DNA of 64,000 nucleotides, taken from NCBI RefSeq assembly GCF_054482525.1, contig NZ_CM137006.1. The stretch is one strand, 5' to 3'. Below the pieces are notes generated by a model, which saw nothing but the letters and a program-made list of their open reading frames with translations, was not told the origin of the DNA and did no database searches. The position numbers and the translations under genes are program-made. Shown here piece by piece: positions 1 to 64,000 of this stretch; within the stretch, counting starts at the first letter, position 1; every line of letters begins with the position of its first letter.

Positions 1-1
1 T

Positions 2-67
2 CTGCTGGAGCTGGTCAACTCCGTGGTTGGGCTGATTATTGTGTTGATTATCAGCATGGTAGCGTAA
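2..67 (+). CDS. gntP: 3' end of a gluconate permease-like gene (partial; hydrophobic C-terminus ...LLELVNSVVGLIIVLIISMVA, stop at 65-67)
   Basis: Open frame running off the left window edge; position downstream of fimH matches the K-12 gene order; identity from synteny recall only. Confidence 0.45.
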   Translation: MLELVNSVVGLIIVLIISMVA

Positions 68-143
68 AAGAGCACCAGAGCCTGCCATTGGCAGGCTCTG
101 ACTGATGACAAAGTCTAAAAATGTGCCCGGCCAGTCCCCTCGA

Positions 144-176
144 CCCTCCGGGGAGAGGGTTAGGGTGAGGGGAACA
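144..176. repeat. Short GC-rich interspersed repeat (core GGGAGAGGGTTAGGGTGAGGG); an inverted second copy lies at 45069-45101
   Basis: Direct comparison of the two copies in this window (reverse-complement match). Confidence 0.5.
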
Positions 177-202
177 GACCAGCAAAGTGCGCTTTGTTTA
201 TG

Positions 203-238
203 CCAGATGCGACGCTGACGCGTCTTATCTGGCCTACA
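203..238. repeat. REP (palindromic unit) element
   Basis: GCCAGATGCGACGCT...GCGTCTTATCTGGCCTAC imperfect palindrome typical of E. coli REP sequences. Confidence 0.55.
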
Positions 239-309
239 AAGGGCTAACGTGCAGGTTTTTAGCTTCAGGTAATATTGCGTACCAGCATTAGCAATGTCCT
301 GTGATTTCT

Positions 310-1212
310 TTATTGATAAACAAAAGTCACGCCAATAATCGATTGCACATTCCCTGCAGTCACCTGCCCTCCGGTACGTGCGTAATTTGCCGTTAATCCC
401 AGACTTACCGCCGAAGTCCCTACTGCTCCTAACGATACCGTGTTATTCGCTGGAATAATCGTACCGTTGCGCGTCAACTGTACGCCGACGCCCTGCGCTG
501 GTGAAAACGAGGCGGTATTGGTGAAAATCGAGTTGCCCGCATCTGCGGTTGTGCCGGAGAGGTAATACCCCAGGTTTTGGCTTTTCGCACAATAAACGGT
601 AAGAGGAATTGGCACTGAACCAGGGTAGTCCGGCAGAGTAACGGTGACATCACGAGCAGAAACATCGCAGCCACCAGTGGGCACCACCACATCATTATTG
701 GCGTAAATATTCCACACAAACTGAAAATCATCGCTGTTATAATTGTTGGTCTGTCGCAAAATAAGCACGGCAATTAATGAACCAGCTTTAATCGCCACCC
801 CGCCCGCACTGCTCACAGGCGTCAAATAAAGCGCCACCGGCCACGGCTTATCCGTTCTCGAATTATAAACAACGCGCGGCGTTTCGCTGGTGGTCGGAAA
901 TGGATAGCTACTGCCACTATATTTTACGGTCCCGGAAAAATTAGATAACACGACGCCGTAAGCCGAGCCTCGTTGCAGTGTGACATAGTCTGTAATGGTT
1001 TCCGGATAATCGTTATGGCAAAAGATTTGCGTCGAAAGATCCACGACCAGGTTTTGCCCCACATTCACGGCGGGCGCAAGGTTTACATAAACATTGGCGC
1101 TGCCACCGCCAATAGGGATAGCTGTACCATTGGCGGTTTTACAGGCGAATGACCAGGCATTTACCGACCAGCCCATCAGCAGTACAGCAAACAGGGTAAT
1201 AACTCGTTTCAT
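310..1212 (-). CDS. fimH: Type 1 fimbrial adhesin FimH (mannose-binding tip adhesin)
   Basis: ORF track 310..1221; start trimmed to MKRVITLFAVLLMGW; protein recognised as FimH; operon context. Confidence 0.95.
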   Translation of the reverse strand: MKRVITLFAVLLMGWSVNAWSFACKTANGTAIPIGGGSANVYVNLAPAVNVGQNLVVDLSTQIFCHNDYPETITDYVTLQRGSAYGVVLSNFSGTVKYSGSSYPFPTTSETPRVVYNSRTDKPWPVALYLTPVSSAGGVAIKAGSLIAVLILRQTNNYNSDDFQFVWNIYANNDVVVPTGGCDVSARDVTVTLPDYPGSVPIPLTVYCAKSQNLGYYLSGTTADAGNSIFTNTASFSPAQGVGVQLTRNGTIIPANNTVSLGAVGTSAVSLGLTANYARTGGQVTAGNVQSIIGVTFVYQ

Positions 1213-1231
1213 TACAATCATCTCTTCGGGT

Positions 1232-1735
1232 TCAGCTGTAGGTATAGGTGATGCTAATCACTGCCTGAATGGTTCCCTGAGTGGCTCCGCCATTTACTGT
1301 CAATGCTCTGACCTGTAACGGGAAGTGCGCTGATTGTGAGGAATCATCCACCTGAACTGTTTTGGTTGCGCCACTATTCAATGTGTTGCCACTGTCATCC
1401 TGTAGCTCTAACTGGATGTTTTGCGCGGTCCCCTGGTTTTTATAATATCCGGTACTGTCGGCTGCCCCGCTGAAGCTGGCAGTGACCCTCGACGTTCCCA
1501 CCGGACAATTAGTCAACTCAAGCGCAACATCATGCCAGGCCGATGCCGCCCCGGCAGACATCAGACTGAAAGAATAAAGATCGCCGAGATCTACCGTGGC
1601 ATTGGTGGTGGAAACCGTGCACGGTTTGGCGACGACCTTACCGTTCACCGTGATGGTGACATCGGCTGCCTGTATCGTCGCACTTGCGAGCGCCAACATT
1701 GCCGCCAATAAATACCCACGTTTGCGCCATTTCAT
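1232..1735 (-). CDS. fimG: Type 1 fimbrial minor subunit FimG
   Basis: ORF 1232..1741, start at MKWRKRGYLL; signal peptide plus pilin fold; operon position. Confidence 0.9.
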   Translation of the reverse strand: MKWRKRGYLLAAMLALASATIQAADVTITVNGKVVAKPCTVSTTNATVDLGDLYSFSLMSAGAASAWHDVALELTNCPVGTSRVTASFSGAADSTGYYKNQGTAQNIQLELQDDSGNTLNSGATKTVQVDDSSQSAHFPLQVRALTVNGGATQGTIQAVISITYTYS

Positions 1736-1747
1736 GAGCATCTCCAG

Positions 1748-2278
1748 TTACTGATATTCAAGAGTGAAGGTAGCCGTGGCATTGATATGCCCCGCAGTGA
1801 CAGGCACCTGTGTCGCCATTAGCCGGGCGTAAAAATTCAGCGTATTTGGTTTACCCGGCGTCAGGGTCGTCCACGAAATCGCGGACGATGGGGCATTAAG
1901 GGGTATCTGATTTTGTTGCTCATTCAGAAGCTGTATTCCCAGTCCCGCAGCCGCTGACACCGTATTTTCAAGTGCAAGCAGGTTGGCATTGTGGCTATCT
2001 GCAACACCGGTAAACCCAACTTTTACGGCAGAAACGGCATTACCACAGGGTGACAGCAAAATACGAAATGGAACGACAGGAGTCGTCGCGCCAATGTTGT
2101 TAAATTGCTTCGCCGCGTTTTCCATCAGATCAACAGTAAAATTGGTTGATTCAGCGGCCACACTACAGCCGTTATCTCTGACATAGCCGCGGATAGTAAT
2201 CGTGCTATCCGCAGCCAAAGCGTGACTTACCGCCAGCCACAAAAAAGCGCACAGAAGATAAAAAGGTTTGTTTCTCAT
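1748..2278 (-). CDS. fimF: Type 1 fimbrial minor subunit FimF
   Basis: ORF 1748..2281, start at MRNKPFYLL; operon position. Confidence 0.9.
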
Positions 2279-2287
2279 CACGCCCCC

Positions 2288-4924
2288 TTAACGACATTCA
2301 GCTGATAGCTGGGTTAATAACTGCTGCTGACTCTCTGGTGGCAGTTGATAATTGGCGACACAGTGAGCATTTTCCTCTTCTCCCCATTTCACCTGAACTT
2401 TTCCCGCTAAAGGCATTCCGCTGAGGTAAACCTGACCATTATCCGCAACAATGCCGCTACTCTGGCTACTCTCTGATGTCACCATCGCCCCAAACGGCAG
2501 CGGCTTATTATTGTGGGTTAGCGTCATGAGCAGTTTTATCCCAACGCGCGCTTTAAACTCTGCTCGCACTATCGCCCCACGAGTGGGAACAACGTTAGCG
2601 ACCGCGTTATCTAAATCGACGTTATCAGCCAGGGTATTGGTATCCAGCGCTACTCTGTTTTCCCGATATTCAGTGGCATAAGGCAGCACGGCATAACCGC
2701 GCCAGTCGGTACGCACCCCCGTCTGGTTTTCGACTTTTGCATCTTTTGCGCCAGGCGCTTTAACAAGCACTACCGTATCGTTTAACGGCTGCCCCAGCGT
2801 TACGCCATTGGCATGAGCCAGTACCCCACCGCTGACTCCGTAATAGAGCTGCTTAATATCATCGCTATGGCTGTAACCGATGTTGGCATTGCCGTAACCA
2901 CCGCGATAATTCAGCGTGGCGTAGCCTGTACTTCCGCTATTACCATCACCTCCCCCGGCGTAACCGGTTTGCACGCTATAGCTGAGGTTGTTGTCTTCCA
3001 GCAACGTACCGTATACACCGGCCAGATTGGTCATCCGACCGTTGAGATCGTGTGACATGCTGTAACTGGCACTGGCATGTCGCCACTGAGATTTACTGTC
3101 AGAACGCAGCCAGTGGCTGAAAGGAATATTGACGTTAAGCGCTAACATCTGATCCCGTCCTTTTTGCCAGGCGTTTTTCGTCAGGCTATAGCTGAGCGTC
3201 CAGTTGATATCTTCGAATGCAGTATTTAAACCAGCCTGGAATTGCTCATCGACATTATTCGTTCCCCAATAAGTTTGATGGCTACCACTCAAATACAGTG
3301 TTGATGAGCGCCCGAGTTGCTGAGTAACGGTGAGCTGTAATTTCCCGCGTTTGTTATAAGCGAGGTTGTAATAGTCGGTGAATTTCGGCTTAACCTGAAT
3401 AACTCCGTCCTGTGTTTCGATGTTGTAGCCATTCATTCGACTGTATGTTGTATCAGCGAAATTAAAATATCCGCTGGTCGAATAACGGTAACCCACTAAC
3501 TGAATATTCGTGCCTGACTCATTGAGCGATTTGTTATAGAGAAAACGCACCGATTGTCCGTCATGCTGACTGTCATCGGGAAGTGTGGAATTAGCCTGCG
3601 TCATATCCACAGACAGAGCACCCAGTGCCCCCATGTTTTTCCCGATACCGAAATTAAAAGCACGATAACGATCCGCCAGTTGCGTTCCACCATATATTGT
3701 CCAGCCAGCCGGAAGGCCGTGGAGTAATGTACTCTGGAAAAAGCGGGGTTTTTCCTGTTGCGCATTTCCACTACGGTATTCTCCTGCCGTAATGGAATAA
3801 CGAGTATGCCCTTCACGTTGCAAAAGCGGGACTGACGAATAGGGTACGGTAAAAATCTGCGTGCTGCCGTCAGCCTCTTTGATCGTTACCTGCAAGTCAC
3901 CACTATTACCTGCGGCATAGATATCGTTGATGGTAAAAGGCCCCGGTGGCACCGTACTATTATAAATGTCATACCCATTTTGTTTAATAGTGACCTGTGC
4001 AGTACCACGAGCAATACCGTGGATCACCGGGGCAAATCCTCTTTGGCTATCGGGTAACATATTGTCATCTGAGGCCAATTGTGCGCCGCGAAAGTTAATA
4101 CCATCGAAAATATCGCCCTGAGTATAACCATCACCCAGCGTCAGCCGGGAACGTAACGGAATTATGTCTCGCTCAAGCCAGGTATTGATATGCTGCCATT
4201 TATTTTTGCTACCTGATGAACTGTCGCTACTGTTATAACTCCAGGTGGTATTGTCGCGTAAACGCCACGCACCAATATTTAACCCACTCTGTAGGTTTAA
4301 ATATGCATAATGGCTGTTACCCCCAATCCGATTCTGTACACTATTTCCGCTAAAATTATAATTGAGCAATCCGGCATTAATACCGGGATCCCATAACTCA
4401 GGAGGAATATAACCACGCGCGCGATTACTCATAAATGCCTGAGGGATCGTCAGGTTGAGTCGCTGCTGACCAACATCTAAATGCGCAGTAGCGTCATGGA
4501 TCATTGAGGTTAATGGCACGCAGGCATCATCCGCCAGCAGATTCATACCGGAGACAGAAGCCGTATTCAGCCCCATACCGGCAAGTTGCGCGCGTGTCAG
4601 GCAGGGAACAATCCCTTGTTCACTGTCGCCCGTATTAAATGTGACATCACGCGTTGCCATATAACCATTATTCAAATAGATATCGACACGATACGTCCCT
4701 GGCGGTAATTCTTGCCCATTCTCAAAACGCGATAAATCAGCCACAGCCTGGGGATCATCCGCTAAAAAACGCGGGTTAAAATAGAGTTCGGCAGATGACA
4801 AAGGTGCCTGTGCGGCAAAAGCACAAGCAACAAAGAACCGGACAAAAAAACCAGCCAAACGATGCTTACGAATATGCAAGCATTGTGTGTTTCGCTGGTA
4901 AAGTCTTAAATTCAGATATGACAT
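2288..4924 (-). CDS. fimD: Outer membrane usher FimD
   Basis: 878-aa ORF, usher family size and sequence; operon position. Confidence 0.95.
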   Translation of the reverse strand: MSYLNLRLYQRNTQCLHIRKHRLAGFFVRFFVACAFAAQAPLSSAELYFNPRFLADDPQAVADLSRFENGQELPPGTYRVDIYLNNGYMATRDVTFNTGDSEQGIVPCLTRAQLAGMGLNTASVSGMNLLADDACVPLTSMIHDATAHLDVGQQRLNLTIPQAFMSNRARGYIPPELWDPGINAGLLNYNFSGNSVQNRIGGNSHYAYLNLQSGLNIGAWRLRDNTTWSYNSSDSSSGSKNKWQHINTWLERDIIPLRSRLTLGDGYTQGDIFDGINFRGAQLASDDNMLPDSQRGFAPVIHGIARGTAQVTIKQNGYDIYNSTVPPGPFTINDIYAAGNSGDLQVTIKEADGSTQIFTVPYSSVPLLQREGHTRYSITAGEYRSGNAQQEKPRFFQSTLLHGLPAGWTIYGGTQLADRYRAFNFGIGKNMGALGALSVDMTQANSTLPDDSQHDGQSVRFLYNKSLNESGTNIQLVGYRYSTSGYFNFADTTYSRMNGYNIETQDGVIQVKPKFTDYYNLAYNKRGKLQLTVTQQLGRSSTLYLSGSHQTYWGTNNVDEQFQAGLNTAFEDINWTLSYSLTKNAWQKGRDQMLALNVNIPFSHWLRSDSKSQWRHASASYSMSHDLNGRMTNLAGVYGTLLEDNNLSYSVQTGYAGGGDGNSGSTGYATLNYRGGYGNANIGYSHSDDIKQLYYGVSGGVLAHANGVTLGQPLNDTVVLVKAPGAKDAKVENQTGVRTDWRGYAVLPYATEYRENRVALDTNTLADNVDLDNAVANVVPTRGAIVRAEFKARVGIKLLMTLTHNNKPLPFGAMVTSESSQSSGIVADNGQVYLSGMPLAGKVQVKWGEEENAHCVANYQLPPESQQQLLTQLSAECR

Positions 4925-4990
4925 TATTCCTCCGGTTTAAAATCACCCGGCAGTCAATTCTTTTTATTCAGGCGAAAAATTCCCCCTGCG

Positions 4991-5716
4991 TTATTCCATT
5001 ACGCCCGTCATTTTGGGGGTAAGTGCGCCATAATCATTTATTGTTCGGTAAGTAATATTGCTTCCTGCATCAGAAGGCAATTTAACCGTGCTTTCGCCCA
5101 TTGGAGGCACCAATGCATTTTCAAGAACCCGGGTTCCGGCATTCAACTCTGTTACCGTCAGGTAATAGGGTGTCGGGTTAATCAGCGTCAGAGAATTCGC
5201 GCTACGACGAAATCTTAATTTTTCTGCGGCCTGATCGGGTGGCAACGCTAATTTAGCCGGGCGATAGTACAGTTTAATGCGGCTGATAATTGCGAGCTGT
5301 AGCGTATTCTCAGTCAATTTTGATTTATCCATTGACGGAATCGCTTTAACGTTCATCCAGAATAAACTTTCCCGATCCTGTGGCAATTGGTTATTTGTTG
5401 CATCAAGAATACGTAAGGTATTCTCTTTTTTTCCCTTCATCGCAAACAGAGGTGGCGTCACGATAAAACGACCATCCTTTACACCATCGGCATTTTCCAC
5501 CCATGATTGAATTAAATAGGTGCTATTTTCATCATTATTTGTCACGGCAAGTTGCACTTGTTTTTGCCCTGCCGGATAAATTACGCGGGTCGCACCTAAG
5601 GCCACTCCCGCTTCAGCGCGTCCGGCAACCATCATTGCCATGAACATCAGGATACCTGCCAGCAAGCAGAATGTTATTTCCTGCGATTTCCTTACATTGA
5701 CGTTTTTATTACTCAC
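4991..5716 (-). CDS. fimC: Periplasmic pilus chaperone FimC
   Basis: 241-aa ORF with signal peptide; PapD-like chaperone; operon position. Confidence 0.95.
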   Translation of the reverse strand: MSNKNVNVRKSQEITFCLLAGILMFMAMMVAGRAEAGVALGATRVIYPAGQKQVQLAVTNNDENSTYLIQSWVENADGVKDGRFIVTPPLFAMKGKKENTLRILDATNNQLPQDRESLFWMNVKAIPSMDKSKLTENTLQLAIISRIKLYYRPAKLALPPDQAAEKLRFRRSANSLTLINPTPYYLTVTELNAGTRVLENALVPPMGESTVKLPSDAGSNITYRTINDYGALTPKMTGVME

Positions 5717-5752
5717 TGTCCTGTTCCTGTTATCACATTATCTGCTGAACAA

Positions 5753-6292
5753 TTACTGATAGGTTAAAGAGAACCAGGCCTGGGCATTGGCGATGCCGCC
5801 AGTAACCCGACGCCCGGTAGCACGATATTTGGCGATGAAATGTAGCGAAGTAGAGCCTGAGTAAAGCCGTTTCCAGTTTGCAGGAGGACGATTAATCGGT
5901 ACGAGGTTTCCTTCATCATCAAACAACGCTACGCCAATATTGGCGGCTATCCCTGGCCCCTCTCCCACGGAAAGCACATCCGGATTTTTACCATCCGCGA
6001 CACCGTGAAACGCCACACCCACACGTTCACTCACCACCGTGCTACATTCCCGTAAATGAATAACAAAAGGCACCGGTGCGCTATCTTCCCCTACCGCATG
6101 AAACCGGTTACTGCTGATTTGCCCCATATTGACCGTCATTTGTTTATCACCGGCTTCAATCCGGCAAGTTTCCGCAATAATGACGCCCTGAAATTGCATA
6201 TTTCCGCCGGGCAGCGTGGTATTCCATTTATTTCCGGCCAGAGCAAACATTGGCAGTAACGACGCTAATAGAAATAATCTCTTCCTTTTCAT
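5753..6292 (-). CDS. fimI: Fimbrin-like protein FimI
   Basis: ORF 5753..6424 trimmed to [19 protein letters not shown]; pilin-like; between fimA and fimC. Confidence 0.85.
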
Positions 6293-6356
6293 CGTTATTT
6301 TTATCGCACAAGGGTGGGCATCCCTGCCCGTAATGACGTCCCTGAACCTGGGTAGG

Positions 6357-6905
6357 TTATTGATACTGAACCTTGAAGGTCGCATCCGCATTAGCAGCAC
6401 CCGGGGTTGCAGCAGCGGTTGCAAAATAACGCGCCTGGAACGGAATGGTGTTAGTACCGTTATTCAGGGTTGTTTCTGCACTAAATGTCGCACCGTCCAG
6501 CGCCAGCGCAGCACCGGTTCTGTCCAGAATTTGCACACCAACGTTTGTTGCGCTACCTGCAGCAGAACTCTGCAGAGCCAGTACATCAGTATGCGTAGCA
6601 TCAATTGCCGTACCTAAGAAGGCAACAGCGGCTTTTGTGGCAACAGTGGTATCGCAATCATTCAGCTGAATGTTAAAACCAACAGCAGAGCTGGTTGCTC
6701 CAGCCTGCTTCAGGCTAGCGGTACGAACCTGTCCTAACTGAACGGTTTGATCAACAGAGCCTGCATCAACTGCGCAAGCGGCATTAACAACTTCCCCTTT
6801 AAAGTGAACGGTCCCACCATTTACCGTCGTAGTATCAGCCAGAGCCGCTGCGGAACTGAGGGACAGAGCCGACAAAACAACGATTGCCAGAGTTTTAATT
6901 TTCAT
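6357..6905 (-). CDS. fimA: Type 1 fimbrial major subunit FimA
   Basis: ORF 6357..7064 trimmed to [23 protein letters not shown]; recognised as FimA. Confidence 0.95.
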
Positions 6906-7023
6906 GCTGCTTTCCTTTAAAAAACTATTTCTAAATCGACATGGGCAGTCGTTCTGTACACTTTGTTTTGTCAACGAGTTTGACTGCCAACACTGCACAG
7001 TTTTCCCCCAAAAGATGAAACAT

Positions 7024-7337
7024 TTGGGGCCATTTTGACTCATAGAGGAAAGCATCGCGCACAAACTTTTTCAGTTTATTTGTTGGCTTGATATTCTACC
7101 GTTATCTTTATTTATAGATTTTTATATTGCATGAGGTGGTTTTTGGAGAGAAGAATGAGGAAGTTGCTTCGAGACACAGAAACGTTAGCTTTACATTTAG
7201 CGGAGGTGATGTGAAATTAATTTACAAGAGAAATAATTTACATATCAAACAGTTAGATGCTTTTTGTCGTTTTTTAATATTTTTATGCTTGAGAAAAAAT
7301 ACGTAACTTATTTATGATATGGACAGTTTGGCCCCAA
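7024..7337. promoter_or_regulatory. fimS: fimS invertible switch, 314 bp, bounded by 9-bp inverted repeats TTGGGGCCA (7024-7032) and TGGCCCCAA (7329-7337)
   Basis: Both inverted repeats are visible in the sequence at the expected spacing between fimA and fimE. Confidence 0.9.
7289..7318 (+). promoter_or_regulatory. sigma70-like promoter inside fimS (-35 TTGAGA at 7289-7294, -10 TATGAT at 7313-7318), firing rightward toward fimE (switch OFF)
   Basis: Hexamers read from the sequence with an 18-bp spacer; orientation is relative to fimA on the minus strand to the left. Confidence 0.6.
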
Positions 7338-7384
7338 TTGTCTTGTATTTATTTGTTTTTTAACTTTATTATCAATGAGTTAAA

Positions 7385-7981
7385 TCAAACCTCTTCTCTT
7401 TTTAATTTTTCGTTTATGAGATTATTTCTTTCCCATAATCCGGCAAAACGAGCAGCATTACTGGCGGTATAACGCACAGTATGGCGAATATTTCGATGCC
7501 CGAGATAATCCTGAATTAAACGGGTATCGGCACCACGCTCCGCCAGTTCATAACCACAAGCATGCCTTAACATATGAGGATGAGTCTGCGTTACGGTTCC
7601 AGCTTCAATACCGGCATCGCGAATAATGCGATAGGCCTGCTGGCGAGAAAGCCGACTCCCGCGGCGAGAAATAAATATAGCGTCGGTCCGGTCAGCGCCT
7701 TTCCAGTTAGCACGTTCCTGGGTCCAGCGTTCCACGGCTTCACGCTCATCAAAACGTAACGGGTGAACGGTAGAAAATCCGTTCTTCAGTCGGCGAATAT
7801 TTATTCGACCTTCATTAAGGTCAAGGTCCTGATAATGCAGATCAAGCAGTTCACTAATACGCATCCCATGCCGATATGCCAACAGAATAAGACAATAATC
7901 TCTGGCTCCCGTTGCCCCGTAACAAACCGCCTGCATCATGGCCTGAACTTCTTTACCGGTAAGATAACGACGTTTACTCAC
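7385..7981 (-). CDS. fimE: Tyrosine recombinase FimE (ON-to-OFF switching)
   Basis: 198-aa ORF; integrase-family C-terminal motifs (HxxR...Y); position next to fimS. Confidence 0.95.
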   Translation of the reverse strand: MSKRRYLTGKEVQAMMQAVCYGATGARDYCLILLAYRHGMRISELLDLHYQDLDLNEGRINIRRLKNGFSTVHPLRFDEREAVERWTQERANWKGADRTDAIFISRRGSRLSRQQAYRIIRDAGIEAGTVTQTHPHMLRHACGYELAERGADTRLIQDYLGHRNIRHTVRYTASNAARFAGLWERNNLINEKLKREEV

Positions 7982-8459
7982 AATAGTAGTACTCCTAACT
8001 GAGATATATTTGAATGAATACCTATAGGAAACCTCAATCGGTCAAAATTAGCCCAATAGATAAAAAGATAACCACACACGAAGTGATGTGGCTATCAGTC
8101 AATTACATTAAATATCATACAAAAATAAAATATCACTGATGTGACAACATCTATTTTCATTGATTTGATTCAATATAACAATAGATTGCAGTGGATTAAC
8201 TTCCCAGTTGCTTAAAAAATAAAGAAAAAAGTATGAAAACAGGAGAATTTAAGTGATGTGTAAATTTATGAATGATTTTGTTTATTTATTTTGAAGAACA
8301 CAAACCATTGTATTTTGTATGGATATGGTTAACTTAATGTTTATTATGATAATTAAGAATCACACTTACAATAACATCAATTAATAAATGGTTAATCATT
8401 TTTGATATATCGTAAGAATAATGTGTTTTTTAACACCATCCCTGGTATCCCATCTATCT

Positions 8460-9062
8460 CTATAAAACAGCGTGACGCTGTCTCCCTCTAGCTCTATCCC
8501 AGATGCCGTAAAAACGCCCTGCATTGCTGGCGGTATACCAGACTGTATGACGAATATTGCGATGCCCAAGATAATCCTGGATAAGTCGCGTATCTATTCC
8601 CATATTCGCCAAAGCAAAACCACACGAATGGCGTAACATGTGCGGATGAATCTCCAGTGATAACCCAGCATTACCACCAGAAGTCGAGATAATATGGTAA
8701 AACTGTTGCCGAGAAAGCGGATTCCCCTTACGTGATAAAAATACCCACTCGCTCTCAGCATGCGGATACGAAGTACGGATACTCAACCAGTTTTTTAAAG
8801 CCTGAACTTCTTTGTTCAATAGCGGGTGCGTTGTTGAAAAGCCTTTTTTTAATCGATGGATATATATACACTTTGCCTTAAGATCAATATCCGAAATCCT
8901 CAATCGACAAATTTCACTCGCCCGGAAACCATGAATAAAACAAAGCAAAGTCAGACAATAATTACGTGCTGCATGAGGCCCGGTATTTGCTGCTTTAAGG
9001 AGTGACTCGATTTCACTATGGGTCAGGAAGTTCCTTTTTTTGTTATCAGCCTTATTCTTCAT
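8460..9062 (-). CDS. fimB: Tyrosine recombinase FimB
   Basis: ORF 8460..9092 trimmed to MKNKADNKKRNFLTHSE; paralogue of FimE. Confidence 0.93.
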   Translation of the reverse strand: MKNKADNKKRNFLTHSEIESLLKAANTGPHAARNYCLTLLCFIHGFRASEICRLRISDIDLKAKCIYIHRLKKGFSTTHPLLNKEVQALKNWLSIRTSYPHAESEWVFLSRKGNPLSRQQFYHIISTSGGNAGLSLEIHPHMLRHSCGFALANMGIDTRLIQDYLGHRNIRHTVWYTASNAGRFYGIWDRARGRQRHAVL

Positions 9063-10077
9063 CGTTTTTCCCTTATAATTACAGACGCGCACTAGCTGTG
9101 CTGGGTTAGCAATAATCCAACATTTTAATCCTGATTATGTTTATAAAAGCGAACGTTTGCTTAATAACTAACGTAAGTGGACCAGTTCTTCAGAGTGAAC
9201 TTAAATGGAGTGGCAACAGTTACTTATAATAACGTTGCCATACAAACGCTATGCTCCTGCATGCTATGTACCTTTATATATTTATCAATCTGATACGAAT
9301 CTAATAATAACCCTCATCATTAATGCAACTAATCTTATCTATATATCATGTGATATGTTCTGTAACAAGTAAAATCAACATAAAAAATTCAGCAAAATTT
9401 AATATTCGTTCAACTAGCCGTCTCACATATGACATTATTAGTCAACTCCATTTGCCACAAAATGGCTATTTCATGGAACGCAGTAATTTCTTAGTGGCTA
9501 TTATCATGCTAATGCTTAGGTCCCTAGCGATTATTCCTGGCTGGTTCGTCAGTTTAGGCCATGAGATTGTTACATTCCTTTTTATCATGGAGATATGGGG
9601 GAAAGCAGGAGACGATTTTTTCATCTACATTCGTTGATAAATATGGCTTTGGTCACTAAGACTTAAACCCTCCTCAATCACAGCTGTTCGCCGGGCAATA
9701 CGGCAAACAAACTAAGTGAAACATCATCCTGAAAACACCAACATCAACAAGCCTCTCCAGATCGACTTCAGGAGTGACCAGTTACAAGCCACAAATCAGG
9801 AAACATATTTCATGGTGAGAATTATGATCAGTCTGATGGCGGGTAAACCCTTATTTTCACCCCGCTCACTGAGTTAGCTTGCAAATCTTCCCTTGTTTAG
9901 ACTCTAGATAAATCTCATATAAAACAGGCAATTAAACAAAAACCTTTGGTTTGTGACGGCCTCCACAAATGTTCGTTTAGCTTCACATGGCATCTTCTTC
10001 TTAGAAAAAGATCGACATATTTTGTGACACGAATTGCAAATCTGGTTTTGTTGTATGGATTGCGTGATTTTTGATCT

Positions 10078-10097
10078 GGTATAACAGGTATAAAGGT
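10078..10097. promoter_or_regulatory. Putative NanR operator (GGTATA repeats: GGTATAACAGGTATAAAGGT) beside a GATC site, in the fimB-nanC intergenic region
   Basis: GGTATA-type repeat motif read from the sequence about 420 bp upstream of nanC; NanR consensus recalled from the literature. Confidence 0.55.
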
Positions 10098-10515
10098 GCA
10101 CCACGATAGTCAATGAGACAGGGCATCTCGCAATCTATGGCAAACATCACTTCAGTTCTTTCTCATCGGGTGATGAAAACGCACTTCAGTCTGAAAGGAA
10201 TATGAAAATGAGATCAACAGACACTCTATTTTATGACTCTGGGTAAAATGGATTGAGTAAGTGATATAGCTTACGAACATTCAAATCAATTAAACATCAG
10301 AAGAGATTTTATACTCAGGTATTTAATCTGGCTCTCTGTTTATTTAAATAATGTGGAAGAGAATTTTCACAGGAGACCTTATACAAAAAATATAAAATAC
10401 AGTTACCCGTTGCCAAAGACACTATAAGCCTGGCAAAAAATATTACACAACATAAATGCTAATTGTTTATGCGGGCTTTGTATTGCTTTCTGTATCCTAC
10501 AAATGAGTGAAATTT

Positions 10516-11232
10516 ATGAAAAAGGCAAAAATACTTTCTGGCGTATTATTACTGTGCTTTTCGTCACCATTAATTTCTCAGGCTGCGACACTGGACGTAC
10601 GTGGTGGATATCGTAGCGGAAGCCATGCCTATGAGACTCGACTCAAAGTCAGTGAGGGATGGCAAAATGGATGGTGGGCAAGCATGGAAAGTAATACCTG
10701 GAATACCATTCATGATAATAAAAAGGAAAATGCCGCACTCAATGATGTTCAGGTTGAAGTTAATTACGCGATTAAACTTGATGATCAATGGACGGTGCGC
10801 CCGGGAATGTTAACGCATTTTAGCAGCAACGGCACACGCTACGGACCCTACGTAAAACTGTCCTGGGACGCGACAAAAGATCTTAATTTTGGCATTCGCT
10901 ATCGTTACGACTGGAAAGCTTACCGACAACAAGACTTATCCGGTGATATGTCTCGTGATAACGTTCATCGTTGGGATGGATATGTCACTTACCATATTAA
11001 TAGTGATTTCACCTTCGCATGGCAAACGACGCTATACAGCAAACAGAACGATTATCGCTATGCAAACCACAAGAAATGGGCGACGGAAAATGCATTTGTT
11101 CTACAATACCATATGACGCCCGATATTACGCCATACATAGAATATGACTACCTTGACCGTCAGGGTGTTTACAACGGCAGAGATAATTTATCGGAAAACA
11201 GTTATCGCATTGGTGTGTCATTTAAACTGTAG
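10516..11232 (+). CDS. nanC: N-acetylneuraminic acid outer membrane channel NanC
   Basis: ORF 10507..11232; signal peptide; KdgM-family porin size; synteny. Confidence 0.85.
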   Translation: MKKAKILSGVLLLCFSSPLISQAATLDVRGGYRSGSHAYETRLKVSEGWQNGWWASMESNTWNTIHDNKKENAALNDVQVEVNYAIKLDDQWTVRPGMLTHFSSNGTRYGPYVKLSWDATKDLNFGIRYRYDWKAYRQQDLSGDMSRDNVHRWDGYVTYHINSDFTFAWQTTLYSKQNDYRYANHKKWATENAFVLQYHMTPDITPYIEYDYLDRQGVYNGRDNLSENSYRIGVSFKL

Positions 11233-11251
11233 TAGACAGGAGACAGTCACA

Positions 11252-12358
11252 ATGAATAAAACAATAACGGCGCTTGCTATCATGATGGCTTCATTTGCCG
11301 CAAACGCGTCTGTATTACCGGAAACTCCTGTGCCATTTAAAAGTGGTACCGGGGCAATTGATAACGACACTGTCTACATTGGTTTAGGTAGCGCAGGTAC
11401 AGCATGGTACAAGCTGGATACACAGGCCAAAGATAAAAAATGGACAGCGTTAGCTGCATTCCCTGGCGGACCAAGAGATCAAGCAACCTCTGCATTTATT
11501 GATGGCAATCTGTATGTGTTTGGCGGCATTGGCAAAAACAGCGAGGGCTTGACTCAGGTATTTAATGACGTACACAAATACAACCCCAAAACCAATAGCT
11601 GGGTTAAATTGATGTCGCACGCGCCGATGGGCATGGCGGGCCATGTGACTTTTGTACACAACGGCAAGGCTTATGTTACTGGCGGTGTTAACCAGAATAT
11701 CTTCAATGGCTATTTTGAAGATCTCAACGAGGCTGGAAAAGATTCAACCGCTATAGATAAAATCAACGCCCACTATTTTGACAAAAAAGCAGAAGATTAT
11801 TTCTTCAATAAGTTTCTGTTGTCTTTTGATCCCTCAACACAGCAATGGAGTTACGCTGGCGAATCTCCCTGGTACGGGACGGCTGGTGCGGCGGTTGTGA
11901 GTAAAGGTGATAAAACCTGGCTTATTAATGGCGAAGCCAAACCAGGATTGCGAACGGATGCCGTATTTGAACTTGATTTCACCGGTAATAATTTAAAATG
12001 GAATAAGCTTGCTCCCGTCGCATCACCAGATGGCGTCGCTGGCGGTTTTGCAGGCATGAGCAATGACTCACTGATATTTGCCGGAGGGGCCGGATTCAAA
12101 GGTTCACGGGAAAATTACCAAAACGGTAAGAACTATGCGCATGAAGGCCTGAAAAAATCATATAGCGCTGATATTCATCTTTGGCATAACGGAAAATGGG
12201 ATAAATCTGGTGAATTATCGCGAGGTCGGGCCTACGGAGTATCATTGCCCTGGAATAATAGTTTATTAATTATTGGCGGTGAAACTGCAGGCGGCAAAGC
12301 GGTGACGGATTCAGTTTTAATTTCTGTGAAGGATAATAAAGTCACAGTACAAAACTAA
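11252..12358 (+). CDS. nanM: N-acetylneuraminate mutarotase NanM (Kelch-repeat beta-propeller)
   Basis: ORF 11144..12358 trimmed to MNKTITALAIMMASFAANA; synteny. Confidence 0.85.
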   Translation: MNKTITALAIMMASFAANASVLPETPVPFKSGTGAIDNDTVYIGLGSAGTAWYKLDTQAKDKKWTALAAFPGGPRDQATSAFIDGNLYVFGGIGKNSEGLTQVFNDVHKYNPKTNSWVKLMSHAPMGMAGHVTFVHNGKAYVTGGVNQNIFNGYFEDLNEAGKDSTAIDKINAHYFDKKAEDYFFNKFLLSFDPSTQQWSYAGESPWYGTAGAAVVSKGDKTWLINGEAKPGLRTDAVFELDFTGNNLKWNKLAPVASPDGVAGGFAGMSNDSLIFAGGAGFKGSRENYQNGKNYAHEGLKKSYSADIHLWHNGKWDKSGELSRGRAYGVSLPWNNSLLIIGGETAGGKAVTDSVLISVKDNKVTVQN

Positions 12359-12422
12359 CGCTTCAGGGCCCCGGTAAAGGGGCCTTGCTATCAATTTGTC
12401 ATTTGTATTACGCGAAAATTAT

Positions 12423-13409
12423 ATGAACGCAATAATATCGCCCGATTATTACTATGTTCTTACCGTTGCTGGTCAGTCTAATGCCATGGCGTATGGCGAA
12501 GGACTGCCATTACCGGACAGGGAAGATGCGCCTCATCCCAGAATTAAACAATTAGCGAGATTTGCGCATACGCATCCCGGAGGCCCGTCATGTCACTTTA
12601 ACGACATTATTCCACTGACTCACTGCCCACACGATGTTCAGGATATGCAGGGTTATCACCATCCTCTGGCAACGAATCATCAAACACAGTACGGCACCGT
12701 TGGCCAGGCACTGCATATTGCACGGAAATTACTGCCCTTCATTCCTGATAATGCAGGGATTCTCATCGTTCCGTGTTGCCGTGGCGGATCGGCTTTTACC
12801 GCAGGCAGCGAAGGGACATATTCAGAACGGCACGGAGCCAGCCATGATGCTTGTCGTTGGGGAACGGATACTCCGCTATACCAGGATTTAGTCAGCAGAA
12901 CGCGAGCCGCACTGGCAAAAAATCCGCAGAACAAATTCCTCGGCGTATGCTGGATGCAAGGCGAATTTGACTTAATGACCAGTGACTACGCGTCACACCC
13001 TCAACACTTTAATCATATGGTTGAAGCCTTTCGTAGGGATCTAAAACAATACCATTCTCAGCTTAATAAAATTACTGACGCACCGTGGTTTTGCGGCGAT
13101 ACCACCTGGTACTGGAAAGAAAATTTCCCTCATGCGTATGAAGCTATTTATGGCAATTATCAAAATAATGTTTTAGCCAATATTATTTTCGTCGACTTCC
13201 AGCAACAAGGTGCAAGAGGACTGACGAACGCGCCTGATGAAGATCCGGACGATTTAAGCACGGGATATTACGGTTCAGTGTACCGGTCACCGGAGAACTG
13301 GACGACGGCACTGCGAAGCAGTCATTTCAGCGCGGCAGCCCGTCGGGGGATTATTTCTGACAGGTTTGTAGAAGCAATTTTGCGTTTGTCACATTTTCAC
13401 AAAGAATAG
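12423..13409 (+). CDS. nanS: 9-O-acetyl-N-acetylneuraminate esterase NanS
   Basis: ORF 12396..13409 trimmed to MNAIISPDYYYVLTVAGQSNA (GQSN-type motif); synteny. Confidence 0.85.
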   Translation: MNAIISPDYYYVLTVAGQSNAMAYGEGLPLPDREDAPHPRIKQLARFAHTHPGGPSCHFNDIIPLTHCPHDVQDMQGYHHPLATNHQTQYGTVGQALHIARKLLPFIPDNAGILIVPCCRGGSAFTAGSEGTYSERHGASHDACRWGTDTPLYQDLVSRTRAALAKNPQNKFLGVCWMQGEFDLMTSDYASHPQHFNHMVEAFRRDLKQYHSQLNKITDAPWFCGDTTWYWKENFPHAYEAIYGNYQNNVLANIIFVDFQQQGARGLTNAPDEDPDDLSTGYYGSVYRSPENWTTALRSSHFSAAARRGIISDRFVEAILRLSHFHKE

Positions 13410-14154
13410 TACACGCTATTCCTTGTGCAATCAGGCCAGCTCGCAATAAAGGCAGCAACTATGCTTGAAGCCCCTTTCACCGCCGGATAAATAATATCCT
13501 TACGGCAATTGGTAACCGTATAAAATGCTTGATGTTTTGAACTGCCGTTGACGAAGATGAAGTAATCTGCTTTTTTGGCAGCATCCAATAACGCATCAAT
13601 GGCAACGCGATCATTGTTGAGCTCAATTCATAGCGCCGGATACAATTTCAATAAGGCGTCTTTACCACGTTGCGTGGCATTTTTGTAATACTGTAAAACA
13701 CCCGCTTTTTCCCGCGGAGATTCCGATACAACGGAGACGTTACGCTTGCTGGTATGGTTTCTGTCGGGAGGGTACTACCGATATCCTTACAAACGTAGAG
13801 CTGTTCCATCATGCGTGCCAACAACAGCATACGGATATCCAACCGTTCCCAGCGACGTAGGAACATCTCGCGAATGTTAATCCAGTACTGTAGTCGGCGA
13901 TCGCTATCACCAGATTCACAATCATAAAGAACCTCTGCAATATCAAGAGTATACTTGAGAATTTATGTCGATTCATTTTTCGTGCACAACATTTCGATAG
14001 CTTCGAGGGCATCATGGTATTCTTTGTGACTGAAGGTCCATGAAAGTAACGTATCCAGAATAATCCCTGTAGTTGCCAAAATGAGTTGATCACTACACAA
14101 TGATTTGTTTGTACAGAAGGAACGATTATTATATGTTCTTGTAGGGCAGAGCAC
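13397..14154 (-). pseudogene. Degraded gene remnant: four short minus-strand ORFs in different frames at the left island border
   Basis: Four abutting 60-95 aa ORFs with no intact long frame; could be a yjhR-like remnant but its identity is not determinable by eye. Confidence 0.35.
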
Positions 14155-14271
14155 GTTGCTACGGTAACAGCGTTGAAGATAATTTGGTCGAGACTGTAGT
14201 GGCCCAGTTTAAAAGGTAGCAGAATTTTAAAAGTGTCAGGTGCATAGAATTAAAAAAATGGAACTATAAAA

Positions 14272-16005
14272 ATGGAAATCATGTTACCAAAAAACACCTT
14301 ATATGACAGAGAGCAAAATGTCTTTTTTGAAAAGGTTACGGCCTTAATTGGCGAAAATGGTGCTGGTAAGTCCTCGATTTTACAATCCGTATTTATTAAC
14401 TGTTTAACAAAAAAATATCTACCAGAAACAAAGGTTGTTTGTTTTTCTTCTGGACAAAATGAGAAATACTCAACGTACTTCTCTGATTATCTTTCTCATG
14501 AAAGGCAAGCAAATAGAGGTCTTAACTTAGATTGTTGTTATTACGATAAATCATGGTCAAAGTTACTAATATTCATATCCACAATTTGTAAATCAAATGG
14601 TCTTGTTAGAAATTTTTTATGTGAGAAAGGCTATATTGATGTATCAGATGATAAAAATGATGATATATCAAGCAAGCTTACATTGACGGTCCGAGTAAAT
14701 TCGGCTTACGTTAATCGAGTAAAAATGGCATTAGCACAAGAAGAACAAGGTATTGAAAATACTTTAAGGTATTCAGCTTATCATAGGACTTTAGAAAGTT
14801 TCATTAATAATATTGTTAATGCTGATTATGATTTCGAGTCTCCACTTGAAGCTCAAGAGATCTTGCTAACTCATTCAAATTTTTTCAATCCATCATTTGA
14901 GGAAGCAGAAGATTCCTTTTTTGATCCTATCATAACATTTTTCACTCAAGCAGCAGATAATGATTACTTTATAATAAAACCATCATTACAGCTAGAGTTT
15001 AAAAATAATATCGAACTGAATGATATTAGTGATGGGGAATATCAAGTACTCTTTTTATACTCTCTGCTTGATATTTTTGATAGTCCTAATACTTTATTCT
15101 TATTAGATGAGATAGATTCCCATTTACATTACAAGAATATTGAGCTCTTATGGCATCGACTACATAGTATTAATGGTTATGCGATAACAACCACCCATCT
15201 ATTAGACTCAATTACAGCTACTGATAATGATTTTAAAAACTTAAAGATTGTTGATAAAGGAAAAATAAAAGAAGATGATAAAATAAAAACTATAATAGAA
15301 CGTTTATCTGTCTTGACAAGAATATCAGACGTACAGTTCGAAGTGTGTCGTAAACTAGAAAACATAGTATTGATGGATGATTATAATGATTGGACTATTT
15401 TTTATGCCTTAGCAAAGAAAAAAGGACTTGATGTATCAAAGTTAGATGGCCTCCATGCAATAAAACAGTCCTCTGGTTACGATAATTTAAATCAAGAGTT
15501 CGCAAAACCAAAAATAGAGTGGATTAATTCGCTTTCAAATGTAAATACTGATAAGAAAGTCAAAAAAATATTCATGATCTGCGACAAAGATGAGGCTCCA
15601 ATTACCTATCAGAAAGATGGAGTTCAAGTCAATGGAAGTGAATATTCAAAACATATAGCGAAGTTAGAAAATAAAAACAAAAATAAAATATATCTCCTTG
15701 CTTGGAAAAGAAGAGAAATAAAAAACTACTTATTATCTTATACGGCATTGTCTCATCATGGATTTATCGGGCAAATAAACAATGGTGATCTGCCGGCTAA
15801 CAGTTATTTAAAAGAAAACAATCCTGGAGATAATTCAGCAATTAGCCGGCTTAATGTAAAACATTGCATCACAAAAATAATTGATTCTGATGGTATAGGA
15901 TTAGATATCTCAAAACTTTACTCATATATAGAACTTATACCACCTGCTGAGATCAGTGAAGATATAGTGAACATGTACAATTTTTTGGTGGAGAAATTAA
16001 AATGA
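14272..16005 (+). CDS. OLD-family-like ABC ATPase (577 aa) with a possible C-terminal TOPRIM/DUF4435-like region; candidate restriction component
   Basis: Walker A GENGAGKSS, ABC signature-like ISDGEYQ, Walker B LFLLDEID, H-loop TTTHLL, C-terminal DxD-like ICDKDE; about 30% GC; stop overlaps the next start (ATGA). Confidence 0.7.
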   Translation: MEIMLPKNTLYDREQNVFFEKVTALIGENGAGKSSILQSVFINCLTKKYLPETKVVCFSSGQNEKYSTYFSDYLSHERQANRGLNLDCCYYDKSWSKLLIFISTICKSNGLVRNFLCEKGYIDVSDDKNDDISSKLTLTVRVNSAYVNRVKMALAQEEQGIENTLRYSAYHRTLESFINNIVNADYDFESPLEAQEILLTHSNFFNPSFEEAEDSFFDPIITFFTQAADNDYFIIKPSLQLEFKNNIELNDISDGEYQVLFLYSLLDIFDSPNTLFLLDEIDSHLHYKNIELLWHRLHSINGYAITTTHLLDSITATDNDFKNLKIVDKGKIKEDDKIKTIIERLSVLTRISDVQFEVCRKLENIVLMDDYNDWTIFYALAKKKGLDVSKLDGLHAIKQSSGYDNLNQEFAKPKIEWINSLSNVNTDKKVKKIFMICDKDEAPITYQKDGVQVNGSEYSKHIAKLENKNKNKIYLLAWKRREIKNYLLSYTALSHHGFIGQINNGDLPANSYLKENNPGDNSAISRLNVKHCITKIIDSDGIGLDISKLYSYIELIPPAEISEDIVNMYNFLVEKLK

Positions 16006-17909
16006 ACACCTCTTTATTTGAAGATCTACTTACACTAATCAAGAAAAAGAGTTCGATAAGAAATACAGAGCAAGCAGTAGAGTTAATTTCATTATTTATT
16101 TTTTTACATTATATAAAATTATATCTTTATGAAAATGATAAAAGATTTTCAGATATAAAAAACATATCAAGCAACAACATTAATGAAATTAAATATTATT
16201 ACCAGCAACTATATGAAAGTTTTATTTTCTCGATAGATATAAAAAATATAAACCACGACATGCTTGAAAACCTCAGGAGTAAGATAGGTTTTTTAATTAA
16301 TAACATCAATGACCATGAAATAATTAAATATATAGATTATTCTATTTCGCAGATACATTCACTTACAGAATTCCATCAATATGCAAATTCTTATCAATCT
16401 TTAATTCTTAGGATGGTTAATGAATCGGGTCGTTCAGGTGAATATGTTACTCCATCTGCTTTAGTTCAGCTCATGGTTGAAATGTTATCACCTACAGATG
16501 GCACATCAATCTACGACCCAGCATGTGGAACTGGGGGTTTATTAATAGAGTCAGCACGATATATTAAAGGCAACAGTTTAAACAAAAACTTAAATTTAAA
16601 TTATTCCCTTATTGGTAATGACACATCATCATTTGCCTGTCTAATCTCAATTGTTAACCTTTTAATCAATAAAGAATTTAATTTTGAAATAATACTAAAA
16701 GATAGCTTAGATATAAATTATAAGAATAAAAAATATGACTTTGTTTTAACTAACCCACCATTTGGGAAAAAGAGCTGTTGGGATAATATTCATATTGACA
16801 CACATTATAAAGGACCTAATCTAGACTATTACTTCCTGGAGCATGTTATTGACTCTCTCGCTGTTAATGGCAAAGCAGCCATGATATTACCAGAGCGTTT
16901 TTTATATGATGTGAGTGAAGAGTGCATCACTCTTAAAGATAAGATCTTCCAAAATTATAATTTAGATTGTATTTTATCTATACCGTCAGGTGCATTGCTT
17001 CCTTACACTGCAGTAAAATTATGTATTCTTTTTATAAGTAATTCTGGCCCAACAGATAGAATATTTTTCTACAATTTAAATAATGGTGAAAAATACTCAC
17101 GTACAAATATTATAAAATTCGATGATTTTATAGATTTTTTAGAGTCAGCAAAAAATAGAACAATAACTGAACACTCCTGGATTATCAATATTAGTGATAC
17201 ACCTTCATCTTATAACTTACTCTTAAAAGATAAAGAGCGAAACTCATATGAGTTTCTTAGTGATTCTATAGTTAACATTGAACAGACAATACGTAATAAT
17301 GAATTATTACTAACAGAGTTGTCTTTATTAAGAGAAAAAATAGCAATCTTAGAGTCAACAATAAAAAATCATTCGCATGAATATGAATTTGAGAGACTTA
17401 AAGTTGGAAATATTGCAATAGTAAAATCCGGAAATTTATTACAAAAAAACAGGCTGTTACCCACTGGACCAATTCCTGTATACGGTGGAAATGGAGTTAT
17501 TGGATATAATAATGAAGCAATGGAAAATGGTGAAAATATTATTATTGGTAAGGTCGGAGCTCTTTGCGGAAACGTTCGGTATGTTCAAGGTGATATTTGG
17601 GTGACAAATAACTCATTAATTATTAAGAATTATTCACCAAATAAAGTTTTAACACCCTACCTTGCAAAATTATTATCTACTTTAAACTTAAGAAGGCTCG
17701 CCGTTGGTACCGCTCAGCAATATTTAACCACGACACAAATAAAAAATGTAGAAGTTAGTATTCCACCTTTAACGACCCAGTATAAATTAAATATTTGGCT
17801 TGATGAGTTAGATAATACGCTTGAACAATATAATAATCTCATTGAAAAAATAATGAATGATAAGCGAGAACTTAAAGAGAATTTGTATAAAGGTCTTTTA
17901 ATAGAATAG
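16002..17909 (+). CDS. Gamma-class N6-adenine DNA methyltransferase fused to an HsdS-like target-recognition domain (635 aa)
   Basis: Motif I DPACGTGGLL followed by motif IV NPPFG; C-terminal region resembles type I specificity-subunit TRDs; AT-rich; coupled to the upstream ATPase. Confidence 0.75.
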   Translation: MNTSLFEDLLTLIKKKSSIRNTEQAVELISLFIFLHYIKLYLYENDKRFSDIKNISSNNINEIKYYYQQLYESFIFSIDIKNINHDMLENLRSKIGFLINNINDHEIIKYIDYSISQIHSLTEFHQYANSYQSLILRMVNESGRSGEYVTPSALVQLMVEMLSPTDGTSIYDPACGTGGLLIESARYIKGNSLNKNLNLNYSLIGNDTSSFACLISIVNLLINKEFNFEIILKDSLDINYKNKKYDFVLTNPPFGKKSCWDNIHIDTHYKGPNLDYYFLEHVIDSLAVNGKAAMILPERFLYDVSEECITLKDKIFQNYNLDCILSIPSGALLPYTAVKLCILFISNSGPTDRIFFYNLNNGEKYSRTNIIKFDDFIDFLESAKNRTITEHSWIINISDTPSSYNLLLKDKERNSYEFLSDSIVNIEQTIRNNELLLTELSLLREKIAILESTIKNHSHEYEFERLKVGNIAIVKSGNLLQKNRLLPTGPIPVYGGNGVIGYNNEAMENGENIIIGKVGALCGNVRYVQGDIWVTNNSLIIKNYSPNKVLTPYLAKLLSTLNLRRLAVGTAQQYLTTTQIKNVEVSIPPLTTQYKLNIWLDELDNTLEQYNNLIEKIMNDKRELKENLYKGLLIE

Positions 17910-17989
17910 ATCACAGTAGCAGGGTGTCCACAATACACCCTGCTACTGGTTGCAAGTAAGTTGCAATATCTGTACTGCTGAAGCTACGA

Positions 17990-20900
17990 TTAATAATGCT
18001 CCTCAATATACCCATACGCCTTCTGGAACAACTCTTTATCTTTCCCTAGTCCAAACTGGGCCAAGGTCAGCAAAAGCGCCTTTTGGATTTCGCGCGGGCC
18101 ACTGTTAGAATTTTGCCAGCCATCAAAGCGGGTAGCTTTCACAATTTTATCAATTTGCTCTACAACATCACCGATTAACTTAGGGGTAGTTTCCGGACGT
18201 GTTTCGAGGAAAAGCTTAGTCAACGCCTGTTTATTATCAGCTTCAGTTACTGGACGCTCGCCCGTTTCGCGCTCGGCTTGAACGGTATCTTTCGCTGCAT
18301 CCAACAGGCCTTTCAACCAGTCAATGGCCTTGATAACACCAGCTTCATAGTCCTGACGCAGTTTTTCAAGGCGCTCGCCCAATGCCACAAATTTAGGATC
18401 ATGACTGCCGCGCAAACGTCCCATAAGATCAATCTCCAGGCGTTTAGCACGTTGTTCCTGCTCTTTAGCGGTCAGGGTAAAAATAGCGTGCTCGTCCATG
18501 ACCAACTCGTCAATATCATCGCGAATACGATTGATATCAGTATGCTCATGGATCATCTTGATTGTTTCGGGGCCAAGGGCAGCCCAAACAAGCGCACCTG
18601 TCTGCCCTACCGGACGCACCGATTCATAAATTTGCGCCAGCCATTTATAGTCCTGACGATAAGGGGTCAAAAAAGGGTCTGGGTTGATAGCTGACCATAA
18701 CTTGGATAACACACCAAAGCTGGCAGCGAATTCATCGCGCTTCTCGTTGGTCGGCAGGCATTCCTGCGCGGCCATAATACCTTCAAAACCAGCTATGGAC
18801 CGATCCACACCAGGGAAGAAGGACAAACATTTATTCAGTTGTAACGGCAATAGCTCTTTAAATGCCTCAATTCCCTCTACAACTCCTTCAATTTCTTCAG
18901 GGTTATAGGCCAGAGCGGTACGCAGATTTTCGAAAACGCCGAGGTAGTCGATAATTAATCCCATGTCCTTGCGTACAGTATCGGTTTCGTACAGCCGGTT
19001 AGTTCGGCACATGGCCTGCAGAAGGGTATGATCGCGTAGAGGCTTATCGAGGTACATGCAGTAGCAAATCGGGGCATCAAAGCCCGTAAGCAGCTTGGCG
19101 GTTACGATAATAAGCTGTAATGGATATTCAGGATCTTTAAAGCACTCAATTAGATCCTTTTGCACCTGCTCTTCGGCATCGATGTGCTGCCAGCGTTCAA
19201 AATCGACTTGTTTGACAGGCAGCTCCAACTCATCATGCCATTTAAGCCAATCCTTGTTGAGCTTGTCTTTTTTGCCACCCTCTTCAACTTTAATCGGAGC
19301 CTGGTCAACGTTCATAACCACTTCAACTGCATCAAAACCAAGCTTTTCACCGAGCAAATAATACATCTGCACACAGGCTTCGCGATCGTATACCACAACC
19401 ATGCCTTTCATCTTTTTCGGCATAACATGGTTGGTAAAATGCTCAGCAATATCATTACTCACCGCAGCCATACGTCTGGGAGATTTCAGCATAATAGCCA
19501 GCTTGCCGGCACGTCTGGACAATGCTGCTTTTTCTTCTTCATCCAGGTTGTTTTCGGTAGCCAGTTGCTCGAACTCTTCATTGATGGCATCACGATCCAC
19601 TCGGAGTTCAGCCAGCCGAGGTTCGAACTTCACCGGGTTAGTTGCGCCATCCCGGATCGACTGCTTATAGCTATAGCGGCTCATATAGCGACCTGGATCT
19701 TCTTCGGCACCGAACAATTTGAACGTATTACGATCAATGCCAGAAATCGGAGTACCAGTCAGGCCATAGAAGTGGGCATTGGGCAACGCCCAGCGCATTT
19801 TCTCGCCTAATCCCCCTTCCTGTGTACGGTGAGCTTCGTCAACCAACACAATGATATTGTCCCGGTTGTTCAGGCCATTAGGGTTGCTATCGTCAATTTC
19901 GATATCTTTAAATTTAAAGATGGTGGTGATTAAAATGCCACGGCTGTCTTGTTCAATGTATTCACCCAACTTTTTGCAGCTTTGCACTTTAATCAGATTC
20001 TTAACGTCGGCTCCACCAAAGGTCTCGTTAATTTGGCTGTCCAGATCTCGCCGGTCCACAACGATAAGTACCGTCGGGTTTTTTAACGCATTATCGGCAC
20101 GTAGCATTTTGGCGGCGTAAAGCATCAACAAGGATTTACCCGATCCCTGGAAATGCCAAATAAGACCTTTTTTTGGATAGCCTCTGCGAACACGCTCAAC
20201 AATTTGTTTTGCAGCTTCAAATTGCGGATAACGCGGCAAGATTTTAACGCGTTTAGGTGGAGTATTTTTGCCCGTTTTGACGGTTGAAAATAATGCAAAA
20301 GATTCCAGTAACTGCAATAAGGTTTGCGGATTTAACAAACTCTCACAGCTATTGAGTACCGATGCCAGACCCGGCAAAATTTCATCACGAAGCTCAGTAT
20401 TATGCCAGGGTCCCCAGTCTTTAACTCGGGCATTAATGGCTCCATAGGCAAAGGTTTTACCTTCGCTGGCAAAGCACAGCAAGTTAGGTACAAAGAAAGA
20501 TTCAACATTTTTCCAGTAGTACTTTTTGCCACCCATGAAATCGGCAGCACCGTCTTGCCAGGTCACGCTGGGGCGTGTTGCGGTTTTAACTTCGCCTACT
20601 ACCAGTGGCATGCCGTTCACATAAAGAACAATATCAAAATAGACTTCAGTGGCCGCGATATAGTGAACCTGCTGCGCCACTACAAAGTGGTTGTTCTCTA
20701 TATTGTCAAAATCAATCAGATTGATGGTGATATGGTCGCCATTCTTACCAAAAGGCAAGGTTTTGTCGGCCATCAACCATTCCTGGAAGTTTTCATTGGC
20801 CTTTACCAAGCCGGTATGGCGGGCTTCTAAAACCACTCCTCGCAGTTTGTAAATGACCTCATCGGCATAGTCAGGCTGTCTGCCGATATCAGGGTTTAAC

Positions 20901-21070
20901 GAACAAAGCGCGTCTTTTAGCCACTCATCAACGAATATATCCTGCGCTTGTTTAGGCAGGTTTTCACCGTGGCAGTAAGTCCACTTGACTCCGCTTAAAC
21001 CTTTTAAACGGTCGATAATTCCATTTTCTGTGACGGTTTGTTCGTTAAACATTTTATATTTCCTTATCAA
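17990..21070 (-). CDS. hsdR: Type I restriction enzyme R subunit HsdR (alternative start at 21052)
   Basis: 1026 aa; Walker A GSGKS and DEAH box (VDEAHRTQ); recognisable HsdR N-terminal nuclease region; operon with hsdM/hsdS. Confidence 0.9.
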   Translation of the reverse strand: MIRKYKMFNEQTVTENGIIDRLKGLSGVKWTYCHGENLPKQAQDIFVDEWLKDALCSLNPDIGRQPDYADEVIYKLRGVVLEARHTGLVKANENFQEWLMADKTLPFGKNGDHITINLIDFDNIENNHFVVAQQVHYIAATEVYFDIVLYVNGMPLVVGEVKTATRPSVTWQDGAADFMGGKKYYWKNVESFFVPNLLCFASEGKTFAYGAINARVKDWGPWHNTELRDEILPGLASVLNSCESLLNPQTLLQLLESFALFSTVKTGKNTPPKRVKILPRYPQFEAAKQIVERVRRGYPKKGLIWHFQGSGKSLLMLYAAKMLRADNALKNPTVLIVVDRRDLDSQINETFGGADVKNLIKVQSCKKLGEYIEQDSRGILITTIFKFKDIEIDDSNPNGLNNRDNIIVLVDEAHRTQEGGLGEKMRWALPNAHFYGLTGTPISGIDRNTFKLFGAEEDPGRYMSRYSYKQSIRDGATNPVKFEPRLAELRVDRDAINEEFEQLATENNLDEEEKAALSRRAGKLAIMLKSPRRMAAVSNDIAEHFTNHVMPKKMKGMVVVYDREACVQMYYLLGEKLGFDAVEVVMNVDQAPIKVEEGGKKDKLNKDWLKWHDELELPVKQVDFERWQHIDAEEQVQKDLIECFKDPEYPLQLIIVTAKLLTGFDAPICYCMYLDKPLRDHTLLQAMCRTNRLYETDTVRKDMGLIIDYLGVFENLRTALAYNPEEIEGVVEGIEAFKELLPLQLNKCLSFFPGVDRSIAGFEGIMAAQECLPTNEKRDEFAASFGVLSKLWSAINPDPFLTPYRQDYKWLAQIYESVRPVGQTGALVWAALGPETIKMIHEHTDINRIRDDIDELVMDEHAIFTLTAKEQEQRAKRLEIDLMGRLRGSHDPKFVALGERLEKLRQDYEAGVIKAIDWLKGLLDAAKDTVQAERETGERPVTEADNKQALTKLFLETRPETTPKLIGDVVEQIDKIVKATRFDGWQNSNSGPREIQKALLLTLAQFGLGKDKELFQKAYGYIEEHY

Positions 21071-22241
21071 TCATAGCTTGGCGCAGTTGAATAATTTTCC
21101 CCAAGGATTCATTGTGCCTATAAATATTCTCATACGAACACTTAAACGTATTAATGATTGATGCTTGAATATCGAAGGGAGGAATAGGAATTTGAATTTT
21201 TAAAAAGTTATCTTTATTTATTTTCTTCATACTTCCGCTAGTTCCAGCAGCAATACCTTGAATAGCTCGACGGCCATATGGAGACATCAGATAGTACATT
21301 AAAAACTCTTTTTTAATAAATTTTTCGTCAACAGCCAATCTCCACATCGTGTCTGGGAAAATCGTATTCCCATTGCCAGTCGATCCTTTATATTTTCCAA
21401 CTAAACCAACCAACTCCGCTGTATTAGAACGAGAGATTAACAAATCACCATCATTGCATGTTTTTCCTTTTAAAAAATGATCTTCTGTAATATTTTTTAA
21501 AGTAGTTTCTCTGAATCCTGATTTCGACAAACTATTTAGGTTCAGGACATAGTACCCAGTCCCGACTGCGGTTTCAACAGGAGAATATCCCCCTTCTGGA
21601 GAATCAATTAAAACATCTTTAATAGAACCAAAAGTCCATCCAACCGGAAGAGGAACACATTTATTCTCCCTCGAATCAAAGTAGTTATCAAAAGTCCGTA
21701 GACCAATAGCATATAATAATCTTTTAGCTGCTTTGAGAGCACTTAAATATAGAAGTTCTTTCTTTGCTAACGAATCAAAGATTATTAATGACGAGTATTG
21801 CTGTTCAATGCTCGGTATATTAACTTCTAGTTTATTTAAATCACTCCATTTTATTCGCGATGATAGCGAGCCGGCGGAATTTGCAATCACCTTTTCCATA
21901 AAAGAGGTTGATTGCATCAAGTGGGGTAAGTACCCATCCAATAAGTAGTTGTTTTTCCTTGGTTTAATTACCATTGCATCAGCAGAGCAAATACCATTAA
22001 TAGGGCTCACCGACACCCTTTTTAAATATGTATTTCGTCTACTAAAAATTATTTCGCCACACTTTACCTTAAAGGCTTGTGTTTTCAATTCAACGTCAGC
22101 CCCCCAATCATGAACATAAAAATAACCAGATTTCAAATGTTCCAACCCAATAAAATGCTTAGCATCGTCGCTTGTTGGGGAGATTCTAACCATAACCTGT
22201 TCAGCAAGATCACCAAATGTAACATTTCTTTTATTATTCAT
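21054..22241 (-). CDS. hsdS: Type I restriction-modification specificity subunit HsdS (start uncertain; ORF extends to 22292)
   Basis: About 400 aa, consistent with a two-TRD specificity subunit; lies between hsdM and hsdR with overlapping ends. Confidence 0.8.
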   Translation of the reverse strand: MNNKRNVTFGDLAEQVMVRISPTSDDAKHFIGLEHLKSGYFYVHDWGADVELKTQAFKVKCGEIIFSRRNTYLKRVSVSPINGICSADAMVIKPRKNNYLLDGYLPHLMQSTSFMEKVIANSAGSLSSRIKWSDLNKLEVNIPSIEQQYSSLIIFDSLAKKELLYLSALKAAKRLLYAIGLRTFDNYFDSRENKCVPLPVGWTFGSIKDVLIDSPEGGYSPVETAVGTGYYVLNLNSLSKSGFRETTLKNITEDHFLKGKTCNDGDLLISRSNTAELVGLVGKYKGSTGNGNTIFPDTMWRLAVDEKFIKKEFLMYYLMSPYGRRAIQGIAAGTSGSMKKINKDNFLKIQIPIPPFDIQASIINTFKCSYENIYRHNESLGKIIQLRQAMIDKEI

Positions 22242-23739
22242 TATTATATTTCTCTCTATCAATTTCATAGCCAATGCTATCCAAGCTATCAAACAATACC
22301 TTGATATTTCTTTTGAGTTTTACGCTACTGACTTTCCATGATTCGATAGCATGCTGAATATCATTCATTTTGACATTGTTTTGAGATTTCACATAAAGTG
22401 AAATCGATAAATTATAGAAATTTTCTTTAATAGCTTCGATATCCACTAAAGCGGTTATGTCGTTTTTTTTCTCCGGATTAAAATAAGCCTCGCATAATAC
22501 TTCCAAATCATCATCAGATAGGCGACTATGGGCACGTTCACGGGTAACATACTCAACCCCGTTGATAAACAAAACCTTATTTTTGCGTTCAGCAGGTTTA
22601 TTGCAATTAAGCACCACCAAGCAAGATTCCATCGGCGAGTTGTAAAACAGATTTGGTCCCAAACCAATCACCGCTTCGATTATGTCGGATTCAATCACCT
22701 GTTTACGAATGGCTTGTTCAGAATCACGGAACAGTACACCATGCGGCCAGAGCATGGCAGCACGACCGGTGTCGGGTTTTAAACTTTTGATTATATGGGT
22801 ATAAAACGCATAATCAGCACAACCTTGTGGAGGCACGCCATAGAGATTACGCCCATAGGGATCGGCTGCAAACTTGTCACGATTCCATTTCTTAATGGAG
22901 TATGGTGGGTTAGCAAAAATCACATCAAACTGCTTGAGCCGATCGTTTTCAATAAACTTTGGCTCAGCCAAAGTATCACCACGCAGCACATCAAACTCTT
23001 CAATATCATGCAGGAACATATTCATACGAGCAATAGCGGAAGTCAGCAGGTTCACTTCCTGACCATAAAGGTGCACAGAGCGCCACTCTTCTCCTCTTGC
23101 ACGAAGATCCATCACTGCATTTAGCAACATCCCTCCAGTGCCACACGTTGGATCATAGGCTGTTTCACCCGGTTTTAAGCCCATAATGCGCGTCATTAAA
23201 TGCACGACTGTTCGGTTGGTGTAGAACTCTGCTGCCGTATGACCGGAATCATCAGCGAACTTTTTAATCAGGTATTCGTAGGCCTCACCAAGATCATCCT
23301 GAGCGACAGATTTAATACCGAGCGGTATTTTACTGAAATGTTCAATCAGATCAGCCAGCAGATGATCGGGCAGGCGCTCTTTATTGGTCCACTGCGCATC
23401 ACCGAAGACGCCATGTAAACGCGGATTATTGGCTTCAATTAGTCGAAGCGCATTCTGGATCGCTTCACCAATGTTTTTACTGGTATTGCGTACCTTTTCC
23501 CAACTGGCTTCAGAGGGAATATTGAAACGGTGAAACATCGGCATGGCGGCATATTCAGCATCACCTTCATGGAGTTCCAGCGCTTCGTTATATTCTTCCA
23601 GATAGACATCTGACAGGCGTTTGTAAAACAGCAACGGGAAGATATACTGCTTGTAGTCTGATGCGTCAATTTGGCCACGAAGAAATTCGGCGGCTCCCCA
23701 GAGCAGCTCTTCCAGCTTTTTATTACTCATAGTACTCAT
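22234..23739 (-). CDS. hsdM: Type I R-M methyltransferase subunit HsdM (copy 1, 501 aa)
   Basis: Motifs DPTCGTGGML and ANPPYS; HsdM-like N-terminal domain. Confidence 0.9.
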   Translation of the reverse strand: MSTMSNKKLEELLWGAAEFLRGQIDASDYKQYIFPLLFYKRLSDVYLEEYNEALELHEGDAEYAAMPMFHRFNIPSEASWEKVRNTSKNIGEAIQNALRLIEANNPRLHGVFGDAQWTNKERLPDHLLADLIEHFSKIPLGIKSVAQDDLGEAYEYLIKKFADDSGHTAAEFYTNRTVVHLMTRIMGLKPGETAYDPTCGTGGMLLNAVMDLRARGEEWRSVHLYGQEVNLLTSAIARMNMFLHDIEEFDVLRGDTLAEPKFIENDRLKQFDVIFANPPYSIKKWNRDKFAADPYGRNLYGVPPQGCADYAFYTHIIKSLKPDTGRAAMLWPHGVLFRDSEQAIRKQVIESDIIEAVIGLGPNLFYNSPMESCLVVLNCNKPAERKNKVLFINGVEYVTRERAHSRLSDDDLEVLCEAYFNPEKKNDITALVDIEAIKENFYNLSISLYVKSQNNVKMNDIQHAIESWKVSSVKLKRNIKVLFDSLDSIGYEIDREKYNNE

Positions 23740-25235
23740 ACCTCGAACCCTTCTTTGATAAGCAGGGCCTCCAGCTCCTCTTCTGCTTTTTCCAGCTCAG
23801 CCAGCTTCCGTTGAAAATCTTTGAGCGCCTCTTCCACAGTGATGGTTTCTTCTTCGAGTGGCTTTTGCACATAACGAGCAATATTTAGATTGAAGTCATT
23901 TTCTTCAATCTCCTTCAGAGGAACCCAGCGTGCAACGCCTTCGATTTCTTTTGCATCTGGCCCTTGTTGCGCCTGGTCATGATAGATTTGGTATATTTCA
24001 TCGGCCTGCTTGTTGGACAGCGTATTCTGCGCACGTCCCTTGGTATAGATTTCTTCAGCATTGATGATCAATACATGATCTTTATGCGCGGCCGGACGTG
24101 ATTTACGCAGCACCAAAATACACGCAGGAATCCCAGTTCCATAGAACAGGTTGGAAGCAACACCAATAATCGCCACAATGCGATTCTCTTGCAGTAATTT
24201 GGTTCGAATTGCCCCCTCTGCGCCGCCACGAAACAGCACACCATGAGGTAATACGACTGCCATACGTCCATTGTCGTTAAGTGAAGCAAACATATGCTGC
24301 ACCCAGGCAAAATCACCATTTGTTTTAGGCGCCAGGCCATATTGCTTACGGCCATAGGGATCGTTCGACCACAGATCGTATCCCCATTCTTTTAAGCTAA
24401 ACGGTGGGTTGGCAACAACGCAGTCAAAGGTTTCTAAACGATCGCTTTTTAAAAATTTAGGTTCGCGTAAAGTATCCCCTCGGACAATATCGAAATCTTC
24501 CTGTCCATGCAGGAACAGATTCATACGCGCAATAGCTTCCGTCGTTAAGTTCTTTTCCTGACCCTTGATTTTTAGTAAACGCGGATCACCACCATTTTCT
24601 TTTACATGGTGGATGGTCTCAAGCAGCATACCACCGGTACCACAGGCGGGATCGTAGACACTCTCACCGGCTTTTGGATCAAGAATGTTAACCATCAAAC
24701 GAACGATAGTTCGTGGGGTATAGAACTCACCTGCTTTCTTATTGGCTTTGTCTGCAAAGCGTTTGATCAGATACTCGTATGCGCGCCCCATATCATCGTC
24801 ACGGACACTAGAAACGCCAAGGTTCACCTTATTGAAGTGATTGAGTAACGTAGCCAGTAACTCATCAGAAAGGCGTTCTTTATTGGTCCAGCTGGCATCG
24901 CCAAAAATGCCATGCAGTTTAGGGTTTGCCAGTTCTATACCACGGAAGGACTCTTTTAAAGCCTGACCGATGTCCTTGGTCTCAGCGAAAACATCGCGCC
25001 AGTGGCAATTTTCAGGTATCTGAATACGGTGAAACATCTTGCCCTTGGCAAGCTCTGCATCCCCAACGCTCTCCATCGCATCAGCAAATTCTTCGTCATA
25101 CACGTCACAAATGCGCTTGAAGAACAAGATGGGGAAAATGTACGTTTTGTAATCTGACGCATCAATGGGCCCTGTAATAATATGGGCTGCATGCCATAGA
25201 TGGGCCTCGAGATCTTTTAGGTTAATCAGTGTCAT
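23736..25235 (-). CDS. Second, divergent HsdM-like N6-adenine methyltransferase (copy 2; extended ORF reaches 25337)
   Basis: Motifs DPACGTGGML and ANPPFS; about half of residues identical to copy 1 by eye; ATGA overlap with copy 1. Confidence 0.85.
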   Translation of the reverse strand: MTLINLKDLEAHLWHAAHIITGPIDASDYKTYIFPILFFKRICDVYDEEFADAMESVGDAELAKGKMFHRIQIPENCHWRDVFAETKDIGQALKESFRGIELANPKLHGIFGDASWTNKERLSDELLATLLNHFNKVNLGVSSVRDDDMGRAYEYLIKRFADKANKKAGEFYTPRTIVRLMVNILDPKAGESVYDPACGTGGMLLETIHHVKENGGDPRLLKIKGQEKNLTTEAIARMNLFLHGQEDFDIVRGDTLREPKFLKSDRLETFDCVVANPPFSLKEWGYDLWSNDPYGRKQYGLAPKTNGDFAWVQHMFASLNDNGRMAVVLPHGVLFRGGAEGAIRTKLLQENRIVAIIGVASNLFYGTGIPACILVLRKSRPAAHKDHVLIINAEEIYTKGRAQNTLSNKQADEIYQIYHDQAQQGPDAKEIEGVARWVPLKEIEENDFNLNIARYVQKPLEEETITVEEALKDFQRKLAELEKAEEELEALLIKEGFEV

Positions 25236-25478
25236 TGTTGTCTCTTTTCGATCCTGCAGTGCTTGAACTCTCAGCAACTCATGGATTTCACAGTAAAAAA
25301 GCAAGCAAAGCGATTCCACAACCACCTGAGCGTTCAATACGTATGACGCCTTTACCCAAGTTGCTTAAATCAAGGAAATTGCCAGAGATAATACTCTGGC
25401 ATCAGAATGATACCAAGTTGAAGGGCTGATTTCCGCATCAATACCTTGTGGTAATAGGGGATTACTCTTTTACCCTTA

Positions 25479-26046
25479 TTGGCGCAAAATGGCGGCATTT
25501 ACTCATTTCTCCATCGGAGCATCTTACGCGCTATAACCACTCTCGTTTTTTCCTATTCCCATGCAGATGAAGCACTACGCAATGAACTTGAGAAGCATCT
25601 CTCCCCGCTGAAGCGAACCGGGAAGATCACAACATGGCACGATCGCCGCATCGTTCCTGGTCAGGAGTTCGAACGTCAGATCGACCACTATTTTTCGCAA
25701 GCAGATATCATCCTGATCCTGATCCTGATCCTGATCAGCAGTGACTTTATTGCTTCTGATTACTGCTATCAGGTAGAGATGAAAAACGCACTGGAACGGC
25801 ATGACCGGGGCGAGGCGGTGGTCATTCCGGTAATTTTAAGAAACTGTGCATGGCATCAGTTATAATTCGGCAGCATTATGGCGGCGACTATCGACGGTAA
25901 ACCCATCACTAAGTTTGCCACCCACGATGAAGGCTACGTTCAGGTCGTCGAGGCCGTCTCGCGTGCCATTGCCCGGATGGAAGCCAAAAAACTACAGCAA
26001 ACCATACATATCCCTTCACCGGCTCCGGCGAATCCGATCTTTTAGG
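25479..26046 (+). pseudogene. TIR-domain gene interrupted by an in-frame TAA stop at 25863-25865; the same frame continues to TAG at 26044-26046
   Basis: TIR-like signature ...VFSYSHADEAL...SSDFIASDYCYQVEM...VIPVILRNCAW, then stop, then ...FGSIMAATIDGKPITKF... in the same frame. Confidence 0.6.
25710..25733. repeat. (ATCCTG)4 hexanucleotide repeat inside the TIR gene, encoding an ILILILIL tract
   Basis: Read directly from the sequence. Confidence 0.9.
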
Positions 26047-26445
26047 GAGTAGATTCCGTTTTTACACCGCGTTCAAGCAACCTTACTCTATCTGTTATAG
26101 CCAGGATAATGTTGTTCGAAACAGTATTAACGAAATTGTAAGCCTTGCTGATAACGGCCAGACTCTTGGTTTTCGTGCTCTGATGGGAGGCTTCAGTCGT
26201 GGAACTTCACGAGACGAACTATTGACCAATGAAGGTATGTCGGAACATCTCTGGGAAATGTTCTTCGGGCTAATCAAGCAAAGAATGTCCCGATAATTTG
26301 CCATATCACAGTCGGGCATACTGCCCGATTTTTGTGCTGTCATTATTGGCAATATCTCAATAGGCGTTGAGAAATGGTGCAATTTAATCTTGCCAGAGCG
26401 CTGTTACTTGGGGACGAAATGAATGGGCTCCTGCTGTAGTTACAG

Positions 26446-26475
26446 CAACGCCTGTATATACAAAAACAGGCGTTG
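26446..26475. terminator. 10-bp perfect inverted repeat (CAACGCCTGT / ACAGGCGTTG) just 3' of the Mrr-like gene; hairpin without a clear U-tract
   Basis: Inverted repeat seen in the sequence; no T-run on either strand. Confidence 0.35.
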
Positions 26476-26480
26476 CAAAT

Positions 26481-27476
26481 TCATGCAGGCAAATACGTTT
26501 TCTTAAGCGGCACCAACAGCTTAGTTTCAATATCCACCTGCTCATAGTTTTCCACTAACGCGCGTACCAAATCGTCCAGCGTCCATAGCGTCAACGGGAT
26601 TGTAGAACGATCGGCCTCATAACGCGCATCCTTGCTGAATCCGCCGGTACTAACATACAGCCCGCGATCGTCTTTATGACGGCCACCGATAAAGCTACGG
26701 ATTTGCTGGCTGCTCATCTGTTCCCGCCGGTGCTTCACCTCAACAATAATGCGCGGATTTTCAAACCCAAATCCGTCAGGCGAAGCAATGATGTCTTTCC
26801 CACGGTCAGCACCCGCAGGCGATACCTGAGTTTTATATCCCATGCTGCGTAACACGCCAGCGACCAGATTCTGCATCTCATCCCAGTCGAGACGGTTGAT
26901 ACGATCCTTGATGCCTTCAAAAGCGATCATTTCCATGTCGCGCAGAGGATTAGAAACGACCTCATCCTCTTCACCTGAAACAGGTACTTCCGGCACGATA
27001 TCTGAGACAGGCTTATTGCCCTGCACTAATTCATTCACAGCAAAATCAGGCACCTGAAAAACTGTCAGCGTTGAACCAAGGGTGTTTCTGGTTGCATCAC
27101 TCAGACTATCGCGCTTAATCTCTTCCGCATTCCACTTCACTTTACGGGCGATGCCCATGCCATCTTCAAGCCACTCGGCATGAAACTCAAAATCTGACGC
27201 TATTTTCCCTATTAAATAGGTCCGATTAGAAGGTGAATAAGTGATAGCCCAGTCGCCTTTCTGCATTTCATTCACAAAGCGCCAGACCTGAGAAGCTCCA
27301 GAACGAACTGTGCCTGGCTTAGTCTGTGGCTCAAGCTCCTGATACCGGGTAAACAACTGCTCTCTTGAGCATCCAGGTTTCACATAGGGAGCGAGCTGCG
27401 ACCAACCAATTGCAACAACCTGTTTGTCTCTGAAGTCGTCGTACAATTTTCCGCCATCACCGCGGATCATCCACAT
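26481..27476 (-). CDS. Mrr-like (type IV-like) restriction endonuclease with an uncharacterised N-terminal domain
   Basis: C-terminal PD-(D/E)xK-type signature ...GKDIIA...RIIVEVKHRR...QQIRSFIG typical of Mrr catalytic domains; start chosen at MWMIRGDGG (ORF extends to 27644). Confidence 0.65.
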   Translation of the reverse strand: MWMIRGDGGKLYDDFRDKQVVAIGWSQLAPYVKPGCSREQLFTRYQELEPQTKPGTVRSGASQVWRFVNEMQKGDWAITYSPSNRTYLIGKIASDFEFHAEWLEDGMGIARKVKWNAEEIKRDSLSDATRNTLGSTLTVFQVPDFAVNELVQGNKPVSDIVPEVPVSGEEDEVVSNPLRDMEMIAFEGIKDRINRLDWDEMQNLVAGVLRSMGYKTQVSPAGADRGKDIIASPDGFGFENPRIIVEVKHRREQMSSQQIRSFIGGRHKDDRGLYVSTGGFSKDARYEADRSTIPLTLWTLDDLVRALVENYEQVDIETKLLVPLKKTYLPA

Positions 27477-27597
27477 CTTAGTCGCCACAATAATTCCTTC
27501 TGAAAATACTTCATCGTTATACCGGGACGTGATCATTCCATTCAGCCATCTTATCCAGGGAAAAACACCGATAAGATGGCTAATCAAAATGTCTGTT

Positions 27598-30500
27598 CTA
27601 AACCTGACGCCTCTCAAGACTATTATAAATAGCCTCAATTTCACCTTTCAGGTTATCACCAGAGTAAACCATCGATGTATCGTATCGTTCATATCGCGCT
27701 TCCCGTGTCGCACTAAACCAGTTGAACGATCCCACGCATAGCAAACCATCATCACCAATAACAATTTTGCTATGAACACGGTTTACCAGCTTTGTAGCAA
27801 TACCCAGCGCATTCAGTTTCTCCAGCGCCGCTTTAAGGTTCTGCTGCTTCTCTTTTCGCTTCTCAAAATCTTTATGTTCAGTGTTGTAGCTTCTGTCAGT
27901 GACTATCGTGACGTTAATACCACGTGAACACGCCGCAATCATGGAATCAAGAAAACCCGTTTGCTCCAGCTTTTGCCAGGTCAGCCATGGAGAAACTATC
28001 GTGATGTGTTTATCGGTATTTTCAAACGTCTGATTCAGGAAATTATCATGCTGCTCCACACCATGGAGTGTGTAGATTTTGGTCTCGGAAGTTTTTAAAT
28101 CCTTACGCTCTTTATAATCAAAAGAGAGCGCATTCTTCTCGGACTCAAAGAGATATTTTGCCAGTAATCCCCGCGGAGATGAGGGAGGCTGGATCTCAAA
28201 CAGATCCATATCGCCGAAGACCAGGAAGCTATCCTTCGCACGGGAGACTGCAACATTCAGCATGCTGTTATCGCTATCAATAAACCCGCCATCTTCATGT
28301 TTTGAATAGACTGGCGAGAATATAACAATCGCTCTTTCCGCTCCCTGAAGAGAGTGCACGGTGCCCACGGTGAGCGACTTTTCATTCGCGCCCGTACTGA
28401 TACCTTGTTTACCCAGCGCCTGTTTGATAGTGGATACCTGCGCGCTAAAAGGCGTCACGATACCGACAACTTCATGAAGCGATTTGCCGTAATGCGCTTC
28501 AATATTTTGCTGGTTCTCTGCCAACCAGGCCGCTATCGTTTCAGCCTCAAGCAAATTATATCTACTTCCACTACTTGCCAGCTCTCCTTTACCATCAATA
28601 TGGAGATAACCCATTGCGGGCATTAAATTGCTCTCTTCGCGCCCTCTTTTAGGCAACAACTTACCGTGATAGCAGAGCGTATTACAGTATCCAATAATAT
28701 TATCGAAGCACCGGCGGTGTTCATATAGGTACATACCACGAGCCAGTTCGGGATCATATTGATAGCGCGAAGCAAACTGCGCTATTTTCATAACGCTGCC
28801 AGATGCGGCACTTTTACCAAGGTCTGCGATTGCCGTATATTTCTCGGTAATCTCTTCTTGCGTACTGCCAGACAGAATTTTTTCCGCAAGCATGTTACCG
28901 ACATCAATCGCGGGAGCAATACTCCATATTGGCGGGATCTGCTCCGTATCGCCAATCACTAATGCCTTCTTAGCTAATGCAAACGAGGCAGCAGCCACTT
29001 CAGGAAGCACCTGCCCGGCTTCATCGACAATGAGTAAATCGGCAAAATCATACAAATAACTTTTCTCGAATTTACGTTGTCCTTTGTGCTCACTTATCTG
29101 CATATTGCCGGGCAGCATATAGCATGTCATCACCACACATGGAGTGAGTTTCATTCGACGTTGCCAACGGGCGGTTACCCCTTTAGCGCCTTTTTTCTTC
29201 TTCTCTTCCTGCAGATCATCAATTCTGGCCATATCCATCAGCCAACGACCTTCCCAGTAGTGAGTCGTCAGTAAAAATGCAGGGAAGCGAATCTGCGTAT
29301 CAGCCAGTTCATCGGCCTGTGAGAAGCTCAGTTCCTCGTCGCCCTCATACCCTAAATCAAATGCCAGCCTCTGCCACTCCTGAACCGCCTGCTGTTCTTT
29401 AAGAACGATTTCATGGGCGGAGTCAATCTGCTGCCGGTATGTTGTTTGCTCGCGCTCAGCGGAATTGAGCAGCCCATCAATATTACGTTCGATAGTTTCA
29501 GGATCAGACCACTGATTTCCTGCAATCAGCGCGCCTAATTTATCTTCGAGAAACAACTGTATTTGGTACTGTCGCTTACTACGAACCGCTGGGAGCCAGG
29601 AAAATAATGAATAGATCAGTGATTCACCGGCGCGATATTTTTTCCATTCCGTTTTAGCACTCTTCAGTAGAGTGACTTTTTGTTCTTGTCCGGAAAGTAA
29701 TTTATTTAAATTATCGAGATATTGCTCAATGTCGTTAGCAATAAGCTCACGCGCAGCCCGTACCTGGCTTAACGTTTGCCATGTTGCGTTCAGTCTTATC
29801 AGTTGCTCGGATTTTGCTGCCAACTGACCATGCAGGAGTTCAATGACCTTTTCAGGGGATGAACACTCTTTTTCAGGAAAAGCTGCCTTAGCTTTCTCGA
29901 GATAAAACAGCAGTGCATCCTCTACATACTCTTTTGACTCAACCTGGTTGAAGAAATCTTCAGTTTGATATTTTTTGGCTGCCTCAGCTTTACGAGTGCT
30001 TGAGGGAAAATAAGCGCCGAAGCTTTTCAGCTCTGGCAACCATCGTCCGGCCATCGCACCTGAACCTTGCGAAAAGTCTTTCCCGAATGCCTCAATAATG
30101 TTCGTTACAGCCTGGTTATTCGTTGAAGTCGCGATAATAACCGGAGGCTCAGATTTTTCGAGAGCTGCTCTGGCCCACTGCGTGGCGATGATAGAAAGCA
30201 CCAGCGTGGTTTTTCCGGTTCCCGGAGGTCCATTAACAGCAAGGATATCGCCATGTCTTGCATCCAGAAAATGGCTTAAGGCATCGCGCTGAGCCTTTGC
30301 CAGCGGAAACTTATCTCCGGAGTGTCCAAGCCTGTCGCTGAATTTTGCTCCTGGAGCCAGCAAAGACTCTGCAGCATGAACCTCTCGCGAGGCGAAGCGA
30401 TTGAAGAGCGGCACATCCTTCTTGCAAACAAGCAGGTGATCATAAAGAGAAAGGATATGGAAACTGGCACCGCCAGATTGCGCCGTTTTAACAATATAAC

Positions 30501-31113
30501 CGTGCTCAGCGAGTTCATATTGCTCAGGATTTTTAATCCAGTCGCCGGCAACGTTCTTCAGCAGCCTCTCTGAATCATCCAGATATTGATGCCACTCCTG
30601 CTGCAAGGCTGCATATCGTGCTTCCCGTTCTTCATCCGTTTCGGCAGTCTTATCAATGCTGTCATCAAAGTTGATAGAGAACGAGGTATGGATTGTCTTG
30701 TATTTGTCATACTGCCCAATCTCACCAATCGAAAATGCTCCTTTTGGCAAAGGTTCAAGCAGGTCTCTGGGAATGGAGGTCGCTGGCGTCGGATATAAAA
30801 AACCCTCACGGCTGAGCAAGGCTGGCGTCACTAGCGGGGTAACAATATCAGGTGCGCCTGCGGAACGGTCCTTACCATGCTGCAGTAACCGAAAATAAAC
30901 TTTTGGGCGCAAGACGACATCGACCGTTTCGACATCGTCTTTTTCTCCCTCAAAAAATTTACTGACAATCGCTTCGTCAAGACGTCCCGCCGCTATCCCA
31001 TGCCAGTGAGTGAAATTTTTGGCGTCTTTCCGTTCAAAACTGCCCTTTCCTGACTCAGCATCCGCAAGCGAGTTGCGCCAGTATGAGGCAAACCCTAAAG
31101 CATTTTCATCCAT
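27598..31113 (-). CDS. Upf1-like SF1 helicase fused to a C-terminal phospholipase-D-family nuclease (1171 aa; Mokosh type II-like)
   Basis: Walker [11 protein letters not shown], Walker [21 protein letters not shown] and [16 protein letters not shown] helicase motifs; C-terminal HxK(x)4D motif [19 protein letters not shown]. Confidence 0.7.
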
Positions 31114-31438
31114 TACCAGTCCTATGACTCAATGAAATCCATTGATTTATCGAATATAAAATCACCGTATGGATAACTATTGTCCACGTTGCAAGGCTGG
31201 CTGCAATGTTTTGTTCACGCTTCGATACAAATACTCAGGTTATACGGAGTTCAGAAAACGACCATATCATGTTGCATGGCACATAAAAGCTTTATAACCG
31301 AAGCAGCAAAGGATTACCGGCTGCGCAGCACGCCCCGAAAGCCCGTGAGCCCTGCTGGACAGCGTTCAGTGCAATATTGGAGCCTGTAAGTTCAGAAAAT
31401 ATCGCTGTCGAAGATGGTTCTGTATGTAGGCGCGCCAG

Positions 31439-31816
31439 CTATCGTTTTGTCCGATGCTTGCGAATAAAAGCATTCAAAATGTCGCCTTCACCATGCATGA
31501 CAGAAAAAGAATATTCACATTCTTTCTTTATCAAGATTCCACATAATTCCTTGTGCAAATCAACATTAACTCCCTTTCCTTTCTGCGCTTTCTTCACACC
31601 GAGCTCACATGAACTGATTAATTCAACGGTACAGGGTTTCTTCAGATAATTCACACCATCAATTAAGCCCTGGAGAATGCATCTATTTGCGGTCGTATCA
31701 CTGTAGGAGAAAGTCAGATATTTTATTTTTCCTTCGTATTCCAACACAACCTCCGCCGAACCTTCACGTGTTGCAGCATCACAACCTCCTGTTGAATATA
31801 TTTTTACCATCTTCAT
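31439..31816 (-). CDS. Small hypothetical protein (125 aa) with weak RNase HI-like resemblance; the usual catalytic acidic residues look substituted
   Basis: By-eye similarity of VKIYSTGGC / TANRCILQG to RNase HI VEIFTDGSC / TNNRMEL; speculative. Confidence 0.3.
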   Translation of the reverse strand: MKMVKIYSTGGCDAATREGSAEVVLEYEGKIKYLTFSYSDTTANRCILQGLIDGVNYLKKPCTVELISSCELGVKKAQKGKGVNVDLHKELCGILIKKECEYSFSVMHGEGDILNAFIRKHRTKR

Positions 31817-31884
31817 TTTGTAACTTTCCCCTTACCAAACGAATCGCGACATCCTATATCAAAGGCATTCTCGTCAAAACTTAA

Positions 31885-32664
31885 TTATCTCAGTAAATTC
31901 TTCCGATGCCACTCCAGATAACAATACGATTCAACAGAAAACGCCTTTATTTTCTCCGGCAACAAACATTGCTCTTTAACGCTAATATCCAGCGCCTTAC
32001 TAATTAATAAATGCCCATCGTTCTCAAACGAAATCCATCCCTGATCGAATAGAATATCAATATGCGCAGCCAATATAATTCCATTAAAAGGATCAAGCCG
32101 TTCATTCCCATTCTCGCAGGCAGCCCACGGCTTTATATGGCTGGTACGCAGTAAAGGTGCAAACGTCGTTCCCGTAACAGGACATGCCGGATACAACATA
32201 AGACAATTTTTCCGAAAGGTACCTTGCCCCAGCCGTGCCGCAATCAGCTGCTCGCGTACGGTATCTTCAATACTTTTATCCTGCTGAATAGCAAGACAGT
32301 CACGTTGTGCCTGTTCATCTCCAGCAGAAGATATTAACGAAAGAACGCGCTGCTCAATCGCACTGTCTGAAAGCACACTCATTCGCTGATACACACGCTG
32401 CGCTGAATGAGAAAGCGCAGCAGGAGCGCCCTGCTCGTCAAGCCAGCCGACACGCACATCACTAAGCCAGGAATCAAAACGGTCACGACTATTTTTCAGA
32501 CTATTGTGAAACTCGCTGGCAGTTTTGCCCGCTCCAAATCGAGGATAAAACAAGGCAAAAGCCTCTTTCCATTTCTGAACACCCAGTCCTGCGGGTGGTT
32601 GAGATTTTCCGTACTTCGACAAATACCACGCCACTTCAAGCAAATCGTCTTCAGAGCTATTCAA
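31885..32664 (-). CDS. HNH-motif endonuclease-like protein (259 aa)
   Basis: C-terminal CPVTG...SHIKPW...NG..L...H..FD.GWISF pattern characteristic of HNH nucleases. Confidence 0.5.
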   Translation of the reverse strand: MNSSEDDLLEVAWYLSKYGKSQPPAGLGVQKWKEAFALFYPRFGAGKTASEFHNSLKNSRDRFDSWLSDVRVGWLDEQGAPAALSHSAQRVYQRMSVLSDSAIEQRVLSLISSAGDEQAQRDCLAIQQDKSIEDTVREQLIAARLGQGTFRKNCLMLYPACPVTGTTFAPLLRTSHIKPWAACENGNERLDPFNGIILAAHIDILFDQGWISFENDGHLLISKALDISVKEQCLLPEKIKAFSVESYCYLEWHRKNLLR

Positions 32665-32967
32665 TATTACGTCCTGTTTTTGCAGAGTAAATTATCACCA
32701 GATTATATCTGAAAAGATCGTTTACTAAACTGATCTGCTTACCTGCAAAACGGTACTGCAAACGCTAATACTCAGAACCATTAAGAGGAACAAGCAGGTG
32801 CATTCCGCTGCCATCGGTCAGTTTGTATTGCTTATCCCCTGCCTCTAGGTACAAGCATTTTCGAAACGGAAATACCATTATCTGTTGGTAGATGTACGTT
32901 GAAGTTGGTTCACCTGGAGAGAGTTAATATAGCGGGAAAGGTAGGTAAATACTGGATTTCAGGTATA

Positions 32968-32990
32968 AAAAAAGACCTCAGTTGAGGTCT
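32968..32990 (-). terminator. Rho-independent terminator of leuX (GACCTCAACTGAGGTC hairpin followed by a T-run on the minus strand)
   Basis: Hairpin plus A-run on the plus strand immediately 3' of the tRNA. Confidence 0.7.
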
Positions 32991-33003
32991 ATTTACATAC
33001 TTT

Positions 33004-33088
33004 TGGTGCCGAAGGCCGGACTCGAACCGGCACGTATTTCTACGGTTGATTTTGAATCAACTGCGTCTACCGATTTCGCCACTTCGGC
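33004..33088 (-). tRNA. leuX: tRNA-Leu (anticodon CAA), leuX
   Basis: Reverse complement reads GCCGAAGTGGCGAAATCGGTAGACGCAGTTGATTCAAAATCAACCGTAGAAATACGTGCCGGTTCGAGTCCGGCCTTCGGCACCA, 85 nt with CAA anticodon loop and CCA end. Confidence 0.95.
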
Positions 33089-33283
33089 ACTGAAGAGGTA
33101 TGCGGAAAACGTTGTGGATTATACCTGTCGCACGCCACCATGCAAGCGCCAGCTTGCTCCCACTTCGCTAAGTGCTGAAATTTTCAGCATTGCATACAGC
33201 GATGTGTAACCTTTGTCACACTCCAGGCACCCCGCCCTGCCATGCTCTACACTTCCCAGACAACACCAGAGAAGGACCAAAAA

Positions 33284-34303
33284 ATGTCGATGATAAAAAG
33301 CTATGCCGCAAAAGAAGCTGGCGGCGAACTGGAACTTTATGAGTACGATCCCGGTGAACTGAAGCCACAAGATGTTGAAGTGCAAGTGGATTACTGCGGG
33401 ATCTGCCATTCCGATCTGTCGATGATCGACAACGAATGGGGATTTTCACAATATCCGCTGGTTGCCGGGCATGAGGTGATTGGGCGCGTGGTGGCACTAG
33501 GGAGCGCCGCGCAGGATAAAGGTTTGCAGGTCGGTCAGCGTGTCGGGATTGGCTGGACGGCGCGTAGCTGTGGTCACTGCGATGCCTGTATTAGCGGTAA
33601 TCAGATCAACTGCGAGCAAGGCGCGGTGCCAACAATTATGAATCGCGGCGGCTTTGCCGAGAAGTTGCGTGCGGACTGGCAATGGGTGATTCCGCTGCCA
33701 GAAAATATTGATATCGAGTCTGCCGGACCGCTGTTGTGCGGCGGTATCACGGTCTTTAAGCCACTGTTGATGCACCATATCACTGCCACCAGCCGCGTCG
33801 GCGTGATTGGTATTGGCGGGCTGGGGCATATCGCTATAAAACTTCTGCACGCAATGGGATGCGAGGTGACAGCCTTTAGTTCAAATCCGGCGAAAGAGCA
33901 GGAAGTACTGGCGATGGATGCCGATAAAGTGGTGAATAGCCGCGATCCGCAGGCACTGAAAACTCTGGCGGGGCAGTTTGATCTCATTATCAATACTGTG
34001 AACGTCAGCCTCGACTGGCAGCCTTATTTTGAGGCGCTGACGTATGGCGGTAATTTCCACACCGTCGGTGCGGTTCTCACGCCGTTGCCGGTTCCGGCCT
34101 TTACGCTGATTGCGGGCGATCGCAGTGTCTCTGGCTCTGCTACCGGTACACCTTATGAGTTGCGTAAGCTGATGCGCTTTGCCGCCCGCAGCAAGGTTGC
34201 GCCGACTACCGAACTGTTCCCGATGTCGAAAATTAACGACGCCATCCAGCATGTGCGCGACGGTAAGGCGCGTTACCGCGTGGTGTTGAAAGCCGATTTT
34301 TGA
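33284..34303 (+). CDS. ahr: NADPH-dependent aldehyde reductase Ahr (YjgB), zinc-type alcohol dehydrogenase
   Basis: ORF 33242..34303 trimmed to [14 protein letters not shown]; GHEVIG and GIGGLG motifs; adjacent to leuX as in K-12. Confidence 0.9.
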
Positions 34304-34306
34304 AAA

Positions 34307-34870
34307 TCATTCGCAGCGCTGATCTGAGGCGCTGCCCTCTTTCGCACATATTCTGTTTTGTCGTATCGCCAGCACAGCCTGCCGACATTGTTCGGTGACA
34401 TTGGCAATATCATGGTTGATATCAATGCGCACAATATCCTGTTCATCTGCTTGTGGACGCTCCAGCGCCTCAAACTGACTTTTTAGTAACGCTACCGGCA
34501 TAAAATGCCCAGCCCGACGCTGCATTCGCGCGAGAATAGTTTCATAGTCGCCATCTAACCAGAGGAAATGAACATGGGGGCTACCCTTGCGTAAAATATC
34601 ACGATACTGTTTTTTTAATGATGAACAGACAATAAATCCTGTTTCATTCTTTTTATAAAGACTGTATGAAGCATCATTTAAGCGTTCCAGCCAGGGAAGT
34701 CGATCTTCATCAGATAATGGAATACCCTGCGACATTTTATCTATATTTTTGGCTGGATGAAGATCGTCACCATCAATAAATTTAGCAGATAATAACGCGG
34801 CAACCTTGCTACCAATTAATGTTTTACCACTCCCTGAAACGCCCATCAAAATAAAGCTTTCACCCGCCAT
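34307..34870 (-). CDS. idnK: Gluconate kinase (thermosensitive isozyme) IdnK
   Basis: 187 aa; P-loop GVSGSGKT; idn locus synteny. Confidence 0.9.
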   Translation of the reverse strand: MAGESFILMGVSGSGKTLIGSKVAALLSAKFIDGDDLHPAKNIDKMSQGIPLSDEDRLPWLERLNDASYSLYKKNETGFIVCSSLKKQYRDILRKGSPHVHFLWLDGDYETILARMQRRAGHFMPVALLKSQFEALERPQADEQDIVRIDINHDIANVTEQCRQAVLAIRQNRICAKEGSASDQRCE

Positions 34871-35086
34871 TTAAAATCTCCTGAATCATCTTACCTGCTG
34901 CGATACTACGCCTGGTGGCATAATAATTTCACGTTTTTTTATTTCTGCTGATAAGAATTACAAAGCACATCACGTTATGCGTAACATAGTAATGTAACAA
35001 TTTTCTAACGTGATCTTCATCACAAATAATGACAATTAAAACCGCTTAAATGCTTCCGAGGTGTCTACCTGACCAGTGAGGAATTT

Positions 35087-36118
35087 ATGCAAGTGAAAAC
35101 ACAGTCCTGCGTTGTTGCAGGCAAGAAAACTGTTGCCGTTACCGAGCAGACGATAGATTGGAATAATAATGGAACATTAGTACAAATAACCCGAGGTGGA
35201 ATTTGCGGTTCCGATTTACATTATTATCAGGAAGGAAAAGTAGGTAATTTCATGATAAAGGCACCGATGGTGTTAGGTCATGAAGTTATCGGTAAAGTTA
35301 TTCATAGCGACTCATCAAAATTACATGAAGGGCAAACGGTAGCCATTAATCCGTCTAAACCGTGCGGTCACTGCAAATACTGCATTGAACATAACGAGAA
35401 TCAGTGTACAGAGATGCGTTTTTTTGGCAGTGCCATGTATTTCCCTCATGTTGATGGTGGCTTTACCCGTTATAAAATGGTCGAAACGTCGCAATGTGTC
35501 CCTTATCCGGCCAAAGCTGACGAAAAGGTTATGGCTTTTGCCGAACCTTTAGCCGTCGCGATTCATGCCGCACATCAGGCCGGCGAGTTACAGGGCAAGC
35601 GAGTATTTATTTCTGGTGTTGGGCCCATTGGTTGCCTGATTGTCAGTGCTGTGAAAACACTGGGGGCCGCGGAAATTGTCTGTGCCGATGTGAGTCCCCG
35701 TTCCCTTTCGCTGGGCAAAGAGATGGGGGCGGATGTGCTCGTAAACCCACAAAACGACGACATGGATCACTGGAAAGCGGAAAAAGGCTATTTCGATGTC
35801 AGCTTTGAAGTGTCCGGTCATCCTTCATCAGTGAATACCTGTCTGGAGGTCACTCGTGCACGCGGCGTAATGGTGCAGGTAGGTATGGGAGGCGCGATGG
35901 CAGAATTCCCAATGATGACATTGATTGGTAAGGAGATTTCACTCAAAGGCTCTTTCCGTTTTACCAGCGAATTTAATACCGCAGTGTCATGGCTGGCGAA
36001 TGGCGTTATCAATCCACTGCCTTTACTGAGTGCTGAATATCCCTTCACTGACCTGGAAGAGGCGCTACGTTTCGCCGGTGATAAAACCCAGGCAGCAAAA
36101 GTCCAGCTTGTTTTCTAA
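35087..36118 (+). CDS. idnD: L-idonate 5-dehydrogenase IdnD
   Basis: 343-aa zinc-dependent medium-chain dehydrogenase; synteny. Confidence 0.9.
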   Translation: MQVKTQSCVVAGKKTVAVTEQTIDWNNNGTLVQITRGGICGSDLHYYQEGKVGNFMIKAPMVLGHEVIGKVIHSDSSKLHEGQTVAINPSKPCGHCKYCIEHNENQCTEMRFFGSAMYFPHVDGGFTRYKMVETSQCVPYPAKADEKVMAFAEPLAVAIHAAHQAGELQGKRVFISGVGPIGCLIVSAVKTLGAAEIVCADVSPRSLSLGKEMGADVLVNPQNDDMDHWKAEKGYFDVSFEVSGHPSSVNTCLEVTRARGVMVQVGMGGAMAEFPMMTLIGKEISLKGSFRFTSEFNTAVSWLANGVINPLPLLSAEYPFTDLEEALRFAGDKTQAAKVQLVF

Positions 36119-36141
36119 GAGATAAATAAAGGAATAATACA

Positions 36142-36906
36142 ATGAACGATCTATTTTCACTGGCAGGAAAAAATATCTTGATTACCGGTTCAGCACAGGG
36201 CATTGGCTTTTTACTGGCAACCGGCCTGGGTAAATATGGCGCACAAATAATTATTAATGATATTACTGCCGAACGCGCAGAACTTGCTGTAGAAAAACTC
36301 CACCAGGAGGGTATTCAGGCCGTTGCCGCACCTTTTAATGTTACTCATAAACATGAAATTGATGCCGCCGTTGAACATATCGAAAAGAACATCGGCCCCA
36401 TTGATGTGCTGGTGAATAACGCCGGTATCCAGCGCCGTCATCCTTTTACTGAGTTCCCTGAACAAGAGTGGAATGATGTGATCGCAGTAAACCAGACCGC
36501 CGTGTTCCTGGTATCGCAAGCGGTAACTCGTCACATGGTTGAACGCAAGGCAGGTAAAGTTATTAATATTTGCTCGATGCAAAGCGAACTGGGACGTGAC
36601 ACCATCACCCCTTATGCCGCATCGAAAGGGGCGGTAAAAATGCTCACCCGCGGCATGTGCGTCGAGCTGGCGCGCCACAATATTCAGGTCAACGGTATTG
36701 CGCCGGGCTATTTCAAAACAGAAATGACTAAAGCACTGGTTGAGGACGAAGCCTTCACCGCCTGGTTGTGCAAACGGACCCCCGCCGCACGCTGGGGAGA
36801 TCCGCAGGAACTGATTGGTGCTGCGGTGTTCCTTTCTTCAAAAGCCTCTGATTTCGTAAACGGCCACCTGTTGTTTGTTGATGGCGGCATGTTAGTGGCT
36901 GTTTAA
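36142..36906 (+). CDS. idnO: 5-keto-D-gluconate 5-reductase IdnO (short-chain dehydrogenase)
   Basis: 254 aa; TGSAQGIG Rossmann motif; synteny. Confidence 0.9.
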   Translation: MNDLFSLAGKNILITGSAQGIGFLLATGLGKYGAQIIINDITAERAELAVEKLHQEGIQAVAAPFNVTHKHEIDAAVEHIEKNIGPIDVLVNNAGIQRRHPFTEFPEQEWNDVIAVNQTAVFLVSQAVTRHMVERKAGKVINICSMQSELGRDTITPYAASKGAVKMLTRGMCVELARHNIQVNGIAPGYFKTEMTKALVEDEAFTAWLCKRTPAARWGDPQELIGAAVFLSSKASDFVNGHLLFVDGGMLVAV

Positions 36907-36970
36907 CAGCCACCATCCTACGTGCAGCGCGAAAGCGCTGCTTTTCTGGCACTAATAAGAGATAAAGACT

Positions 36971-38290
36971 ATGCCATTAATCATTATTGCGGCAGGCGTC
37001 GCGCTGCTTCTTATCCTGATGATCGGCTTTAAAGTTAACGGCTTTATTGCCCTCGTTCTGGTAGCTGCCGTCGTCGGATTTGCCGAAGGGATGGATGCAC
37101 AGGCCGTCCTGCACTCTATACAAAATGGTATCGGCAGCACGCTCGGCGGGCTGGCAATGATCCTCGGTTTCGGGGCCATGTTAGGCAAGCTGATTTCTGA
37201 TACGGGCGCGGCACAACGTATCGCCACTACGCTGATTGCTACTTTTGGTAAAAAACGCGTGCAATGGGCGCTAGTGATCACCGGTCTGGTTGTGGGCCTC
37301 GCCATGTTTTTTGAAGTGGGTTTTGTCCTGCTGTTGCCGTTGGTATTTACCATCGTAGCATCATCAGGATTACCCCTGTTGTATGTTGGCGTACCAATGG
37401 TAGCAGCGCTCTCTGTAACCCACTGTTTTCTGCCGCCACATCCAGGGCCTACTGCCATCGCGACTATCTTTGAGGCTAATCTCGGAACGACTTTACTGTA
37501 TGGATTTATCATTACCATTCCGACAGTTATTGTCGCAGGACCGCTGTTTTCTAAACTGCTAACTCGCTTTGAGAAAGCACCACCGGAAGGCTTATTTAAT
37601 CCTCATCTGTTTAGCGAAGAGGAGATGCCCTCCTTCTGGAACAGTATTTTCGCTGCCGTGATCCCGGTCATCCTGATGGCTATCGCCGCCGTTTGTGAAA
37701 TTACGTTACCGAAAACTAACACCGTGCGCCTCTTCTTTGAATTTGTCGGTAACCCTGCCGTTGCGCTGTTTATTGCCATTGTTATTGCGATTTTCACACT
37801 GGGCCGACGTAATGGACGCACCATCGAGCAAATCATGGATATCATTGGGGATTCTATAGGCGCTATCGCGATGATTGTGTTTATTATCGCTGGCGGCGGC
37901 GCGTTTAAGCAGGTATTAGTAGATAGCGGTGTCGGGCAGTATATTTCACACTTAATGACCGGAACTACACTTTCGCCGTTATTGATGTGCTGGACTGTTG
38001 CGGCGCTGTTGCGTATCGCTCTGGGCTCTGCCACCGTCGCGGCCATTACCACCGCGGGTGTGGTGTTGCCGATTATCAACGTTACCCATGCCGATCCCGC
38101 TTTAATGGTACTGGCAACCGGTGCGGGCAGCGTGATCGCGTCACACGTAAACGACCCTGGCTTCTGGCTATTTAAAGGGTATTTTAATCTGACGGTTGGT
38201 GAAACGTTGCGTACCTGGACGGTGATGGAAACCCTTATTTCTATTATGGGTTTGCTGGGCGTGTTAGCCATTAACGCCGTATTGCACTGA
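36971..38290 (+). CDS. idnT: GntP-family L-idonate / 5-ketogluconate / gluconate transporter IdnT
   Basis: 439-aa polytopic membrane protein; synteny. Confidence 0.9.
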   Translation: MPLIIIAAGVALLLILMIGFKVNGFIALVLVAAVVGFAEGMDAQAVLHSIQNGIGSTLGGLAMILGFGAMLGKLISDTGAAQRIATTLIATFGKKRVQWALVITGLVVGLAMFFEVGFVLLLPLVFTIVASSGLPLLYVGVPMVAALSVTHCFLPPHPGPTAIATIFEANLGTTLLYGFIITIPTVIVAGPLFSKLLTRFEKAPPEGLFNPHLFSEEEMPSFWNSIFAAVIPVILMAIAAVCEITLPKTNTVRLFFEFVGNPAVALFIAIVIAIFTLGRRNGRTIEQIMDIIGDSIGAIAMIVFIIAGGGAFKQVLVDSGVGQYISHLMTGTTLSPLLMCWTVAALLRIALGSATVAAITTAGVVLPIINVTHADPALMVLATGAGSVIASHVNDPGFWLFKGYFNLTVGETLRTWTVMETLISIMGLLGVLAINAVLH

Positions 38291-38356
38291 AAGAATAAAA
38301 TATTGTGATGTAGTTTCGGGGGAAGATTGAAGATTCCCCCGACGTTGGGAGAAGTT

Positions 38357-39355
38357 ATGCGCAATCACAGAATTTCTTTACAGGATATCGCTACGCTGGC
38401 TGGCGTAACAAAAATGACCGTGAGTCGTTATATCCGCTCGCCGAAAAAGGTGGCAAAGGAAACAGGCGAGCGCATCGCCAAAATTATGGAAGAGATCAAT
38501 TATATCCCTAATCGCGCTCCCGGCATGTTGTTGAATGCACAAAGTTATACCCTCGGTATCTTGATTCCGTCATTTCAAAATCAACTCTTCGCTGACATTC
38601 TCGCGGGAATAGAATCCGTCACCTCTGAGCATAATTATCAGACCCTTATTGCTAATTACAATTACGATCGCGATTCCGAAGAAGAGTCGGTGATTAACCT
38701 GCTCTCTTATAACATTGACGGGATTATACTTTCGGAAAAATATCACACCATCAGGACGGTGAAATTTCTGCGTTCAGCCACCATTCCGGTCGTGGAATTG
38801 ATGGATGTACAGGGAGAACGGCTGGATATGGAGGTCGGTTTTGATAATCGGCAGGCCGCTTTTGACATGGTGTGTACCATGCTGGAGAAGCGAGTCAGGC
38901 ACAAAATTCTGTATCTCGGTTCCAAAGATGACACCCGCGATGAACAGCGTTATCAGGGGTATTGCGATGCGATGATGCTGCATAATCTTTCCCCATTACG
39001 CATGAATCCACGCGCCATCTCATCCATTCATTTAGGAATGCAGTTAATGCGTGATGCCCTTAGCGCAAACCCGGATTTAGACGGTGTATTTTGCACCAAT
39101 GACGATATTGCGATGGGTGCGCTTCTGCTGTGCCGCGAGCGAAACCTCGCCGTGCCAGAACAAATTTCCATTGCGGGTTTTCATGGGCTGGAGATTGGCA
39201 GGCAAATGATCCCAAGCCTCGCCAGCGTAATTACTCCCCGTTTTGATATTGGTCGGATGGCCGCCCAAATGTTGCTGAGCAAAATTAAAAATAACGATCA
39301 CAACCACAACACTGTTGACCTCGGGTATCAGATTTATCACGGCAACACGCTTTAG
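38357..39355 (+). CDS. idnR: LacI-family transcriptional regulator IdnR
   Basis: ORF 38327..39355 trimmed to [26 protein letters not shown] (helix-turn-helix); synteny. Confidence 0.9.
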
Positions 39356-39432
39356 GTTATTTTCTCTTCATTACACGTATTCTCTTTGCCGGACGTTGCC
39401 TATACTCCAGGCAGGAAACTGGAGGATATCTC

Positions 39433-40935
39433 ATGAGCGAACCCCTGTTAATTGCCCGCACGCCAGACACAGAACTGTTTTTACTACCCGCTATGGCTAA
39501 CCGTCATGGGCTGATTACCGGCGCAACGGGGACGGGTAAAACCGTTACGCTGCAAAAACTGGCGGAGTCATTGTCGGAAATCGGCGTTCCGGTGTTTATG
39601 GCCGATGTGAAAGGCGATCTGACCGGCGTCGCGCAGGCAGGAACGGCGTCGGAAAAACTGCTCGCAAGGCTTAAAAATATCGGCGTAAATGACTGGCAAC
39701 CGCATGCTAATCCGGTGGTGGTGTGGGATATCTTTGGCGAGAAAGGCCATCCGGTGCGGGCGACGGTTTCGGATCTGGGGCCGCTGTTGCTGGCGCGACT
39801 GTTGAATCTCAACGATGTGCAATCTGGCGTGCTGAATATTATCTTTCGTATTGCTGATGATCAGGGGCTGTTACTGCTCGACTTTAAAGATTTGCGGGCG
39901 ATTACCCAGTACATCGGCGATAACGCCAAATCCTTCCAGAATCAGTACGGTAATATCAGTAGCGCATCGGTTGGTGCCATCCAGCGCGGGCTGTTGTCGC
40001 TGGAACAGCAAGGCGCAGCACACTTCTTTGGTGAGCCGATGCTGGATATCAAAGACTGGATGCGCACCGATGCCAACGGTAAAGGCGTTATCAATATCCT
40101 CAGCGCCGAGAAACTTTATCAGATGCCGAAACTGTACGCCGCCAGCCTGCTGTGGATGCTTTCAGAGTTGTATGAACAATTGCCTGAAGCGGGCGATCTG
40201 GAGAAACCAAAACTGGTGTTTTTCTTCGACGAAGCACATCTGCTGTTTAACGATGCACCGCAGGTACTGCTGGATAAGATTGAGCAGGTGATAAGGCTTA
40301 TTCGCTCAAAAGGCGTGGGCGTCTGGTTCGTTTCGCAAAACCCGTCAGATATTCCGGATAATGTGCTCGGGCAGCTCGGTAATCGCGTTCAGCACGCTTT
40401 GCGGGCTTTTACGCCAAAAGATCAGAAAGCAGTGAAGGCAGCGGCGCAAACCATGCGGGCCAATCCGGCGTTTGATACCGAAAAGGCAATCCAGGAACTG
40501 GGGACCGGCGAGGCGTTAATCTCGTTTCTCGATGCGAAAGGAAGCCCTTCAGTGGTGGAACGGGCGATGGTGATTGCCCCCTGTTCACGAATGGGGCCGG
40601 TGACGGAAGATGAGCGTAATGGCTTGATTAATCACTCCCCGGTGTATGGCAAGTACGAGGATGACGTGGACCGGGAATCCGCCTATGAGATGTTGCAAAA
40701 AGGCTTTCAGGCCAGTACCGAGCAGCAAAATAATCCTCCCGCGAAAGGGAAAGAGGTGGCGGTGGATGACGGTATTCTTGGTGGATTGAAGGATATTTTG
40801 TTTGGCACTACCGGACCACGCGGCGGGAAGAAAGATGGTGTGGTGCAAACAATGGCGAAAAGCGCCGCTCGCCAGGTGACGAATCAGATTGTACGCGGGA
40901 TGTTGGGGAGTTTGCTGGGGGGGAGAAAAAGATAA
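39433..40935 (+). CDS. yjgR: DUF853-family P-loop ATPase YjgR
   Basis: 500 aa; Walker A GATGTGKT; synteny. Confidence 0.85.
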
Positions 40936-40956
40936 GTCAGGTGCGATTTGTCTTTG

Positions 40957-40993
40957 CCTGATGCGACGCTGGCGCGCTTTATCATGCCTACAC
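40957..40993. repeat. REP (palindromic unit) element downstream of yjgR
   Basis: GCCTGATGCGACGCTGGCGCGCTTTATCATGCCTACA. Confidence 0.55.
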
Positions 40994-41095
40994 TACTGCA
41001 ATATATTGAATTTTCATGATTTTTCAGGCATGAACGAAGCACACTTTGCTAACAATAATAAAGGGAGCTTTCGCTCCCTTTATTCGTTCATCAGG

Positions 41096-42178
41096 TTACG
41101 ATTTTCTCATTAACAGCCACAGGCTGATTAAGAAGAAGCTGGCGCTTGGCAACAGTGCGCCAATGATCGGCGGGATGCCATAAACCAACGTCAGCGGGCC
41201 GAAGATCTGGTCCAGTACGTAGAAAACAAAACCGAAGCTGATACCGGTGACCACACGCACGCCCATCGGTACGCTACGCAGTGGGCCAAAGATGAACGAC
41301 AGCGCCATCAACATCATCACCGCCACGGATAGCGGCTGGAAGATTTTGCTCCACATGTTGAGCTGATAACGTCCGGCATCCTGACCGCTCGACTTCAGAT
41401 ACTTCACATAGTTGTGCAAACCACTGATGGAGAGTGCATCCGGGTCCAGCGCCACCACGCCCAGTTTGTCTGGCGTGAGGTTGGTTTTCCAGGTGCCGCT
41501 CACCGTCTGCGAACCGGTGATCTGTTTCGGATTGGTCAAATCAGATTCATCAACCTGCGACAGACGCCAGACTTTATGTTCCGGGTCAAACTTCGCGGTA
41601 GCGGCATAACGTACGGATTGCAGACGACGATTCTCGTTAAAGGCATAAATACTGATGCCACCTAACTCCTCGTCACCTTTAACCCGCTCAATGTAGACGA
41701 AGTTGTTGCCATCTTTCGCCCATAAGCCTTGCTGGGTAGAGAGCAACGAGCCGCCGTACATCGCCTGCGCACGGTAGTTACGCGCCATCTGTTCGCCCTG
41801 CGGCGCGACCCATTCGCCAATCGCCATCGTCAGCAAGACCAGCGGAATGGCGGTTTTCATCACCGACAGCGCAACCTGCATACGGGTAAAACCAGAAGCC
41901 TGCATCACCACCAGTTCGCTGCGCTGCGCCAGCATCCCAAGACCAAGCAACGCCCCAAGCAGAGCCGCCATCGGGAAGAAGATTTGCACATCTTTCGGCA
42001 CGCTCAGCAAGGTATACATTCCTGCGCCTAACGCGTCGTAACTCCCCTGCCCGGCTTTTTTCAGCTGATCGACAAACTTGATAATGCCCGACAGCGACAC
42101 CAGCATGAACAGCGTCATCATGATGGTGGTGAAAATAGTTTTACCGATATAGCGGTCAAGTACGCCAAAAGGTTGCAT
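41096..42178 (-). CDS. lptG: LPS export ABC transporter permease LptG
   Basis: 360 aa starting MQPFGVLDRYIGK; synteny with lptF. Confidence 0.92.
   Translation of the reverse strand: MQPFGVLDRYIGKTIFTTIMMTLFMLVSLSGIIKFVDQLKKAGQGSYDALGAGMYTLLSVPKDVQIFFPMAALLGALLGLGMLAQRSELVVMQASGFTRMQVALSVMKTAIPLVLLTMAIGEWVAPQGEQMARNYRAQAMYGGSLLSTQQGLWAKDGNNFVYIERVKGDEELGGISIYAFNENRRLQSVRYAATAKFDPEHKVWRLSQVDESDLTNPKQITGSQTVSGTWKTNLTPDKLGVVALDPDALSISGLHNYVKYLKSSGQDAGRYQLNMWSKIFQPLSVAVMMLMALSFIFGPLRSVPMGVRVVTGISFGFVFYVLDQIFGPLTLVYGIPPIIGALLPSASFFLISLWLLMRKS

Positions 42179-64000: not shown

Follow-up and report, generated by a model that had tools for sequence, protein, structure and literature searches.

The window, meaning the whole 64-kb stretch of DNA analysed here, is E. 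coli chromosome. On its minus strand, at 27598..31113, the ORF list and translation give an open reading frame with an ATG start that encodes 1171 aa plus a stop codon, with a computed product mass of 131.5 kDa. An earlier note had described this ORF as a Mokosh type II-like protein from its motifs; the ORF is real, is annotated in RefSeq and contains every motif that had been quoted. We designate it mkoC, a single-gene Mokosh type II system, from the ORF itself, a match to the PADLOC MkoC model, the RefSeq entry WP_000344089.1 and the identity of its N-terminal portion to the published construct SG150. WP_000344089.1 is the same CDS in the RefSeq annotation of identical E. coli genomes, where the product is named no more specifically than 'AAA domain-containing protein' or 'DNA helicase'; a literature search for WP_000344089 found no paper naming the accession.

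The gene lies inside a ~19.5-kb defence island bounded by nanS and the tRNA-Leu gene leuX. Its neighbours comprise a type I R-M system, an Mrr-type endonuclease (PDC-S02), a TIR gene remnant, an HNH gene and a methylase/ATPase pair, and the tRNA-Leu gene adjoins. An RNase H-like ORF (upstream) and the Mrr-type endonuclease (downstream) flank mkoC directly, and no MkoB gene is among these flanking genes. In E. coli the gene is accessory, being present in 888 of 5426 complete genomes.

MkoC carries a helicase followed by a PLD nuclease, both in one polypeptide, which is the arrangement that defines type II Mokosh. Pfam profiles placed AAA_11 at residues 272-489 and 679-729, AAA_12 at 776-969 (E=7e-22) and PLDc_2 at 1028-1143 (E=1e-9), and thus all three families for which HMM searches had been proposed were found; no kinase family was among the Pfam matches. 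The first half of RecA1 (aa 271-393; 29935..30303, minus strand) was assigned from Pfam AAA_11 and AAA_30 and contains the Walker A motif GPPGTGKT at aa 295-302 (nt 30208-30231) with the catalytic lysine K301. The 10-residue Walker A stretch quoted in the earlier note corresponds to aa 294-303, and G295-T303 is invariant or almost so among homologues. RecA1 is then interrupted by an all-helical coiled-coil insertion of ~260 aa (aa 394-654; 29152..29934, minus strand), delimited from conservation and from DSSP on an AF2 model, with helices at 420-458, 462-495, 508-530, 538-586 and 597-630. The second half of RecA1 (aa 655-774; 28792..29151, minus strand; Pfam AAA_11 at 679-729 and conserved columns) holds motif II, DEAGQ, at aa 697-701 (nt 29011-29025) within LLIVDEAGQ (693-701), and a further 11-residue helicase motif at aa 719-729. 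RecA2 (aa 775-975; 28189..28791, minus strand) was recognised by motifs V and VI (VAVSRAK), Pfam AAA_12, matches to UPF1, IGHMBP2, SETX and DNA2, and Foldseek against the PDB; the quoted 16-residue helicase stretch is present at aa 918-933. The ATPase motifs of this Upf1-like (COG1112, SF1B) core are intact, and its initial recognition as such is borne out by the AAA_11/AAA_12 matches and by SETX, UPF1 and IGHMBP2 as nearest structures.

The C-terminal PLD nuclease domain (aa 1006-1171; 27601..28098, minus strand) matches Pfam PLDc_2 and PLDc and the PADLOC MkoB and DrmC models. Its HKD motif (aa 1114-1131; nt 27721-27774) is a complete HxK(x)4D(x)6GSxN with H1114, K1116, D1121 and GSFN, and the motif stretch first noticed at aa 1114-1132 aligns with the PLD active-site motif PF00614, which spans residues 1110-1133. 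HxK(x)4D occurs once in the whole protein. When the domain was compared with PDB sequences, the top matches were designed 'Bagel' propeller repeats ('VHS..IG.DG...VGS'), which we rejected as spurious. The true relatives NucT and Nuc were only marginal in this PDB search, and the PLD assignment is therefore based on profile matches in Pfam and PADLOC.

The N-terminal family-specific domain (aa 1-270; 30304..31113, minus strand) is mixed alpha/beta and contains the motifs YWRNSLAD and IPRDLLEP, with R116 and P121 invariant. The earlier note had described a 280-aa region of unknown fold here. The fold part of that description stands: these residues returned no Pfam, NCBIfam or PADLOC domain besides the MkoC model itself and no match among solved folds. 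The length is instead ~270 aa, with AAA_11 starting at residue 272. Among the 50 matches listed from AFDB50, the domain occurred in helicase- or PLD-annotated proteins and fragments alike, with no other domain context.

The PADLOC MkoC model (PDLC03924) matched residues 1-1169 at model positions 1-1135 of 1136 (E=0, 1692.5 bits). For a 3.5-kb ORF, an E=0 profile match along the full length excludes chance by a wide margin. This full-length match, together with identity to SG150 over the visible parts of that construct, upholds the type II assignment that had been made by motif. Mokosh type I (MkoA + MkoB; for example in E. coli ETEC H10407) shares the Upf1-like COG1112 helicase and the PLD nuclease. 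It consists of two genes: one for MkoA, which includes a Ser/Thr kinase domain, and one for MkoB, for which an HTH-PLD architecture has been described. In contrast, MkoC is one gene with no kinase match, and it has its own N-terminal domain and coiled-coil insertion. The PADLOC MkoA models matched MkoC only at aa 692-994 (E=6e-37 and 1e-32), and MkoB matched the PLD domain (E=3e-17). Type I membership was rejected on the single gene, the lack of a kinase domain and the partial MkoA match; the phage spectra in the literature, and the counter-defences Alt and glucosylation, were reported for type I.

SauUSI has an N-terminal PLD nuclease, an SF2 helicase and a C-terminal reader of modified DNA. 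We rejected a type IV restriction enzyme of this kind for MkoC: its PLD domain follows an SF1B helicase instead of preceding an SF2 one, and it matched no type IV REase model. MkoC might instead be a housekeeping DNA or RNA helicase (RecD-like or IGHMBP2-like) with a PLD-like tail and no role in defence, as the generic RefSeq helicase names and weak NCBIfam matches to IGHMBP2 and RecD models could suggest. However, no NCBIfam housekeeping helicase model reached its cut-off for MkoC (TIGR00376, 77.4 bits against 348.9; RecD2, 26.5 against 500; RecD, 24.3 against 310), the gene is accessory, is a pseudogene remnant in K-12 and sits in a tRNA-linked defence island, and defence by mkoC has already been published for SG150. 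We regard the housekeeping explanation as refuted, with practically no chance of being correct.

SG150 is the verified 'Mokosh type II' construct, with E. coli 5-366-08_S1_C1 as its source and an MkoC of 1171 aa (Millman et al. 2022). The visible parts of SG150 are 399 nt at the start of its insert and the 399 N-terminal aa of its MkoC, and both are identical to the window. On this geometry the insert corresponds to 27537..31439 of the window, and mkoC is the only gene within it. Because the stated length and the clone geometry agree, we infer full identity from the 399 of 1171 residues that are visible; no difference between the two proteins was detected, and a few substitutions are possible in residues 400-1171. 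By this comparison the window gene is very probably the reference MkoC itself. An exact-sequence cluster look-up for the window protein returned no IMG id. The truncation boundary (A995/L996) and ~132 kDa mass given for EcMokosh II in a 2025 nuclease-NTPase preprint also fit the window protein.

The visible clone boundaries bear on the flanking non-coding sequence. The 326-bp upstream intergenic region (31114..31439, minus strand) is part of the published clone, which starts at 31439 by its visible end, and Millman et al. (2022) placed the cloned systems 'under their native promoters'. A sigma-70 consensus scan of these 326 bp gave no site, and the native promoter of mkoC was not located. Immediately 3' of the stop codon is a stable hairpin (27532..27593, minus strand) with a perfect 14-bp stem at 27542..27583 and an RNA fold of -26.5 kcal/mol (z=-3.7), without a subsequent T-run. 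The SG150 clone, placed from its visible part, ends at 27537 and takes in nearly all of the hairpin, including the entire 14-bp stem. This element is possibly a terminator or a processing element.

The gene order invites the question of partners. The HNH endonuclease, the 125-aa RNase H-like protein and MkoC could form a cooperating three-gene cassette, for example one with a broader phage range, and the HNH/RNase H-like/mkoC order is kept both in the E. coli leuX island and in an unrelated Enterobacter hormaechei integrative island, where the downstream gene differs. However, the Enterobacter copy is 95% identical and the common neighbours may only mean recent transfer of one block, HNH and RNase H-like neighbours are missing beside MkoC homologues of 52% and 36% identity, and the active published clone contains mkoC only. 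We consider such a cassette quite improbable. The downstream Mrr-type endonuclease (PDC-S02) was rejected as a partner: it is absent from SG150 as mapped from the visible parts and is replaced by another gene in Enterobacter. Neighbours of full-length distant homologues are unrelated, which, with the single-gene SG150 insert, supports mkoC working as an autonomous gene.

In K-12, the same neighbourhood, adjoining nanS at the leuX island, holds the yjhR pseudogene (KpLE2 element). Only 338 aa of the C-terminal part are left in yjhR, and these align to MkoC aa 834-1171 at 67% identity. yjhR thus derives from another mkoC allele and does not function. It was yjhR that Cury et al. took as 'fused Mokosh'.

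Across 60 homologues (30-51% identity), K301, D697/E698, H1114, K1116, D1121 and GSFNW are conserved. Conserved residues of the N-terminal domain are Y11, D18, G104, R116, L119, P121 and Y224. The N-terminal domain and the coiled-coil insertion are the most variable regions of the family; mean identity to the query is 24% in the insertion, versus ~50% in the RecA domains. The AF2 model of MkoC is confident (pLDDT 92.8, pTM 0.88). Its closest solved structures by Foldseek against the PDB are SETX/Sen1, UPF1, IGHMBP2, Aquarius, DNA2 and ZNFX1 (E 1e-17 to 1e-11), and sequence and fold searches of the PDB with full-length MkoC found no Mokosh structure. UPF1, IGHMBP2, SETX/Sen1, Aquarius, MOV10L1, ZNFX1 and DNA2 have the SF1B core motifs I, II, III, V and VI in common with MkoC, and RecA2 matches the eukaryotic Upf1-like helicases at a sequence E of about 1e-6. 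However, identity to these proteins and DNA2 is only 11-14%, and MkoC has neither a CH domain nor a DNA2-type PD-(D/E)XK nuclease; conversely, the fused PLD nuclease and the ~260-aa coiled-coil insertion are features of MkoC and not of the eukaryotic helicases.

We hold it to be nearly certain that the window gene encodes MkoC, the one protein that makes up the type II Mokosh system with which E. coli resists phage. SG150, in which mkoC was cloned alone, is reported to defend against phage. Mokosh protects against phage, and mutating either the ATP site or the PLD site abolishes this protection, the Mokosh type of these mutants being unstated (Millman et al. 2022); a search of the supplements of that study for mutated residues (K301, H1114 and others) found none. 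EcMokosh II is a 132-kDa monomer in solution, its defence in the panel used was limited to the ssDNA phage SECphi17, and in vitro it cuts only ssDNA (M13, SECphi17) and nicks plasmid (2025 preprint). M13 cleavage was blocked by the nuclease mutant only, such that the PLD site is needed and the ATPase site is not (2025 preprint). As regards the motor, ATPase mutants cut ssDNA in vitro, yet ATP-site mutants lose defence in vivo.

In the mechanism we consider most likely, the helicase module would engage single-stranded nucleic acid exposed by the phage, for example the genome of an ssDNA phage, intermediates of rolling-circle or other replication, and possibly transcripts or R-loops. ATP would drive the helicase along the bound strand or power remodelling of that strand, and the PLD domain would then cleave it, so that phage replication stops. 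MkoC may alternatively be chiefly RNA-directed, where the helicase reads phage transcripts or RNA:DNA hybrids, the PLD domain cuts RNA in the manner of PLD6/Zucchini and ssDNA cleavage is secondary. The helicase core is nearest to the RNA helicases UPF1, IGHMBP2, SETX/Sen1 and Aquarius, and an RNase H-like gene lies immediately upstream of mkoC. Against this, the Upf1-like helicases DNA2, IGHMBP2 and UPF1 act on ssDNA too, and the upstream gene falls outside the active SG150 clone as placed from its visible part. In favour of an RNA target, the fused E. coli Mokosh is structurally similar to MOV10L1 and PLD6 (Cury et al.), RNA or RNA/DNA intermediates were the hypothesised Mokosh target (Millman et al. 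2022), and the in vitro substrate panel for EcMokosh II comprised DNA, not RNA. However, the purified protein cleaves ssDNA in a PLD-site-dependent manner, and its panel defence was only against an ssDNA phage. A chiefly RNA-directed MkoC is conceivable, but we think it unlikely.

A further explanation is abortive infection, in which a phage cue activates MkoC, the host chromosome, plasmids or RNA are also nicked or degraded, and the cell is killed or arrested. Many helicase-nuclease defence proteins act in this way, which counts for the explanation, and MkoC is without a recognisable sequence-specificity module. Plasmid nicking in vitro fits as well, although expression at the chosen level of induction was not noted to be toxic (2025 preprint). 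A literature search found no infection-dynamics data for Mokosh type II. We judge abortive infection to be rather unlikely.

For strand cleavage by the PLD domain as proposed above, the organisation of the active site is a separate matter. The single-HKD nucleases Nuc/NucT, BfiI, PLD6/Zucchini and DrmC (DISARM) have, as MkoC does, the motif and one ~165-aa PLD lobe, and at the sequence level the MkoC domain weakly matched NucT (E=0.018; NCBIfam NucT) and DrmC. Nuc, BfiI and Zucchini are obligate homodimers in which two HKD motifs build one active site; MkoC differs in being helicase-fused and reportedly monomeric. A TM of 0.63 was given between the fused E. coli Mokosh and PLD6 (Cury et al.). 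The single HKD motif is at odds with the two-motif requirement of PLD enzymes and the reported EcMokosh II monomer. Transient dimerisation on the substrate might complete the active site, and the N-terminal domain and coiled-coil arm may serve in target sensing or autoinhibition. The earlier note's suggestion that the N-terminal region may carry sensing specificity fits its place among the two most variable regions of the family. PLD-less MkoC relatives adjoin GGDEF, ART-PolyVal or ABC-3C (CTD1/MComp1) genes, or large function-unknown proteins; because these relatives adjoin other effector genes, the N-terminal-domain-plus-helicase chassis could be read as a portable sensor. As a tentative and doubtful proposal, the N-terminal domain and coiled-coil arm would gate a half-site PLD nuclease, phage single-stranded nucleic acid would pair the monomers, and the chassis would act as a portable sensor for other effectors.

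The gene family, the domain architecture, the defence function and this allele have all been published before, and the locus is not a discovery; PADLOC and DefenseFinder call mkoC automatically. The outcome confirms that a defence gene was recognisable to a first-stage reader from motifs alone. Newly described here are a confident AF2 model, an N-terminal domain without a solved-fold match, the ~260-aa RecA1 insertion and the misfit between a single HKD motif and a monomer. The AF2 model, together with the conserved residues listed for the N-terminal domain, offers concrete targets for mutagenesis.

Translation of the open reading frame at 27598..31113 (−), which the earlier note had read as a 1171-aa helicase-nuclease fusion like that of Mokosh type II, recovered every helicase and PLD motif quoted for it. 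The mkoC ORF spans 3516 nt (1171 codons plus stop) from an ATG start, with a plausible putative ribosome-binding site (AGGA) 10 nt 5' of the start. The translation contains Walker A (aa 294-303), motif II (LLIVDEAGQ, aa 693-701), motif III (11 residues, aa 719-729), motif V (16 residues, aa 918-933) and a complete PLD motif, HxK(x)4D(x)6GSxN (aa 1114-1132), within which lies the only HxK(x)4D of the protein. All three Pfam domains searched for were matched in this one ORF: AAA_11 at residues 272-489 and 679-729, AAA_12 at 776-969 (E=7e-22) and PLDc_2 at 1028-1143 (E=1e-9). The PADLOC MkoC model covers the full length of the protein (E=0, 1692.5 bits; residues 1-1169 against model positions 1-1135 of 1136), which supports the type II assignment, whereas the PADLOC models of Mokosh type I each fit just part of it (MkoA, aa 692-994; MkoB, the PLD domain).

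Two findings could have spoken against this assignment, namely membership in a housekeeping helicase family or an HxK motif that falls outside the PLD catalytic residues. NCBIfam is without any model for MkoC, and its helicase matches (IGHMBP2 family, RecD, RecD2, PLuB, ProA, Hhe) are all far under the curated cut-offs, which argues against a housekeeping helicase. The PLD active-site motif PF00614 spans aa 1110-1133, which puts the HxK in register with the catalytic motif. The Pfam search of MkoC found no kinase domain and no domain of any kind in residues 1-270. The family is large, with 1138 clusters at 50% identity matching at E<=1e-30; most of these sequences have 1150-1200 aa and align from the N-terminal end onwards.

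The gene is an already known, published E. coli type II Mokosh. Mokosh was defined by a COG1112 Upf1-like RNA helicase together with a PLD nuclease, type II being the single-gene fusion (10.1101/2022.05.11.491447). In the supplementary table of that work, construct SG150, which comes from E. coli 5-366-08_S1_C1, is entered as 'Mokosh type II' with status 'v' (verified), with an insert of 3903 bp and an MkoC of 1171 aa (Millman et al., 10.1101/2022.05.11.491447). The comparison with a reference MkoC that the earlier note had proposed was made with this construct: the first 399 nt of the insert and the first 399 aa of the protein, which are the parts of SG150 compared, are all identical to the window, and the proteins have the same length. 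Extrapolated from the compared part, the insert corresponds to 27537..31439, from the last base of the stop codon of the upstream ORF to 61 nt past the mkoC stop. On this placement the clone is therefore mkoC alone, expressed from its native promoter.

The purified protein named EcMokosh II was monomeric (132 kDa expected, ~138 kDa by mass photometry) and was truncated as M1-A995 and L996-end (10.1101/2025.07.10.664194). In the window MkoC, residues 995 and 996 are likewise A and L and the mass is calculated at 131.5 kDa, in agreement with these constructs. EcMokosh II defended against only the ssDNA phage SECphi17 in a panel of 11 phages; from a substrate panel without RNA it cleaved only ssDNA, and it nicked plasmid DNA (10.1101/2025.07.10.664194). 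Cleavage of M13 was abolished by mutation of the nuclease site but not of the NTPase site (10.1101/2025.07.10.664194). A relation has also been drawn between fused E. coli Mokosh and two piRNA-pathway proteins, MOV10L1 and PLD6 (Cury et al., 10.1101/2022.12.12.520048).

The conservation of MkoC was assessed in an alignment of 60 full-length homologues with 30-51% identity to it. Walker A, DEAGQ and motifs III, V and VI are kept, as are H1114, K1116, D1121 and GSFNW of the PLD domain. Two motifs near the N terminus, YWRNSLAD and IPRDLLEP, are kept as well, and R116 and P121 show no variation. From the same alignment, AlphaFold2 gave a confident model (mean pLDDT 92.8, pTM 0.88) in which a mixed alpha/beta N-terminal domain (aa 1-270) precedes a RecA1 domain in two segments (aa 271-393 and 655-774), separated by an all-helical coiled-coil insertion (aa 394-654) with helices of up to 49 residues; RecA2 (aa 775-975), a short linker (aa 976-1005) and a single PLD lobe (aa 1006-1171) follow. 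No Mokosh structure was found in the PDB by sequence or fold search. The closest solved structures by Foldseek (E 1e-17 to 1e-11, 11-14% identity) are those of the Upf1-like SF1B helicases SETX/Sen1, UPF1, IGHMBP2, Aquarius, DNA2, ZNFX1 and nsp13. Mean identity to MkoC across the family is 27% in the N-terminal domain and 24% in the coiled-coil insertion, compared with about 50% in the RecA domains, and among close enterobacterial alleles, too, variable sites make up a larger share of these two regions than of any other. Such variability would suit recognition of a target or trigger but is not proof of that role.

MkoC is best supported as a single-protein defence enzyme that combines an ATP-driven Upf1-like motor with a PLD nuclease. 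The motor would engage phage single-stranded nucleic acid, and the nuclease would cut the engaged strand. PLD active sites normally require two HKD motifs. MkoC has one, though the protein is reported to be monomeric, and we therefore infer that it may dimerise upon substrate, which would supply the second motif. Mokosh ATP-site mutants, of a type not stated, lose defence in vivo (10.1101/2022.05.11.491447). Cleavage of ssDNA in vitro thus does not need the ATPase, yet defence in vivo needs the ATP site.

We considered whether neighbouring genes contribute. The HNH_2 endonuclease (259 aa) and the 125-aa ORF directly upstream of mkoC (31439..32664, −) recur with mkoC, their order unchanged, in Enterobacter hormaechei CP140498.1 (L008 5451..10516), within a different integrative island (AlpA, DUF3158, AcaB, DUF2857) and with a different downstream gene. 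At 95% identity, the trio may simply have been transferred as a block, or it could be a functional cassette. The 125-aa ORF (31439..31816, −; hypothetical in RefSeq) is RNase HI-like, matching Pfam RNase_H (E=7e-5), PHROG 531 (E=7e-7) and, over aa 1-68, E. coli RNase HI structures (E about 3e-6). It has T, I and S at the positions of D10, E48 and D70, which we take to be the catalytic residues of E. coli RNase HI, so its product is probably an inactive RNase H fold. This ORF lies outside the published active clone. The neighbours of distant full-length homologues are unrelated to these genes: one homologue lies among housekeeping genes and another beside a RelB/YafQ pair, which together with the single-gene clone supports the autonomy of mkoC.

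On the other side, a gene for an Mrr-type endonuclease (26481..27470, −; 329 aa, C-terminal Mrr_cat E=3e-23) begins 127 nt downstream of mkoC, also outside the clone. It matches PDC-S02 (E=2e-82), a candidate single-gene system in PADLOC; a mechanical ORF call extends it to 387 aa from a GTG at 27644, overlapping mkoC, while RefSeq places the start at 27470. Directly 3' of the mkoC stop is a hairpin (27532..27593, −) with a perfect 14-bp stem (-26.5 kcal/mol, z=-3.7 vs shuffles); no T-run comes after it, and it could act as a terminator or as a site of processing or binding.

The window is part of the E. coli chromosome, and its defence island runs from nanS to the tRNA-Leu(CAA) gene leuX (33004..33088), at about 13.4-33.0 kb. 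Core genes (ahr, idnK-D-O-T-R and yjgR) lie past leuX, and nanS-nanM-nanC-fimB are on the other side; no integrase was found in the island of this strain. In order, the island holds an ATPase/N6-methylase pair, a type I R-M system, a broken ThsB-like TIR gene, the Mrr-type endonuclease, mkoC, the 125-aa ORF and the HNH endonuclease. The first pair (14272..17909, +; 30-32% G+C against about 47-50% around it) consists of genes overlapping by 4 nt for a 577-aa ATPase of the ABC/AAA_21 type, which gives weak AriA, PtuA and GajA-like matches, and a 635-aa N6-DNA methylase fused to a type I S-like target-recognition domain. The pair was probably acquired horizontally as a module of its own, for defence or modification. 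The type I operon (17990..25337, −) has two tandem hsdM (533-aa and 501-aa ORFs) followed by hsdS and hsdR; its hsdS region (about 21052..22402) is unalignable to strain JNE070796, elsewhere 96-99% identical, so the specificity differs. The TIR gene (~25479..26296, +; PADLOC ThsB E=3e-60) carries a frameshift and a ~230-bp deletion relative to JNE070796, where it is intact (237 aa), and no ThsA partner was found near it in the window.

MkoC is identical (100%) to WP_000344089.1, which is encoded by strain PCN033 and some ten further complete genomes, and this exact sequence is on at least 1000 public contigs. Among 5426 complete E. coli genomes, 888 have the gene, in every case on the chromosome and mostly at 95-99% identity. 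In K-12 the equivalent site holds the KpLE2 element, and the yjhR pseudogene (L003 41016..42032; 338 aa) adjoins nanS. The alignment of yjhR to MkoC covers residues 834-1171 with 67% identity, so it is the C-terminal remnant of a different, divergent mkoC allele; as it occupies the same nanS-proximal end of the leuX island, E. coli has carried at least two distinct MkoC lineages at this hotspot.

PLD-less relatives (~970-1005 aa) account for about twenty of the best 150 representative clusters; they align to MkoC residues ~7-996, ending where the PLD domain would start. Among six neighbourhoods examined, those with candidate effectors (next to relatives at 38-47% identity) are L006 3851..7973, L007 4322..7982, L013 920..6226, L014 4001..9649 and L011 143..5726. 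One locus has a GGDEF protein 7 nt upstream and another an ART-PolyVal ADP-ribosyltransferase 25 nt upstream; one has an overlapping CTD1 gene, then MComp1 and an ABC ATPase (an ABC-3C-type system). Same-strand genes for large proteins of no known function lie downstream in two more (872 aa, 43 nt away; 683 aa, about 0.5 kb away), and in one the sole neighbour is a convergent PAD_porph gene, with none on the same strand. The varied candidate effectors suggest that the N-terminal domain plus helicase is a reusable sensor or motor chassis, though six loci are too few for a rule. Standard defence-finder tools detect mkoC itself. The residual value of this locus lies in the mechanistic questions and in two side leads.

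Follow-up and report, generated by a model that had tools for sequence, protein, structure and literature searches.

A small open reading frame and an HNH-type gene at the edge of a tRNA-borne island in E. coli raise the question whether the two work together, whether either of them works with the helicase-nuclease encoded next to them, or whether the three are mere neighbors. The small ORF encodes 125 aa and the HNH-type gene 259 aa. Both are located on the minus strand of the stretch of 64,000 nt analysed here (the window), and their coordinates were verified. The reading that we favour, and hold to be probably correct, is that three independent single-gene modules lie at the tRNA-proximal end of an integrase-less leuX defence island and were co-inherited in one E. 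coli lineage.

Organisation of the leuX-proximal genes

The integration site of the island is leuX, a tRNA-Leu (CAA) gene at positions 33004–33088 on the minus strand, which was identified by ARAGORN and matched the Rfam tRNA model with 59.4 bits. In the preliminary description, the two genes were placed directly beside leuX. They do occupy the tRNA-proximal edge, but a gap of 339 bp separates them from the tRNA gene. This gap holds the remnant of an integrase N-terminus of the P4 type (DUF4102/Arm-DNA-bind; 32735–32839, minus strand), which covers aa 14–48, carries an in-frame stop and is identical to the UTI89 integrase in 27 of 35 residues (tblastn, E = 7e-16). The rest of the integrase is gone. 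The corresponding position in strain JNE25-003 is annotated by RefSeq as a partial DUF4102 pseudogene.

The gene for the HNH protein (31885–32664, minus strand) starts with TTG, appears in the ORF list and is annotated as 'HNH endonuclease' in RefSeq. It is followed after 68 bp by the small ORF (31439–31816, minus strand, ATG start), with no predicted terminator in between. In E. coli genomes with the identical sequence, RefSeq lists the small ORF as a 'hypothetical protein'. Further downstream are a spacer of 325 bp (31114–31438, minus strand), the helicase-nuclease gene mkoC (27598–31113, minus strand) and a Mrr_cat/DUF8426 restriction-endonuclease-like gene (26481–27596, minus strand), the start of which is uncertain (26481–27470 in RefSeq). 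Comparison of the spacer with UTI89 and SF-468 by blastn, complemented by megablast for partial matches, showed that the mkoC-proximal 102–146 bp (31114–31259) are the sole part common to approx. 730 E. coli genomes with mkoC but no small ORF. Because no other part of the spacer is shared with these genomes, the segment is presumably mkoC's own promoter or leader. When the spacer and its flanks were searched against Rfam, the tRNA alone was matched and the spacer gave no match, which lent no support to a hidden RNA element.

A predicted RNase HI fold that has lost its active site

The product of the small ORF had been noted for its similarity to RNase HI, and a non-catalytic RNase H-like fold had been considered provided that the similarity was real. 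Profile and structure evidence agree that it is. The 125-aa protein matched the NCBIfam RNase HI profile (E = 3.1e-11), and a profile of its family matched E. coli RNase HI in the PDB (E = 3.9e-17). It stays below the cut-offs of Pfam PF00075 (23.6 versus 25.8 bits) and NCBIfam PRK00203 (43 versus 160 bits). An AF2 model of very high confidence (pLDDT 93, pTM 0.86) contains the five-stranded sheet and helices A to E of the RNase H fold, and the top 50 Foldseek matches of this model are all RNase HI (E approx. 5e-12; TM 0.67–0.78, approx. 0.75 for the best match). According to the model, the protein comprises a complete RNase HI fold.

As the preliminary description had suspected, the catalytic D/E positions are occupied by T, I and S (D10 by T9, E48 by I47 and D70 by S69). 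The fourth carboxylate, D134, is additionally replaced by N115. With none of the four catalytic carboxylates left, the protein is predicted to be unable to cleave and to lack RNase H activity. E. coli RNase HI (RnhA), a type 1 RNase H of PF00075, has the same fold and shares 28% identity with the 125-aa protein. The basic character is retained, as are the residues equivalent to T43, N45 and N100 and the G-x-C in strand 1, whereas the carboxylates D10, E48, D70 and D134 and the basic protrusion, or handle, are missing, the latter corresponding to a gap of approx. 15 residues in the alignment with RnhA. The genetic setting differs as well, as RnhA is encoded by a housekeeping gene and the small ORF belongs to mobile elements and defence islands. 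In RNase HI, T43, N45 and N100 contact the substrate backbone. Since these residues are kept and the protein is basic, it most likely binds nucleic acid without cutting it, and an RNA/DNA hybrid would be the obvious candidate. Engineered dead RNase H probes serve to map R-loops; if the protein does bind hybrids without cleavage, it would be a comparable, natural RNA/DNA hybrid reader.

An undescribed family of dead RNase HI homologues

Homologues of the small ORF are numerous. A word-index search gave 11 clusters only, whereas an exhaustive HMMER search returned 547 representatives at E ≤ 1e-3, of which 134 reach E ≤ 1e-10. A scan of a genome collection with a narrow family alignment gave one Pantoea locus. 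In 108 aligned family domains, the D10 position is mostly T, I, V, R, S or L, and D is not among its eight commonest residues. At the E48 position, 67 domains have I and two have E, and A or S occupies the D70 position in 68. In contrast, T or S is found at the T43 position in 105 domains and N at the N45 and N100 positions in 91 and 104, respectively. Catalytic carboxylates have thus been lost in nearly all family members, while T43, N45 and N100 (RNase HI numbering) are kept. The median pI of the family is 9.1. The members differ in architecture: 63 are stand-alone domains, others are fused to GIY-YIG, to a DnaG zinc ribbon or to DUF559 (Vsr-like), and tandem copies occur.

Neither Pfam, PHROG, NCBIfam nor PADLOC holds a dedicated model for these proteins, and no paper on them was found in a literature search. 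The new element is a family of RNase HI homologues that are catalytically dead, form at least 134 clusters at E ≤ 1e-10, stand alone or are fused to nucleases or a primase zinc ribbon, and are restricted to plasmids, integrative elements and defence islands. They could hint at how mobile elements or defence systems handle replication and transcription intermediates. Several more familiar identities were considered for the small ORF. That it is a component of a known defence system was rejected on the lack of any PADLOC match and on a PHROGs search matching only the generic RNase H family phrog_531. That it is a phage gene was rejected as well: a pattern scan of IMG/VR found no family member, and tblastn against 50,697 phage records detected only canonical, catalytically intact RNase HI. 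Conserved cysteines as a new metal site were dismissed, as only C12 and C100 exceed 60% conservation. Inactivated RNase H-fold domains do have precedents in defence and toxin-antitoxin contexts, namely the YprA-helicase fusions of TALON/TOTE and the partial fold of HicB. Compared by description, however, those domains are either fused or partial folds that show no detectable sequence similarity to RNase HI, whereas the small ORF product is free-standing and complete. A HicB-type partial fold was set aside, since the homology to RNase HI spans the complete fold and an association with hicAB is not recurrent (hicAB or a hicB-like gene is close to two family members).

The HNH protein is built like VcaM4I

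The HNH-type motif reported at the end of the 259-aa protein was confirmed. The protein matched Pfam HNH_2 with E = 1.2e-11 (44.7 bits, cut-off 21) and contains a beta-beta-alpha-Me HNH motif with the catalytic His. H176, N194 and D203 are invariant, and position 201 is H in 36 and N in six of 42 sequences. Its linker helix and HNH core (aa approx. 99–259; 31885–32370, minus strand, stop codon included) are homologous to those of a characterised enzyme, the EVE-HNH modification-dependent restriction endonuclease VcaM4I (PDB 6YEX), for which auto-inhibition by the linker has been described (PMC7897488). By homology with VcaM4I, the HNH core would be dimeric and preceded by an auto-inhibitory linker helix.

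Unlike VcaM4I, the 259-aa protein has a helical domain of approx. 95–98 aa in the position of the EVE reader. No known modification-reader domain (PUA/EVE, SRA, wH or SBD) was recognised in the protein, its N-terminal approx. 98 aa (32371–32664, minus strand) were assigned to no family and have no recognisable relative, and a search for the same domain joined to other effectors gave nothing but truncated pieces of this gene. [quoted passage not shown] Members of that family, however, recognise 6mA of the Dam type and show toxicity in Dam+ E. coli, whereas the gene described here resides in E. coli, and searches of its product gave no match to a winged-helix reader in either sequence or structure.

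The adjacent methyltransferase gene expected of a Type II restriction-modification system is missing: the HNH gene is flanked by the small ORF at one end and by the integrase remnant and leuX at the other, and the orthologues in Yersinia and Kosakonia likewise have no methyltransferase beside them. By homology, the 259-aa protein can be classed as a restriction-type nuclease that stands alone and has the design of the Type IV enzyme VcaM4I. Its N-terminal domain is presumed to be the specificity or sensor domain and might free the nuclease once it recognises a foreign-DNA feature that Dam+/Dcm+ E. coli DNA does not have, which would make the enzyme modification-dependent. VcaM4I-type nucleases are already a source of useful modification-specific enzymes. 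With its unrecognised N-terminal domain, the protein may add one that reads a DNA mark not yet covered.

The neighboring helicase-nuclease is Mokosh type II

The helicase-nuclease downstream of the small ORF is MkoC of Mokosh type II. The full-length match to the PADLOC MkoC model (PDLC03924, 1692.5 bits) covers aa 1–1169, and the Pfam domains AAA_11, AAA_12 and PLDc_2 reflect the architecture of an Upf1-like SF1 helicase with a C-terminal PLD nuclease in a single protein. Mokosh type II has been described as a single gene (bioRxiv 10.1101/2022.05.11.491447), and its product purifies as a 132-kDa monomer (10.1101/2025.07.10.664194). The gene at leuX is probably an ordinary representative that works alone.

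Co-occurrence of the three genes and alternative readings

Among 5426 E. coli genomes, 839 carry mkoC, 141 the small ORF and 144 the HNH gene, and the whole 2-kb block of HNH gene and small ORF is present in 140. A metagenome scan gave 26 loci, 16 of which represent the same block, with HNH gene and small ORF co-inherited in 12 of these 16 (contig L039 was excluded because its assembly is ridden with frameshifts). Such figures invite the reading that the two form a two-gene system, in which the HNH protein is the effector and the dead RNase H either detects or retains a nucleic-acid structure, e.g. an RNA/DNA hybrid, or keeps the nuclease in check as an immunity factor would. The same strand, the short gap without a terminator-like site and the nonsense mutations in small ORFs of Klebsiella, where the HNH gene is missing, would fit. 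So would relatives fused to GIY-YIG or DUF559 or encoded 40 bp downstream of a PLD Nuc-like gene on two plasmids, an adjacency to nucleases that hints at a nuclease-partner role. However, the E. coli co-occurrence is that of a single inherited block of 90–100% identity and not independent evidence. HNH orthologues with 58–64% identity in a Salmonella ICE, in Yersinia after a DISARM-like operon and in Kosakonia have no RNase H-like neighbor, and metagenome locus L047 retains an intact small ORF behind an HNH remnant of only 41 aa. In approx. 20 contexts of distant family members, neither an HNH_2 gene nor a gene for MkoC was found nearby, and VcaM4I-type enzymes are self-sufficient (PMC7897488). 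A two-gene system is thus unlikely. Since the two genes are almost always together within E. coli, 68 bp apart on one strand without a terminator, they may nevertheless be co-transcribed and cooperate there.

A broader version of this idea is equally doubtful. The dead RNase HI domain could be a portable reader of RNA/DNA hybrids or another nucleic-acid structure that acts in cis in the fusions to GIY-YIG, the Vsr-like domain or the primase zinc ribbon, and in trans with an adjacent nuclease, i.e. the PLD Nuc on plasmids and here the HNH protein and/or the PLD nuclease of Mokosh type II. If so, the three genes at leuX would not be separate but would cooperate as one unit for sensing and cutting.

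A link of the small ORF to mkoC would rest on a constant arrangement. Full-length mkoC is downstream, and in every close relative from E. coli, Klebsiella and metagenomes the distance is 325 bp. The block of small ORF, mkoC and Mrr_cat/DUF8426 gene, the last of which accompanies mkoC in the Klebsiella and metagenome copies, survives changes of the upstream gene; in Klebsiella, small ORF and mkoC are found without HNH behind four different upstream genes. The RNase H-like protein might therefore assist or regulate Mokosh type II, for instance by presenting or sensing the RNA/DNA intermediates which Mokosh is hypothesised to recognise. We regard this as very unlikely. Approx. 83% of the mkoC-bearing E. 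coli genomes lack the small ORF; in UTI89 and SF-468 the integrase is followed directly by mkoC, and homology with such loci ends 102–146 bp upstream of mkoC. Mokosh type II was defined and tested as a single gene, it defends as such and is a monomer, and the Klebsiella small ORFs beside mkoC stop at codon 10. No distant homologue was found near an MkoC gene. Its absence from most mkoC loci places the small ORF outside Mokosh type II as defined.

The co-occurrence data therefore provisionally give a negative answer to the question of cooperation: outside one co-inherited E. coli block, no conserved pairing among the three genes was seen, each of the two smaller ones being conserved elsewhere. 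This averts a false call of a new two-gene system. It is in line with three independent modules, in which the small ORF would be self-contained cargo of plasmids, integrative elements and defence islands and no dedicated subunit of either neighbor.

What this cargo does for its carriers can be read in another way. Family members on plasmids are located near RepB, TraX, DUF1173, the PLD Nuc-like gene or SRAP, those on integrative elements are accompanied by anti-restriction genes, and none was detected in phage collections. The small ORF might accordingly be a stranded establishment or anti-defence factor of a plasmid or ICE that shields hybrids or primers against the RNase H of the host or serves as a decoy for a host system. 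Other members, however, reside among toxin-antitoxin and defence genes (HicAB, ToxN, Fic/Phd and SIR2-HerA), and this improbable proposal overlaps with that of a non-catalytic binder, from which it differs in biological role only.

Finally, the small ORF could be what is left of an RNase HI gene that has lost its function and is decaying in this lineage. In favour of decay, its dN/dS among close alleles (0.14–0.79; indicative only, with 9–15 substitutions per pair) exceeds that of the HNH gene (0.03–0.20) and mkoC (0.08–0.19), and the Klebsiella copies combine the nonsense codon with a change of the start codon from ATG to GTG. This reading is nevertheless hardly tenable: none of the E. coli alleles examined is disrupted, the AF2 model of the protein is very confident, the substitutions are family-wide and not random, and full-length homologues of 40–54% identity keep length, fold and specific conserved residues across hundreds of clusters.

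An RNase H fold without the catalytic residues in the small ORF

The small ORF (31439-31816, 125 aa) and the HNH gene (31885-32664, 259 aa, TTG start) were both found at the place given in the preliminary description, on the minus strand. That description had also proposed a non-catalytic RNase H-like fold for the 125-aa protein, provided that the similarity is real. Its matches to the RNase HI models of NCBIfam (E 3.1e-11, residues 1-69) and Pfam (E 6.4e-5) lie under the curated cut-offs. A profile of the small-ORF family retrieved E. coli RNase HI from the PDB over almost the full length (E 3.9e-17). The AlphaFold2 model based on a 53-sequence alignment (pLDDT 93, pTM 0.86) has the strand-helix order of RNase H, and its top 50 Foldseek matches in the PDB were all RNase HI (E ~5e-12, TM ~0.75). 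Alignment with RnhA revealed that the catalytic DEDD residues are replaced (D10 by T9, E48 by I47, D70 by S69 and D134 by N115) and that the basic protrusion of about 15 residues is absent. As profile and structure matches agree and the catalytic residues are replaced, both the initial observation and the non-catalytic reading are correct.

Of the two genes, the small ORF provides the more interesting lead through its family. A word-index search returned 11 clusters only, which came from E. coli, Klebsiella, Pantoea and one metagenome. When 1.84 billion representatives were searched exhaustively with HMMER, 547 proteins were recovered at E<=1e-3, of which 134 reached E<=1e-10 and 20 reached E<=1e-30. 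The weakest matches shade into canonical RNase H1 proteins that contain a hybrid-binding domain. Among the best 150 matches, 63 are stand-alone domains of about 120-160 aa. The others carry extensions, mostly of no recognised kind; fusion partners are GIY-YIG (2), the DnaG CHC2 zinc ribbon (1), a DUF559/Vsr-like domain (1) and the GreA/GreB C-terminal domain (2), and tandem duplications also occur. Across 108 family domains, the catalytic columns have lost their acidic character. The D10 column holds mostly T, I, V, R, S or L, with D not among the eight commonest residues; E48 is I in 67 domains and E in 2, and D70 is A or S in 68. Other columns are kept, namely T43 (T or S in 105 of the 108), N45 (N in 91) and N100 (N in 104), positions that line the phosphate-binding pocket and substrate groove when RNase H is bound to its substrate (Nowotny and co-workers). 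Family members are basic proteins (median pI 9.1). No dedicated model exists in Pfam, NCBIfam, PHROG or PADLOC, and no paper on the family was found in the literature searched. The 125-aa protein belongs to an undescribed family of catalytically dead RNase HI proteins, which probably bind nucleic acid without cutting it, and conservation throughout the family shows that this type of protein is functional. The nearest precedents are TALON/TOTE, in which inactivated RNase H-fold domains are fused to YprA helicases, and HicB with its partial RNase H fold. A phage origin was considered and rejected, the matches in the phage collection searched being canonical, active RNase HI; no member of the dead family was found in IMG/VR.

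The HNH protein

The HNH-type motif previously noticed in the 259-aa protein was borne out by Pfam HNH_2 (residues 161-214, E 1.2e-11, over the cut-off) and by comparison with known structures; the PADLOC 'HNH' model also matched (7e-20). A profile of 42 homologues hit one strong family in the PDB, aligning residues 136-307 of 6YEX with residues 89-260 (E 1.5e-50). 6YEX is VcaM4I, an EVE-HNH modification-dependent restriction endonuclease composed of an EVE domain (1-147), an auto-inhibitory linker helix (148-178) and an HNH domain (179-309) that serves as dimerisation domain (PMC7897488). Within the motif, H176, N194 and D203 are invariant and position 201 is H or N. The first ~98 residues, helical with a short hairpin, are conserved equally with the nuclease core among orthologues; they gave no Pfam match even at E<=5 and no convincing match in structural comparison. 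No methyltransferase gene adjoins the HNH gene. The 259-aa protein is best read as a Type IV-like enzyme that consists of one protein and has a reader domain of no recognised kind; judged from the homology, it would be modification-dependent. N-terminal fragments of the gene (~80-105 aa; L014 6001-6246, proteins P0279-P0299) are common in Klebsiella and occur at the edge of an E. coli ICE, which suggests that this nuclease is often truncated or turned into a pseudogene.

An integrase-less island at leuX

The window is chromosomal DNA of E. coli. The 2 kb around the two genes are 100% identical to several complete E. coli genomes, including AST240 and O166:H15 strains; strain PCN033 showed 100% identity to three narrower queries. 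According to the RefSeq annotation of an identical genome, the defence island is limited by leuX and nanS/nanM, with the HNH gene and the small ORF at the leuX end. From leuX, the order is HNH endonuclease, hypothetical protein, 'AAA domain-containing protein', restriction endonuclease, TIR-domain protein, type I restriction-modification system, and N6 methylase plus AAA ATPase, and no integrase is annotated. Of a P4-type integrase, a piece of the N-terminus (32735-32839, minus strand; aa 14-48, in-frame stop, 77% identity to the UTI89 integrase) is left in the 339-bp gap that separates leuX (33004-33088) from the HNH gene. In another strain, RefSeq annotates this remnant as a DUF4102 pseudogene, partial. 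Thus, the HNH gene and the small ORF occupy the former place of the integrase body, and the island is without its integrase. Its remainder (about 9000-27500) encodes the TIR-domain protein, a type I system with two M-subunit genes and the AAA ATPase-N6 DNA methylase pair in the identical genome; the island is dense in defence genes and its mobility genes are all gone. Rfam found only the tRNA in the region. No terminator-like hairpin is predicted between the HNH gene and the small ORF, and weak minus-strand promoter-like sites (31912-31884, 31824-31795) are not more numerous than in shuffled sequence. Both genes may be co-transcribed in E. coli.

The helicase-nuclease neighbour is Mokosh type II: the 1171-aa product of mkoC (27598-31113, minus strand) matches PADLOC MkoC end to end (1692 bits) and contains AAA_11, AAA_12 and PLDc_2 domains. 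Mokosh II has been described as a one-gene system (bioRxiv 10.1101/2022.05.11.491447), and its protein purified as a monomer of ~132 kDa (10.1101/2025.07.10.664194). In the window, mkoC is followed by an Mrr_cat/DUF8426 restriction-endonuclease-like gene (26481-27596, minus strand). The same arrangement occurs in each of the six Klebsiella contexts and in 12 of the 16 close metagenome loci. The mkoC loci of UTI89 and SF-468 lack the gene, which this Mokosh II allele may have as an optional companion.

Co-occurrence of the three genes

Whether the two proteins work together or with MkoC had been left unclear. Co-occurrence in other genomes revealed no constant partnership of HNH gene, small ORF and mkoC beyond one shared block. 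Among 5426 complete E. coli genomes, 141 carry the small ORF, 144 the HNH gene and 839 mkoC, and 140 have the complete HNH-small ORF-leuX block. In about 700-730 E. coli genomes mkoC occurs without the small ORF, so that MkoC does not need it. Similarity of these loci to the window ends 102-146 bp upstream of mkoC, and the only upstream part in common (31114-31259, 84-90% identity) is presumably mkoC's own promoter or leader; an intact P4-type integrase comes next, at leuX or a tRNA-Phe gene.

In six Klebsiella contexts, the small ORF is joined by the same 325-bp spacer to mkoC, the Mrr_cat gene and a 200-aa gene. Similarity to the window starts 41 bp upstream of the small ORF, preceded there by four different genes, none of them HNH. 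The Klebsiella small ORF (L006-L011 at 7932-8309; also L054) has a GTG start and TGA as codon 10, so that gene callers give an N-terminally truncated product of 102 aa, which occurs in 514 contig-index blocks. A metagenome scan yielded 26 loci. Sixteen represent the same block, 12 of them with HNH and one of the Klebsiella type with the stop codon; in another locus (L047) an intact small ORF is preceded by a mere 41-aa HNH remnant and a different integrase. The sole constant association, small ORF plus mkoC and mostly HNH, is one recently shared DNA block of 90-100% identity. Among close alleles, dN/dS was 0.03-0.20 for HNH, 0.08-0.19 for mkoC and 0.14-0.79 for the small ORF, the latter from only 9-15 substitutions per pair. 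All E. coli alleles examined have an intact small ORF; it is under weaker constraint and knocked out in Klebsiella.

On balance, the three genes are most probably single-gene modules, independent of each other, within a leuX defence island that lacks an integrase. One encodes a VcaM4I-type HNH nuclease whose N-terminal domain is new, one a dead RNase HI protein, and the third is an ordinary Mokosh type II gene. A working pair of HNH nuclease and dead RNase H would fit the tight linkage in E. coli, the repeated occurrence of family members fused to nucleases or next to them, and the decay of Klebsiella copies lacking HNH, but is unlikely given that neighbourhoods elsewhere are not conserved. 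The same arguments on either side apply to the small ORF as a Mokosh accessory, which we regard as slightly less probable still.

Outside the shared block, the partners change. HNH orthologues with 58-64% identity reside in a Salmonella ICE, in Yersinia and, among metabolic genes, in Kosakonia, in each case without an RNase H-like neighbour. The Yersinia intermedia orthologue (L018-L020 1-5780) lies 34 bp downstream of a DISARM-like helicase/DUF1998(MZB)/PLD operon on the same strand, with an adjoining P4-type integrase, beside lptF/lptG. Ten metagenome loci with distant small-ORF homologues (40-50% identity) have no HNH, MkoC or Mrr in their flanks; the neighbours are mostly unknown proteins, besides a serine recombinase, a UvrD helicase with a metallo-beta-lactamase protein, and an M78 peptidase. 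A DUF1173 gene (432 aa; L024-L027, at 4661-5959 in L024) is followed after 41 bp by a family member with 54% identity. This pair recurs near traX or integrase genes on four contigs whose flanks differ in part. On two enterobacterial plasmids (L035 4478-6483, L036 4433-6483), a dead RNase H gene with 42% identity stands 40 bp downstream of a PLD Nuc-like nuclease gene. Next come a 65-aa ORF and an SRAP (DUF159) gene, and a gene for a 3'-5' exonuclease is close by. On Pantoea plasmids, the family member is found about 630 bp after repB, adjoining SIR2-HerA, and other members lie near hicAB, a hicB-like gene, fic/phd or toxN.
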